A stretch of DNA of 46,059 nt from Betaproteobacteria bacterium (GTDB lineage: Bacteria > Pseudomonadota > Gammaproteobacteria > Burkholderiales > SG8-41), in NCBI GenBank assembly GCA_016183675.1, contig JACPEF010000033.1:1-46059 (forward strand), given 5' to 3'. A program made the position numbers and the translations under genes. Below the pieces are notes generated by a model. It saw only the letters and a list, made by a program, of their open reading frames with translations, was not told the origin of the DNA and ran no database searches. Below are positions 1 to 46,059 of the stretch, in pieces (position 1 is the first letter of the stretch; each line of letters opens with the position of its first letter).

Positions 1-101
1 AGGTTGGGCAGCGCCGCGCCTTTGGTGGTGGAGGCGCCGACGACCGCCACCGTCTTCGGCTCGAACAACGGCCTGAACCGCTCGATGACGCTGGTTGTCA
101 T
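1..101 (-). CDS. CoA-binding domain protein (alpha-like part of a split NDP-forming acyl-CoA synthetase); 5-prime end only, runs off the window
   Basis: From the ATG at 99-101 the reverse strand reads MTTSVIERFRPLFEPKTVAVVGASTTKGAALPN. This is a typical N-terminus (KxVAVVGAS) of the CoA-binding proteins of the acetate--CoA ligase family. It is absent from the ORF track because no stop lies inside the window. Confidence 0.6.
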   Translation of the reverse strand, partial: MTTSVIERFRPLFEPKTVAVVGASTTKGAALPN

Positions 102-116
102 GTCAAGAGCAATATC

Positions 117-209
117 AGCCACAGAGACCATAGAGAACACGGAGAGTTAAAGCCCACGGGTTTTCCCTTGTCATGTTTTCCCTCTGTGAACTCTGTGTCC
201 TCTGTGGCT
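117..209. repeat. CCACAGAG-type composite palindrome, copy 1
   Basis: The left arm AGCCACAGAGACCATAGAGAACACGGAGAG (117-146) is imperfectly complementary to the right arm CCCTCTGTGAACTCTGTGTCCTCTGTGGCT (180-209). It lies between two co-directional minus-strand genes. Confidence 0.8.
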
Positions 210-227
210 AAAGCTCTTTGGTTTTTC

Positions 228-956
228 TTATCCGCGTTCATCGGCGTTCATCGGCGGCTGAGTCAGAACGAATCGCGCGTCCACCGCGACGGCGCCATGC
301 TCGGAGACGATCAACGGGTTGACGTCGGCTTCGCGGATGTCGGCCGCGTGGGTCATGAGCAGCCCCCCTTCGCCGCCGATCCTGAGCAGCGCGTCCACGA
401 TCGCCTCGCGCGATACGGGTTTCCTGCCGCGCACGCCCTTGAGCAGCGCTGCGCCTTTGAGCTCGTCGAGCATCTCCTCCGCATCGCGCCGCGTGATCGG
501 GCAAATGCGGAACGAAACGTCGGCCAGCACCTCGATCAAGATGCCGCCCAGGCCCACCATGACGAGCGGCCCGAACTGCGGATCCCGCAAGCCGCCCACC
601 ACGATCTCCTGCCCGGCCGGAGCCATTTCTTCGAGCAGGAACCCGTCGATGCGCGCGTTCGCGATTTGCGGGACCGCCATCATCGCGCGCACCGCCTGCC
701 CCACTTCCTCCGCGCTCTTCAATCCCACCCTCACTCCGCCGGCATCGCTCTTGTGCGGGATGTCGGGCGACATCACCTTGAGCACGAGCGGCGGTTTCAG
801 CGCTTTGAGCGCCTGCTCCGCTTCGGCCGCGCTCTGCAACACGACCGATTTCGGCACCGCGACCGCGAAACCGGCGAGCAGTCGCTTGCCGGCGACCTCG
901 TCCAGCGCCGCGCGCTTCTGCTTTCTTGCTTCAGCGATCTCGTCGAAACCCGACAT
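228..956 (-). CDS. ATP-grasp domain protein of the acetate--CoA ligase (ADP-forming) family, beta-like subunit
   Basis: ORF 228-1040 trimmed to the ATG at 954-956 (MSGFDEIAEARKQ...). The extra N-terminal 28 codons lie inside a repeat. The sequence PPLVLKVMSPDIPHKSDAGGVRVGL...GFLLEEMAPAGQEIVVGG...GPLVMVGLGGILIEVLADVSFRICP is typical of this ATP-grasp module. Confidence 0.8.
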   Translation of the reverse strand: MSGFDEIAEARKQKRAALDEVAGKRLLAGFAVAVPKSVVLQSAAEAEQALKALKPPLVLKVMSPDIPHKSDAGGVRVGLKSAEEVGQAVRAMMAVPQIANARIDGFLLEEMAPAGQEIVVGGLRDPQFGPLVMVGLGGILIEVLADVSFRICPITRRDAEEMLDELKGAALLKGVRGRKPVSREAIVDALLRIGGEGGLLMTHAADIREADVNPLIVSEHGAVAVDARFVLTQPPMNADERG

Positions 957-963
957 AGACCCT

Positions 964-1167
964 AAATTAGCCGCCAAGGCGCCAAGAACGCCAAGGAAAC
1001 CAAAAACAACAATGAAAATAACTTCAAGAACCGCAACCAATCACGTTCTTGATCCCGCTGGAGTTCTTGTGGTTCCGTCCAGTTGATCGTGTTCGCGGCG
1101 GTCTTGGCACTATTCGCGGCTCAATTATTGTTCTTCTTGGCGGCCTTGGCGTCTTGGCGGCTAATTT
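964..1167. repeat. Long inverted repeat built from GCCAAG-type 8-9-nt units
   Basis: The left arm AAATTAGCCGCCAAGGCGCCAAGAACGCCAAGGAAACCAAAAACAACAAT is matched by the reverse complement of the right arm ATTATTGTTCTTCTTGGCGGCCTTGGCGTCTTGGCGGCTAATTT (ends at 1167). An inner hairpin TCAAGAAC...GTTCTTGA lies near 1024-1052. The stop codon of the biotin carboxylase gene (1161-1163) is inside the right arm. Confidence 0.75.
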
Positions 1168-2513
1168 GCGGTTTGGCCGAGCACTTCGGCAATGAGGCCC
1201 GTGTGCACGCGCCCCGCGCGAAACGGCTCCGAGCGCAGCACCGCGAGCGCCGCCGGGATGTTGGTCTTCGGCCCCTGGATCTCGAAGGCTTCCAGTGCCC
1301 CGCAGAGCCGCTCGATCGCCCGCGCGCGTGTGGGCGCGTGCACGATCACCTTGGCGATCATGGGGTCGTAGTGCGGCGTCACGTCGCGTCCCTCCGCATA
1401 GCCGGTCTCTACTCGAACGCCCGGGTCCCGCGGCGGCCTGAACACCTTGAGCTTGCCGGGCGACGGATGGAAGCTCCTGGGATCTTCCGCGTACACCCGC
1501 GCCTGGATGGCATGGCCCCTCACTTCTAACCGTGCGGGCAGAATCTCCGCGAGCTTTTCGCCGGCGGCTGAGCGGATTTGCGCTTGCACCAGGTCCACCC
1601 CCGTGACTTCCTCGGTGACGCCGTGCTCGACCTGCAGCCGCGTGTTCATTTCGAGAAAACTGAAACACCCGTCCACGCCCATCAGCATCTCCACCGTGCC
1701 GATGTTGTCGTAGCCCATCTTGCGCATGATGTCGGCGATTTGCCCGGCCACCGCCGTCGCCCGGTTGCGCTCGATCCCTGGCGCAGGCGCCTCCTCGATC
1801 ACTTTCTGATTGCGCCGTTGCGTCGAGCAGTCGCGCTCGAATAAGTGGGTGGCTGCGCCGTGCGCGTCGGCGAGCACCTGGAACTCGACGTGGCGCGGGC
1901 GCTCGATCAGCCGCTCGAGGTACACATCGGCGGTGCCGAAGCCGCGTGCCGCCATCGAGCGCGAGCGCTCGACCGCTTGCGTCAACTGCGCCTCGTCCTG
2001 GGCGGGCAGCATGCCGATGCCGCCGCCCCCGCCTGCGGGCTTCACGAGAACGGGGAATCCGATCGCGCGCGCGGCCGCGGCGATCGCCTGGGCGTCCGCC
2101 GGCAGCACTTCCGAACCCTGCGACATCGGCATGCCGTAGCGGGCGGCGAGCCCGCGCGCGCGGGTCTTGTGGCCCATCGCTTCGATCCACTGCGGCGATG
2201 GTCCGATAAAGCGAACCCCCGTCTGTGTCACCTTTTGCGCAAACGCGGCGTTCTCGGAGAGAAAGCCATAGCCGGGGTGCAGCGCGTCGGCGTGCGACCT
2301 GCGGAGCACGTCGATCAACGCGTCCTGGTCGAGGTAGCTCTCGCGTGCTGGCGCCGGACCGATGGCGCAGGTCTCGCTCGCCATCGCGAGATAGGGCGCG
2401 CCCGCATCGGCTTCGGAGTACACCGCGACCGAGTGGAGGCCCATCTCGTTCAACGCCCGCAGCACCCGTGCCGCCACCGCCCCGCGATTCGCGACCACCA
2501 CCTTGTTAAACAC
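1161..2513 (-). CDS. Biotin carboxylase subunit of a biotin-dependent carboxylase
   Basis: The 451-aa ORF shows the classic N-terminus (M)FNKVVVANRGAVAARVLRA and HPGYGFLSENAAFA plus an ATP-grasp core. The track start is TTG at 2516; GTG at 2513 gives the canonical MFNK start. Confidence 0.93.
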   Translation of the reverse strand: MFNKVVVANRGAVAARVLRALNEMGLHSVAVYSEADAGAPYLAMASETCAIGPAPARESYLDQDALIDVLRRSHADALHPGYGFLSENAAFAQKVTQTGVRFIGPSPQWIEAMGHKTRARGLAARYGMPMSQGSEVLPADAQAIAAAARAIGFPVLVKPAGGGGGIGMLPAQDEAQLTQAVERSRSMAARGFGTADVYLERLIERPRHVEFQVLADAHGAATHLFERDCSTQRRNQKVIEEAPAPGIERNRATAVAGQIADIMRKMGYDNIGTVEMLMGVDGCFSFLEMNTRLQVEHGVTEEVTGVDLVQAQIRSAAGEKLAEILPARLEVRGHAIQARVYAEDPRSFHPSPGKLKVFRPPRDPGVRVETGYAEGRDVTPHYDPMIAKVIVHAPTRARAIERLCGALEAFEIQGPKTNIPAALAVLRSEPFRAGRVHTGLIAEVLGQTAN

Positions 2514-2526
2514 CAAGAAAACCTTT

Positions 2527-2605
2527 CACCACAGAGACACAGAGGCACGGAGACAGCGGAGATCAAGAAAATCATTAACCTCTGTGTTCTCTGTGCCTCT
2601 GTGGT
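2527..2605. repeat. CCACAGAG-type composite palindrome, copy 2
   Basis: CACCACAGAGACACAGAGGCACGGAGACAGCGGAG ... ACCTCTGTGTTCTCTGTGCCTCTGTGGT. It fills the spacer between the carboxyltransferase stop (2612) and the biotin carboxylase start. Confidence 0.8.
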
Positions 2606-2611
2606 TAATCT

Positions 2612-4147
2612 TCAGTAGCTCGTCGGCCAGGTGCGCATCAGGTGCTGGCCGACGCCCCGGGTCGTCCGAAGCTGGTGGACGTCGAGCATGCGAATCAGGT
2701 AGTCGCGCGTCTCCTCCGGGCGGATCACCGCCTGCGCCGCGAATACGGAAGCGAGGCCCCACACGTCGCTGCCCTTGCGGATGTCGGCGAAGGCTTCCTC
2801 GAAGCCAGGCTCGCCCGGGCCCACGCCGTGCACGATCCTGGTCGCGAACTCGGGGCTCATGAAGCTCACCTCCGCGGTCGGCCACGCCGCGACGTCGTCG
2901 GAGTGGCGGCCGCCGCCCATGCACACGTAGGCGCGCCCGTAGCTCTTGCGGATGATCACGGAAAGCCGCGGCACGGTCACCAGCGTCATCGCATTCATGA
3001 AATTCATGATCTTGCCCGGCGCGCCGGCCTTCTCCGCCTCCGTGCCGATCTGGAAGCCCGGCGTGTCCGCGAGCAGGACGATCGGCACGTTGAAGGAATC
3101 GCACAGCACCAGGAAATCGGTGATCTTGCGGCAGGCGTCCGCGTCGAGCGCGCCGCCCCGGTGCAGCGGGTTGTTGGCGACGATGCCGACGCTTTTCCCC
3201 CCGAGGCGCGCGAGCGCGGTGACCGCGCTCTTGCCGAAGCGGGGCTTCAGCTCGAAGAACGTGTCCTGGTCCACCAGCGCCTTGATGATTCTCCGCATGT
3301 CGTAGACCTGGGTGCGGCTCTCGGGAAGGATCGAGAACACGGTCTTCATGTCCGCGCCCGACCCCGCCGGCACCGGCGCATCGGGCGGCGCTTCCATGTG
3401 ATGACTCGGCAGATAGGAGAGAAAGCGGCGGATCGCCTGGAACACCTCTGCCTCGGTGTCCACCACCTGGTCCACGAGGCCCGTGGTCTCGGCGTGCAAG
3501 CGCCAGCCGCCGAGCTGCTCGACGTCAGCTTTTTCGCCGAGCGCCATCTCGACGAGCCGCGGGCTCGATACCGCCATGGTTGCGCCCTTGTGCATCACCG
3601 CGAAGTCGGCGCAGCACGCCAGCCACGCGGAGGAACCGAACGAGGGGCCCAGCACGGCGGTTGCAAGCGGGGCCTCGCGCGAGCGGCGGAACTGGGTGAG
3701 GTCGTTGCCGAGGAGCTGCCCCATGCCGCGCGAGCCCATCGCGTCGGGCAGCCGCGCGCCGGTGGATTCGCCGATGATGACGAGCGGGACGCCGCGCTCG
3801 GTCGCGGTGCGCTTCATGTGGGCGACCTTCTTGCTGTTGGTCGCGCTGGTGGAGGCGCCCTTCACGGTGAAGTCGTTCACCACGACCGCGACGTCGCGAC
3901 CGTTGATCCTGCCGTAGCCCGCGATCTTGCCGTCGGTCGGCGTCTCCTCCGCCTGTTCGGGATAGACCCCGGAAGTGCCGAACAGTCCGGACTCCATGAA
4001 GCTCCCGGGATCGACCAGCAGCGCCAGCCGCTCGCGCGCGTTGAGCTGCCCGGCTTTCCTGCGCTTCTCGAGCTTCTCCGGCCCTCCCATCGCGAGCGCC
4101 TTCGCGCGCCGCGCCTCGTATTCCGCCAACAATGTCTCGTACGCCAT
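2612..4147 (-). CDS. Acyl-CoA carboxylase carboxyltransferase (beta) subunit, paralog 1
   Basis: ORF 2612-4216 trimmed to the ATG at 4145-4147 (MAYETLLAEYEARRAKALAMGGPEKLEKRRKAGQLNARERL). Motifs GKIAGYGRINGRDVAVVVNDFTVKGAS and LLADTPGFQIG are typical of PccB/AccD-like carboxyltransferases. The C-terminus is ...RTWPTSY. Confidence 0.9.
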   Translation of the reverse strand: MAYETLLAEYEARRAKALAMGGPEKLEKRRKAGQLNARERLALLVDPGSFMESGLFGTSGVYPEQAEETPTDGKIAGYGRINGRDVAVVVNDFTVKGASTSATNSKKVAHMKRTATERGVPLVIIGESTGARLPDAMGSRGMGQLLGNDLTQFRRSREAPLATAVLGPSFGSSAWLACCADFAVMHKGATMAVSSPRLVEMALGEKADVEQLGGWRLHAETTGLVDQVVDTEAEVFQAIRRFLSYLPSHHMEAPPDAPVPAGSGADMKTVFSILPESRTQVYDMRRIIKALVDQDTFFELKPRFGKSAVTALARLGGKSVGIVANNPLHRGGALDADACRKITDFLVLCDSFNVPIVLLADTPGFQIGTEAEKAGAPGKIMNFMNAMTLVTVPRLSVIIRKSYGRAYVCMGGGRHSDDVAAWPTAEVSFMSPEFATRIVHGVGPGEPGFEEAFADIRKGSDVWGLASVFAAQAVIRPEETRDYLIRMLDVHQLRTTRGVGQHLMRTWPTSY

Positions 4148-4176
4148 CTTTTTATCCCTGTGCTTCGAACAAGTTA

Positions 4177-4266
4177 CCCGTGACGCAGTGACGCAGTGAC
4201 GCAGTGACGAAACCAATAAATCTTATTCTCTATTCCGTCACTTCGTCACCTCGTCACTTCGTCACC
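4177..4266. repeat. GTGACG-type composite palindrome (both arms present)
   Basis: The left arm is CCC(GTGACGCA)x3 GTGACGAAAC. The right arm CCGTCACTTCGTCACCTCGTCACTTCGTCACC is its complement with an 8-nt period. An AT-rich loop of about 20 nt separates them. Confidence 0.85.
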
Positions 4267-4278
4267 AGGCTGAGATTC

Positions 4279-4500
4279 TCAGCCGTCCAAAACGGCGACG
4301 ACCTGCCCCTCGGCTACCGCGTCCTTCTCCTTCACCCGGATCTCCTTGACCGTGCCGGGGTCCTCGGTGATCACGGGGATCTCCATCTTCATGGATTCGA
4401 TCACGATGAGGGTGTCGCCGGATTCGACCTTCTCGCCCGGCTTCGCCTTGACCTGCCACACGGTGCCGGTGATTTCGGATTTGACCTCGATGCGCGCCAT
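4279..4500 (-). CDS. Biotin carboxyl carrier protein (stand-alone biotinyl domain, 73 aa)
   Basis: ORF 4279-4563 trimmed to the ATG at 4498-4500 (MARIEVKSEITGTVWQVKAKPGEKVESGDTLIVIESMKMEIPV...). It has the biotin-attachment motif SMKM in a lipoyl/biotinyl fold context. Confidence 0.85.
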   Translation of the reverse strand: MARIEVKSEITGTVWQVKAKPGEKVESGDTLIVIESMKMEIPVITEDPGTVKEIRVKEKDAVAEGQVVAVLDG

Positions 4501-4574
4501 GGAAGCCGCCCGCTCGCGTTCGAATTGTTCCGGGCGCTCTCGTTCTGGTAGGATTCGGCGCAAATTCTAGCACG

Positions 4575-4603
4575 CAGGACGCAGCGGCGAGCGCTGCGTC
4601 CTG
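4575..4603. promoter_or_regulatory. Perfect 12-bp inverted repeat in the divergent promoter region (candidate operator or RNA hairpin)
   Basis: CAGGACGCAGCG (4575-4586), then a 5-nt spacer, then CGCTGCGTCCTG (4592-4603). It lies between the divergently transcribed BCCP gene (start 4500) and the gene starting at 4664. Confidence 0.35.
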
Positions 4604-4663
4604 AATGATTCTGGAAGCACTCGCGGCTTTTTTCGATAAACGCAACGGCGAATTCAAGAGGAG

Positions 4664-5350
4664 ATGATGCGGGGATTCACCACACGCCTGCTGCTGGCAA
4701 TCCTGGTCGTGGCGGTACTCGCCGAGCCGTTGCGTTCCCAGGAGCGCAAGCTCGAGCCGGCCGACGAGGCGGCGAAGGACGCCTCGTGGGTGAGCTTCAA
4801 GAACCGGCTGCTCGCCGCCCTCGAGAAGCGCGACCGCAAGTTCGTGCTCGGCATCCTTGACCGCAACGTCCGCAACAGCCTTAAAGGCCCGCGCGGCATC
4901 GCCGAATTCAGGAAACGGTGGGAACTCGACGCCGAGGACAGCCTTCTGTGGCGGGAGCTCCCGGCGGCGCTCTTCCTCGGGGCCGCCTACGTCAAACGCG
5001 AGAAAGGGCGGCGCGAATTGTGCGCGCCCTACGTGCTCGCCAGGTGGCCGGAGGATGTTGATCCCTTCGTGCACGGCGCGATCATCACGAAGGAAGTGCT
5101 GGTCAAGGCCGAGCCGTCTTCCGACTCGCGGACGTTGCAGGCGCTCTCCTATGACATCGTTTCCGTGGCCGACTGGGAGGTCGCCGACCGGAACGCCGCC
5201 GTGAAACAGCATTGGGTCAAGGTCAAGGTGAGGAGCGGCGAGGGGTACGTGCCCGAGGAGCAGATCCGCAGCCCGATCGAGCACAGCGCCTGCTTCGTCA
5301 AGACCGAGGACGGCTGGCGCATGACGGGCCTCGCGCCCGGCGGCGGATAA
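4664..5350 (+). CDS. Hypothetical secreted protein
   Basis: 228-aa ORF with the RBS AAGAGGAG just upstream. The N-terminus MMRGFTTRLLLAILVVAVLAEPLRSQE looks like a signal peptide. The C-terminal part looks like a bacterial SH3 domain, but that impression is weak. No family recognised. Confidence 0.65.
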   Translation: MMRGFTTRLLLAILVVAVLAEPLRSQERKLEPADEAAKDASWVSFKNRLLAALEKRDRKFVLGILDRNVRNSLKGPRGIAEFRKRWELDAEDSLLWRELPAALFLGAAYVKREKGRRELCAPYVLARWPEDVDPFVHGAIITKEVLVKAEPSSDSRTLQALSYDIVSVADWEVADRNAAVKQHWVKVKVRSGEGYVPEEQIRSPIEHSACFVKTEDGWRMTGLAPGGG

Positions 5351-5352
5351 GA

Positions 5353-5504
5353 CCCGTGAGAGCGGGAGAGCGTCAGAGCGTGAGAGCGACAAGATCCGTG
5401 AGGGCGTGAGAGCGTGAGCGCGGGAGAGGGAAATACGCCCCCCTCACGATCTCCCGATCTCTCGATCTCCCGGCTTTTCGACCTCCCGCCCTCACGATCT
5501 CCCC
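5353..5504. repeat. GTGAGAG/GGGAGAG-type composite palindrome
   Basis: The purine-rich left arm (5353-5430) has an 8-nt period: CGTGAGAG CGGGAGAG CGTCAGAG CGTGAGAG ... The right arm (5438-5504) is made of the complementary CTCACGATCTCCC-type units. Confidence 0.75.
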
Positions 5505-5533
5505 ACTTCACGTACTTTCTCGACCCATCGGGC

Positions 5534-6511
5534 ATGCGCTGCGCGATAATTTGTGCCGCATTCACCATGGCCGCCACTGGCACGTACGCGCTTGATCTCC
5601 AGGGCCACCGCGGCGCTCGGGGGCTCGCGCCGGAGAACACGCTGCCCGCATTCGCGCGCGCGCTCGCGATCGGCGTCACCACCCTCGAGATGGATTGCGC
5701 GATCACGAAGGACGGCGTGGTGGTGGTGAGCCACGACCCCGAGCTCAATCCCGACATCACGCGCGGCCCGGACGGAAAGTGGCTGGAGAAGGGCGGGCCT
5801 GCGATCTGGAGCCTTACCTACCAGGAGCTCCAGCGCTACGACATCGGCCGCATCAATTCGCGCTCCGCATACGCGAAGCGCTTCCCCAAGCAGCAAGCGG
5901 TGGACGGCACGCGCATCCCGCGGCTCGCGGACGTGTTCGCGCTCGTGCGGAAGAGCGGGAACGACACGGTGCGCTTCAACATCGAGACAAAGATCTCTCC
6001 CCTGGCTCCAGCCGAAACGACGAGCCCCGAGGATTTCGCCCGTGAATTAATTTCAGCCGTACGTTTGGCCGGAATGGCCGAACGTACGGCTATTCAGTCC
6101 TTCGACTGGCGCACGCTCGCGCTCGTGCAGAAGGAAGCGCCCGAGATCGCGACCGTGTACCTGACCACGGTCAGCGGCTTCATGGACAACATCCAGGCGG
6201 ACAAACCCGGATCGCCGTGGACCGCGGGCCATCGCGTGCGCGACCACGGCGGCTCGGTCCCGCGCATGATCAAGGCTGCGGGCGGCGCGGTATGGTCGCC
6301 CTATCGCGGCGATCTCACGCGCGAAGCGGTAAAGGAAGCCCAAGGGCTCAGCCTGAAAGTCGTGGTGTGGACGGTCAACGACCCCGCCGAAATGCGCCGC
6401 CTGATCAAGTGGGGCGTGCACGGCATCATCTCGGACCGCCCCGACCTGCTGCGCAAGGTCGCCGGGGAGATGGGGGTTTCGCTGCCGCGGCCGACGCCGG
6501 TTATGCCGTAG
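5534..6511 (+). CDS. Glycerophosphodiester phosphodiesterase (GDPD family), probably exported
   Basis: ORF 5414-6511 trimmed to the ATG at 5534, because the upstream codons lie in the repeat. LDLQGHRGARGLAPENTLPAFARALAIGVTTLEMDCAITKDGVVVVSHD is the GDPD signature region. Confidence 0.85.
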   Translation: MRCAIICAAFTMAATGTYALDLQGHRGARGLAPENTLPAFARALAIGVTTLEMDCAITKDGVVVVSHDPELNPDITRGPDGKWLEKGGPAIWSLTYQELQRYDIGRINSRSAYAKRFPKQQAVDGTRIPRLADVFALVRKSGNDTVRFNIETKISPLAPAETTSPEDFARELISAVRLAGMAERTAIQSFDWRTLALVQKEAPEIATVYLTTVSGFMDNIQADKPGSPWTAGHRVRDHGGSVPRMIKAAGGAVWSPYRGDLTREAVKEAQGLSLKVVVWTVNDPAEMRRLIKWGVHGIISDRPDLLRKVAGEMGVSLPRPTPVMP

Positions 6512-6576
6512 GCTCCGGGCAGGCGGCTGCGCGTGCTACGATTTTCCCCGAAACTCGATCCACTGGAGGAGCGTCC

Positions 6577-6870
6577 ATGGTCAAACTGGAATTTCACGAT
6601 CCGTCGGGCGCGCTCGAGGTGACGCAGCCGCATGCGCCGCGGCTCGCGTCCCTCGAGGGCAAGCGCATCGGCTTCGTCAGCAACGAGCAGTGGCAGGCCT
6701 ACCGCATGCTGCCGATGCTGAAGGAGATGCTCGAGCAGGACTTCCGGGGCATCACCGTGCTGCCGATAGACGCCTACCCCCAGGGCAACGCCCTGATCGG
6801 CACCGAGGAGACGGCGGCGCTGGTGAAGAAGAGCCGCGTCGACGCCGTCATCGTCGGCAACGCGGCTTGA
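6577..6870 (+). CDS. N-terminal module of a candidate selenoprotein; conventional ORF ending at TGA 6868-6870
   Basis: ATG at 6577 preceded by GGAGGA (6565-6570). It translates as MVKLEFHDPSGALEV...SRVDAVIVGNAA followed by TGA. The same frame continues with no other stop to 8304 (see finding). Confidence 0.7.
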   Translation: MVKLEFHDPSGALEVTQPHAPRLASLEGKRIGFVSNEQWQAYRMLPMLKEMLEQDFRGITVLPIDAYPQGNALIGTEETAALVKKSRVDAVIVGNAA

Positions 6871-6966
6871 GGGGCCTGCGCCACAGCATGCGGCCGTGCA
6901 GCCGCTAGGATAGAAGCGCTGGGCATCCCGACCGTCACGCTGACGCGGACGGATTTCGTCGGGGTC

Positions 6967-8304
6967 ATGAAGAACGCCGTGTCCGGGATCGGGCTCGCGC
7001 CGGAGGCGGCGATGGTCACGTTCCCGGTCCACCTGTTCCTGCCGGGGAGCGACCTGACCTCCCTCAAGGAACGCAAGCGCGAGTTCTACGACGGCCTCAC
7101 GCGCTGGAAGTCCGAGTTCGCGCAGGCGGCAGGCTCGGCCAAGATGCTCGCGGTCGAGGGCGCCACCTACGAGGAGGCGCTCACCAAGGCGAATAACCTC
7201 CTCCTCACCAACTTGTGGGGCGACGGCTTGCCGCTGTGGCCGGCGACGCAGGAGCGCGTGGACTGGATACTCCAGGGCTGCCCGGCTCCGCGCACGCACG
7301 TGCTCGGCAAGTTCCCGCCGCGCGGCGGCGTCACCACTGTCGAGACCTGCGCCATCGCGCTCGCCATGGCGGGCGGGCGGCCGGAGTACCTGCCGGTCCT
7401 CGTCGCCGCCGTGGAAGCGTGCTTCGACCCGACGACGGGCTTCGACCAGCTGCAGGCCACTTCAGGCGGGCCGTTCCCGGCCGTCATCGTCAACGGGCCG
7501 ATCGCGAAGCAAATCCGCCTCAACTCGGGCTTCGGCCTGCTCGGGCCGGACCCGCAGCGCCCCGCCGGCGCGAGCATCGGGCGCGCGCTGCGCCTCCTGC
7601 AGCAGAACGTGGGCGGCGCGCTACCCGGCGTCGGCACGATGGCGATCTTCGGCGCCATGCGCTACACCAACGCGGTCTTCGCCGAGGACGAGGAGGGGCT
7701 GCCGCCGGGATGGCAGCCGCACGCGAGCCAGCGCCACGGCTTCGCGCCGGGCACGAACTCGGTCTCGGTTGTCTTCGCGAGCGGGGTGACCAACGTGCGG
7801 CGTCGCGGCGCGAAGAAGGAATCCCCGGAGGAAGACGCGCTGAACGGCATGTGGCGCATGGCGGACTTCATGCGCGCCCCCAACCTCGCGGCGCTCGCGG
7901 GATGGGAGAAGGGCACGCCCGGCATCATGATGCTCGCGCCGATCGTCGCGCGCAGGATGGCGGAGCTGGGCTGGACCCAGCGCTCGATCCGCGAGTTCCT
8001 GTGGGAGCACTCGAAGATCCCGATGGAGCAGATGCGCCGCGCCGGCGCGCCCGCCTGGATCGAGATCGACGCCAACCCGGTGACGCGCGCCAGCATCAAT
8101 CTTGACCCCTGGCCGATCTGCGAGAAGCCCGACAACATCGTGCTCATCGTCGCCGGCGGCGGGCACCCGACCCACAGCTACTGGCTGCAGGCCCACTCCC
8201 CGGCCGTGATTGGCCGCGTCATCCGCGTGCCGGAAACCTTCGACCGCCTGCTCGCCGACGCCGACCGCGATCTCGGCTGCGGCGAGGACGCCTGCCGGGT
8301 CTGA
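6967..8304 (+). CDS. Uncharacterised conserved-looking protein; probably the C-terminal continuation of the 6577 frame, not an independent gene
   Basis: 445-aa ORF from the first ATG. It is in the same frame as 6577-6870 and the 96 nt between them are open. I recognise no family with confidence. Confidence 0.7.
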   Translation: MKNAVSGIGLAPEAAMVTFPVHLFLPGSDLTSLKERKREFYDGLTRWKSEFAQAAGSAKMLAVEGATYEEALTKANNLLLTNLWGDGLPLWPATQERVDWILQGCPAPRTHVLGKFPPRGGVTTVETCAIALAMAGGRPEYLPVLVAAVEACFDPTTGFDQLQATSGGPFPAVIVNGPIAKQIRLNSGFGLLGPDPQRPAGASIGRALRLLQQNVGGALPGVGTMAIFGAMRYTNAVFAEDEEGLPPGWQPHASQRHGFAPGTNSVSVVFASGVTNVRRRGAKKESPEEDALNGMWRMADFMRAPNLAALAGWEKGTPGIMMLAPIVARRMAELGWTQRSIREFLWEHSKIPMEQMRRAGAPAWIEIDANPVTRASINLDPWPICEKPDNIVLIVAGGGHPTHSYWLQAHSPAVIGRVIRVPETFDRLLADADRDLGCGEDACRV

Positions 8305-8306
8305 AC

Positions 8307-8720
8307 CTAGCGCCCGACCTCTTTATCTCGGGGCAGCTCCCAGCACTGCGGGTTCTTGACGAAGCCGATCTTCGGATAGTAGTCGACGGCGGCCGGCGCC
8401 GCGATCAACCGGATCTTGCAGCGCGGGCCGAGCTGTTTCTGCGTGTGCGCAATCAACGCCGTGCCGATGCCGGATCGTTGATAGGCCTCGTCCACGGCCA
8501 GGTCCGGCATATAACACGCGTAGTGAAAATCCGTGAGTGAGCGCGCGACACCGACGAGCTTCCCCCCGTCCCACGCCGTCACGCAGAGATTGGCGTTCTT
8601 GACCATCGCCTCCATGCACGCGCGGTCCTCGACCGGCCGTCGCTGCCCGAGCGTGGAGCGGTTCAGCACGTCGATGAACTGGTCCGCGCTGAGCTTCGCG
8701 TTTACCTTGTACTCGATCAT
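8307..8720 (-). CDS. GNAT family N-acetyltransferase
   Basis: ORF 8307-8777 trimmed to the ATG at 8718-8720 (MIEYKVNAKL...). The acetyl-CoA binding region DLAVDEAYQRSGIGTALI (Q/RxxGxG/A type) is present. It converges on the stop of the previous gene with only a 2-nt gap. Confidence 0.8.
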   Translation of the reverse strand: MIEYKVNAKLSADQFIDVLNRSTLGQRRPVEDRACMEAMVKNANLCVTAWDGGKLVGVARSLTDFHYACYMPDLAVDEAYQRSGIGTALIAHTQKQLGPRCKIRLIAAPAAVDYYPKIGFVKNPQCWELPRDKEVGR

Positions 8721-8757
8721 GAATATGTCGGAAAAGCTGCCTCGCCGGCGCCGTTCT

Positions 8758-8994
8758 TCATCGCCGAACGCGCTCAAGCGCGCTCCGGACTTGTTGAGCA
8801 GTTAGTTGAGGCGGTTCTGTGTCCGGGACTGCAACGACGCCTTTACCACGTTTCTTCAGCCGCATGGTGGTCGCAGCGATGCCGGTCTTGGAGCGCCCAG
8901 CTCGCTTCATGCCGCGCAAGGCTGGCCGGAGTTCCGCGTTGAGGTCGCGGGTTTTCTCCCATGCAGCCAGTTTCTTTCCGTAAAGCTTGGTCAT
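8758..8994 (-). CDS. Small hypothetical protein; possibly a truncated antitoxin-like or HTH remnant
   Basis: 78 codons from the ATG at 8992-8994 (MTKLYGKKLAAWEKTRDLNAELRPALRGMKRAGRSKT...). The N-terminal part resembles the leader region of XRE-type antitoxins, but no helix-turn-helix follows. This is a weak call. Confidence 0.3.
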   Translation of the reverse strand: MTKLYGKKLAAWEKTRDLNAELRPALRGMKRAGRSKTGIAATTMRLKKRGKGVVAVPDTEPPQLTAQQVRSALERVRR

Positions 8995-9009
8995 GGTATT
9001 CACGAATGC

Positions 9010-9423
9010 TCACCCCTCATTGATCACCAAGGGGACGCCGGTGATCGCAAGATGGAAATCGGTGGACCAACAGACCTTGATCCGCTGCGCGTCCATAACG
9101 TAAAGGCCGATGGTGTCGGTCAACGTAAGATCCTGGTCCGAGAACCGGCGAAGGAGCTCGGTCGCAGCGGCCTGTTCCTTGGATCCAACAGGTGCCACGG
9201 TCAGCGGAGTCAGGTCTTCTATCATGGCTAAAAACTGGAGCGCGCGCGTCCGATCGTAGCGGCGAAGGAACCAGGCATGCCCTTCCGCCACGACCAGGGT
9301 CGTGGTCAGCAACGGCGGCGGCTCGGCGAACAAACGCCGGAAAGTAGGGTGATACGTGTCGGACCGATCCGCGAAGGCGATCAGAGCTGAGGTATCAACA
9401 TAGGCCTCAGTCTTTCCGGCCAT
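9010..9423 (-). CDS. vapC: PIN-domain ribonuclease toxin (VapC-like)
   Basis: ORF 9010-9507 trimmed to the ATG at 9421-9423 (MAGKTEAYVDTSALIAFADRSD...). It has the PIN acidic residues (the D of YVDTSAL, a later E, and TDTIG). It overlaps the upstream antitoxin gene by 17 nt. Confidence 0.85.
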   Translation of the reverse strand: MAGKTEAYVDTSALIAFADRSDTYHPTFRRLFAEPPPLLTTTLVVAEGHAWFLRRYDRTRALQFLAMIEDLTPLTVAPVGSKEQAAATELLRRFSDQDLTLTDTIGLYVMDAQRIKVCWSTDFHLAITGVPLVINEG

Positions 9424-9631
9424 AGACCACGTCGTCGATGTGCCGGCTGGATGCGGGATCGCCGCTTTCCACCATCCCGGCGTAGCGCATCCATGGCTTG
9501 GTCTCATTCACGGGAAGCGCGGTCCTAAGAGAACGTCGAAGCAGTTCGGCCAAAGAAATCCCCAGGCGCGCGGCCTCGCGCTTGGCTGCGGCGTACTCAT
9601 CCTTGGTCAGGCTGATCTGTGTTCGTATCAT
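9407..9631 (-). CDS. vapB: Ribbon-helix-helix antitoxin (VapB/CopG-like)
   Basis: 74 aa: MIRTQISLTKDEYAAAKREAARLGISLAELLRRSL. This is the typical RHH N-terminus, and it lies directly upstream of and overlapping the PIN gene. Confidence 0.8.
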   Translation of the reverse strand: MIRTQISLTKDEYAAAKREAARLGISLAELLRRSLRTALPVNETKPWMRYAGMVESGDPASSRHIDDVVYGRKD

Positions 9632-9666
9632 GATAACAGTTTACGCTTATTTGTTATCATCAGCAA
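9632..9666 (-). promoter_or_regulatory. Candidate vapBC promoter/operator
   Basis: The minus strand reads TTGCTG, 17 nt, TAAACT, then 6 nt to the ATG. The inverted repeat GATAACA (9632-9638) / TGTTATC (9652-9658) overlaps it. Autoregulation by RHH antitoxins is established in general; this particular site is inferred. Confidence 0.3.
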
Positions 9667-9742
9667 CTCTCAGTTCCAAAACCGCCCGCGTGACAGGCGC
9701 TTCGCCCCCCGCGACGCCCATCACGCCCCAGGACGGAATCTA

Positions 9743-9786
9743 CCCGTCACTGCGTCACCGCGTCACCGCGTCACCGCGTCACCGGG
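9743..9786. repeat. GTGACG-type repeat, single arm
   Basis: CCCGTCACTGCGTCACCGCGTCACCGCGTCACCGCGTCACCGGG with an 8-nt period, immediately downstream of the carboxyltransferase-2 stop (9788). Confidence 0.8.
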
Positions 9787-9787
9787 T

Positions 9788-11332
9788 CTAGTAGCTTGTA
9801 GGCCAATTCGCCAGCCGGTGCTCGCCCACGCCGTTCTTCAGCCGCCTGCGGTGCACTTGCAGCATGCGGATCAGGAAATCGCGCGTGTCGCGCGGATCGA
9901 TGACGTGCTGTGCCTCAAAGAGCCGCGCAAGCTCCCATGGCGTGGTATCGCGCTCGACCTCGGCGACGAGCTGCTTGAATTTCTCCGGGTCGTCTTCCTG
10001 TTTGACGCCGTATAAGACGTTCACCGAGGCGCGCGGGTCCATGAAGCCGAGGTCGGCGGACGGCCAGCACGCCAGCTCGTCGGTGTTGCGGCCGCCCCCC
10101 ATGTTGATGAAGGCCTGGCCGTAGCTCTTCCTCAGGATGATGGTGATCCTAGGCACCGTCACCAGCGAGAGCGCATTCATCCAGTTGATGACCTTGCCCG
10201 GCATGCCGCGCAGCTCCCCCTCCACGCCGATCAGGAATCCCGGCACGTCCACCAGGAACACGATCGGGATGTTGAAGGAGTCGCACAGCACCATGAAGCT
10301 GGTGGCTTTCTGGCAGGCATCGGCGTCGAGCGCGCCACCCTTGAACAGGGGATTGTTGGCGATGAAGCCGACGCTTTTTCCCTCGAGCCGCGCAAGTACC
10401 GTGGCGACCGATTTGCCAAAGCGCTCCTTCAGCTCGAAGCTAGAGTCCTTGTCCGCAACCGCCGCGATCACCTTGCGCACGTCGTACACCTGGTTGCGTT
10501 CCTCCGGCACGATCTCGAGCATCCTGCGGCACGCCTCGCCGGAGCCGGCCGGCACCGGTTGCTCGGGCGGGCGCTCCATGCTGTGCGCCGGCATGTAGGA
10601 CAGGAATTTCTTCACGGCGGCCAGCGCCTGCTCGTCGGTATCCACCGCCATGTCGGCGAGACCCGAGACGCCGGTCAGGAGCTTCCAGCCGCCGAGCTCC
10701 TCCGGGTCTATCGGCTTGCCGATCGCGATGGAGGTGACGTTGGGGCTCGCGACCGCCATGATCGCGCCCTTGCGCATCACCACGAAGTCCGACATCGCCG
10801 CGTACCACGCCGATGATCCGTAACACGAGCCGAGGAGGGCGGAAACCCACGGCGACTCGCGCAGGCGCTCGTACTCCGTGGGGTCCTGCGCCAGGATCGC
10901 CCGCCCCGAGGCGCCCATGCGGTCGGGCATGCGCGCGCCGGAGGATTCCCCGAGGAGCACGAGCGGGATGCCGCGCTTGCACGCGACGGTCTTCACGTGC
11001 CGGATCTTCTTCATGTTGACGACGCTGGAAGAAGCCCCCAGCACGGTGAAGTCGTTGGATACCAACGCGATGTCGCGGCCGTTGATGCGCGCGAAACCGG
11101 CGATCTTGCCGTCGGCGGGCGTCTTGTGCTCGACCTCGGGCCGGATGCCGCGCGCGTGGCGCCCCGACTCGATGAAGCTGCCGGGGTCCACCAGGCGCTC
11201 GATGCGCTCGCGCGCATTGAGCGCGCCCTGCGCTTTGCGCTCGGCGAGCTTCTCCGGCCCGCCCATCGCCAGCGCCTCGGCGTTCTTCGCTTCGAGTTGC
11301 TTCAATACGTCCTTGGCCGACACGCCCGTCAC
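9788..11332 (-). CDS. Acyl-CoA carboxylase carboxyltransferase (beta) subunit, paralog 2 (no BC/BCCP partner adjacent)
   Basis: 514-aa ORF collinear with the 2612-4147 protein. Shared features include AMGGPEKL, GKIAGFARINGRDIALVSNDFTVLGAS, VDVPGFLIG and the same C-terminal ...NWPTSY. The start is GTG at 11332, inside a repeat; GTG at 11323 is an alternative. Confidence 0.9.
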   Translation of the reverse strand: MTGVSAKDVLKQLEAKNAEALAMGGPEKLAERKAQGALNARERIERLVDPGSFIESGRHARGIRPEVEHKTPADGKIAGFARINGRDIALVSNDFTVLGASSSVVNMKKIRHVKTVACKRGIPLVLLGESSGARMPDRMGASGRAILAQDPTEYERLRESPWVSALLGSCYGSSAWYAAMSDFVVMRKGAIMAVASPNVTSIAIGKPIDPEELGGWKLLTGVSGLADMAVDTDEQALAAVKKFLSYMPAHSMERPPEQPVPAGSGEACRRMLEIVPEERNQVYDVRKVIAAVADKDSSFELKERFGKSVATVLARLEGKSVGFIANNPLFKGGALDADACQKATSFMVLCDSFNIPIVFLVDVPGFLIGVEGELRGMPGKVINWMNALSLVTVPRITIILRKSYGQAFINMGGGRNTDELACWPSADLGFMDPRASVNVLYGVKQEDDPEKFKQLVAEVERDTTPWELARLFEAQHVIDPRDTRDFLIRMLQVHRRRLKNGVGEHRLANWPTSY

Positions 11333-11365
11333 TGCGTCACTTCGTCACTTCGTCACTCGTCACCG
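11325..11365. repeat. GTGACG-type repeat, single arm
   Basis: CCCGTCACTGCGTCACTTCGTCACTTCGTCACTCGTCACCG. It spans the spacer between the Bug gene stop (11370) and the carboxyltransferase-2 start. Confidence 0.8.
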
Positions 11366-11369
11366 TTAT

Positions 11370-12365
11370 TCAGTCAACCCGTATGCCCGCCTGCTGGATC
11401 ACCTTTGCCCACTTGGCGATCTCGGCACGGACGTAAGCGCCGAATTCCTCCGTAGTCTTCGCCGGGGACTTCGCCCCCTCGTTGAGGAGCCTGTTTTGGA
11501 TCTCAGGCGCCCGCATGATGCGGATGGTCTCGCTATTCAGCTTCGTGACGGCATCTCTCGGCGTGCCGGCCGGCGCGAAGATGCCGATCCAGTTCGTCAC
11601 CTCGAAGCCGGGCAATGCGGCCTCGGCAATCGACGGCAGGTCCGGTGCCGCCGGCGAGCGCGTCGCTCCCGTGACGGCAATCGCCCGGAGCTTCCCGGCC
11701 TGTACCTGCGGCAGCACCGTCGGCATGGTGGCGAACAGCAGCGAAGTCTGCCCTCCCAGGAGATCGGTGATGGCCGGGACGTTGCCCTTGTACGGGACGT
11801 GCACCATGTCCACCTTCGCCATCATCTTGAACAGCTCTCCCGCAAGGTGGCTCGCCGTGCCGTTACCCGCGGAGGCGTAGTTCAACTGCCCGGGCCGGGC
11901 TCTCGCGAGCGCGACCAGCTCCTTCACGGTCTTCACCGGCACAGAAGGATGGACCACCAGCAAGCCGTCGGCTTCCATGACCAGCGCCACGGGCGCGAAA
12001 TCCCTGACCGGGTCGTAGGCAAGCTTGCGGAACAGGCTCACGTTGACGGAATGGGTGCCGATGCTGCCCATCACGAGGGTATAGCCGTCCGGTGGGGCCT
12101 TGGCGACGAACTCGGCCGCGATGGTGCCGCCGGCGCCGGTGCGATTTTCCACGACGACCGGCTGTCCCCACGCGTCGTTGAACTTCTGGCCGATCACGCG
12201 GGCAAAGACATCCGCTATCCCGCCGACGGGAAACGGCACGACGAAACGGATCGGCTTCGCCGGGTAGGTTTGCGCCGGCGCCACGCCGCACCATCCCGCC
12301 AGTACCAGAAACAGCGCCGCACCGGACATCGTTTTCATGAGCATCCGCCTCGCCTTGCTGTTCAT
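11370..12365 (-). CDS. Bug family tripartite tricarboxylate transporter substrate-binding protein
   Basis: ORF 11370-12683 trimmed to the ATG at 12363-12365 (MNSKARRMLMKTMSGAALFLVLAG...AQTYPAKPIRFVVPFPVGGIADV...). This is the signature Bug/TctC N-terminal region. Starts at 12344, 12338 or 12329 are also possible. Confidence 0.88.
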   Translation of the reverse strand: MNSKARRMLMKTMSGAALFLVLAGWCGVAPAQTYPAKPIRFVVPFPVGGIADVFARVIGQKFNDAWGQPVVVENRTGAGGTIAAEFVAKAPPDGYTLVMGSIGTHSVNVSLFRKLAYDPVRDFAPVALVMEADGLLVVHPSVPVKTVKELVALARARPGQLNYASAGNGTASHLAGELFKMMAKVDMVHVPYKGNVPAITDLLGGQTSLLFATMPTVLPQVQAGKLRAIAVTGATRSPAAPDLPSIAEAALPGFEVTNWIGIFAPAGTPRDAVTKLNSETIRIMRAPEIQNRLLNEGAKSPAKTTEEFGAYVRAEIAKWAKVIQQAGIRVD

Positions 12366-12442
12366 CCTTGCCGCCGTATCGCGGAAACGGAGCGAAAATT
12401 CTACCCTAAGCGCCGGTGGCAAGGCTTGCAAGTTTCGAGCAC

Positions 12443-13950
12443 TTATCCGCGCTTCTTGCGCAGCTCGGGCGCGACCATGACGATCAATATGAACAGGGTG
12501 GCGATCATGAACGCGAGGCTGATCGGGCGCGTGAAGAACACGGTCGGATCGCCGCGCGAGATCAGCAACGCGCGCCGCACGTATTCCTCCATCAGCGGCC
12601 CGAGCACGTAACCCAGAATGAGCGGCGCGGGCTCGCACTCGAGCTTGGCGAGGATATAGCCGAGCACGCCGACGACGGCGCACAGATAGACATCAACCGG
12701 GTTGTTGTTCACGGCGTAGTTGCCGAGGCTGCTGAACATGATGACCGAGGGAAAGAGCCAGCGGTAGGGCACGCGGAGCAGCCTCACCCAGACCCCGACC
12801 AGCGGCAGGTTGAGGAGGAGAAGCAGGAGGTTGCCGATCCACATGCTGGCGATGACGCCCCAGAAGAGGTCGGGCTTCGTGATCATCACGTGCGGGCCGG
12901 GTTCGATGCCCTGCATCGTCATCGCGGCCAGCATCAGCGCCATCGTGGCGCTGGCGGGAAGGCCCAGCGTGAGCATCGGAATGAAAGCGGTCTGCGCGGC
13001 GGCGTTGTTGGCCGCCTCCGGCGCCGCCACCCCTTCGATCGCCCCCTTGCCGAAGCGCGACGGGTCCCTGGCCAACTTCTTCTCGAGCAGGTAAGTGGCG
13101 AACGAAGAGAGGGCCGGCCCGGTGCCCGGGAGCACCCCGAAGAACGCCCCGACCGCCGTCCCGCGCACCATGGGCCAGGACGAGTCCTTGAGGTCCCCGG
13201 CGGTCGGCATCAGATTGGCGATCCTGCCGGTGAACACCTCGCGGGCCTCCTTGCTCTCCAGGTTCATCACTATTTCCGCGACCGCGAACAGCCCCACCGC
13301 GATCACCGTGAAGCCGATGCCGTCGCTCAACTCGGGGACGCCGAACGCGTAGCGCGCCATTCCCGAGTTGACGTCGGTGCCGACGAGGCCGAGCAGCAGC
13401 CCCAGCACAGGCCGAGCAGCAGCCCCAGCACCACCATGGCGAGCCCCTTGACCGCATCGCCCTGGGTGAGCACGGCGGCGGCCGTGAGCCCCATCAGCAT
13501 CAGCGAGGAGTACTCGGCAGCGCCGAACGCGAGCGCCCATTCGCCGAGCGGCGGACCGGCGAGCGCGATCAGCAGGACCCCGATGCAGCCGGCGAAGAAG
13601 GAGGCGATCGCCGCGATCGCCAGCGCCGGGCCGGCGCGCCCCTGGCGAGCCATCTGGTAGCCGTCGAGGCAGGTCACCGCCGACGCCGTCTCGCCCGGCA
13701 GGTTGACGAGGATGGAAGTGGTGGAGCCCCCGTACTGCGCCCCGTAGTAGATGCCCGCGAGCATGATGAGCGCCGGCACCGCGGGCAGGTGGAAGGTGAG
13801 CGGAAACAGCATCGCGATCGTCACCAGCGGGCCGATTCCCGGCAGCACGCCGACCAGCGTGCCGAGCGCCACACCGATCAGGCAGTACGCGAGATTCTCG
13901 AGCGAAAACGCGACGCTGAAGCCGAGGATCAGGTGGTTCAGAATGTCCAC
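12443..13950 (-). pseudogene. tctA: tctA (TTT large permease) split by a frameshift
   Basis: The N-terminal half is in ORF 13327-13950 (MDILNHLILGF...KGLAMVVLGLLLGL). The C-terminal half is in another frame of ORF 12443-13957 (...VLGLLLGLVGTDVNSGMARYAFGVPEL...). The switch falls at a 23-bp tandem duplication at 13387-13432. Confidence 0.85.
13387..13432. repeat. 23-bp tandem duplication inside tctA
   Basis: GGCCGAGCAGCAGCCCCAGCACA (13387-13409) is followed directly by GGCCGAGCAGCAGCCCCAGCACC (13410-13432). Since 23 is not a multiple of 3, the duplication causes a frameshift. Confidence 0.9.
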
Positions 13951-14402
13951 AAGACACCCGGGAACAGCGGGTACGGTAACTTCAGCCCGAACACGAAGAC
14001 GCCGACGGCGAACGCGCCCATCACCGCGGTGAGCAGCAGCACCTCCGTGAAGCGGAATTCACGGCCGGCGAACGCGCCGACGAAGAAGGTCGCGACGAGC
14101 GCCGGAACGATGCCCAGCCGGTCCATGAGGAAGCCGAAGAGCACGATCGAGAGCGCGATCAGCGCGAGGGGCTTCCAGCCCCATTCTCCCTTGAACTTCT
14201 CGCCGGAGCGCAAGCCGCGGACGAGCACATAGACGCCGAAGAGGCACAGCAGGCCGCCCAGGACCGTCGGGAAATAGCCCGGGCCCATGCGCACTGCCGA
14301 GCCCATCGGGTAGTCGCGGGCGATGGCGACGGCGAGCCCGCCGATCGCGATGAACAGCAGCCCGGCGAGAAAATCCTTGTTGTCGCGCAGGTCAAATTTC
14401 AT
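13938..14402 (-). CDS. tctB: TctB family small membrane subunit of a tripartite tricarboxylate transporter
   Basis: 154-aa hydrophobic protein, MKFDLRDNKDFLAGLLFIAIGGLAV..., positioned between tctC and tctA. It overlaps the GTG start of tctA. Confidence 0.85.
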   Translation of the reverse strand: MKFDLRDNKDFLAGLLFIAIGGLAVAIARDYPMGSAVRMGPGYFPTVLGGLLCLFGVYVLVRGLRSGEKFKGEWGWKPLALIALSIVLFGFLMDRLGIVPALVATFFVGAFAGREFRFTEVLLLTAVMGAFAVGVFVFGLKLPYPLFPGVLWTF

Positions 14403-14415
14403 GTGGGACTAACTC

Positions 14416-14513
14416 TAGCCACAGAGGACGCAGAGTTCACGGAGGAAAGACGAGACAGCGAGCACCGGGTATTGATCCCCCACTCTCTGTGTTCTCTGTG
14501 ATCTCTGTGGCTG
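14416..14513. repeat. CCACAGAG-type composite palindrome, copy 3
   Basis: TAGCCACAGAGGACGCAGAGTTCACGGAGG ... CTCTCTGTGTTCTCTGTGATCTCTGTGGCTG, between tctC and tctB. Confidence 0.8.
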
Positions 14514-14541
14514 ATTCCAGATTTTCACCAGCGTTTTCGCG

Positions 14542-15516
14542 TCATTCGCCCTTGATGCCGGCGGCCTTGATGACCTTGTCCCATTTCGCGATCTCGTTCC
14601 GGACGAACGCGGAGTACTGCTCGGGCGTGCTGCCGACCAGGTCGGCACCCAGCCCCTGCAGCCGCTCCCGGAGGTCCGGGGCGCTCAGCGCACCCATGAT
14701 CGCTGCATGAAGCCGCTGGATGATGGCTTGCGGCGTCTTCGCGGGGGCCGACATGCCCCACCACGTCGTCACTGCATACCCGGGGACCCCGCTCTCCGCC
14801 ACCGTGGGGATATCGGGCGCGGCCGGCGAGCGCTTCAGGCTGGTGACCGCCAGCGCGCGCAGCTTGCCCGCGCGCGCCTGGCGGATGACCGTGGGCAGGT
14901 TGCCGAAATAGAGCGAAACCTCGCCGGCCACCAAGGCGATGACGCCCGGCCCGCCACCCCTGTAGGGGATGTGCACCCACTTGATGCCGGTCATGTACTG
15001 GAACAACTCCCCGGAGAGATGGGGCGAGGCGCCGATCCCGGACGAGCCGTAATTGATGTCCCCGGGGCGCCTCTTCGAGATCGCGATCAGCGCCTTCACT
15101 GAATGCACAGGCAGCGACGGATGCACCACCAGAAGGTTCGGCGCCTCGCCAACCAGCGCGATGAACGCGAAGTCCTTGATCGGGTCGAAGTTGAGCTTGA
15201 TCAGCGCCGGGTTGGTCGCGTGCCCGGGCGCGTTCATCAGGATCGTGTAGCCGTCCGGCGCCGCGCGCGCGAGCAGCTCCGACGCGATGGCGGTGTTGGC
15301 GCCGCCGCGATTGTCAACCACCACCTGCTGGCCCAGGTTCTCGGAGAGCTTGGGCGCGAGTGCGCGCGCCACGATGTCGTTGCTGCCGCCCGGCGGGAAG
15401 CCGACGATGAAGCGGATCGGCTTGGAAGGATACGCCTGCGCCTGCACCGCGGCTGGCAGCGCCGCACCGAACACCGCCGCGAACAAGATCACGCACCTGC
15501 GCGCCTGCTGTCTCAT
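14542..15516 (-). CDS. tctC: Bug/TctC family substrate-binding protein
   Basis: 324 aa with a signal peptide, followed by AQAYPSKPIRFIVGFPPGGSNDIVARAL, directly upstream of tctB and tctA. Confidence 0.9.
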   Translation of the reverse strand: MRQQARRCVILFAAVFGAALPAAVQAQAYPSKPIRFIVGFPPGGSNDIVARALAPKLSENLGQQVVVDNRGGANTAIASELLARAAPDGYTILMNAPGHATNPALIKLNFDPIKDFAFIALVGEAPNLLVVHPSLPVHSVKALIAISKRRPGDINYGSSGIGASPHLSGELFQYMTGIKWVHIPYRGGGPGVIALVAGEVSLYFGNLPTVIRQARAGKLRALAVTSLKRSPAAPDIPTVAESGVPGYAVTTWWGMSAPAKTPQAIIQRLHAAIMGALSAPDLRERLQGLGADLVGSTPEQYSAFVRNEIAKWDKVIKAAGIKGE

Positions 15517-15574
15517 CGCCCCCTCCAGTGCGGCGCCTTTGCCGCGATAATGGCCCTCAAATCGCCAAAGACTT

Positions 15575-15674
15575 TAGCCACAGAGAGCACAGAGAACACA
15601 GAGAATTGAGACGATGAAACCACCTGTTGTCGCGTTCCTGGTTTCTCTCGGTGAACTCTGTGTCCTCGGTGGCT
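15575..15674. repeat. CCACAGAG-type composite palindrome, copy 4
   Basis: TAGCCACAGAGAGCACAGAGAACACAGAGAA ... TTCTCTCGGTGAACTCTGTGTCCTCGGTGGCT. Confidence 0.8.
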
Positions 15675-15688
15675 TGTTTCTTGATTCT

Positions 15689-16150
15689 CTAATCGCCCGG
15701 GCCGAAGCCCCGCTCGTAGCGCGGACCTTTCGTGGTGCCGTCAACGGCGCGCCCGATGATGCCCTGCGAGAGGTCCTTGATCGCGATGAAGATGACGTCC
15801 TCCTCCGGCGTTGCGACCAGGGTGTGCGGGGCGTTCGCCGGGATGTAGATGAGGGTGCCGGCCGGCGCCACCACGCGCTTGCCGTTGACCGAGCCCTTGA
15901 GCGTGCCCTTCACCACGTAGTTGAACTGCTCGTTCCTGTGCGCGTGCATGCGCGACCCGGTGCCGCGCGGCTTGTGGATGTAGCCCACGAGCATCCTCTC
16001 GCCTTCGACCACCCCGCCGTGCGAGATCGAATAGCCGGTGCCCGCCGGGACGTCCTTCAATTTCGCCAGCGTGAACTGGTATCTTCCGCTGCCGCCCTTC
16101 ACCGCCCCCGCGGTCTTGGTCTTCCTGCCCGATCGCTTCTTCGCCACCAT
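15689..16150 (-). CDS. Cupin domain protein
   Basis: 153 aa. GSRMHAHRNEQFNYVVKGTL...GTLIYIPANAPH matches the two-motif cupin pattern (HxH...E...P.G..H). It has a Lys/Gly-rich N-terminal tail. Confidence 0.75.
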   Translation of the reverse strand: MVAKKRSGRKTKTAGAVKGGSGRYQFTLAKLKDVPAGTGYSISHGGVVEGERMLVGYIHKPRGTGSRMHAHRNEQFNYVVKGTLKGSVNGKRVVAPAGTLIYIPANAPHTLVATPEEDVIFIAIKDLSQGIIGRAVDGTTKGPRYERGFGPGD

Positions 16151-16157
16151 GTTTAAT

Positions 16158-16193
16158 CGCTCGTCACTTCATCACTGCGTCACTTCGTCACCG
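16158..16193. repeat. GTGACG-type repeat, single arm
   Basis: CGCTCGTCACTTCATCACTGCGTCACTTCGTCACCG, filling the spacer between the amidohydrolase stop (16197) and the cupin start (16150). Confidence 0.75.
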
Positions 16194-16196
16194 ATC

Positions 16197-17546
16197 TTAC
16201 AGGTAGTCGATGATCTTCCACTCGCCCGGCTTCACGTTGACGACGTTCTGGTTTTTTCCGGGACGGCGGTCGGCGTAGATCTTGCCCTCCTTCATTACCA
16301 TCCGGATATTCTTCTTCTCCTGCAGGCAGCGGATGTTCTTCAAGGGGTCGCCGTCCACCGCGATGATGTCGGCGAGCTTCCCGGCCTCGACCGTGCCGAG
16401 GTCCTTCTCCATCTTGATTGCGAGCGCGGCGTTGCGGGTGGCAGTGAGGATCGCGTCCATCGGCTTCATGCCGAGCTCCACATAGACCTCGAGCTCGCGC
16501 GCGTTGGTGCCCATCTCGGGATCGTAGCCCATGTCGGTGCCCATCGCGATCCTGACGCCCGCCTGGTACATCTTCTGGAACGTCCTGTAGCAGTAGGGCT
16601 GCAGCAGCTTCATCTTGTTGAGCACGAACTGCGAGGTGCCCTGGTCCTTGCGCGTCTGCATCGCGCGGTCGGTGCGATGCAGCAGTGTCGGCGTCATCCA
16701 CACCCCCGCCTCGGCAATCCTATCGGTCGTCTCGTCATCGGAGAACACCATGTGCTCGATCGTGTCCGCGCCAGCCGCGAGCGCCATGCGTTGTCCGAGC
16801 GGCGTGAAGCAGTGCACGGAAGCCGCCTTGTGGAAGGCGTGCGCCTCGTCCACGACCGCGTCCACCTCCTCCTGCGTCATGTTGCGGACGTCGGGCTCCT
16901 CCTTGTCGGTGCCGCCGCCGCCGGTGACGCAGGTCTTGACCACATCGCAGCCGGTGAGCAGATTTTCGCGGGCGAGCTTCCTGAGCTCCCACGGCCCGTC
17001 CGCGGTCTGGAACCCGAGCCGCTGCATGGCGCGAGGCTGGATGAGATCGAGGTGCGAGCCGGTGATCACGGTGAACCCGCCGATCAGCATGCGCGGTCCT
17101 TCGACGATGCCGGCGTTGATCGCGTCGCGCACCGCGCAGAGATGCGCGGTGAGGAGCCCGCGGCTCGAGTTGAGTCCCAGGTCGCGCAGCGTGGTAAAGC
17201 CCATGTCGAAGCAGAGCTGGGCGTGGAACAGCCCGTACATCTGCTGCAGCTCCGGCGTGATCTCCCACTGCGCCACGCGGTAGTTGTGGAAGGAGAGGCA
17301 GTTGAACATCATCGTGTGCAGGTGCGCATCCATCAGCCCGGGGAGCAGGGTGTAGCCCGAGCAGTCGATCACCTCCGCGCGCGGCGGAATCCTGATGCTG
17401 TCCCGGGTGCCGACGCGCTTGATGCGGCGGCCCTCGAGCGCGATCACCGGGTCCTTGAGCGGCTTTTTGCCGGTGCCGTCGATCAGCGTCGCGGCCTGGA
17501 TGAACTTCGGCGGGCCTTTCTCGCCGGGTGCCCTGATGTCCTGCAT
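16197..17546 (-). CDS. Metal-dependent amidohydrolase family protein
   Basis: ORF 16197-18425 trimmed to the ATG at 17544-17546, which is preceded by GGAGGA. It starts MQDIRAPGEKGPPKFIQAATLIDGTG...LLPGLMDAHLH (HxH metal motif), with ...GTDMGYD and ...GKLADIIAVDGDPL at the C-terminus, as in imidazolonepropionase/prolidase-like amidohydrolases. Confidence 0.88.
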   Translation of the reverse strand: MQDIRAPGEKGPPKFIQAATLIDGTGKKPLKDPVIALEGRRIKRVGTRDSIRIPPRAEVIDCSGYTLLPGLMDAHLHTMMFNCLSFHNYRVAQWEITPELQQMYGLFHAQLCFDMGFTTLRDLGLNSSRGLLTAHLCAVRDAINAGIVEGPRMLIGGFTVITGSHLDLIQPRAMQRLGFQTADGPWELRKLARENLLTGCDVVKTCVTGGGGTDKEEPDVRNMTQEEVDAVVDEAHAFHKAASVHCFTPLGQRMALAAGADTIEHMVFSDDETTDRIAEAGVWMTPTLLHRTDRAMQTRKDQGTSQFVLNKMKLLQPYCYRTFQKMYQAGVRIAMGTDMGYDPEMGTNARELEVYVELGMKPMDAILTATRNAALAIKMEKDLGTVEAGKLADIIAVDGDPLKNIRCLQEKKNIRMVMKEGKIYADRRPGKNQNVVNVKPGEWKIIDYL

Positions 17547-17626
17547 GCTCTCATCCTCCGAAATCGGTAGTGCACGCGCCTTCAACGCGCGTTTTACGGC
17601 GCCAGCGCGTCCGCTCCAACGCGCGC

Positions 17627-17789
17627 GGCCTCGGAACGGCCCTCTGAAAAACGGGCCGCATCGCGTCGGCCGCCGGCGCGCAGCCTCCGACCGGCTATCG
17701 GCAAGGTCTTGACTCTGCAATGTCGGCTGCCTTGCACGCCTCCGCGGTCGCACCCGCAAGCGGGCACCTGCTCCACGCTCCGGCGCGCC
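17627..17789. repeat. GC-rich REP-like unit, same family as the 26.5-27.2 kb array
   Basis: It shares these blocks with 26950-27154: GGCC(C)TCTGAAA, CATCGCGTCGGCCGCC, CGGCAAGGTCTT, and GTCGGCTGCCTTGCACGCCTCCGCGGTCGCACCCGCAAGCGGGCACCTGCTCCACGCTCCGGCGC. Confidence 0.7.
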
Positions 17790-17815
17790 AGTCAAACCGG
17801 AGCCGTGCTCCCGGC

Positions 17816-18919
17816 TCAACGGAAATTCTGTGCCAGCGCGACGAACCGCGCGTAGGCCTGCGGATCGAACGCGCCCTGCGGCGAGAGCCCGCCGGCGTCG
17901 AACTCCAGCGCGGCGAGCGTCGGCTCGATTTCCGCGCGTTCCATGTCGCGCGTGATGAACACGAGACGCGAGCGGCGGTCGGCGTCGGGCCAGCGCTTCA
18001 GCGACACCGGTCCGTCGATCAGAGTCTGCACGGCGTGGACCACAACGGGTTTCCCCTCCACGTTGAGCAAGCCCTTCACCCGCAGCAGATTCGCGCCGCG
18101 CAACGCGGCCAGCATGTTGAGCCAGGTCATGAGCCCCGCGGCGGTGACCGGCTGGTCGCGGTAAACGCAGAATGAGCGGATGCGCTCGTCGTGGCTCGCG
18201 CCGTGACCGTGGTGCCCCGAGTGTGCTTCGGCCGCGGCGAAGGCGTCGTCGTTGAGCCAGCGCGCGAGCGCCGTGCCGCCCGCGCCCGCATTCGCGAGCG
18301 CCGCGCCAAAAAGCTCCTGCGGTGCCATCTCGCCGCGCGTCGCCCTGAGCAGCCGCGCGCCGGGATTGAGGCGCGCCAGGCGGCGTTCCAGCGCGGCGAC
18401 GGTCGGTGCGCTCGCCACATCGCACTTCGTCAACAGCACGCGGTCGGCGAGCGCCACCTGCTTGACCGCTTCGGCGTGCGCGTCGAGCTGGGCTGCGCCA
18501 TGCACCCCGTCAACGAGTGTTGCCACGCAGTCGAGACGATAGAGCGGCGCTACCGCAGCGTCGGTGATGAGGGTCTGGAGGATCGGCACCGGATCGGCGA
18601 GACCCGTGGTCTCGATCAGCGCTCTGTCAAAGGGAGGCGCTTCGCCGCGGTCGCGCTTGCGCGCGAGATCTCGCAGCGTGTCCACCAGGTCGCCGCGCAC
18701 GGTGCAGCAGATGCAGCCGCTCGAAAGCATCACCATGTTCTCGGCAGGAGTGGCGACCAGCAGATGGTCGAGCGCGATCTCGCCGAATTCGTTGATAATG
18801 ACCGCCGTGTTGGCGAGCGCGGGGTCCTGCAGCAAGCGGTTGAGCAGCGTCGTCTTGCCGCTGCCGAGGAAGCCGGTGATGATGGACACCGGCGGCCGTT
18901 CAGCCGCTGCCGCGGTCAT
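17816..18919 (-). CDS. CobW/COG0523-type G3E family GTPase (metallochaperone-like)
   Basis: 367 aa with the P-loop GFLGSGKTTLLN, the CICC motif (SSGCICCTVRGDL) and a His-rich stretch AEAHSGHHGHGASHDE. Confidence 0.88.
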   Translation of the reverse strand: MTAAAAERPPVSIITGFLGSGKTTLLNRLLQDPALANTAVIINEFGEIALDHLLVATPAENMVMLSSGCICCTVRGDLVDTLRDLARKRDRGEAPPFDRALIETTGLADPVPILQTLITDAAVAPLYRLDCVATLVDGVHGAAQLDAHAEAVKQVALADRVLLTKCDVASAPTVAALERRLARLNPGARLLRATRGEMAPQELFGAALANAGAGGTALARWLNDDAFAAAEAHSGHHGHGASHDERIRSFCVYRDQPVTAAGLMTWLNMLAALRGANLLRVKGLLNVEGKPVVVHAVQTLIDGPVSLKRWPDADRRSRLVFITRDMERAEIEPTLAALEFDAGGLSPQGAFDPQAYARFVALAQNFR

Positions 18920-18934
18920 AGAGTCACCTTAGGA

Positions 18935-19056
18935 ACCACAGAGGCACAGAGGCACAGAGAGATCCTTAACGAGAAGAACCCAACAGCAACAACCCAGAAC
19001 CGTGTTGTCGCCCGGTCTTCCCCTCGATTTCCTCCGTGTCTCTGTGTCTCTGTGGT
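18935..19056. repeat. CCACAGAG-type composite palindrome, copy 5
   Basis: ACCACAGAGGCACAGAGGCACAGAGAGATCC ... CCTCCGTGTCTCTGTGTCTCTGTGGT, with a loop of about 65 nt. Confidence 0.8.
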
Positions 19057-19067
19057 GAAAACGCCGT

Positions 19068-20102
19068 TCACGCGGCGAGCGCCTGCCGCTCGAGCTCGGC
19101 CGTGTAGCGCCCGAGGCAAGCGAGCCCGTTCATGCGCGCGCGGTGCAGGAGCGCCGCCTGCGCGATGGCGACATTGGAGGCGGACCCCTTCCACGCCTTG
19201 AGCGAAGGCTGCTGCAGCGCGCGCCCGTAGGAAAACGACAGCGGCCACGGCAGCTTCCCGGCGTACATCCGGTTCATCGCGTTCAGGTGCTCGGTGGCAA
19301 CCTCGTCACTCTGGCCGCCGGAGAGGAACACGACGCCGGCCACCGCCGCGGGCACCGTGCGCTTGAGGATCCTCACCGTGCGCTCGGCGACTTCCTCGAC
19401 GCCCGCCTGCTTCGGGCAGTCCTTGCCGGAAATCACCATGGAAGGCTTCAGCACCGACTGCTCGAGCGTGACGCGGTGGAGGTGGAGCGCTTCATAGACG
19501 GCGTTGAGCGTCCATTCGGTCGCTTCCTCGCAGCGCTCGACGGTGTGGTCGCCGTCCATCAGCACTTCGGGCTCGACGATCGGCGTGAGGCCCGCCGCCT
19601 GGCAGATCGCCGCGTAGCGGGCGAGCGCGTGCGCGTTGGCGGCGATGCAGGTCGAGCTCGGCATGCCGGCGCCGATGGTGACGACCGCGCGCCACTTGGC
19701 GAACTTGGCGCCCATCTTCCCGTACTCGGCGCAGCGCTTCGCCAGGTTGTCGAGACCTTCGGTCACCTTTTCGTTCGGGCAAAGCGCGAGGTCCTTGGCG
19801 CCGGTGTCGACCTTGATGCCGGGCAGGATGCCGTTCTTCGAGAGCAGCTCGACGAACGGCGTGCCGTCGGCGGATTTCTGGCGCATGGTCTCGTCGTAGA
19901 GGATGACCCCGCTGATGTACTGCCCGAGCCCCTTGGCGGAGAACAGCATATCGCGGTAGGCGCAGCGGTTCTCCTCCGTGCTCTCGACCTTGATGCCGGC
20001 GAAGCGCTTTTCGATCGTGCCGGTCGATTCGTCGGCGGCCAGGATGCCCTTGCCGGGCGCGACCATCGCTTTGGCGGTAGCTTCCAGGGGATGGGTGGAC
20101 AT
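19068..20102 (-). CDS. fba: Fructose-bisphosphate aldolase, class I
   Basis: 344 aa. GKGILAADESTGTIEKRF and the later Schiff-base region LKPSMV are typical of class I aldolases. Confidence 0.9.
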   Translation of the reverse strand: MSTHPLEATAKAMVAPGKGILAADESTGTIEKRFAGIKVESTEENRCAYRDMLFSAKGLGQYISGVILYDETMRQKSADGTPFVELLSKNGILPGIKVDTGAKDLALCPNEKVTEGLDNLAKRCAEYGKMGAKFAKWRAVVTIGAGMPSSTCIAANAHALARYAAICQAAGLTPIVEPEVLMDGDHTVERCEEATEWTLNAVYEALHLHRVTLEQSVLKPSMVISGKDCPKQAGVEEVAERTVRILKRTVPAAVAGVVFLSGGQSDEVATEHLNAMNRMYAGKLPWPLSFSYGRALQQPSLKAWKGSASNVAIAQAALLHRARMNGLACLGRYTAELERQALAA

Positions 20103-20113
20103 GAAGATCTCCT

Positions 20114-20205
20114 AAAAAGCCGTGAGTCGTGAATCGTGAATGGACCCGACCTGAGAACGATATTTTACCGCCTTCTCCTTAAGGCTCACGACTCACGGCT
20201 TTTTT
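20114..20205. repeat. Heptad-unit hairpin flanked by an A-run and a T-run (terminator-like in both directions)
   Basis: AAAAAGCCGTGAGTCGTGAATCGTGAATGG (7-nt units CGTGAGT/CGTGAAT) pairs with GGCTCACGACTCACGGCTTTTTT. The outer roughly 19 bp are perfectly complementary. Confidence 0.75.
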
Positions 20206-20253
20206 ACCTGTCGGAATAATACGGATGCATCTGATCGTTAAGGCGAACATCGC

Positions 20254-21681
20254 CTAAGCACGGCGATGTTCGCCTACCTTCACTATCTTCATGGTGTTGG
20301 TGCCGCCGGCCTTGCCGAAGGGCTCGCCGATGGTGAGGATCATGTAGTCGCCGTTCTGCACGACGCCGCGCTTGAGCAGCTCGTCCTCGGCCAGGTGCAG
20401 CGCCTTCTCCGGGTTGCGCGCGCCCTTGAACTTGACCGGATAGACGCCGCGGAAAAGCGTCACGCGGCGGCGCGTCTCGACCACCGAGCTCATGGCGTAG
20501 ATCGGCACGTTCGTGTGCATACGGGACATCAGCAGCACGGTCTTCCCGCTCTGGGTCATCGCCGCCACCGCCTTGATCTTGAGGTTGTTCGAGGTGAACA
20601 CCGTGGCGCGCGCGATCGCTTCCTCGACGTCGGCGGGGGGTTGCGCGTGCCGGCGGTCGAGCGCGAGCGTGTCCTCCTTCTCGGCCTCCACGCACACTCG
20701 CGCCATCGCGGCCACCGTCTCGACCGGGTACTCGCCGGTGGCGGTCTCCGCCGAGAGCATCACGGCGTCGGTGCCGTCGAGCACGGCGTTCGCCACGTCG
20801 GAGACCTCGGCGCGCGTCGGAATCGGGTTCGCGATCATCGACTCCATCATCTGGGTCGCGGTGATCGTGATCCGGTTCTTCTCGCGCGCCATGCGGAGCA
20901 TGCGCTTTTGCAGCGCCGGCACTGCGGCATCGCCCACCTCCACGGCGAGGTCGCCGCGCGCCACCATGATGCAATCGGAAGCGTCCAGGATGTCGGCGAG
21001 CGCCGGGATCGCCTCCGCGCGCTCGATCTTGGCCACCATCAGCGCCTGGCCGCCGGCCTTCTGCATGAGGTCGCGCGCCCACCGGATGTCGGCTCCCGAG
21101 CGGGGAAACGAGACCCCGAGGAAGTCCGCCTTGAGCTCGGCGGCGATCCGGATATCGTGCATGTCCTTTTCCGTCAACGCGGGCGCGGTCAGCCCGCCGC
21201 CCTTGCGATTGATGCCCTTGTTGTTGGAGAGCGCGCCGCCCTGTTCCACCACGCAGGTGATGCGCGGGCCCTTTACCGAGGACACACCGAGCACGATGCG
21301 CCCGTCGTCGAGCAGCAGCGTGTCGCCGGGGCGCACGTCGTTCGGCAGATTCGTGTAGTCGAGCCCGACGCGGTGCTCGTCGCCCGCCTCGCATTCGGCG
21401 TCGAGCACGAATTTCGCGCCCGCGCCGAGCGTCACCCTGCCGTCGCGGAATCGGCCGATCCGGATCTTGGGGCCCTGCAAGTCCACGAGCACGCCGACCG
21501 CGCGCCCGGCCTTGCGGGCGAGCGAGCGCACCAGCTCGACGCGCTTGCGGTGCTCGGCGGCGGACCCGTGCGAGAAATTCATCCGCACCACGTCGAGCCC
21601 CGCCTCGATCATGCGCGCGAGCGTCTTCGGATCGCTCGAAGCCGGGCCGAGGGTGGCGACGATCTTAGTCCTTCGCGGCAT
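20254..21681 (-). CDS. pyk: Pyruvate kinase
   Basis: 475 aa: MPRRTKIVATLGPASSDPKTLARMIEAGLDVVRMNFSHG...DLQGPKIRIG. Confidence 0.95.
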   Translation of the reverse strand: MPRRTKIVATLGPASSDPKTLARMIEAGLDVVRMNFSHGSAAEHRKRVELVRSLARKAGRAVGVLVDLQGPKIRIGRFRDGRVTLGAGAKFVLDAECEAGDEHRVGLDYTNLPNDVRPGDTLLLDDGRIVLGVSSVKGPRITCVVEQGGALSNNKGINRKGGGLTAPALTEKDMHDIRIAAELKADFLGVSFPRSGADIRWARDLMQKAGGQALMVAKIERAEAIPALADILDASDCIMVARGDLAVEVGDAAVPALQKRMLRMAREKNRITITATQMMESMIANPIPTRAEVSDVANAVLDGTDAVMLSAETATGEYPVETVAAMARVCVEAEKEDTLALDRRHAQPPADVEEAIARATVFTSNNLKIKAVAAMTQSGKTVLLMSRMHTNVPIYAMSSVVETRRRVTLFRGVYPVKFKGARNPEKALHLAEDELLKRGVVQNGDYMILTIGEPFGKAGGTNTMKIVKVGEHRRA

Positions 21682-21694
21682 CCGCCGTGCTCCG

Positions 21695-21802
21695 GGTTTT
21701 AAGTTCCAGGTTCAACGTTCCAGGTTCCATGTCCTCGGCTTGAAGAGTAGCAGACATTCGCCGGGCGGTTAACCTTGAACCTGGAACTTTGAACTCGGAA
21801 CC
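21695..21802. repeat. Heptad-unit palindrome (GTTCCAG/GTTCAAC units)
   Basis: The left arm is AAGTTCCAGGTTCAACGTTCCAGGTTCCATG. The right arm GGTTAACCTTGAACCTGGAACTTTGAACTCGGAACC is built from the complementary units. Confidence 0.75.
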
Positions 21803-21808
21803 TCGGCG

Positions 21809-22990
21809 CTAGCGCCGGGCGGCGCGCTGCTCGAGCACGGCGACCGCGGGCAATGTCCTGCCCTCGAGGAATTCGAGAAACGCGCCGCCGCCGGTGGAGA
21901 GGTAGGAGATCCGGTCGGTGACGCCGTATTTCGCCACCGCCGCGATGGTATCGCCGCCGCCGGCGATGGAGAACGCCTTGGAGCTGGCGATCGCCAGCGC
22001 GATGGTCCGGGTGCCTTCGCCGAATCGGTCGAACTCGAACACCCCGATCGGCCCGTTCCACACGATGGTGCCGGCCTTGCCGAGCAGGCTCGCCAGCGCG
22101 CGCGCAGTTTGCGGGCCTACGTCGAGGATCAAATCGTCATCCGCGACGTTCTCGGTGGCCTTGGGCTCGGCGCGCGCCGTGGGGGAGAGCTCCTTCGCGC
22201 ACACCACGTCGATCGGCACCGGCACGGTGCCGCCTTTCGCCTTGATGATCCCGATGATCTTCTTCGCCTCGCCCACCAGTTCCGGTTCGGCGAGTGATTT
22301 TCCGATCTTCCCGCCCACTGCCAGCATGAACGTGTTGGCGATCCCGCCGCCCACGATGAGCTGGTCCACCTTCCCGGCGAGCGCGGCGAGGATGGTGAGC
22401 TTGGTCGAGACCTTGGCGCCGCCGACGATCGCAACGAGCGGGCGCGCGGGTTTTTCCAGCGCGCGCGTAAGCGCCTCGATTTCGGCCGCCATCAACGGCC
22501 CCGCGCAGGCGATCTTCGCGTACCGGGCGATGCCGTGGGTGGTCGCCTCCGCGCGGTGGGCGGTGCCGAACGCATCGTTCACATAGACGTCGCACAGCGC
22601 CGCCATCTTCCGGGCGAGCGCGTCGTCGTCCTTCTTTTCGCCCTTGTTGAAGCGGCAGTTCTCGAGCATGACCGCGCGACCGGGCTCGACCACAACACCT
22701 TCCAGCCAGTCGCGGCGGAGCGGCACTTCCATGCCGAGCAGCTTGGACAGGTGACGCGCCACTGGCGCCAGCGAGTCCGCCGCGCTGAATTCGCCTTCCT
22801 TGGGGCGCCCGAGGTGCGAGGCGAGCATCACGCACGCACGCTGAGAGAGCGCGTGCCGGATCCCGGGGAGCGCGGCGCGGATGCGCATGTCGTCCGCGAC
22901 CGCGCCGTCTTTCAGCGGCACGTTGAAATCGACCCGGATGAAGACCTGCTTCCCGCGCAGGTCCACGTCGGTCATCTTGAGAACGGGCAT
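21809..22990 (-). CDS. pgk: Phosphoglycerate kinase
   Basis: 393 aa: [26 protein letters not shown]...HLGRPKEG...[13 protein letters not shown]. Confidence 0.96.
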
Positions 22991-22996
22991 TTACCG

Positions 22997-23083
22997 CAAT
23001 GTCGAATTTTGAATGTTAAGTTTTGAATTGAGTGCGGCCTGGCGCTTGAACTAAACATTCAACACTCAGCATTCAACACTGAG
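22997..23083. repeat. AT-rich heptad-unit palindrome (TTGAATG/TTAAGTT units)
   Basis: The left arm is CAATGTCGAATTTTGAATGTTAAGTTTTGAATTGAGTG. The right arm CTTGAACTAAACATTCAACACTCAGCATTCAACACTGAG carries the complementary AACATTC/AACACTC units. Confidence 0.75.
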
Positions 23084-23163
23084 CGTCTTGCCGCCAGGGC
23101 GCCACCGAGGCCGGGACGGGAGCACGAACATTATTGCGGCGCAGCCGTGCACGCCGCTGAGGG

Positions 23164-23241
23164 CTACGCCGCGACCTTCTTGGCCCCGCTCGCCATCGCG
23201 GTGATAAAGGCGACGGTGGTGTCCAGCATCCGGTTGCTGAA
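23164..23241 (-). pseudogene. Relic duplicate of the gap 3-prime end (last about 25 codons plus stop)
   Basis: The minus strand translates [25 protein letters not shown]-stop, parallel to the real gap C-terminus [27 protein letters not shown]-stop. A block of about 28 bp is identical at the DNA level (23216-23243 vs 23360-23387). Confidence 0.6.
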
Positions 23242-23301
23242 ACGACGGTTGTGGCTCCGGCCGCCGCTGGGCGGCTTAACCTTCGCTGCGCTCACGTTAG
23301 C

Positions 23302-24255
23302 CTACGCCGCCACTCGTTTCGCACCCGTCTGCCCCTCCGTTGCTTTCACGAAAGCAACCGTGGTGTCCAGCATCCGGTTGCTGAAACCCCACTCGTTGTC
23401 GTACCAGGCGCAGACCTTCACCAGGGTTCCCTCGGCCACCTTGGTGAGGGTCGCGTCGAAGATCGAGGAGGCCGGGTTGTGGTTGAAGTCCACCGAGACC
23501 AGCGGTTCGGTGCTGTACTCGATGATGCCCTTGAGGTCCTTTTCCGAGGCTTCCTTCACCGCCTTGTTCACATCCTCCACCGTGGTGGGCCGCTTGGCCA
23601 CGAACGCCAGATCCACGACCGAGACATTGATGGTCGGCACGCGTATCGCGAAGCCATCGAGCTTGCCGTCGAGATGCGGCAGCACCAGCACCTGGTCGTT
23701 GGTAAAGGCGTGCACCGTCGTCATCAGTCCCGAGACGACGCCGATGCGGTCGTCGACCGCTTTCACCAGCGGAGCGAGGCAATTGGTCGTGCATGAGGCG
23801 TTAGAAATCACCGTGTGCGAGGCCTTGAGCGTCTGGTGATTGACGCCGTAGACCACGGTGGCGTCCACGTCCTTCTCGCCGGGCGCGGAGATGATGACGC
23901 GCTTCGCTCCGGCAGCGATGTGCGCGGAGGCCTTTGCCTTGCTGGTAAAAAGCCCGGTGCATTCGAGCACCACGTCCACGCCCAACTCCTTCCACGGCAG
24001 CTGCGCCGGGTCCTTCTGCGCGCAGACGCGAATGCGGTCGCCGTTGACAACAAGCTGCTCGCCGTCGACCTCCACTCTTCCCGGGAAGCGCCCGTGGGCC
24101 GTGTCGTACTGGGTGAGGTGCGCGTTGATCTTGGCGTCTCCGAGATCGTTCAGCGCGACGATCTCGATAGGATGCTTCTTGCCGCCCTCGTAGTGCGCCC
24201 GCAGGATGTTGCGGCCGATGCGGCCGTAGCCGTTGATCGCGACTCTGATGGTCAT
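23302..24255 (-). CDS. gap: Glyceraldehyde-3-phosphate dehydrogenase, with an apparent in-frame internal deletion
   Basis: 317 aa with [25 protein letters not shown] and [11 protein letters not shown]. Between [12 protein letters not shown] and [18 protein letters not shown], about 32 residues found in canonical GAPDHs are missing (see finding). Confidence 0.88.
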
Positions 24256-24285
24256 GCGTCAGTTCTCCTGACTCGAAAACCTTTT

Positions 24286-24350
24286 ACCACAGAGGCACAG
24301 AGAACACCGAGAAAACCACGTCTTTCTCCGTGCCCTCCGTGTCTCTGTGT
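24286..24350. repeat. CCACAGAG-type composite palindrome, copy 6 (short loop)
   Basis: ACCACAGAGGCACAGAGAACACCGAGAAAACC ... CTTTCTCCGTGCCCTCCGTGTCTCTGTGT, between the tkt stop (24356) and the gap start (24255). Confidence 0.8.
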
Positions 24351-24355
24351 TGAGA

Positions 24356-26356
24356 TCATAGAACGTTTTTGACGGCGGCGGCGACGTTTTGCGCGGTGAA
24401 ACCGAAGTGCTTGAAAAGTTCTCCCCCCGGCGCCGATTCGCCAAAGCGATTGATTCCCACCACCGCGCCTTCGAGCCCCACGTACTTGCGCCAGTAATCC
24501 GGCGCGCCGGCCTCCACCGCCACCCGCGGCACTCCGCGCGGCAGCACGCTCTCCCGGTAAGCTTCGTCCTGGCGGTCGAAGACGTTCGTCGAGGGCATGG
24601 AAACGACGCGCACGGGAACGCCTTCGGCCGCGAGCAGCTTCTGCGCTTCGAGCGCAATCCCCACCTCGGATCCCGTGGCAATCACCACGCAGCGCGTCGA
24701 ACCGCCGCTCGCCTCGGACAGCACGTACCCACCGCGTGCGATTGCGGCAATCTCGCCTGCGCCGCGCTTCACGAACGGTGCGTTCTGGCGCGTGAAGAGG
24801 AGCGCGGTCGGTCCGTCCCTGCGCTCGATCGCGACGGCCCACGCCACGGCGGACTCCACCGTGTCGCACGGCCGCCACACGCTCATGTTGGGCATCAGCC
24901 TCAGGCTCGCCGCATGCTCGATCGGCTGGTGCGTTGGCCCGTCCTCGCCCAGCCCGATGGAATCGTGCGTGAACACGTAGATCACGCGCACGCACATCAG
25001 CGCCGCGAGGCGCAACGCGTTTCTCGCGTAGTCGGAGAACACCAGGAACGTGCCGCCGTAGGGAATGAAGCCGCCGTGCAGCGCGATCCCGCTCATCACG
25101 GCGCACATGCCGAACTCGCGCACGCCGTAGAAGACATAGTTGCCGCCGCCTTCGCGCCCGACCACCTTCGAGGTCTTCAACAGGGTGAGGTTCGAGCCGG
25201 TGAGGTCGGCGGAGCCACCGACGAGCTCGGGCAGCGAGGCGGCGAGCGCTTCGAGCACGATCTGCGAGGCCCTGCGGGTTGCGACCGCCTCCGCTTTCGA
25301 ATCAAGTTCCTGCACCAGCGCGGCCACGCGCGCAGCGAAATCCGGCGGCAGCTCGCCCGTCGTGCGGCGGCGGAACTCGGCGGCTTCAAGCGGGTACTGC
25401 TTCTCATAGGCGGCGAAGAGCCGCTTCCAGCGCCGCTCGGCGGATGCGCCGCGCTTGCGCGCATCCCACCCGTCGTACACGTGTTGCGGGACCTCGAACG
25501 GGGGGTAACGCCAGCCAATCGCCTCGCGGGTGGCGGCGACCTCCTTTTCGCCGAGCGGCGCGCCGTGCGCGGCGCCGGTGTTCGACTTGGTCGGCGCGCC
25601 CTTGGCGATCACGGTCTTCGCGCAGATGAGCGTCGGCCTCGATTTCTCGCGCTTCGCCTTCCTCAGCGCCCGGTCGACCGCCTCGACGTCGTGACCGTCC
25701 ACGTTCGGGATCACTTGCCAGCCGTAGGCCTCGAAGCGGCGCCGCGCATCGTCGGTGTACCACTGCCGGATATTGCCCTTGTCGGAGTCGATCGAGACGC
25801 CGTTGTCGTCGTAGACGCCGATCAACTTGCCCAGGCCCAGCGTGCCGGCAAGCGCGCAGGCTTCGTGCGAGATGCCCTCCATCATGCAGCCGTCGCCGAG
25901 GAAGACGTAGGTATGGTGATCGACGATCTCGAAGCCGGGCCGGTTGAACTCGGCGGCGAGCAGCCTCTCGGCGATCGCCATGCCCACTGCGTTGGCTACG
26001 CCCTGGCCGAGCGGCCCGGTCGTGGTCTCGACGCCGGGCGCGCACCGGTATTCGGGATGGCCCGGGGTCTTCGAGCGCAGCTGCCGGAAGCGCCTGAGCT
26101 CCTCCATCGGCAAGTCGTAGCCGGTCAAGTGCAGCAGCGCGTAGAGCAGCATCGAGCCGTGCCCGTTGGAGAGCAGGAAGCGGTCGCGGTTCGGCCACGC
26201 CGGGTTGCCCGGGTTGTGGCGCAAGTGGTGGTTCCACAACACCTCCGCGATCTCCGCCATGCCCATCGGCATTCCGGGGTGGCCGGAATTGGCCTGCTGT
26301 ACAGCATCCATCGCCAGCGCGCGGATCGCGTTGGCCAGCTCGACACGGGCGTTCAT
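24356..26356 (-). CDS. tkt: Transketolase
   Basis: 666 aa: [34 protein letters not shown]...[20 protein letters not shown]. Confidence 0.96.
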
Positions 26357-26661
26357 CGGATGTTCCTTGCGGGAGAACCGGGGCGAGAAAGGCGCTCATT
26401 ATCTTCGAATCCGCCGCGGTTGGCTACGAGCGCTGCGGCGGCCGCAGCCGCCATGACCACACGGTCATATCTCCATGGGCGGAACTCGTCCGGCGCGCGC
26501 GGTCTCTCATCGGAGAACGGCAAGTTTTCCGCGTGCACGCCTCGCCCGCCTGCGCCGCAGCGTCCGAACGGTTTGCGGCAGGAATCCAACTCAGTACTGT
26601 CGGCTGCTTTGCGCGCCTCTACGGTCGCTTCCCCGCAAGCGGGGCGCGTCGTAGGGCGAAA

Positions 26662-26699
26662 GAGGGGCCCCGGTGATTTTTCGGGGATCTGACCCCGGA
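26662..26699. repeat. Left member of a 35-38-bp inverted-repeat pair
   Basis: GAGGGGCCCCGGTGATTTTTCGGGGATCTGACCCCGGA. The reverse complement of 27146-27180 is GAGGGGCCCCGGCTTGCCGGGGATCTGACCCCGGA, so 12 + 18 nt are identical and they flank a variable centre. Confidence 0.75.
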
Positions 26700-26949
26700 G
26701 ACGCGCGTGGGATCGGCTCTCACACGACGCGCCCACGATCGGCTCCACGGTCGCATCCCATGAATGGGTCCCTGCTCCACATTCCGCCGATCCCTGCTCA
26801 ACGCTCCGGCGCGCCCTCCTTGGGTCGCACCCGGCGAAGCCGGGCACCTGCTCCTCCCTTCGGCGCACGCGGCCTCCGATCGGACAAGGGCAAGTTTTCC
26901 GCGTGCGCGCCCCGCCCGCCCGCGCGCCTACGCAGTCGCACACGGCGAA

Positions 26950-27154
26950 GCCGGGCACCTGCTCCGCGCTCCGACGCCCGCGGCCTCTGAAACGCTAGCG
27001 GCAAGTTCTCAAGGACATCGCGTCGGCCGCCTGCACGCCTCCGGGGTCCCGGCAAGCCGGGCACCTGCTCCGCGCTCCGACGCCCGCGGCCTCTGAAACG
27101 CTAGCGGCAAGTTCTCAAGGACATCGCGTCGGCCGCCTGCACGCCTCCGGGGTC
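26950..27154. repeat. Exact 99-bp direct repeat with a 106-bp period, part of a degenerate REP-like array (about 26500-27190)
   Basis: 26950-27048 is identical to 27056-27154 (GCCGGGCACCTGCTCCGCGCTCCGACGCCCGCGGCCTCTGAAACGCTAGCGGCAAGTTCTCAAGGACATCGCGTCGGCCGCCTGCACGCCTCCGGGGTC). More diverged units lie at about 26518-26660 and 26812-26949. Confidence 0.9.
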
Positions 27155-27180
27155 AGATCCCCGGCAAGCCGGGGCCCCTC
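27146..27180. repeat. Right member of the inverted-repeat pair
   Basis: TCCGGGGTCAGATCCCCGGCAAGCCGGGGCCCCTC; see 26662-26699. Confidence 0.75.
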
Positions 27181-27197
27181 TTCCTCCCTCCGGCGTG

Positions 27198-28454
27198 CTA
27201 CTCCTCGTTCTTGCGGGCGAGCCGCACGCCCAACTGCTTCAGCTTGCGGTAAAGGTGGGTGCGTTCCAACCCGACGCTTTCCGCCACCCGGCTGATGTTG
27301 CCGCCCTCGCGCACCAGGTGATACTCGAAGTACACGCGCTCGAAGGCGTCGCGCGCGTCCCGCAACGGCAGATCGAAAGGCAGATGGTGCGCAACGGGCA
27401 GCATCGGTGCGGGCTGCGGCAGCGCGCGGTTCACTTCGTCGAGCGAAACCTGGTCAGTGAGCCCGGTGAGCGCGAGCGTGCGCACCACGCTCTCCAGTTG
27501 CGTCAGGTTGCCCGGCCAGTCGTAATTGCGCAGGGCGTTCAGGGCGGCGGTGGTGAACTGGCGCGGCGGAGCCTCCCTCGCTTCCACGATCCGCGACAGC
27601 ATCAGATTGGCGAGATCGGGCACGTCTTCACGGTGCTCGCGCAGGCTCGGCACCCGGATGGTGGTCGCCGCCAGCGCGCCGTACAGCCGGCTGTCGAAGT
27701 GGCCGTGCGCCACCAGCTCCGCGAGGTCGCGCGAAGCGCCGCAGATGAGCCGCACGTTGTAGCGGTCGAGCTTGGAGGCGGCAAGGAACAGGCCTTTCTG
27801 CTCCACCTTGGAAAGATCCCCGATCTCGTGCAGGAACAGAGTGCCCTCGCGCGCCTGGTTGAGGAGCTCGAGCGGCGCTTCGCCGAGCGCGGCATGGTTT
27901 TCCGGCGCGACCCACGGAGCGTTGCGCTGGTGCAGGAACCGCGCCGCGAGCTCGATGCCGCAGCCCGGCTCGCCCGCGAGCAGCAGCGGCGAGCGCAGCC
28001 CGGCGACGCGCTCCAGGCGCTGTTTGAGCTCGACGATGAGCGACGCACGGCCCAGGCTCGCGAGCGAGAGCGCCGGCTGCGCCTTCTCGCCGCCGTGCTT
28101 GAGCGCGCGGCCCACGGTGGCGAGGAGCTTCTGCAGCGCGATCGGCTTCTCGAGGAAATCGTACGCGCCGATGCGGGTGGCCTCGACCGCGGTGTCGATC
28201 GTGCCGTGTCCCGACATCATCACCACCGGCATGGTGAGCAGCCCCGCGCTCGCCCACTCTTTCAGCAGCGTGATGCCGTCGGTGTCGGGCATCCAGATGT
28301 CGAGCAGCACCAGATCGGGGCGCGCCTGGCTGCGGTACGCGCGCGCCTCACTCGCGTTCTCCGCGAGCCGCACTTGATAGCCCTCGTCACCGAGGATCTC
28401 GGACAGCAGCTCGCGGATGCCGATTTCGTCGTCTACTACCAGGATGTGCTGCAT
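27198..28454 (-). CDS. ntrX: NtrX-like response regulator (receiver + degenerate AAA+ + Fis-type HTH)
   Basis: 418 aa. It has the receiver MQHILVVDDEIGIRELL...LLDIWMPDTDG and the C-terminal HTH GNISRVAESVGLERTHLYRKLKQLGV, and it lies directly downstream of an NtrY-like kinase. Confidence 0.82.
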   Translation of the reverse strand: MQHILVVDDEIGIRELLSEILGDEGYQVRLAENASEARAYRSQARPDLVLLDIWMPDTDGITLLKEWASAGLLTMPVVMMSGHGTIDTAVEATRIGAYDFLEKPIALQKLLATVGRALKHGGEKAQPALSLASLGRASLIVELKQRLERVAGLRSPLLLAGEPGCGIELAARFLHQRNAPWVAPENHAALGEAPLELLNQAREGTLFLHEIGDLSKVEQKGLFLAASKLDRYNVRLICGASRDLAELVAHGHFDSRLYGALAATTIRVPSLREHREDVPDLANLMLSRIVEAREAPPRQFTTAALNALRNYDWPGNLTQLESVVRTLALTGLTDQVSLDEVNRALPQPAPMLPVAHHLPFDLPLRDARDAFERVYFEYHLVREGGNISRVAESVGLERTHLYRKLKQLGVRLARKNEE

Positions 28455-28478
28455 AGGCTGGGGGTCCCTAGTTTACAC

Positions 28479-30683
28479 CTAGGCCTGCGCCCTTGAACGG
28501 CGCGCCGCGTCCTGCGCCACCGCCGCCGGCAGCCGGATCGTCACCCGCGCGCCGCGCGGCGCGACGTTCGCGATCGCGACCGCGCCGCCGTGCTCCTCGA
28601 CGATCTTCTTGACGATCACCAGACCGAGCCCGGTGCCCTTCGGCTTGGTGCTGACGTACGGCTCGAACGCGCGTTGCATCAGGTTTTCCGGAAAACCGCA
28701 GCCGTTGTCGGTGAAGGTGACCTGCACCGAGCCCTCCACCACGCGGCTCGCGATGACGACGCGCGGCTGCGCGGTGTCGGTGAGCGCGTCCTGGGCGTTC
28801 TGCATCACGTTGTGGATCACCTGCCGCAGTTGCGCGGGGTCGCCCACCACCGGCGGCAGGCGCGGTGCGAGCTCGAGCCGGATCGCCGGGCCGAGCGAAG
28901 GTTCGTAGAGCGTCAGCACCTCACGCGTCAGCGCGTTCAAGTCGAGCTCGTGCAGGGAGGGCTCGGGGGTGCGGGCGTATTGACTGAAAGCATCCACCAT
29001 GCTCTTCAAGGCGGCGACTTGGTTGACAATCGTCTGCGTCGAGCGCGACAGCACCTCCGCGTCGGCCTCTACCAGCTTGGCGGCGAGCTTCACCTGCAGA
29101 CGCTCGGCGGAGAGCTGGATGGGGGTGAGCGGGTTGCTGATCTCGTGCGCGAGCCGCCGCGCCACCTCGGCCCATGCCGCTGCGCGCTGCGCCTCGGCGA
29201 GATGCGTGATGTCATCGAACACAACGACACAGCCGCCTTCCGCGCCCTGCGGCAGCCGCGTGCCGCGCAGCAGCAGGAGCTGGGTGCCGCCGCGCGACGG
29301 GCGCTCGAGCTGCTGCTCCCATTCGCCCTTTCCCGCTCGCTCGAAAGCGGTCGCGATCTCCCGCGCGAGGTCGGCGAGTCCCGGCTCATGCTCCGGCCAG
29401 CGCTGCGGGGCGCTGCCGGTAAGGGGGGTGAAATCCACGCCGAGTATGCTTCCGGCGCTGCGATTCGCGGCGCGCAACCGCAGCGCTTCGTCGAACGCGA
29501 GCACGCCGGCGGAGAGGTTGCCGAGTATGCTCTCGAGATACGCCTTGGCGTGCGCCAGCGCCGCCTGGTGGCGCTCGGCCGCGGCGCGTGCCTCGGCCAG
29601 CTGCAACGTCATGCTGTTGAACGACCGGGTGAGCACGCCGAGCTCGTCGCTGGAAGCGACCGCTGCGCGCGGGCTGAAGTCGCCGCTCGCCACCGCGCGC
29701 GTGCCTTCCACCAGCACCCCGAGCGGCGCCGAGAGGCGATCCGACAGCACGAAACCGAGCGCGAGCGCGGAGAGCAGCGCGAGCAGCAGGGTGAGCGTCA
29801 GCGTCAGGCCGTAAAGCCGCTTCAGGCCGCGCCTCGATAGCGTGAGCTCCTGGTACTCGCGATAGCCCGACTGCACGGCCTCGGCGTCCAGCGCGAGCTG
29901 CTTCGGCACCGGCTGCAGCAGCTGGAGCACGCGCTGCTCATCGGCGAGGCTCAACCCGAACACCGGAACCAGCACGCGCAGATACAAGCCCTTCTCCGGG
30001 ATGGCTTCAATCGCGCTGTGGGCGCGCTGCGCGCGCAACTGCCGCAGCGCGGATGGACCCGGCGGTTCCGGAATCAGCCCGACGCGCTCGTTGCCGGCGA
30101 AGGCGAGTACCTTGCCGCGCTCGCCGAACAGCGTCGCTTCCTGCACCCCCGCCTGCTCGCGCAACGCGTTGAGCGCCGCGAGGTGCTCCGCCGGCGGCCG
30201 TGTCGAGAGCGCGAGCGCCATGGCGTCGGCCTTGGTGGTGAGGTCCTTGAGCATGTTGTCGAGCATGCCGCGGCCGAGATTGATCCCGCCTTCGAGCGCC
30301 TTATCCACCCGCACCTCGAACCACGATTCGATCGAGCGCGCAAGGAATTGCACCGACATGCCGTAAATGAGCGCGCCCGGCAGCACCGCCATCAACGCAA
30401 AGAGCAGCACCAGGCGCAGCGTGAGCTTGGAGCCGAACACGCCGGCCTTGAGCTTGCGCCGGAGCGTGAACAGCTGATAGAGGACGAGCGCGGTGAGCAT
30501 GAGCGCGACCGCGCTGTTCAGCACCAGCAGCAGCCGATACCGCTCGGCAAACAGGGCGGGGTCGCTGCTCGCCGTGGCGAGCAGGAACAGCGCGATCGCG
30601 CCCAGCCCGACGCACAGGATCAGCACGTAGCGCACGACGGCGCGTGAGACGGCGGGCCGGATTTTGGGCCCCGCGAGGTTCAT
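28479..30683 (-). CDS. ntrY: NtrY-like sensor histidine kinase (TM-HAMP-PAS-HisKA-HATPase)
   Basis: It has the H-box AHEISNPLTPIQLSAERL and the ATPase motifs DNGCGFP and GTGLGL. The ATG at 30681-30683 forms an ATGA overlap with the upstream DUF4390 stop; the track start GTG at 30725 is an alternative. Confidence 0.85.
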   Translation of the reverse strand: MNLAGPKIRPAVSRAVVRYVLILCVGLGAIALFLLATASSDPALFAERYRLLLVLNSAVALMLTALVLYQLFTLRRKLKAGVFGSKLTLRLVLLFALMAVLPGALIYGMSVQFLARSIESWFEVRVDKALEGGINLGRGMLDNMLKDLTTKADAMALALSTRPPAEHLAALNALREQAGVQEATLFGERGKVLAFAGNERVGLIPEPPGPSALRQLRAQRAHSAIEAIPEKGLYLRVLVPVFGLSLADEQRVLQLLQPVPKQLALDAEAVQSGYREYQELTLSRRGLKRLYGLTLTLTLLLALLSALALGFVLSDRLSAPLGVLVEGTRAVASGDFSPRAAVASSDELGVLTRSFNSMTLQLAEARAAAERHQAALAHAKAYLESILGNLSAGVLAFDEALRLRAANRSAGSILGVDFTPLTGSAPQRWPEHEPGLADLAREIATAFERAGKGEWEQQLERPSRGGTQLLLLRGTRLPQGAEGGCVVVFDDITHLAEAQRAAAWAEVARRLAHEISNPLTPIQLSAERLQVKLAAKLVEADAEVLSRSTQTIVNQVAALKSMVDAFSQYARTPEPSLHELDLNALTREVLTLYEPSLGPAIRLELAPRLPPVVGDPAQLRQVIHNVMQNAQDALTDTAQPRVVIASRVVEGSVQVTFTDNGCGFPENLMQRAFEPYVSTKPKGTGLGLVIVKKIVEEHGGAVAIANVAPRGARVTIRLPAAVAQDAARRSRAQA

Positions 30684-31246
30684 GGCGCTACCGTCCAGCG
30701 GTACCAATCCGAGGCTACGCTCCACTCGCGCGAGCCGACCGCGCTGATCTGGAACGGCCGCGGCAGCTGCGAGGTATCGAGCCGCAGCCGCACCGTCGCG
30801 GTGTAGCGGGTGCCCTTGCTCAAGGCACCGGGCTCGGCGAGCTCGCTCAACCGCACCCGGCTCAGGAATCCCAGAGCCTCGGGCAGCGAGCCGAAATTCT
30901 GGTAGAGCGTGCCCACGCCGACGCGGTACTGGCGCGTAAGCGCGTTGAAGGAAACGCGGTACTGCTGCTGCGCGTTGGCGACTTTCTCGTTGAACCAGTA
31001 CCAGCGCGGGCGGATCAGCTCGAACTCGAGGAGAAAGTAGAGCGGCACCCCCTTGTTGAGCGCGTCCTCGAGGGTGTGGGTGAGAGCGATGTCGAAATCG
31101 GCTTCGAGGAAGTAGCCGTCCTCGGCAGCGACCAGCGCGGCCTTCTTCACCTCGATGCCGTCAGCATGGACCGCGAGCGGGGCCGCGAACAGCAGCCACG
31201 ATGCCGCCAGCGCAGCAAGCCAGCTATGCCTTCCGCAAAAGCGCAT
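30680..31246 (-). CDS. DUF4390 domain protein
   Basis: This is the C-terminal part of ORF 30680-31825, from the ATG at 31244-31246 (MRFCGRHSWLAALAASWLLFAAPLAVHADGIEVKKA...YFLLEFELIRPRWYWFNEKV...). Its position between rsmB and ntrY is the usual betaproteobacterial synteny. Confidence 0.78.
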   Translation of the reverse strand: MRFCGRHSWLAALAASWLLFAAPLAVHADGIEVKKAALVAAEDGYFLEADFDIALTHTLEDALNKGVPLYFLLEFELIRPRWYWFNEKVANAQQQYRVSFNALTRQYRVGVGTLYQNFGSLPEALGFLSRVRLSELAEPGALSKGTRYTATVRLRLDTSQLPRPFQISAVGSREWSVASDWYRWTVAP

Positions 31247-32507
31247 AGAAGAAGCCGTCATGCCGTTGATCCGGAAGCAGTTGACCCGCCGGCAGTCGTG
31301 GATCGTTGTCGACGGCGGGGAGAGTCTGGCGCGTCGCGTCCCGGTGGCGCTCCACAAACTGCTCGACCTGCTCGCGATTCTCCTCCTGAAATACCGAGCA
31401 GGTCGCGTACAGCAATTTACCACCTCCGGCGAGCAACTGCCACAACGCATCCAGCATGCGGCTCTGCAGTTGCGCGAACTGCGCGATGTCGGCCGCGCGC
31501 CGCAGCCACTTGATGTCAGGGTGCCGCCGCGCCACGCCGGAGGCGCTGCACGGCACGTCGGCGAGGATGCGATCGAAGGGGCTGCCGTCCCACCAGCTCT
31601 CAGCCGCGCATGCGTCGCCGCACACGACCCGCGCCGCGAGCCCCAGGCGCGAGAGGTTGGCGCGCACGCGCTCCAGCCGCTGCGCGTCGCTGTCGAGCGC
31701 GACGAGATCCACCTCGGCGAGCTCGAGCACGTGGGTGCTCTTGCCGCCGGGCGCTGCGCACGCGTCGAGCACGCGCATGCCGTTGCGCAGATCGAGCAGC
31801 GGCGCCGCAAGCTGCGCCGCGACATCCTGCACCGACACCAGGCCCTCGGCCAGGCCCGGGATGCGCTCGGCCGGCAGCGGCGAGCCGAGCATCACTCCCG
31901 CGTCCCCGTGCGCCTCGCCCGCGACTCCTTGCTGCGCCAGCAGTGCAAGATAGTCCGCAGTCGTGATGCGGCGGCGGTTGACGCGCAGCGCGAGCGGCGG
32001 ATGCAGATTGTCGGCGTCCAGGACCGCGGCGTAATGCGACGGATACTGCGCGCGCAGCTTGTCGATCCACCACTGCGGATGGGAATAGCGCGCGGTCTCC
32101 GAACGCTGCGCGCGCGCGGCGATGGCGGCGCGGCCGCGCAGGAAGTTGCGCAGCACCGCGTTGGCGAGCCCTTTCGCCGAGGTGAGCCCCAGCGCTTCGC
32201 ACGCGCGCACGGCGTGATCCACGACCGCGTGCGGCGCGGCGCGCGTGTGCTCGAGCTGGTAGAGGGCGACGAGCAGCAGCGTGCGCAGCCGCGCGTCGCG
32301 CAACGGCTTCTCGAGCAGCTCCTCGAGCAGCGCCTCGAGCCGCCCCAGGAAGCGCAGCGTGCCGTAGGCAAGGTCCTGGATCGCGGCGCGTTCGCGCGCG
32401 CCGAGCTGCGCATGACGGCGCCATACTGCGCCGAACTCGGCGTCCAGGCTGCCCCCGGCGAGCACGCGCCCGACCAGGGCGGATGCGAGCCGCTGGACCT
32501 CAACCAT
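31224..32507 (-). CDS. rsmB: 16S rRNA (cytosine967-C5)-methyltransferase
   Basis: 427 aa with an N-terminal NusB-like region and the SAM-MTase motifs VLDACAAPGGKS and ILADVPCSASGV...GGKLLYATCS. It lies downstream of fmt. Confidence 0.9.
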   Translation of the reverse strand: MVEVQRLASALVGRVLAGGSLDAEFGAVWRRHAQLGARERAAIQDLAYGTLRFLGRLEALLEELLEKPLRDARLRTLLLVALYQLEHTRAAPHAVVDHAVRACEALGLTSAKGLANAVLRNFLRGRAAIAARAQRSETARYSHPQWWIDKLRAQYPSHYAAVLDADNLHPPLALRVNRRRITTADYLALLAQQGVAGEAHGDAGVMLGSPLPAERIPGLAEGLVSVQDVAAQLAAPLLDLRNGMRVLDACAAPGGKSTHVLELAEVDLVALDSDAQRLERVRANLSRLGLAARVVCGDACAAESWWDGSPFDRILADVPCSASGVARRHPDIKWLRRAADIAQFAQLQSRMLDALWQLLAGGGKLLYATCSVFQEENREQVEQFVERHRDATRQTLPAVDNDPRLPAGQLLPDQRHDGFFYALLRKA

Positions 32508-33426
32508 CGCCTGAACCGAAGCGCATACCGGGCGTGAGCTTGAAGCCCGAGAGGAAAGTCCGGGCGGGCAACCGCTTGCCTCCCGCGCGCTGCAATTCGG
32601 TGACGCGCAACGCGTCCGAGCCGCATGCGATCATGACCCCAGCCGCGTCCGCTGCGCAGATCTTCCCCGGTTCACCCGCCACTCCCGTTTCGGCGCGCGC
32701 GCGCCAGATCTTGAGCACCACGCCGCCGATCTGCGTCTGCGCGCCGGGCACGGGGTTGAACGCACGCACCTGGCGCTCGATGCTCACCGCCGGCTGCCGC
32801 CAATCGATCTCGGCGTCGCGCTTGGCGACGCGCGCGGCATAGGTGACGCCGCTCTCGCCCTGAGAACGCGGAGCCGGCGCCGAACCGAGCGCGCGCACGA
32901 TCAGTTCCGCGCCGAGCGCAGCGAGCTTGTCGTGCAGCGTGCCGGCGGTGTCGTCAACGGCGATCGGGATCGCCTCCTGGAGCAAGATCGGCCCGGTGTC
33001 GACGCCCTCGTGCATCTGCATGATCGTGACGCCGGTCACCGCGTCCCCCGCGAGCAGGGCGCGCTGGATCGGCGCCGCGCCGCGCCAGCGCGGCAGCAGC
33101 GAAGCGTGCACGTTGAGGCAGCCGCGCGGCGCCACACGCAGCAGCGCGCCCGGCAATATCAGCCCGTAGGCGGCGACCACGATCGCCTCGGGCGCAGCCG
33201 CGGTCACTGCGGCGAGAACGTCGGCGCGCTTGAGGGTGGGCGGCTGCATGACCCGCAGGCCGCGCCGTTCCGCCAGTCGCATCACCGCGGAGCGCTGCGG
33301 TGTGAGCCCGCGCCCGGCGGGACGGTCAGGCTGCGTCAGCACCAGCGTGACCTCGTGCCGCGCGGCGAGCAGGGCCTCCAGTGAGGCTGCGGCAAATTCG
33401 GGGGTTCCGGCGAAGGCGATTCTCAT
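32500..33426 (-). CDS. fmt: Methionyl-tRNA formyltransferase
   Basis: ORF trimmed to the ATG at 33424-33426: MRIAFAGTPEFAAASLEALL...NVHASLLPRWRGAAPIQRA. Confidence 0.95.
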   Translation of the reverse strand: MRIAFAGTPEFAAASLEALLAARHEVTLVLTQPDRPAGRGLTPQRSAVMRLAERRGLRVMQPPTLKRADVLAAVTAAAPEAIVVAAYGLILPGALLRVAPRGCLNVHASLLPRWRGAAPIQRALLAGDAVTGVTIMQMHEGVDTGPILLQEAIPIAVDDTAGTLHDKLAALGAELIVRALGSAPAPRSQGESGVTYAARVAKRDAEIDWRQPAVSIERQVRAFNPVPGAQTQIGGVVLKIWRARAETGVAGEPGKICAADAAGVMIACGSDALRVTELQRAGGKRLPARTFLSGFKLTPGMRFGSGDG

Positions 33427-33555
33427 CGTGGCGAGGCGCCGCCGAACGCGATGCCCGGCGTCAAGCGGCTCCCTGGGGCGCATTGACGGCCCGCCCCGCC
33501 GCGCTGTTCGAGGCTGGCCTGCGGGCAGCCCCCGGGCGGATGGGCTTGAAAGGAA

Positions 33556-34086
33556 TCAGAGCACAGGCCGGCCCGCCTCGGGCTGTGGCGCGCGGCGCCC
33601 CTGTTTCTTGAGCCTGGCGAGTATGCGCTGCTGCTTCAACCTTGAGAGATACTCGACAAACACCTTGCCCTCGAGATGATCCATCTCGTGCTGGATGCAC
33701 ACCGCGAGCAACCCCTCGGCTTGCAGCGTGAACGGGCTGCCGTCGCCGTCGAGCGCGCGCACTGTGATGCGTTCGGCCCGCCGTACCTTTTCGAAAACGC
33801 CGGGCACTGAAAGGCAACCCTCTTCGCGCTCCGCCTCACCGCTCGCGGCGGTGAGCTCGGGGTTGATGAACACGTTGAGCTGATCGCGGGTTTCCGAGAC
33901 ATCGATGATGATCACCCGTTTGTGGACGTCCACCTGTGTGGCGGCAAGCCCGACACCCGGGGCAGCATACATAGTGTTGGCCATGTCCTTGATTAGTTTA
34001 CGAATCCCACCATCAACTCGCTCCACCCTCGCGGCCACCTTGTGCAGGCGCCGGTCGGGATAACGCAAAATGTGCAAAAGTGCCAT
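33556..34086 (-). CDS. def: Peptide deformylase
   Basis: 176 aa with the [14 protein letters not shown] and QHEMDH motifs. Confidence 0.95.
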
Positions 34087-34193
34087 GGAAAAGCTTGCTA
34101 ATTTAATCAGCTAGATGCAGAATTTAAAGCAATATCTCGGGCGCAGTTCCGCAGGCGGGGCTGCGCCTCTTAGTCTGTTCGTGGGGGCGTTAC

Positions 34194-35339
34194 ATGGGTA
34201 AAGCAATTATATCCCTGATTTTGCTGCTGACTCCGCTCGGGGGGGCGCTTGCCGCCGAGGCCTCGGCACTGAAGGACGACGCGCCGGATCGCTATGTCGT
34301 GGTCCCCGGGGACACGCTTTGGGGCATCTCCGGGCGCTTCCTCAAGGACCCTTGGAAATGGCCCGAGCTCTGGAAGATGAACCAGGACCAGGTCAAGAAC
34401 CCCCACCGCATTTACCCCGGCAATGTGCTGGTGCTCGACCGCTCGACGCGGGAAGCGCAGTTGCGCGTGGAGCAAGCGCCCACCGTCAAGCTCTCGCCGA
34501 AGGTGCGCGTTGAGCCGCTCGCAGACCGGGCGGTTCCGACCATTCCGCCGTCGGCCATCGAGGCGTTCCTGTCCAAGCCCCTGGTGGTCGGCCGTGAGGA
34601 GTTCGACGGCACGGCCATGATCCGCGCGACCGAGGAGAATCGCGTGGCGATCGGCGCCGGCAACCTCGCCTATGCGCAAGGCGTCACCCAGGACCAGGGC
34701 GAGGTGTGGCACGTCGTCCGTCGCGCGAACGCCCTGATCGACCCTGACACCGGTGAGACACTGGGCTATGAGGTGTTTTATCTGGGTGAAGCGCGCGTAC
34801 GAAAGTTCGGCGAGCTGAGCACGATCGAGATCACCAAGTCGACGCGGGAGATCCATGCCGGCGACCGTCTGCTGCCTGCGTCCAAGGAACAGCCCACCTT
34901 CTCTTACGTTCCGCGCGCGCCGCAAAAGCCGGTGCGCGGCCGCATCGTCTCGGCCTACGGCAATCTCGGAGAAACCGGCCCGGCGGGCATCGTCGCGCTG
35001 TCCAAGGGCAGCCGCGACGGCCTCGAAGTGGGGCACGTGCTCGCCATCTATCGCAGCCAAACCACCGCGCGCTACGAGTTGCGGACCTCGGCGCTCTTCG
35101 GGCGTCAGGGGTTGAGCGGGAACGATTCACCGCGCCCGTATTACGGCGCCGAGATCACGCCGCGCGACGCGCCGGTCTATCCCAGCCCGCGACCGATCAG
35201 CGAGGCCGATATCGCCAAGCTGCCCGACGAGCGCTACGGCCTGGTCATGATCTTCCGGACCTTTGACCGCGCCGCCTACGGCCTCGTCATGCAGGCTTCG
35301 CGCCCGGTGGCGCTCTACGACGTCGTCACCAACCCCTGA
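34194..35339 (+). CDS. LysM domain-containing exported protein
   Basis: 381 aa with a signal peptide, followed by the LysM motif YVVVPGDTLWGISGRFLKDPWKWPELWKMN...IYPGNVLVL. It sits at the usual position between def and dprA. Confidence 0.85.
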   Translation: MGKAIISLILLLTPLGGALAAEASALKDDAPDRYVVVPGDTLWGISGRFLKDPWKWPELWKMNQDQVKNPHRIYPGNVLVLDRSTREAQLRVEQAPTVKLSPKVRVEPLADRAVPTIPPSAIEAFLSKPLVVGREEFDGTAMIRATEENRVAIGAGNLAYAQGVTQDQGEVWHVVRRANALIDPDTGETLGYEVFYLGEARVRKFGELSTIEITKSTREIHAGDRLLPASKEQPTFSYVPRAPQKPVRGRIVSAYGNLGETGPAGIVALSKGSRDGLEVGHVLAIYRSQTTARYELRTSALFGRQGLSGNDSPRPYYGAEITPRDAPVYPSPRPISEADIAKLPDERYGLVMIFRTFDRAAYGLVMQASRPVALYDVVTNP

Positions 35340-35412
35340 TCCTGTGACACCGATTCCGCCTCGCGCCCGGTAGCCTCTACGCGCCGTGCGCGGCGCGGCT
35401 CGCCGGCCCGCC

Positions 35413-36504
35413 ATGCCCCTTGACGAGGAGCTTGCTGCATGGCTCAGGCTGAGCCTGACGCCGGGCCTTGGCGGGGACGGTCTGCGCCGCCTCCTCGCGG
35501 CGTTTGGTAACCCCGAGGCGGTGCTCTCGGCAAGCCGGGCTGCGCTCGCGCGCCAGGTGCCCGACGCCCTGGCTGCCGAGATCCGGCGGGGCGTGTCGGA
35601 TGATGCCCTGGCCGCCGTCAGCAGGTGGGTGGGGGATCCCGCCAACCACGTTGTCACTCTCGCCGATACGCATTATCCGCAACTGCTGCTGCAGATCCCC
35701 GATCCACCGCCGCTCCTCTACCTCAAGGGCCGTCCCGAGCTGCTCGCGCAGCCGGCGCTCGCGATCGTCGGCAGCCGTAACGCGACCGCACAGGGCGCGG
35801 CCGATGCCGAAGCGTTCGCCAGGACTCTGAGCGATGCGGGACTCACCATCGTGAGCGGCCTCGCGCTGGGCATCGACGCCGCGGCGCATCGCGGCGGGCT
35901 TGCGGGCGCCTCGAGCAGCATCGCGGTCTTGGGCACCGGCGCTGATCTCATTTACCCTGCGCGCAACCGCGCCCTCGCCCATGAGCTCGCCGCGCGTGGC
36001 GCCCTCGTTTCCGAGTTTCCGCTCGGCACCCGGCCCATCGCCGGCAATTTCCCGCGGCGCAACCGCCTGATCAGCGGGCTCGCCTTGGGGTGCCTGGTGG
36101 TGGAAGCCGCGGCCGAAAGCGGCTCCTTGATCACGGCGCGTCTGGCCGGCGAACAGGGCAGGGAGGTATTCGCGGTTCCGGGCTCGATACACTCGCCCCT
36201 TTCCAAAGGCTGTCATGCGCTGATCAAGCAGGGCGCAAGAATGGTCGAAAGCGCACAGGATATTCTCGAAGAACTGCGTTTCCCGCTGCCCCGGGAGTCA
36301 CCGCCAGCGGAGTCCGCGCCCCCGAGCGACGCGCGCGCTCGACGGCTGCTCCACGCGCTGGGCGACGCTCCGTGCGATCGCGACACGCTCGCCGCGCGCA
36401 GCGGCCTCACACCCGCCGAGATCGGCGCCCTGCTCACCCAACTCGAGCTCGAGGGGCTGGTCGCAGCGTTGCCCGGCGGGCGGGTGCAGCGCGTGCACCG
36501 CTGA
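35413..36504 (+). CDS. dprA: DNA-processing protein DprA
   Basis: ORF 35386-36504 trimmed to the ATG at 35413 (MPLDEELAAWLRLSLTPGLG...). GSRNATAQG...SGLALGIDAAAHRG...VVEAAAESGSLITAR matches the DprA Rossmann-like core. Confidence 0.9.
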   Translation: MPLDEELAAWLRLSLTPGLGGDGLRRLLAAFGNPEAVLSASRAALARQVPDALAAEIRRGVSDDALAAVSRWVGDPANHVVTLADTHYPQLLLQIPDPPPLLYLKGRPELLAQPALAIVGSRNATAQGAADAEAFARTLSDAGLTIVSGLALGIDAAAHRGGLAGASSSIAVLGTGADLIYPARNRALAHELAARGALVSEFPLGTRPIAGNFPRRNRLISGLALGCLVVEAAAESGSLITARLAGEQGREVFAVPGSIHSPLSKGCHALIKQGARMVESAQDILEELRFPLPRESPPAESAPPSDARARRLLHALGDAPCDRDTLAARSGLTPAEIGALLTQLELEGLVAALPGGRVQRVHR

Positions 36505-36549
36505 TGCCGTGATTTTGATCACTGGTCCCCGCCCGGCGTCGCGGCTCGC

Positions 36550-36578
36550 TTGCCTAGACAAATTTTTGTTCTTATCAT
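36550..36578 (+). promoter_or_regulatory. Candidate sigma-70 promoter for topB
   Basis: TTGCCT (36550-36555), then 17 nt, then TATCAT (36573-36578), about 40 nt upstream of the topB ATG. This is pattern match only. Confidence 0.25.
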
Positions 36579-36618
36579 CTTGCGCTCTTTTTGACGCGCG
36601 CACGGATACGCTGCGTTC

Positions 36619-39099
36619 ATGGGAAAACGGCTAATCATCGCGGAAAAACCTTCGGTCGCCGCCGACATCGCGCGCGCGCTCGGCGGCTTCGCACGGCAAG
36701 GCGATTACTACGAGAGCGAGCGCTACGTGCTGAGCTCGGCCGTCGGCCACCTGCTCGAGCTGCAGGCGCCCGAAGAGCACGACCCGCGTTCGGGGCGCTG
36801 GACGTTCAGGCACCTGCCCGTGATCCCGCCGAAGTTCGGGCTCGCTCCGATCGACGACAAGAGCGGCTCGCGGCTGAACCTCGTGCTCAAGCTGATGAAG
36901 CGCAAGGAGGTGACCGGGCTCATCAATGCCTGCGACGCCGGCCGCGAGGGGGAGCTCATCTTCCGTTACATCGCCCAGTACGCCAAGACGGTGAAGCCGA
37001 TCGAGCGTTTGTGGCTGCAGTCGATGACGCCCTCCGCGATCCGCGAGGGCTTTGCAAGCCTCCGTCCCGACCAGGAGCTGCTGGCGCTAGCGGACGCGGC
37101 GCGCTGCCGCTCGGAGGCCGACTGGCTGGTCGGCATCAACGGCACGCGCGCGATGACTGCCTTCAACAACCGGGTGAGCGAGAGCGGCTTCTACAAGACG
37201 ACCGTCGGCCGCGTGCAGACGCCCACGCTCGCCATACTCGTCGAGCGCGAGGAACGCGTCCGCGGCTTCCGGCCGCGCGACTACTGGGAGGTCCACGCGC
37301 GCTTTGCGGCCAAGGCCGGCGAGTATGGCGGCCGCTGGTTCGATCCCCGGTTCAGGAAGGACGAAGACCTGCTGTTCGACCTCACCAGCCTGCAGCGGGA
37401 GGCGAACGCTCGCTTTGGTTTCTCGGCGAAGAGCACGCTCGCGCTGGCGCAGGCGCTCTATGAAAGGCACAAGGTCCTCACCTATCCGCGGACCGACTCG
37501 CGCGCCCTGCCCGAGGACTATCCGGGCACCGTCAAGAAGGCGATGGAGATGCTCTCCGGCTTGCGGGAGTACGCGCCGTTCGCCAAGAGCATTGTGAGGA
37601 GCGGGTGGGTCAGGCCCAACAGGCGCATCTTCGATAATGCGAAGGTGAGCGATCACTTCGCCATCATTCCGACGCTGCAGCTGCCCAAGCATCTGCACGA
37701 GGCCGAGCACAAGCTCTACGACCTCGTGGTGCGGCGGTTTCTCGCGGTGTTCTATCCGGCGGCCCAATACCTGCAGACCACCCGCCTCACCCAAGTGGGA
37801 GCGCAGCTCTTTCGCACCGACGGGCGCATCCTGCAGAACCCCGGCTGGCTGGCCGTCTACGGCAAGTCCGCGCAAGAGGAGAGCGAAAACCTCCCGCCCG
37901 TGGCCGCCGGCGAAAAGGTGGAGGTGCTGGAGGCGAGCGCCATCCCCAATCAAACCAAGCCGCCCGCGCGCTACACCGAGGCAACGCTGCTCTCCGCAAT
38001 GGAGGGCGCGGGCAAGCTCGTAGAGGACGACGAGCTGCGCGCCGCGATGGAAGCGAAGGGGCTCGGCACCCCCGCCACGCGCGCGGCCATCATCGAGGGC
38101 CTCATCTACGAAGATTACGTACACCGCAACCTGAAGGAACTGGTGCCGACGCCGAAGGCGTTCTCGCTGCTCTTCGCGCTCAAGCACTTCGGCGTCACGG
38201 AAATCACCTCCCCCGAGCTCACCGGCGACTGGGAGCACAAGTTGAAGCTCATGGAAGCGGGGAGGCTGCGCCGCGCGGAGTTCATGGACCACATCGAGCA
38301 GGTCACGCGCGATCTCGTGCAACGCATCAAGAAAGGCGACATCCCGGACGAAGCCTACGCCACCGTCGAAGCCCCGTGTCCCAGGTGCGGCGGCGTCGTG
38401 CAGGAGAATTACCGCAAGTTCCAGTGCCAGTCGTGCGAGTTTTCGCTGTGGAAGGTGACCGCGGGTCGCGAGTGGGCCCCCGAAGAGGTCGCGGCGCTCA
38501 TCACCACGCGCTTCGTCGGCCCGCTCACCGGATTTCGCAGCCGCATGGGCAGGCCCTTCGCTGCCGGCATCCGCCTCACCGACGACTTCCGGGTCCAGTT
38601 CGACTTCGGCCATGCCCGGCCGGAGGACGAAACCGAGGGCGCGCCCGATTTCAGCGGGCAGGAAAGCCTCGGCGCCTGTCCGAAGTGCGGCGCGCGGGTG
38701 TTCGAGCACGGCGCCGCCTACGTGTGCGAGAAGGCGGTCGGTCCCAAGCGCAGCTGCGATTTCCGCTCCGGCAGGATGATCTTGCAGCAGCCGATCGAGC
38801 GCGCGCAGATGAAAAAGCTGCTCGCCACGGGCCGCAGCGATCTCATGTCGCGGTTTATTTCGAAGAAGGGCCGGCGCTTCAAGGCTTATCTGGTGAAGAC
38901 GGCCGGTGGAAAGGTCGGCTTCGAGTTCGAGGCGCGCCCCGCGCGCGCCACCCCCGGGGCGGCCCTTGCCAGGGCGCCCCGCCAGCAGCCCGCCGGCCCC
39001 GCAGCGCCTGCAGCCGCAAAGCGCGCCCGGTCGGCCGCCAAGCCGGCGCGCGGCTCTGCGCTCGCCCCGTCGAAAAAGGTAAAGCGGAAGGTTGCCTAG
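36619..39099 (+). CDS. topB: DNA topoisomerase III with a C-terminal zinc-ribbon and basic tail; apparent internal in-frame deletion
   Basis: 826 aa: MGKRLIIAEKPSVAADIARAL, DAGREGELIF, VGRVQTPTL, LTYPRTDSRALPEDY (catalytic Tyr region) and CPRCGG...CQSC...CPKCG zinc ribbons. The segment between RWFDPRFRKDED and LLFDLTSLQ is about 40 aa shorter than in E. coli TopB. Confidence 0.88.
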   Translation: MGKRLIIAEKPSVAADIARALGGFARQGDYYESERYVLSSAVGHLLELQAPEEHDPRSGRWTFRHLPVIPPKFGLAPIDDKSGSRLNLVLKLMKRKEVTGLINACDAGREGELIFRYIAQYAKTVKPIERLWLQSMTPSAIREGFASLRPDQELLALADAARCRSEADWLVGINGTRAMTAFNNRVSESGFYKTTVGRVQTPTLAILVEREERVRGFRPRDYWEVHARFAAKAGEYGGRWFDPRFRKDEDLLFDLTSLQREANARFGFSAKSTLALAQALYERHKVLTYPRTDSRALPEDYPGTVKKAMEMLSGLREYAPFAKSIVRSGWVRPNRRIFDNAKVSDHFAIIPTLQLPKHLHEAEHKLYDLVVRRFLAVFYPAAQYLQTTRLTQVGAQLFRTDGRILQNPGWLAVYGKSAQEESENLPPVAAGEKVEVLEASAIPNQTKPPARYTEATLLSAMEGAGKLVEDDELRAAMEAKGLGTPATRAAIIEGLIYEDYVHRNLKELVPTPKAFSLLFALKHFGVTEITSPELTGDWEHKLKLMEAGRLRRAEFMDHIEQVTRDLVQRIKKGDIPDEAYATVEAPCPRCGGVVQENYRKFQCQSCEFSLWKVTAGREWAPEEVAALITTRFVGPLTGFRSRMGRPFAAGIRLTDDFRVQFDFGHARPEDETEGAPDFSGQESLGACPKCGARVFEHGAAYVCEKAVGPKRSCDFRSGRMILQQPIERAQMKKLLATGRSDLMSRFISKKGRRFKAYLVKTAGGKVGFEFEARPARATPGAALARAPRQQPAGPAAPAAAKRARSAAKPARGSALAPSKKVKRKVA

Positions 39100-39117
39100 C
39101 CTCGTGAAACGTCCAGG

Positions 39118-42668
<3,551 letters not shown>

Positions 42669-42670
42669 GG

Positions 42671-42849
42671 TTTATCTATGTTTATCAGTAATAGAACTAA
42701 TAACGTCGCTTGAGCACTGTGGGTAAGTGCAAAACTCTCATGCGATCAATGCGCATTAGTCCGCAAGCGGTGTGCACATGAAGGTCGATGATGTGTGGGC
42801 GGTTTGTGGACAAAAAACCCTGTGTCGCTCTCTCGGCTGCTTATCCACA
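42671..42849. promoter_or_regulatory. DnaA-box cluster plus AT-rich tract in the dnaA-dnaN spacer
   Basis: There is a perfect TTATCCACA at 42841-42849. One-mismatch boxes lie on the other strand at 42805-42813 (TTGTCCACA) and 42718-42726 (TTACCCACA). An AT-rich GTTTATCTATGTTTATCAGTAATAGAACTAATAA lies at 42670-42703. Confidence 0.5.
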
Positions 42850-42865
42850 ACTCCGACGGCGTTGG

Positions 42866-44197
42866 TCAACTCCGTAGTACTTTCAGCAGCGAGTTGAAGT
42901 CGCGCGTCAGGTCGCTGTTCGTGGACTTGAGCAGCGTGACCTTGCGGCAAGCGTGCAGCACGGTGGTGTGGTCCCGGCCGCCGAAGGCCTCGCCGATGTC
43001 GGGGAGGCTCAACTGGGTGAGCTCCTTGGCGAGGGCCATGGCGATCTGGCGCGGGCGCGCGACGTTGCGGCTGCGTTTCTTGGAGTACATCTCAGAGACC
43101 TTGATTTTGTAGTAGTCGGCCACGGTCCTCTGGATGTTCTCGATCGACACCTGGCGATGCTGGATGGCCAGGAGGTCGCGCAGCGCGTCGCGGCACACCT
43201 CGACCGAAAGCGCATGCCCGGTGAACCTCGCGTACGCGAGCACGCGCTTCAGGCCGCCCTCCAGTTCGCGCACGTTGGATTGGATGTGCTTGGCAATGAA
43301 GAAAGCAATCGCCTCGTCTAGCTTGACGCTCTCCGCCTCGGCTTTCTTGAGGAGGATCGCGACGCGCATTTCGAGCTCCGGCGGATCGACCGCGACGGTG
43401 AGGCCCCAGCCGAAGCGGGAAATCAAGCGGTTTTCGATGCCGGCGATTTCCTTGGGGTAGGTGTCGCAGGTGATCACCACCTGCCGGTGGGCCTCGATCA
43501 GCGCGTTGAATGCGTAAAAGAACTCCTCTTGGGTCCGGCTCTTGCCGCTGAAGAACTGGATATCGTCTATGAGCAGCAGATCCAGCGAATGGTAATAGCG
43601 CTTGAAATCGTCGAACGCCTTATGCTGGTAGGCGCGAACCACGTCGGAGACATACCGCTCGGCGTGGATGTAGCGGATCTTGGTCTCGGGCGAACGCGCG
43701 CGCAGATGGTTGCCGATCGCCTGGATGAGATGGGTCTTGCCCAGACCCACACCGCCGTAGATAAAAAGGGGGTTGTAGGCTGCACCCGGCCGCTCCGCGA
43801 CCTGTATGGCAGCCGCGCGTGCAAGCTCGTTCGCCTTGCCGGTCACGAAGGTGTCAAACGTGAACGCGGGATTGAGCCGGGAAATCTCGCGGCTGCTCGG
43901 CTTGGCGCCACCGCTCTCAGCCACTTGGGCCGCGCGCTCAGCCTGCGGCACCGCATGTTCCTTCTCAGCGAGGACGAGGCGCACCTCGACGGGCCGCTTG
44001 AGTTGCTCCTGCGCCAGCTGCTCGATGCGCGCCAGGAACTTGTCGCGTATCCACTGCTGCACGAAGCGGTTGGGCGCCACCAGCGTGAGCGCATTGCCAT
44101 CGGCGCGCGGCCGCAGCGGCTTGATCCAGGTTTTGAACTGCTGAGGCGGAAGTTCCTTCTCGAAGTGGGCCAGACAGAAGCGCCAGAAGCTGTTCAT
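42866..44197 (-). CDS. dnaA: Chromosomal replication initiator DnaA
   Basis: 443 aa: [25 protein letters not shown], and the C-terminal DNA-binding region [15 protein letters not shown]. Confidence 0.97.
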
Positions 44198-44277
44198 CGG
44201 CGTCGCGTTGGAGTTGGAATTCGGACCCGGACGAAGATGCGTTTTTCAACCTCGGATTTTATCCTTTTCGGGGGCAG

Positions 44278-44286
44278 TTATCCACA
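44278..44286 (+). promoter_or_regulatory. Perfect DnaA box in the dnaA-rpmH divergent spacer
   Basis: TTATCCACA at 44278-44286, with a partial TTATCCTTT at 44259-44267. Confidence 0.55.
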
Positions 44287-44329
44287 GCTTTCGGCGCTGG
44301 GCGCCGCGTTTTTCGCGCCCGTGAGGAGG

Positions 44330-44359
44330 TTGACATAGCGGTGCGTTAAAGGTTGTAAT
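44330..44359 (+). promoter_or_regulatory. Candidate sigma-70 promoter of rpmH
   Basis: TTGACA (44330-44335), then 18 nt, then TGTAAT (44354-44359), about 30 nt upstream of the rpmH ATG. Confidence 0.45.
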
Positions 44360-44389
44360 AGCGCGCTTTTCGAGAGCGGGGCCAGGCCA

Positions 44390-44524
44390 ATGAAACGGAC
44401 TTATCAGCCGTCGGTGACGCGCCGCAAGCGCACCCACGGCTTTCGCGCACGCACGCGCACCCGCGGCGGGCGTGGGGTGCTGCGGGCGCGCCGTGCGAAA
44501 GGCCGCGCGCGGTTGAGCGTCTGA
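44390..44524 (+). CDS. rpmH: 50S ribosomal protein L34
   Basis: This ORF was too short to be listed in the track. It translates [44 protein letters not shown]-stop (44 aa). Confidence 0.95.
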
Positions 44525-44886
44525 TCGCCACGCCTGTCGCCGCCACCCTGCCGCGCGGGGCGAGGCTGCAGCGCCGCGAGGAGTTTGGGGCGGCGCTGGC
44601 GGCCGGGGCAGCCGGGGCGCGCCGCCATTTCATCCTGTTCGCCAGGCCCAACGGCCTGTCCCAAGCGCGCATCGGCGTTATCGCCAGCAAGAAAGTGGCG
44701 GCGCACGCGGTCGACCGGAACCGGTCCAAGCGCCTGGTGCGGGAAGCATTCCGCGCCTGGCGTCATCGCCTGCGAGGCCTCGACGTGGTCGTGCAGTTGC
44801 GCCGCTGCCCGGCACGCGGAACGCAGGCGACGCTGCGGGCCGAAATCGCCAAGCTGCTGGCGGAGCTCGCAGCACACCGCGGCTAG
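44521..44886 (+). CDS. rnpA: Ribonuclease P protein component (start codon uncertain)
   Basis: The frame is open from 44362 and reads ...[20 protein letters not shown]...[43 protein letters not shown]..., ending at 44886. The track begins only at GTG 44695, which would delete the conserved N-terminal half. The 44521 boundary (CTG overlapping the rpmH stop) is provisional. Confidence 0.75.
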
Positions 44887-44916
44887 CCCGGCCTTTAGCG
44901 CCGGCGAAGCACGGCT

Positions 44917-46059
44917 ATGGACTCGCAACGGCTGATACTGTTTTTCGTCTTTTCCTTCTCGGTGTTCCTGCTGCTCGACGCCTGGCAGCGCGATCAGCCA
45001 GCCGTGCCCTCTGCGCCCGCAGCCCGCGAACAGGCTGGAAAAGCGGGCCCCGCTGACAAGGCCGCGCCGCCCGCTGTCCAGTTACCGGTCCCGAGCGAGC
45101 AGTTAATCGCAGCCCAGGGCGGGGTGCCGCAGCAAGTGCAACGCCCGAGCGAGCCGGGCGCCCTCATCCGGGTCGAGACGGATGTGCTGATCGCGCATGT
45201 GAGCACCTACGGCGGCGATCTGCGCCGGCTGCAGTTCAAGAAGCACCGCGACACGCTCGACAGGAACAAGGATTTCGTGCTGTTGGAAAACACTTCGGAC
45301 CGCACCTACGTCGCACAGTCGGGGCTGATAGGGGCGGGCCTGCCCAATCACCGCACCTTGTTTTCTGCAGCGCGCGGGAGCTTTCAACTGGCGGACGGCG
45401 AGGATCGCCTCGAGGTGCGGCTCACCGCGCCGGGGGCGGGCGAAGTGCAGGTCACCAAGGTCTATCGCTTCCAGCGCGGAAGCTACCTCGTGGACGTGCG
45501 CTTCGAACTCACCAATGGTGGTGCTGCCGCGATCGAGCCGTACGCCTATTTCCAGCTGGTGCGTGACGGCAAGGCGCCGGCGGGCGACTCGGCGATGCTG
45601 CCGACGTTCGCGGGTGTCGCCGTCTACACCGACAAAGAGAAGTTCCAGAAGCTCGCGTTCCCCGACATCGACAAAGGCAAGGGGCCGCACCCGAAGAACA
45701 GCAATGATGGCTGGATCGCCGTGCTGCAGCACTACTTCCTCGGCGCGTGGCTGCCGCGCAACGGCGGGCCGCGCGAGTTCTACACGCGGCGGCTCGACGA
45801 CGGGATGTACGCCGCCGGCACGATCGTACCCGTTGGTAGCGTGGGGCCGGGCAGCACGGGCGGGGTCGCCGTGCCGTTTTATGCCGGGCCGCAGGAGCAG
45901 GAGAAGTTGGCGCAGATTGCCCCCGGGCTCGACCTCACGGTGGACTACGGCTGGCTCACCGTGATCGCGGTGCCGCTGTTCTGGGTTCTGGCATGGCTCA
46001 ATCAATGGGTGGGCAACTGGGGCGTTGCGATCATTCTGCTGACCGTGATCATCAAGCTC
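44917..46059 (+). CDS. yidC: Membrane protein insertase YidC; 5-prime part, runs off the window
   Basis: From the ATG at 44917 it translates MDSQRLILFFVFSFSVFLLLDAWQRDQ...RVETDVLIAHVSTYGGDL...DYGWLTVIAVPLFWVLAWLNQWVGNWGVAIILLTVIIKL. It is open to the last base, and is absent from the track because there is no stop. Confidence 0.93.
   Translation, partial: MDSQRLILFFVFSFSVFLLLDAWQRDQPAVPSAPAAREQAGKAGPADKAAPPAVQLPVPSEQLIAAQGGVPQQVQRPSEPGALIRVETDVLIAHVSTYGGDLRRLQFKKHRDTLDRNKDFVLLENTSDRTYVAQSGLIGAGLPNHRTLFSAARGSFQLADGEDRLEVRLTAPGAGEVQVTKVYRFQRGSYLVDVRFELTNGGAAAIEPYAYFQLVRDGKAPAGDSAMLPTFAGVAVYTDKEKFQKLAFPDIDKGKGPHPKNSNDGWIAVLQHYFLGAWLPRNGGPREFYTRRLDDGMYAAGTIVPVGSVGPGSTGGVAVPFYAGPQEQEKLAQIAPGLDLTVDYGWLTVIAVPLFWVLAWLNQWVGNWGVAIILLTVIIKL

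Follow-up and report, generated by a model that had tools for sequence, protein, structure and literature searches.

The window analysed here is a stretch of 46,059 nucleotides from a Betaproteobacteria bacterium (SG8-41, Burkholderiales; assembly GCA_016183675.1, contig JACPEF010000033.1, positions 1-46,059 of the forward strand). Two of its open reading frames, 6217/6577-6870 and 6967-8304, lie in the identical frame, and the TGA at 6868-6870 is the sole internal stop between 6577 and 8304, as a first-pass annotation of the sequence had claimed. The adjacent reading frames are one gene of 575 residues (Table 1), and the internal TGA almost certainly encodes selenocysteine (Sec). The gene is itself terminated by TGA (8302-8304), so that TGA is an ordinary stop in the source genome and is not globally reassigned. 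A search across the window for further genes with an in-frame TGA gave no credible case, which leaves 6577-8304 as the one frame of this kind.

Table 1 Features of the gene and its product, with window coordinates
Feature	Position	Strand	Basis
Shine-Dalgarno sequence GGAGGAG	6565..6571	+	Direct reading; ATG 6577 begins 5 nt downstream
Complete gene, almost certainly for a selenoprotein, with one internal Sec-UGA	6577..8304	+	575 codons plus terminal TGA; single frame
UGSC-family head, about residues 1-178	6577..7110	+	End extrapolated from partial Pfam match
UGA, almost certainly encoding Sec (U98)	6868..6870	+	TGA in 81/81 related loci; Cys in 12/12 aligned full-length homologs
Codons between UGA and Met131 (n = 32), left uncalled by gene callers	6871..6966	+	Translated; inside Pfam UGSC match
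Cys101 of U-x-x-C, likely resolving Cys	6877..6879	+	Kept by all Sec and Cys forms examined except P0210
Candidate bacterial SECIS hairpin	6888..6906	+	A6888-U6906 closing pair; U6889 bulged; GCGGC (6890-6894)/GCCGC (6901-6905) stem; loop CGUGCA (6895-6900)
Uncharacterised C-terminal domain, residues 190-575 (about 385 aa)	7144..8301	+	AF2 model and alignment A4
C568-x4-C573 pair (GCGEDAC), C-terminal tail	8278..8295	+	Alignments A1, A3

The homologous codon is TGA in every one of the 81 related loci fetched, and both flanking frames are intact. These loci encode proteins down to about 70% identity and come from many samples and assemblies, namely Burkholderiales and Betaproteobacteria MAGs and a few labelled as Rokubacteria or other phyla. 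The in-frame TGA is also present in divergent Chloroflexota paralogs, where Sec-containing fusions with the same design of UGSC head and C-terminal domain (C-domain) recur as tandem paralogs. In all 12 aligned full-length homologs (63-66% identity; 575-576 aa), which are collinear with the product of 6577-8304 along its entire length, the U98 column is Cys, in the context GNAA-C-GSC-STALGRAA; the corresponding codon at loci L082-L086 is TGT or TGC. This pattern of in-frame TGA is far beyond chance expectation, and the residue inserted at U98 would be Sec. The fused selenoprotein of about 575 residues that the first-pass annotation had proposed is supported by the UGA and Cys counts and by membership of the UGSC family.

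Residues 7-150, a span that includes the TGA, align to positions 3-144 of the 172 in Pfam's UGSC profile (PF24696), at 73.5 bits where the gathering cut-off is 25. The corresponding NCBIfam model, NF041046, scores 47.2 bits (E = 2.2e-12), below its equivalog cut-off of 125, and the protein is therefore related to, but distinct from, the short UGSC equivalog. The UGSC assignment that had been suggested for this gene thus holds at the domain level, where the product classifies by profile as a UGSC-domain fusion, and fails at the level of the equivalog. In the translated frame Cys101 (6877-6879) and Cys105 (6889-6891) come after U98, and the U-x-x-C-x-x-x-C motif reported earlier was correct in its positions. 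Its first part is a family property: U/C-x-x-C is kept in nearly all members examined, the sole exception being representative P0210, which has a UGSC-like head without any Cys (GNAGGGAA). The motif reads U-G-A-C here, U-G-[AS]-C in other members of the clade and C-G-S-C in the Cys forms. Its second part is not, as the Cys forms have Leu in place of Cys105 and the Chloroflexota Sec forms lack it; the codon of Cys105, UGC, contributes to the candidate SECIS stem described below, and Cys105 is a clade-specific residue that overlaps this stem. A further pair, C568-x4-C573, is invariant in alignment A1 (18 Burkholderiales-type Sec and Cys forms) and nearly invariant (at least 90%) in the larger set A3. 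Distant members, whose ends read ...DLGP, lack the pair, and in the AlphaFold (AF2) model of the homolog P0048 residues 567-575 have a pLDDT below 50.

The head, an alpha/beta domain of roughly 180 residues, has only moderate pLDDT in the same P0048 model, in which a strand (90-96) leads through the Cys motif into a helix (99-113). As modelled, U98-G-A-C101 would lie between a beta-strand and a helix N-terminus, where redox-active U/CxxC pairs usually sit. A thioredoxin (Trx)-like fold has been proposed for UGSC in PMC2398784. Among the top Foldseek matches of the full-length P0048 model there was no Trx-fold protein; the best were flavodoxin-like or B12-binding-like folds over some 110-180 aligned columns, for example 2yxb (TM 0.50, normalised to target) and a flavodiiron flavodoxin domain. 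Because the aligned length is short, these matches probably belong to the head, the region of the model that they cover not being reported by the tool. A sequence search of the head against the PDB gave nothing significant, with the Trx-fold protein YphP (3fhk) at E = 0.55.

The candidate SECIS hairpin begins 17 nt past the UGA, with a UGA-to-loop spacing of 24 nt. Its 5-bp stem was predicted independently by RNAalifold, and pairing across 73 distinct sequences holds in 98.9% of cells, against 20-74% for slid controls. The closing pair, both sites of which are third positions of Ala codons, is AU in 38 of the 73 sequences, UG in 17, GC in 9, CG in 4 and something else in 5. Since four of the six pairs show no variation, the covariation comes from this one pair and one G-C/G-U pair, and shuffles overstate the significance of the hairpin because the compared sequences share kinship. 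Third positions in the stem are frozen (GGC 58/58, GCC 49/49, CGU 55/58) and the last loop base varies freely. Rare codons concentrate at the hairpin: CGU makes up 2 of the 38 Arg codons of the gene, and GCA and GCU each make up 3 of its 74 Ala codons, with four of those six falling within residues 97-110. The isolated hairpin has a folding energy of -9.3 kcal/mol and satisfies all the limits set for bacterial SECIS (bSECIS) elements in PMC13188914: a loop of 3-9 nt (here 6), an upper stem of 4-16 bp (5 plus 1), a G at loop position 1 or 2 (here at 2, with U next), a UGA-to-loop distance of 16-37 nt and an MFE of at most -7.5 kcal/mol. The Cys-form loci examined lack the hairpin, their three distinct sequences retaining only one or two of the six pairs. 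Among four divergent Chloroflexota Sec paralogs, a stable G-loop hairpin follows the UGA by 18-24 nt in three, and the fourth has a weak one. An Rfam search returned no family at the gathering threshold. Taken as a single sequence, 6855-6930 has an MFE fold that does not improve on shuffles (z = +1.7) and that picks a structure other than this hairpin, such folding being uninformative in so G+C-rich a context. Judged by its geometry and distribution, the element would be a SelB-binding SECIS.

An alternative helix around the stop had been drawn in the first-pass annotation, pairing GCGGCU with AGCCGC (6862-6867/6900-6905) and enclosing GGCC/GGCC and UGC/GCA helices. It can be drawn in this sequence and is not conserved across the 73 sequences, in which pairing reaches 84%, covariation is 0.052 against 0.049 for shuffles, and three pairs are unpaired in 24-47 sequences; the local hairpin is hence preferred. 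The 3' arm of the drawn helix pairs locally with 6890-6894. What survives of the SECIS-like element suggested at the stop is thus a compact hairpin at 6888-6906, in place of the specific drawing.

A rival explanation is programmed readthrough of the UGA, in which a near-cognate or suppressor tRNA would place a standard residue (Trp, Cys, Arg or Gly) there and the hairpin would act as a generic stimulator. In its favour, the inserted residue is assigned from sequence comparison, and no Sec machinery was found in the DNA searched: a tRNA search of the 46-kb window, together with Pfam scans of some 45 of its ORFs, detected no selA, selB, selD or tRNA-Sec, and no tRNA-Sec was detected in 88 related loci, results that are uninformative for the rest of these genomes. 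Such readthrough is nevertheless improbable, as the UGA aligns to the Cys of the U/CxxC motif, the family has repeatedly been classed as selenoproteins, the hairpin fits SelB-type geometry (G-U in a 6-nt loop at the spacing given above) and the gene's own TGA stop argues against a global reassignment.

Even less credence can be given to two separate genes, a 97-residue peptide ending at the TGA and an independent 445-residue protein starting from ATG 6967. Public gene calls agree with this arrangement, close homologs being recorded as proteins of about 444 aa and locus L001 having a separate 97-aa ORF labelled 'UGSC (weak)' next to a 444-aa ORF, and an ATG is available at 6967. However, the 96 nt in between, correctly taken to be coding by the first-pass annotation, are under the strongest protein-level constraint within the gene. 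The ratio of non-synonymous to synonymous codon differences for residues 99-130 is 0.31, compared with 0.78-1.06 in the rest of the gene, with synonymous change abundant and non-synonymous change scarce, so that these residues are conserved as protein. The stretch also falls inside the PF24696 match. The Cys-form orthologs are continuous 575-aa proteins that read straight through the position of the TGA instead of ending at it, and they carry Val in place of Met131, which is therefore not a conserved start. Truncated calls in other lineages begin anywhere inside the UGSC domain. Mutation of a Cys codon (TGC/TGT) to TGA in a pseudogene, or its misreading as TGA during sequencing or assembly, would need one substitution only, and another gene of the window, TctA, appears frameshifted, but this explanation is effectively refuted by the comparative data: the same codon is TGA in 81 of 81 independent loci with intact flanking frames, divergent Chloroflexota paralogs share it, and after it comes a conserved hairpin that is confined to the TGA clade.

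The remainder of the selenoprotein is the C-domain, whose family comprises 3,428 clusters at 50% identity, with members numbering in the thousands among Burkholderiales and Chloroflexota of soil and groundwater. Residues D216, G217, T224, A259, G266, P273, G307, I334, R336, E370, P376, W379, G388 and V396 are invariant family-wide (alignment A4). The domain is mostly found behind UGSC heads, many truncated calls starting at ...GIPTV..., and in one member (P0264) a ferredoxin-thioredoxin-reductase (FTR) catalytic domain takes the place of the UGSC head. Because the head of P0210 is devoid of Cys, the C-domain can at times do without a redox head. Searches of the C-domain against Pfam, NCBIfam and the PDB, the last both by sequence and with a 23-sequence profile, returned noise only. 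The AF2 model of the domain is confident (pLDDT 88.6, pTM 0.91), and Foldseek of this model against the PDB found nothing at E <= 1e-3, the best match being at E = 1.7e-3 with a TM of about 0.2 and a probability no higher than 0.6. Three possible relatives of the C-domain, namely class I fumarate hydratase, Toblerone-fold amidohydrolase and PrpD, were rejected for want of support. As a large family with a confident model and no solved relative, the C-domain is a reasonable target for structure determination.

Gene neighbourhoods give a hint of function. Clustering of the ORFs within 5 kb at 85 loci revealed no conserved operon partner common to the whole family. In sub-clades, the downstream neighbours include a family-III CoA-transferase at 13 loci, with HMGL-like genes at 10, and the Chloroflexota neighbours include MmgE/PrpD and Iso_dh. 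These neighbours, together with the weak fumarate hydratase and PrpD fold likeness, hint at a link to organic acids.

Our analysis suggests, with high probability, that 6577-8304 encodes a 575-residue selenoprotein in which Sec insertion at the UGA is directed by the candidate SECIS hairpin, and in which a UGSC head is joined to the uncharacterised C-domain. The ribosome would pass the UGA at 6868-6870 by inserting Sec, directed through SelB by the hairpin at 6888-6906. The UGSC head may then serve as a built-in selenol/thiol redox module, in which Sec98 would attack and Cys101 would subsequently resolve the intermediate to a selenenylsulfide, with a cellular thiol reductant regenerating the Sec98/Cys101 pair. 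The head would serve a putative catalytic site of the C-domain around D216, T224, R336 and E370, probably with a small organic acid as substrate. A broader reading, which we offer as speculation and think rather unlikely, is that UGSC head and C-domain constitute an unrecognised selenoenzyme class in thousands of soil and groundwater bacteria, with a fold that has no solved relative and a tethered Sec-x-x-Cys (or FTR-like Fe-S/disulfide) module, carrying out reductive organic-acid chemistry in a manner analogous, but unrelated, to the glycine and proline reductases. If it existed, this class would be invisible in annotation because gene callers split the genes at the UGA.

The gene and very many of its relatives are recorded publicly as a fragment of about 97 aa and a 'hypothetical protein' of about 445 aa, or by the 445-aa entry only. 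These longer calls lack residues 1-130, and with them the Sec that is probably at the active site; recognition of the fusion mends the protein model. The fused C-domain, in turn, offers the first concrete handles on the role of Sec in UGSC proteins: invariant D216, T224, R336, E370 and W379, the alternative fusion of FTR type, the tandem paralogs of Chloroflexota and the linkage in sub-clades to CoA-transferase, HMG-CoA-lyase-like and PrpD-type genes.

UGSC selenoproteins and a UGSC/unknown-domain fusion (2008) are already known, and this gene adds one member. In PMC2398784, UGSC figures as an established Sec family, characterised by UxxC and represented in the Global Ocean Sampling (GOS) data by 255 Sec and 21 Cys sequences; the name was already in use for a selenoprotein family by 2007, and few families were as abundant in the GOS data of 2008. 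As late as 2026, a review lists it among selenoproteins with largely uncharacterised functions. A fusion of UGSC with Unknown_1 was noted in the GOS metagenome in 2008 (PMC2398784, Fig. S1A), and motif searches of the supplements of that paper for likeness of the C-domain to Unknown_1, which covered its sequence dataset in part, gave no match. Like the family as described (Zhang and Gladyshev; PF24696; NF041046), the present protein has U-G-x-C followed by ...LE..GIPTV, and Sec forms outnumber Cys forms among its relatives as they do in the GOS counts. It differs in having U-G-A-C in place of U-G-S-C, and in its length, 575 aa with an extra domain of about 385 aa, compared with 147 positions in the NF041046 model.

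The candidate hairpin resembles bSECIS elements in its place inside the gene, shortly downstream of the UGA, and in having a 6-nt loop with G then U at positions 2-3; a bulged U is also present below its 5-bp upper stem. The prototype of the bacterial SECIS is that of E. coli fdhF. The hairpin differs from such elements in that it has no sequence likeness to a curated Rfam family, its stem is short, and one covarying pair is all that supports pairing below the bulge.

In GrdB and PrdB, the substrate-specific B components of the glycine and D-proline reductases, Sec is the nucleophile by which a small organic acid is reductively cleaved, and a neighbouring Cys then resolves it. The product of 6577-8304 does not belong to this family, as no sequence relationship was detected, PF07355 (GRDB) has no match and no pyruvoyl-subunit gene lies nearby. 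The likeness is confined to the way in which the proteins may work, through the UxxC motif that PrdB, as tabulated in PMC2398784, shares with the protein described here.

The interval 6577-8304 (+) is a single 575-codon frame, interrupted only by the TGA at 6868-6870, and very probably encodes one selenocysteine (Sec)-containing UGSC-fusion protein. What doubt remains mainly concerns the Sec machinery. The feature is real and the first-pass annotation correct in its essentials: translation and the ORF listing bear out its claim of one frame, a lone TGA and two same-frame pieces, one ending at 6870 and the other starting at 6967. Reading the TGA as U gives ...VIVGNAA-U-GAC-ATAC-GRAAARIEALGIPTV..., in which the Cys101 and Cys105 that it placed after U98 are both present. 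When the whole window was searched for frames that look coding (GC3 > 0.8 to either side) and are broken by a lone TGA, the U98 site was found; the only other match was one antisense artefact.

Features of the selenoprotein gene, of its Chloroflexota relatives and of the gyrB-yidC region
Feature	Position	Strand	Basis or remark
Ribosome-binding site GGAGGAG	6565-6571	+	5 nt before the ATG at 6577
Candidate SECIS hairpin	6888-6906	+	6 pairs, including N6888:N6906 across bulged U6889
Terminal stop, a second TGA	8302-8304	+	Translation
gyrB, dnaN, dnaA, then yidC	39121-46059	- (gyrB, dnaN, dnaA); + (yidC)	Gene positions
Tandem Sec paralogs, Chloroflexota locus L087	1765-3483; 4803-6536		Split by gene callers
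Tandem Sec paralogs, Chloroflexota locus L088	4386-6110; 8025-9661		Split by gene callers

Relatives found among 5.8 billion proteins fall into two classes. Those at 80-93% identity are all about 436-465 aa long and cover about 77% of the query, having been called from a start past the TGA; at 63-66% identity come full-length proteins (575-576 aa) with the Pfam UGSC domain, PF24696. The window protein matches PF24696 over residues 7-150, across the TGA, with 73.5 bits where the gathering score is 25. The first-pass annotation had named Cys at position 98 and conservation of residues 99-130 as checks on its reading, and homologs starting near the Met at 6967 as evidence against it. Cys occupies the U98 column in all 12 full-length relatives (GNAA-C-GSC-STALGRAAAKLE), the residues after the motif are conserved, and M131, the Met at 6967 used by gene callers, is Val in these 12 sequences. 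When pairs of codons were compared among 58 distinct Sec-form genes, synonymous differences at codons 99-130 (0.31 of codon pairs) were as frequent as elsewhere in the gene, whereas non-synonymous differences (0.10) were far fewer. The ratio of non-synonymous to synonymous differences is 0.31 for codons 99-130, against 0.86 for 1-97, 1.06 for 131-189 and 0.78 for 190-575; because of this low ratio, the 'intergenic' codons must be translated and form the most constrained part of the protein. Two separate genes, as the shorter calls would have it, are ruled out by the Pfam match across the TGA, the full-length Cys relatives and the constraint on codons 99-130.

A TGA is present at the homologous codon in 81 of 81 loci, 80 from a scan of GTDB representative genomes and one from a contig look-up. 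Together with the data above, this rules out a pseudogene and a sequencing error. The loci come mostly from uncultured Burkholderiales and Betaproteobacteria MAGs, with a few labeled Rokubacteria, Deferrimicrobiaceae or Dormibacterota. The MAG records of loci L009, L010, L013, L049, L056 and L068, where the Burkholderiales-type gene is 75-91% identical, carry the implausible titles 'uncultured Streptomycetaceae' or 'Streptomyces sp.', apparently through mislabeled taxonomy at the source.

Genome-wide reassignment of UGA is ruled out because the gene's own stop is a TGA. Sec, rather than another residue, is favored by the alignment with Cys, the family identity and the SECIS-type geometry, and we infer with moderate confidence that the UGA is decoded as Sec through SelB, which would bind the candidate hairpin. 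No tRNA was found in the 46-kb window and no SelA, SelB or SelD domain in the approximately 45 window ORFs scanned; the window is about 1% of a genome, so neither result is evidence for or against Sec machinery. The same holds for the 88 related loci, in which no tRNA-Sec was found. Since it contains gyrB, dnaN, dnaA and yidC, the window adjoins the chromosomal origin.

The RNA structure proposed in the first pass, pairing 6862-6867 with 6900-6905 around two inner helices, can be drawn in the window sequence, yet it is not conserved: among 73 sequences it shows 84% pairing and covariation not above that of shuffles, and of its pairs, 9:42 is open in 35 sequences, 16:36 in 47 and 15:37 in 24. 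Run unguided on 73 distinct 66-nt segments, RNAalifold returned a compact helix of GCGGC (6890-6894) with GYCGC (6901-6905) and the loop CGUGCN. With the closing pair N6888:N6906 added, 98.9% of pairs are formed, against 20-74% for registers slid by 1-3 nt. The closing pair is A-U in 38 sequences, U-G in 17, G-C in 9 and C-G in 4 (unpaired in 5), and the partner of G6893 is C in 60 and U in 13. Each base of the closing pair is the third base of an Ala codon; in the synonymous-site profile these two sites are the most variable, yet they covary, and the last loop base is free to vary. The wobble positions of the stem are frozen (Gly106 GGC 58/58, Ala109 GCC 49/49, Arg107 CGU 55/58, Ala102 GCC 55/57). 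Rare codons of the gene cluster around the hairpin (CGU, 2 of 38 Arg; GCA and GCU, 3 of 74 Ala each), with four of the six rare Ala codons within residues 97-110. Cys-form loci L082-L086 (three distinct sequences) keep only one or two of the six pairs and have varied codons there. Given four invariant pairs and the relatedness of the sequences, the covariation evidence is real but narrow. Single-sequence folding does not select the hairpin, and an Rfam search gave no match.

The bacterial SECIS consensus has a loop of 3-9 nt, an upper stem of 4-16 bp, 16-37 nt between UGA and loop, an MFE <= -7.5 kcal/mol, and a G among the first two loop bases, most often with G or U next to it on the 3' side (PMC13188914). 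The window hairpin lies within all of these limits, with a 6-nt loop, 5+1 bp, C-G-U, 24 nt and, in isolation, -9.3 kcal/mol. The bulged U and the two bases that open the stem come from the Cys105 codon, UGC (6889-6891). Cys105 is Leu in Cys forms and absent from Chloroflexota Sec forms; the x-x-x-C extension of the motif noted in the first pass is thus present in the window but clade-specific rather than family-wide, and Cys105 may owe as much to RNA as to protein.

The UGSC assignment made in the first pass stands at the domain level (PF24696) and fails for the NCBIfam equivalog NF041046 (147 positions), for which the score is 47 bits and the cut-off 125. The head, about residues 1-180, is a UGSC-family domain, and the match is to a relative of the short UGSC protein and not to that protein itself. 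By sequence, the head has no significant relative in the PDB. In an AlphaFold model of P0048, a full-length Cys-form homolog (pLDDT 74, pTM 0.66), the motif follows strand 90-96, where helix 99-113 begins. In Foldseek this model best matches flavodoxin-like or B12-binding-like alpha/beta domains, none of them thioredoxin, with modest TM over about 110-180 aligned columns; the matched part of the model is not reported, and the matches presumably belong to the head.

The C-domain (residues 190-575) has no match in Pfam, NCBIfam or PDB, by sequence or profile. In an exhaustive phmmer search of 1.84 billion representatives, 3,428 clusters matched with E <= 1e-3, of which 2,029 had E <= 1e-10, and a profile search gave at least 7,769 members among 8,000 scored candidates. 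Among the profile matches listed, all named members are 'hypothetical protein' and many are from Chloroflexota. A confident AlphaFold model built from 83 diverse sequences (pLDDT 88.6, pTM 0.91) has no Foldseek match among PDB structures at E <= 1e-3; ranked highest, at TM ~0.2, are class I fumarate hydratase, Toblerone-fold cyclic amide hydrolases and cis-aconitate decarboxylase. Members at 31-50% identity share the invariant residues D216, G217, T224, A259, G266, P273, G307, I334, R336, E370, P376, W379, G388 and V396, and have no invariant Cys or His. In the Burkholderiales subfamily, a C568-x4-C573 pair in the flexible C-terminal tail is invariant in the 18 sequences of alignment A1 and at least 90% conserved in the larger A3.

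Most 420-470-aa representatives start inside a UGSC domain (...GIPTV...) and are thus the same fusion, called short. In two Chloroflexota MAGs, apparent stand-alone C-domain genes are single frames of 572-577 codons, arranged as tandem paralogs and broken only by a TGA at codon 97-103 in the motif U-G-[SG]-C. In the fourth copy (the second in L088) the UGSC head has the TGA and the C-domain lies in another frame, either a real two-gene version or a frameshift. A stable G-loop hairpin lies 18-24 nt past the UGA in three of the four paralogs and is weak in the fourth; one, UGUGGCC-CGUGC-GGCCGCG (-10.2 kcal/mol), is almost the same as the window hairpin. Other homologs include P0123, a Cys form with the motif CGAC, and P0176 and P0237, which have tandem duplicated C-domains.

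In the window, a glycerophosphodiester phosphodiesterase gene precedes the selenoprotein gene and a GNAT gene faces it; the neighbors differ in L001 and L082-L086. Two genes upstream lies a 228-aa ORF (4664-5347, +) of coding-like composition with no Pfam match. The gene also lies between a biotin-dependent carboxylase set (231-4563, -; ATP-grasp protein, biotin carboxylase, carboxyltransferase and biotin carrier protein) and a second carboxyltransferase paralog (9791-11332, -). Further along, a TctA gene (12446-13957, -) appears to be divided between frames, with 13330-13950 covering profile positions 1-162 and 12446-13957 positions 155-423, which suggests a frameshift near 13400-13460, from pseudogene formation or assembly error. 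About 1.6 kb (~16200-17800) gave no Pfam match in the single frame tested (16038-17567, +), and 19071-26356 (-) holds contiguous central-carbon genes, for class I fructose-bisphosphate aldolase, pyruvate kinase, phosphoglycerate kinase, GAPDH and transketolase.

Clustering of ORFs within 5 kb at 85 loci revealed no partner gene common to the family. TctC lies near the gene in 42 of the 85, probably merely as an abundant family, since it occurs in every orientation and in several copies even within single loci. One sub-clade is marked by a family-III CoA-transferase gene (13 loci, with 12 copies downstream in the same orientation) and an HMG-CoA-lyase-like gene (10 loci, downstream, same strand), and the Chloroflexota loci have MmgE/PrpD, Iso_dh and peptide-type binding proteins as neighbors. 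Neighbor genes and weak fold resemblances hint at small organic-acid metabolism, without establishing it. Cys-form loci often have an MFS transporter downstream. In L083-L086 (~9800-11200) a gene for an MFS/sugar transporter of about 445 aa, absent from the window, follows the Cys form on the same strand in two neighborhoods (L083/L084 and L085/L086; truncated to 248 aa in L086), and may be functionally linked to it.

The data thus show one gene with a recoded UGA where the Cys forms have Cys, a hairpin of SECIS geometry that is conserved and clade-specific, and a UGSC head fused to an uncharacterized C-domain. With moderate confidence, U98 and C101 would form a redox-active selenol/thiol pair. 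More tentatively, the head might be a tethered module, redox or nucleophilic, that serves a putative catalytic site of the C-domain; a thiol reductant would recycle it, and the C-terminal Cys pair may be a shuttle in this. A C-domain with a C-terminal ferredoxin-thioredoxin-reductase catalytic domain (P0264) supports such a redox partnership, and a UGSC-like head without any Cys (P0210) shows that it is not universal.

The kind of selenoprotein is already known. The UGSC-containing protein was described in 2007 as 'a selenoprotein of unknown function' (PMC1976440), and in the Global Ocean Sampling metagenome (PMC2398784) the family ranked among the most abundant selenoprotein families, with 255 Sec sequences, 21 Cys sequences and an enrichment in non-marine samples. 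It is listed in a 2016 survey, with counts of 26 and 33 (PMC5029168), and according to a 2026 review (PMC13188914) it is one of the prokaryotic selenoproteins with biological functions that 'remain largely uncharacterized'. To judge from a mention of a 'UGSC/Unknown_1 fusion' in the ocean sampling paper (PMC2398784), the fusion architecture had at least been glimpsed. New here are the comparative definition of the SECIS element, an account of Cys105 at the RNA level, the size of the fusion family and its systematic mis-annotation, and the C-domain as a large family without a solved relative.
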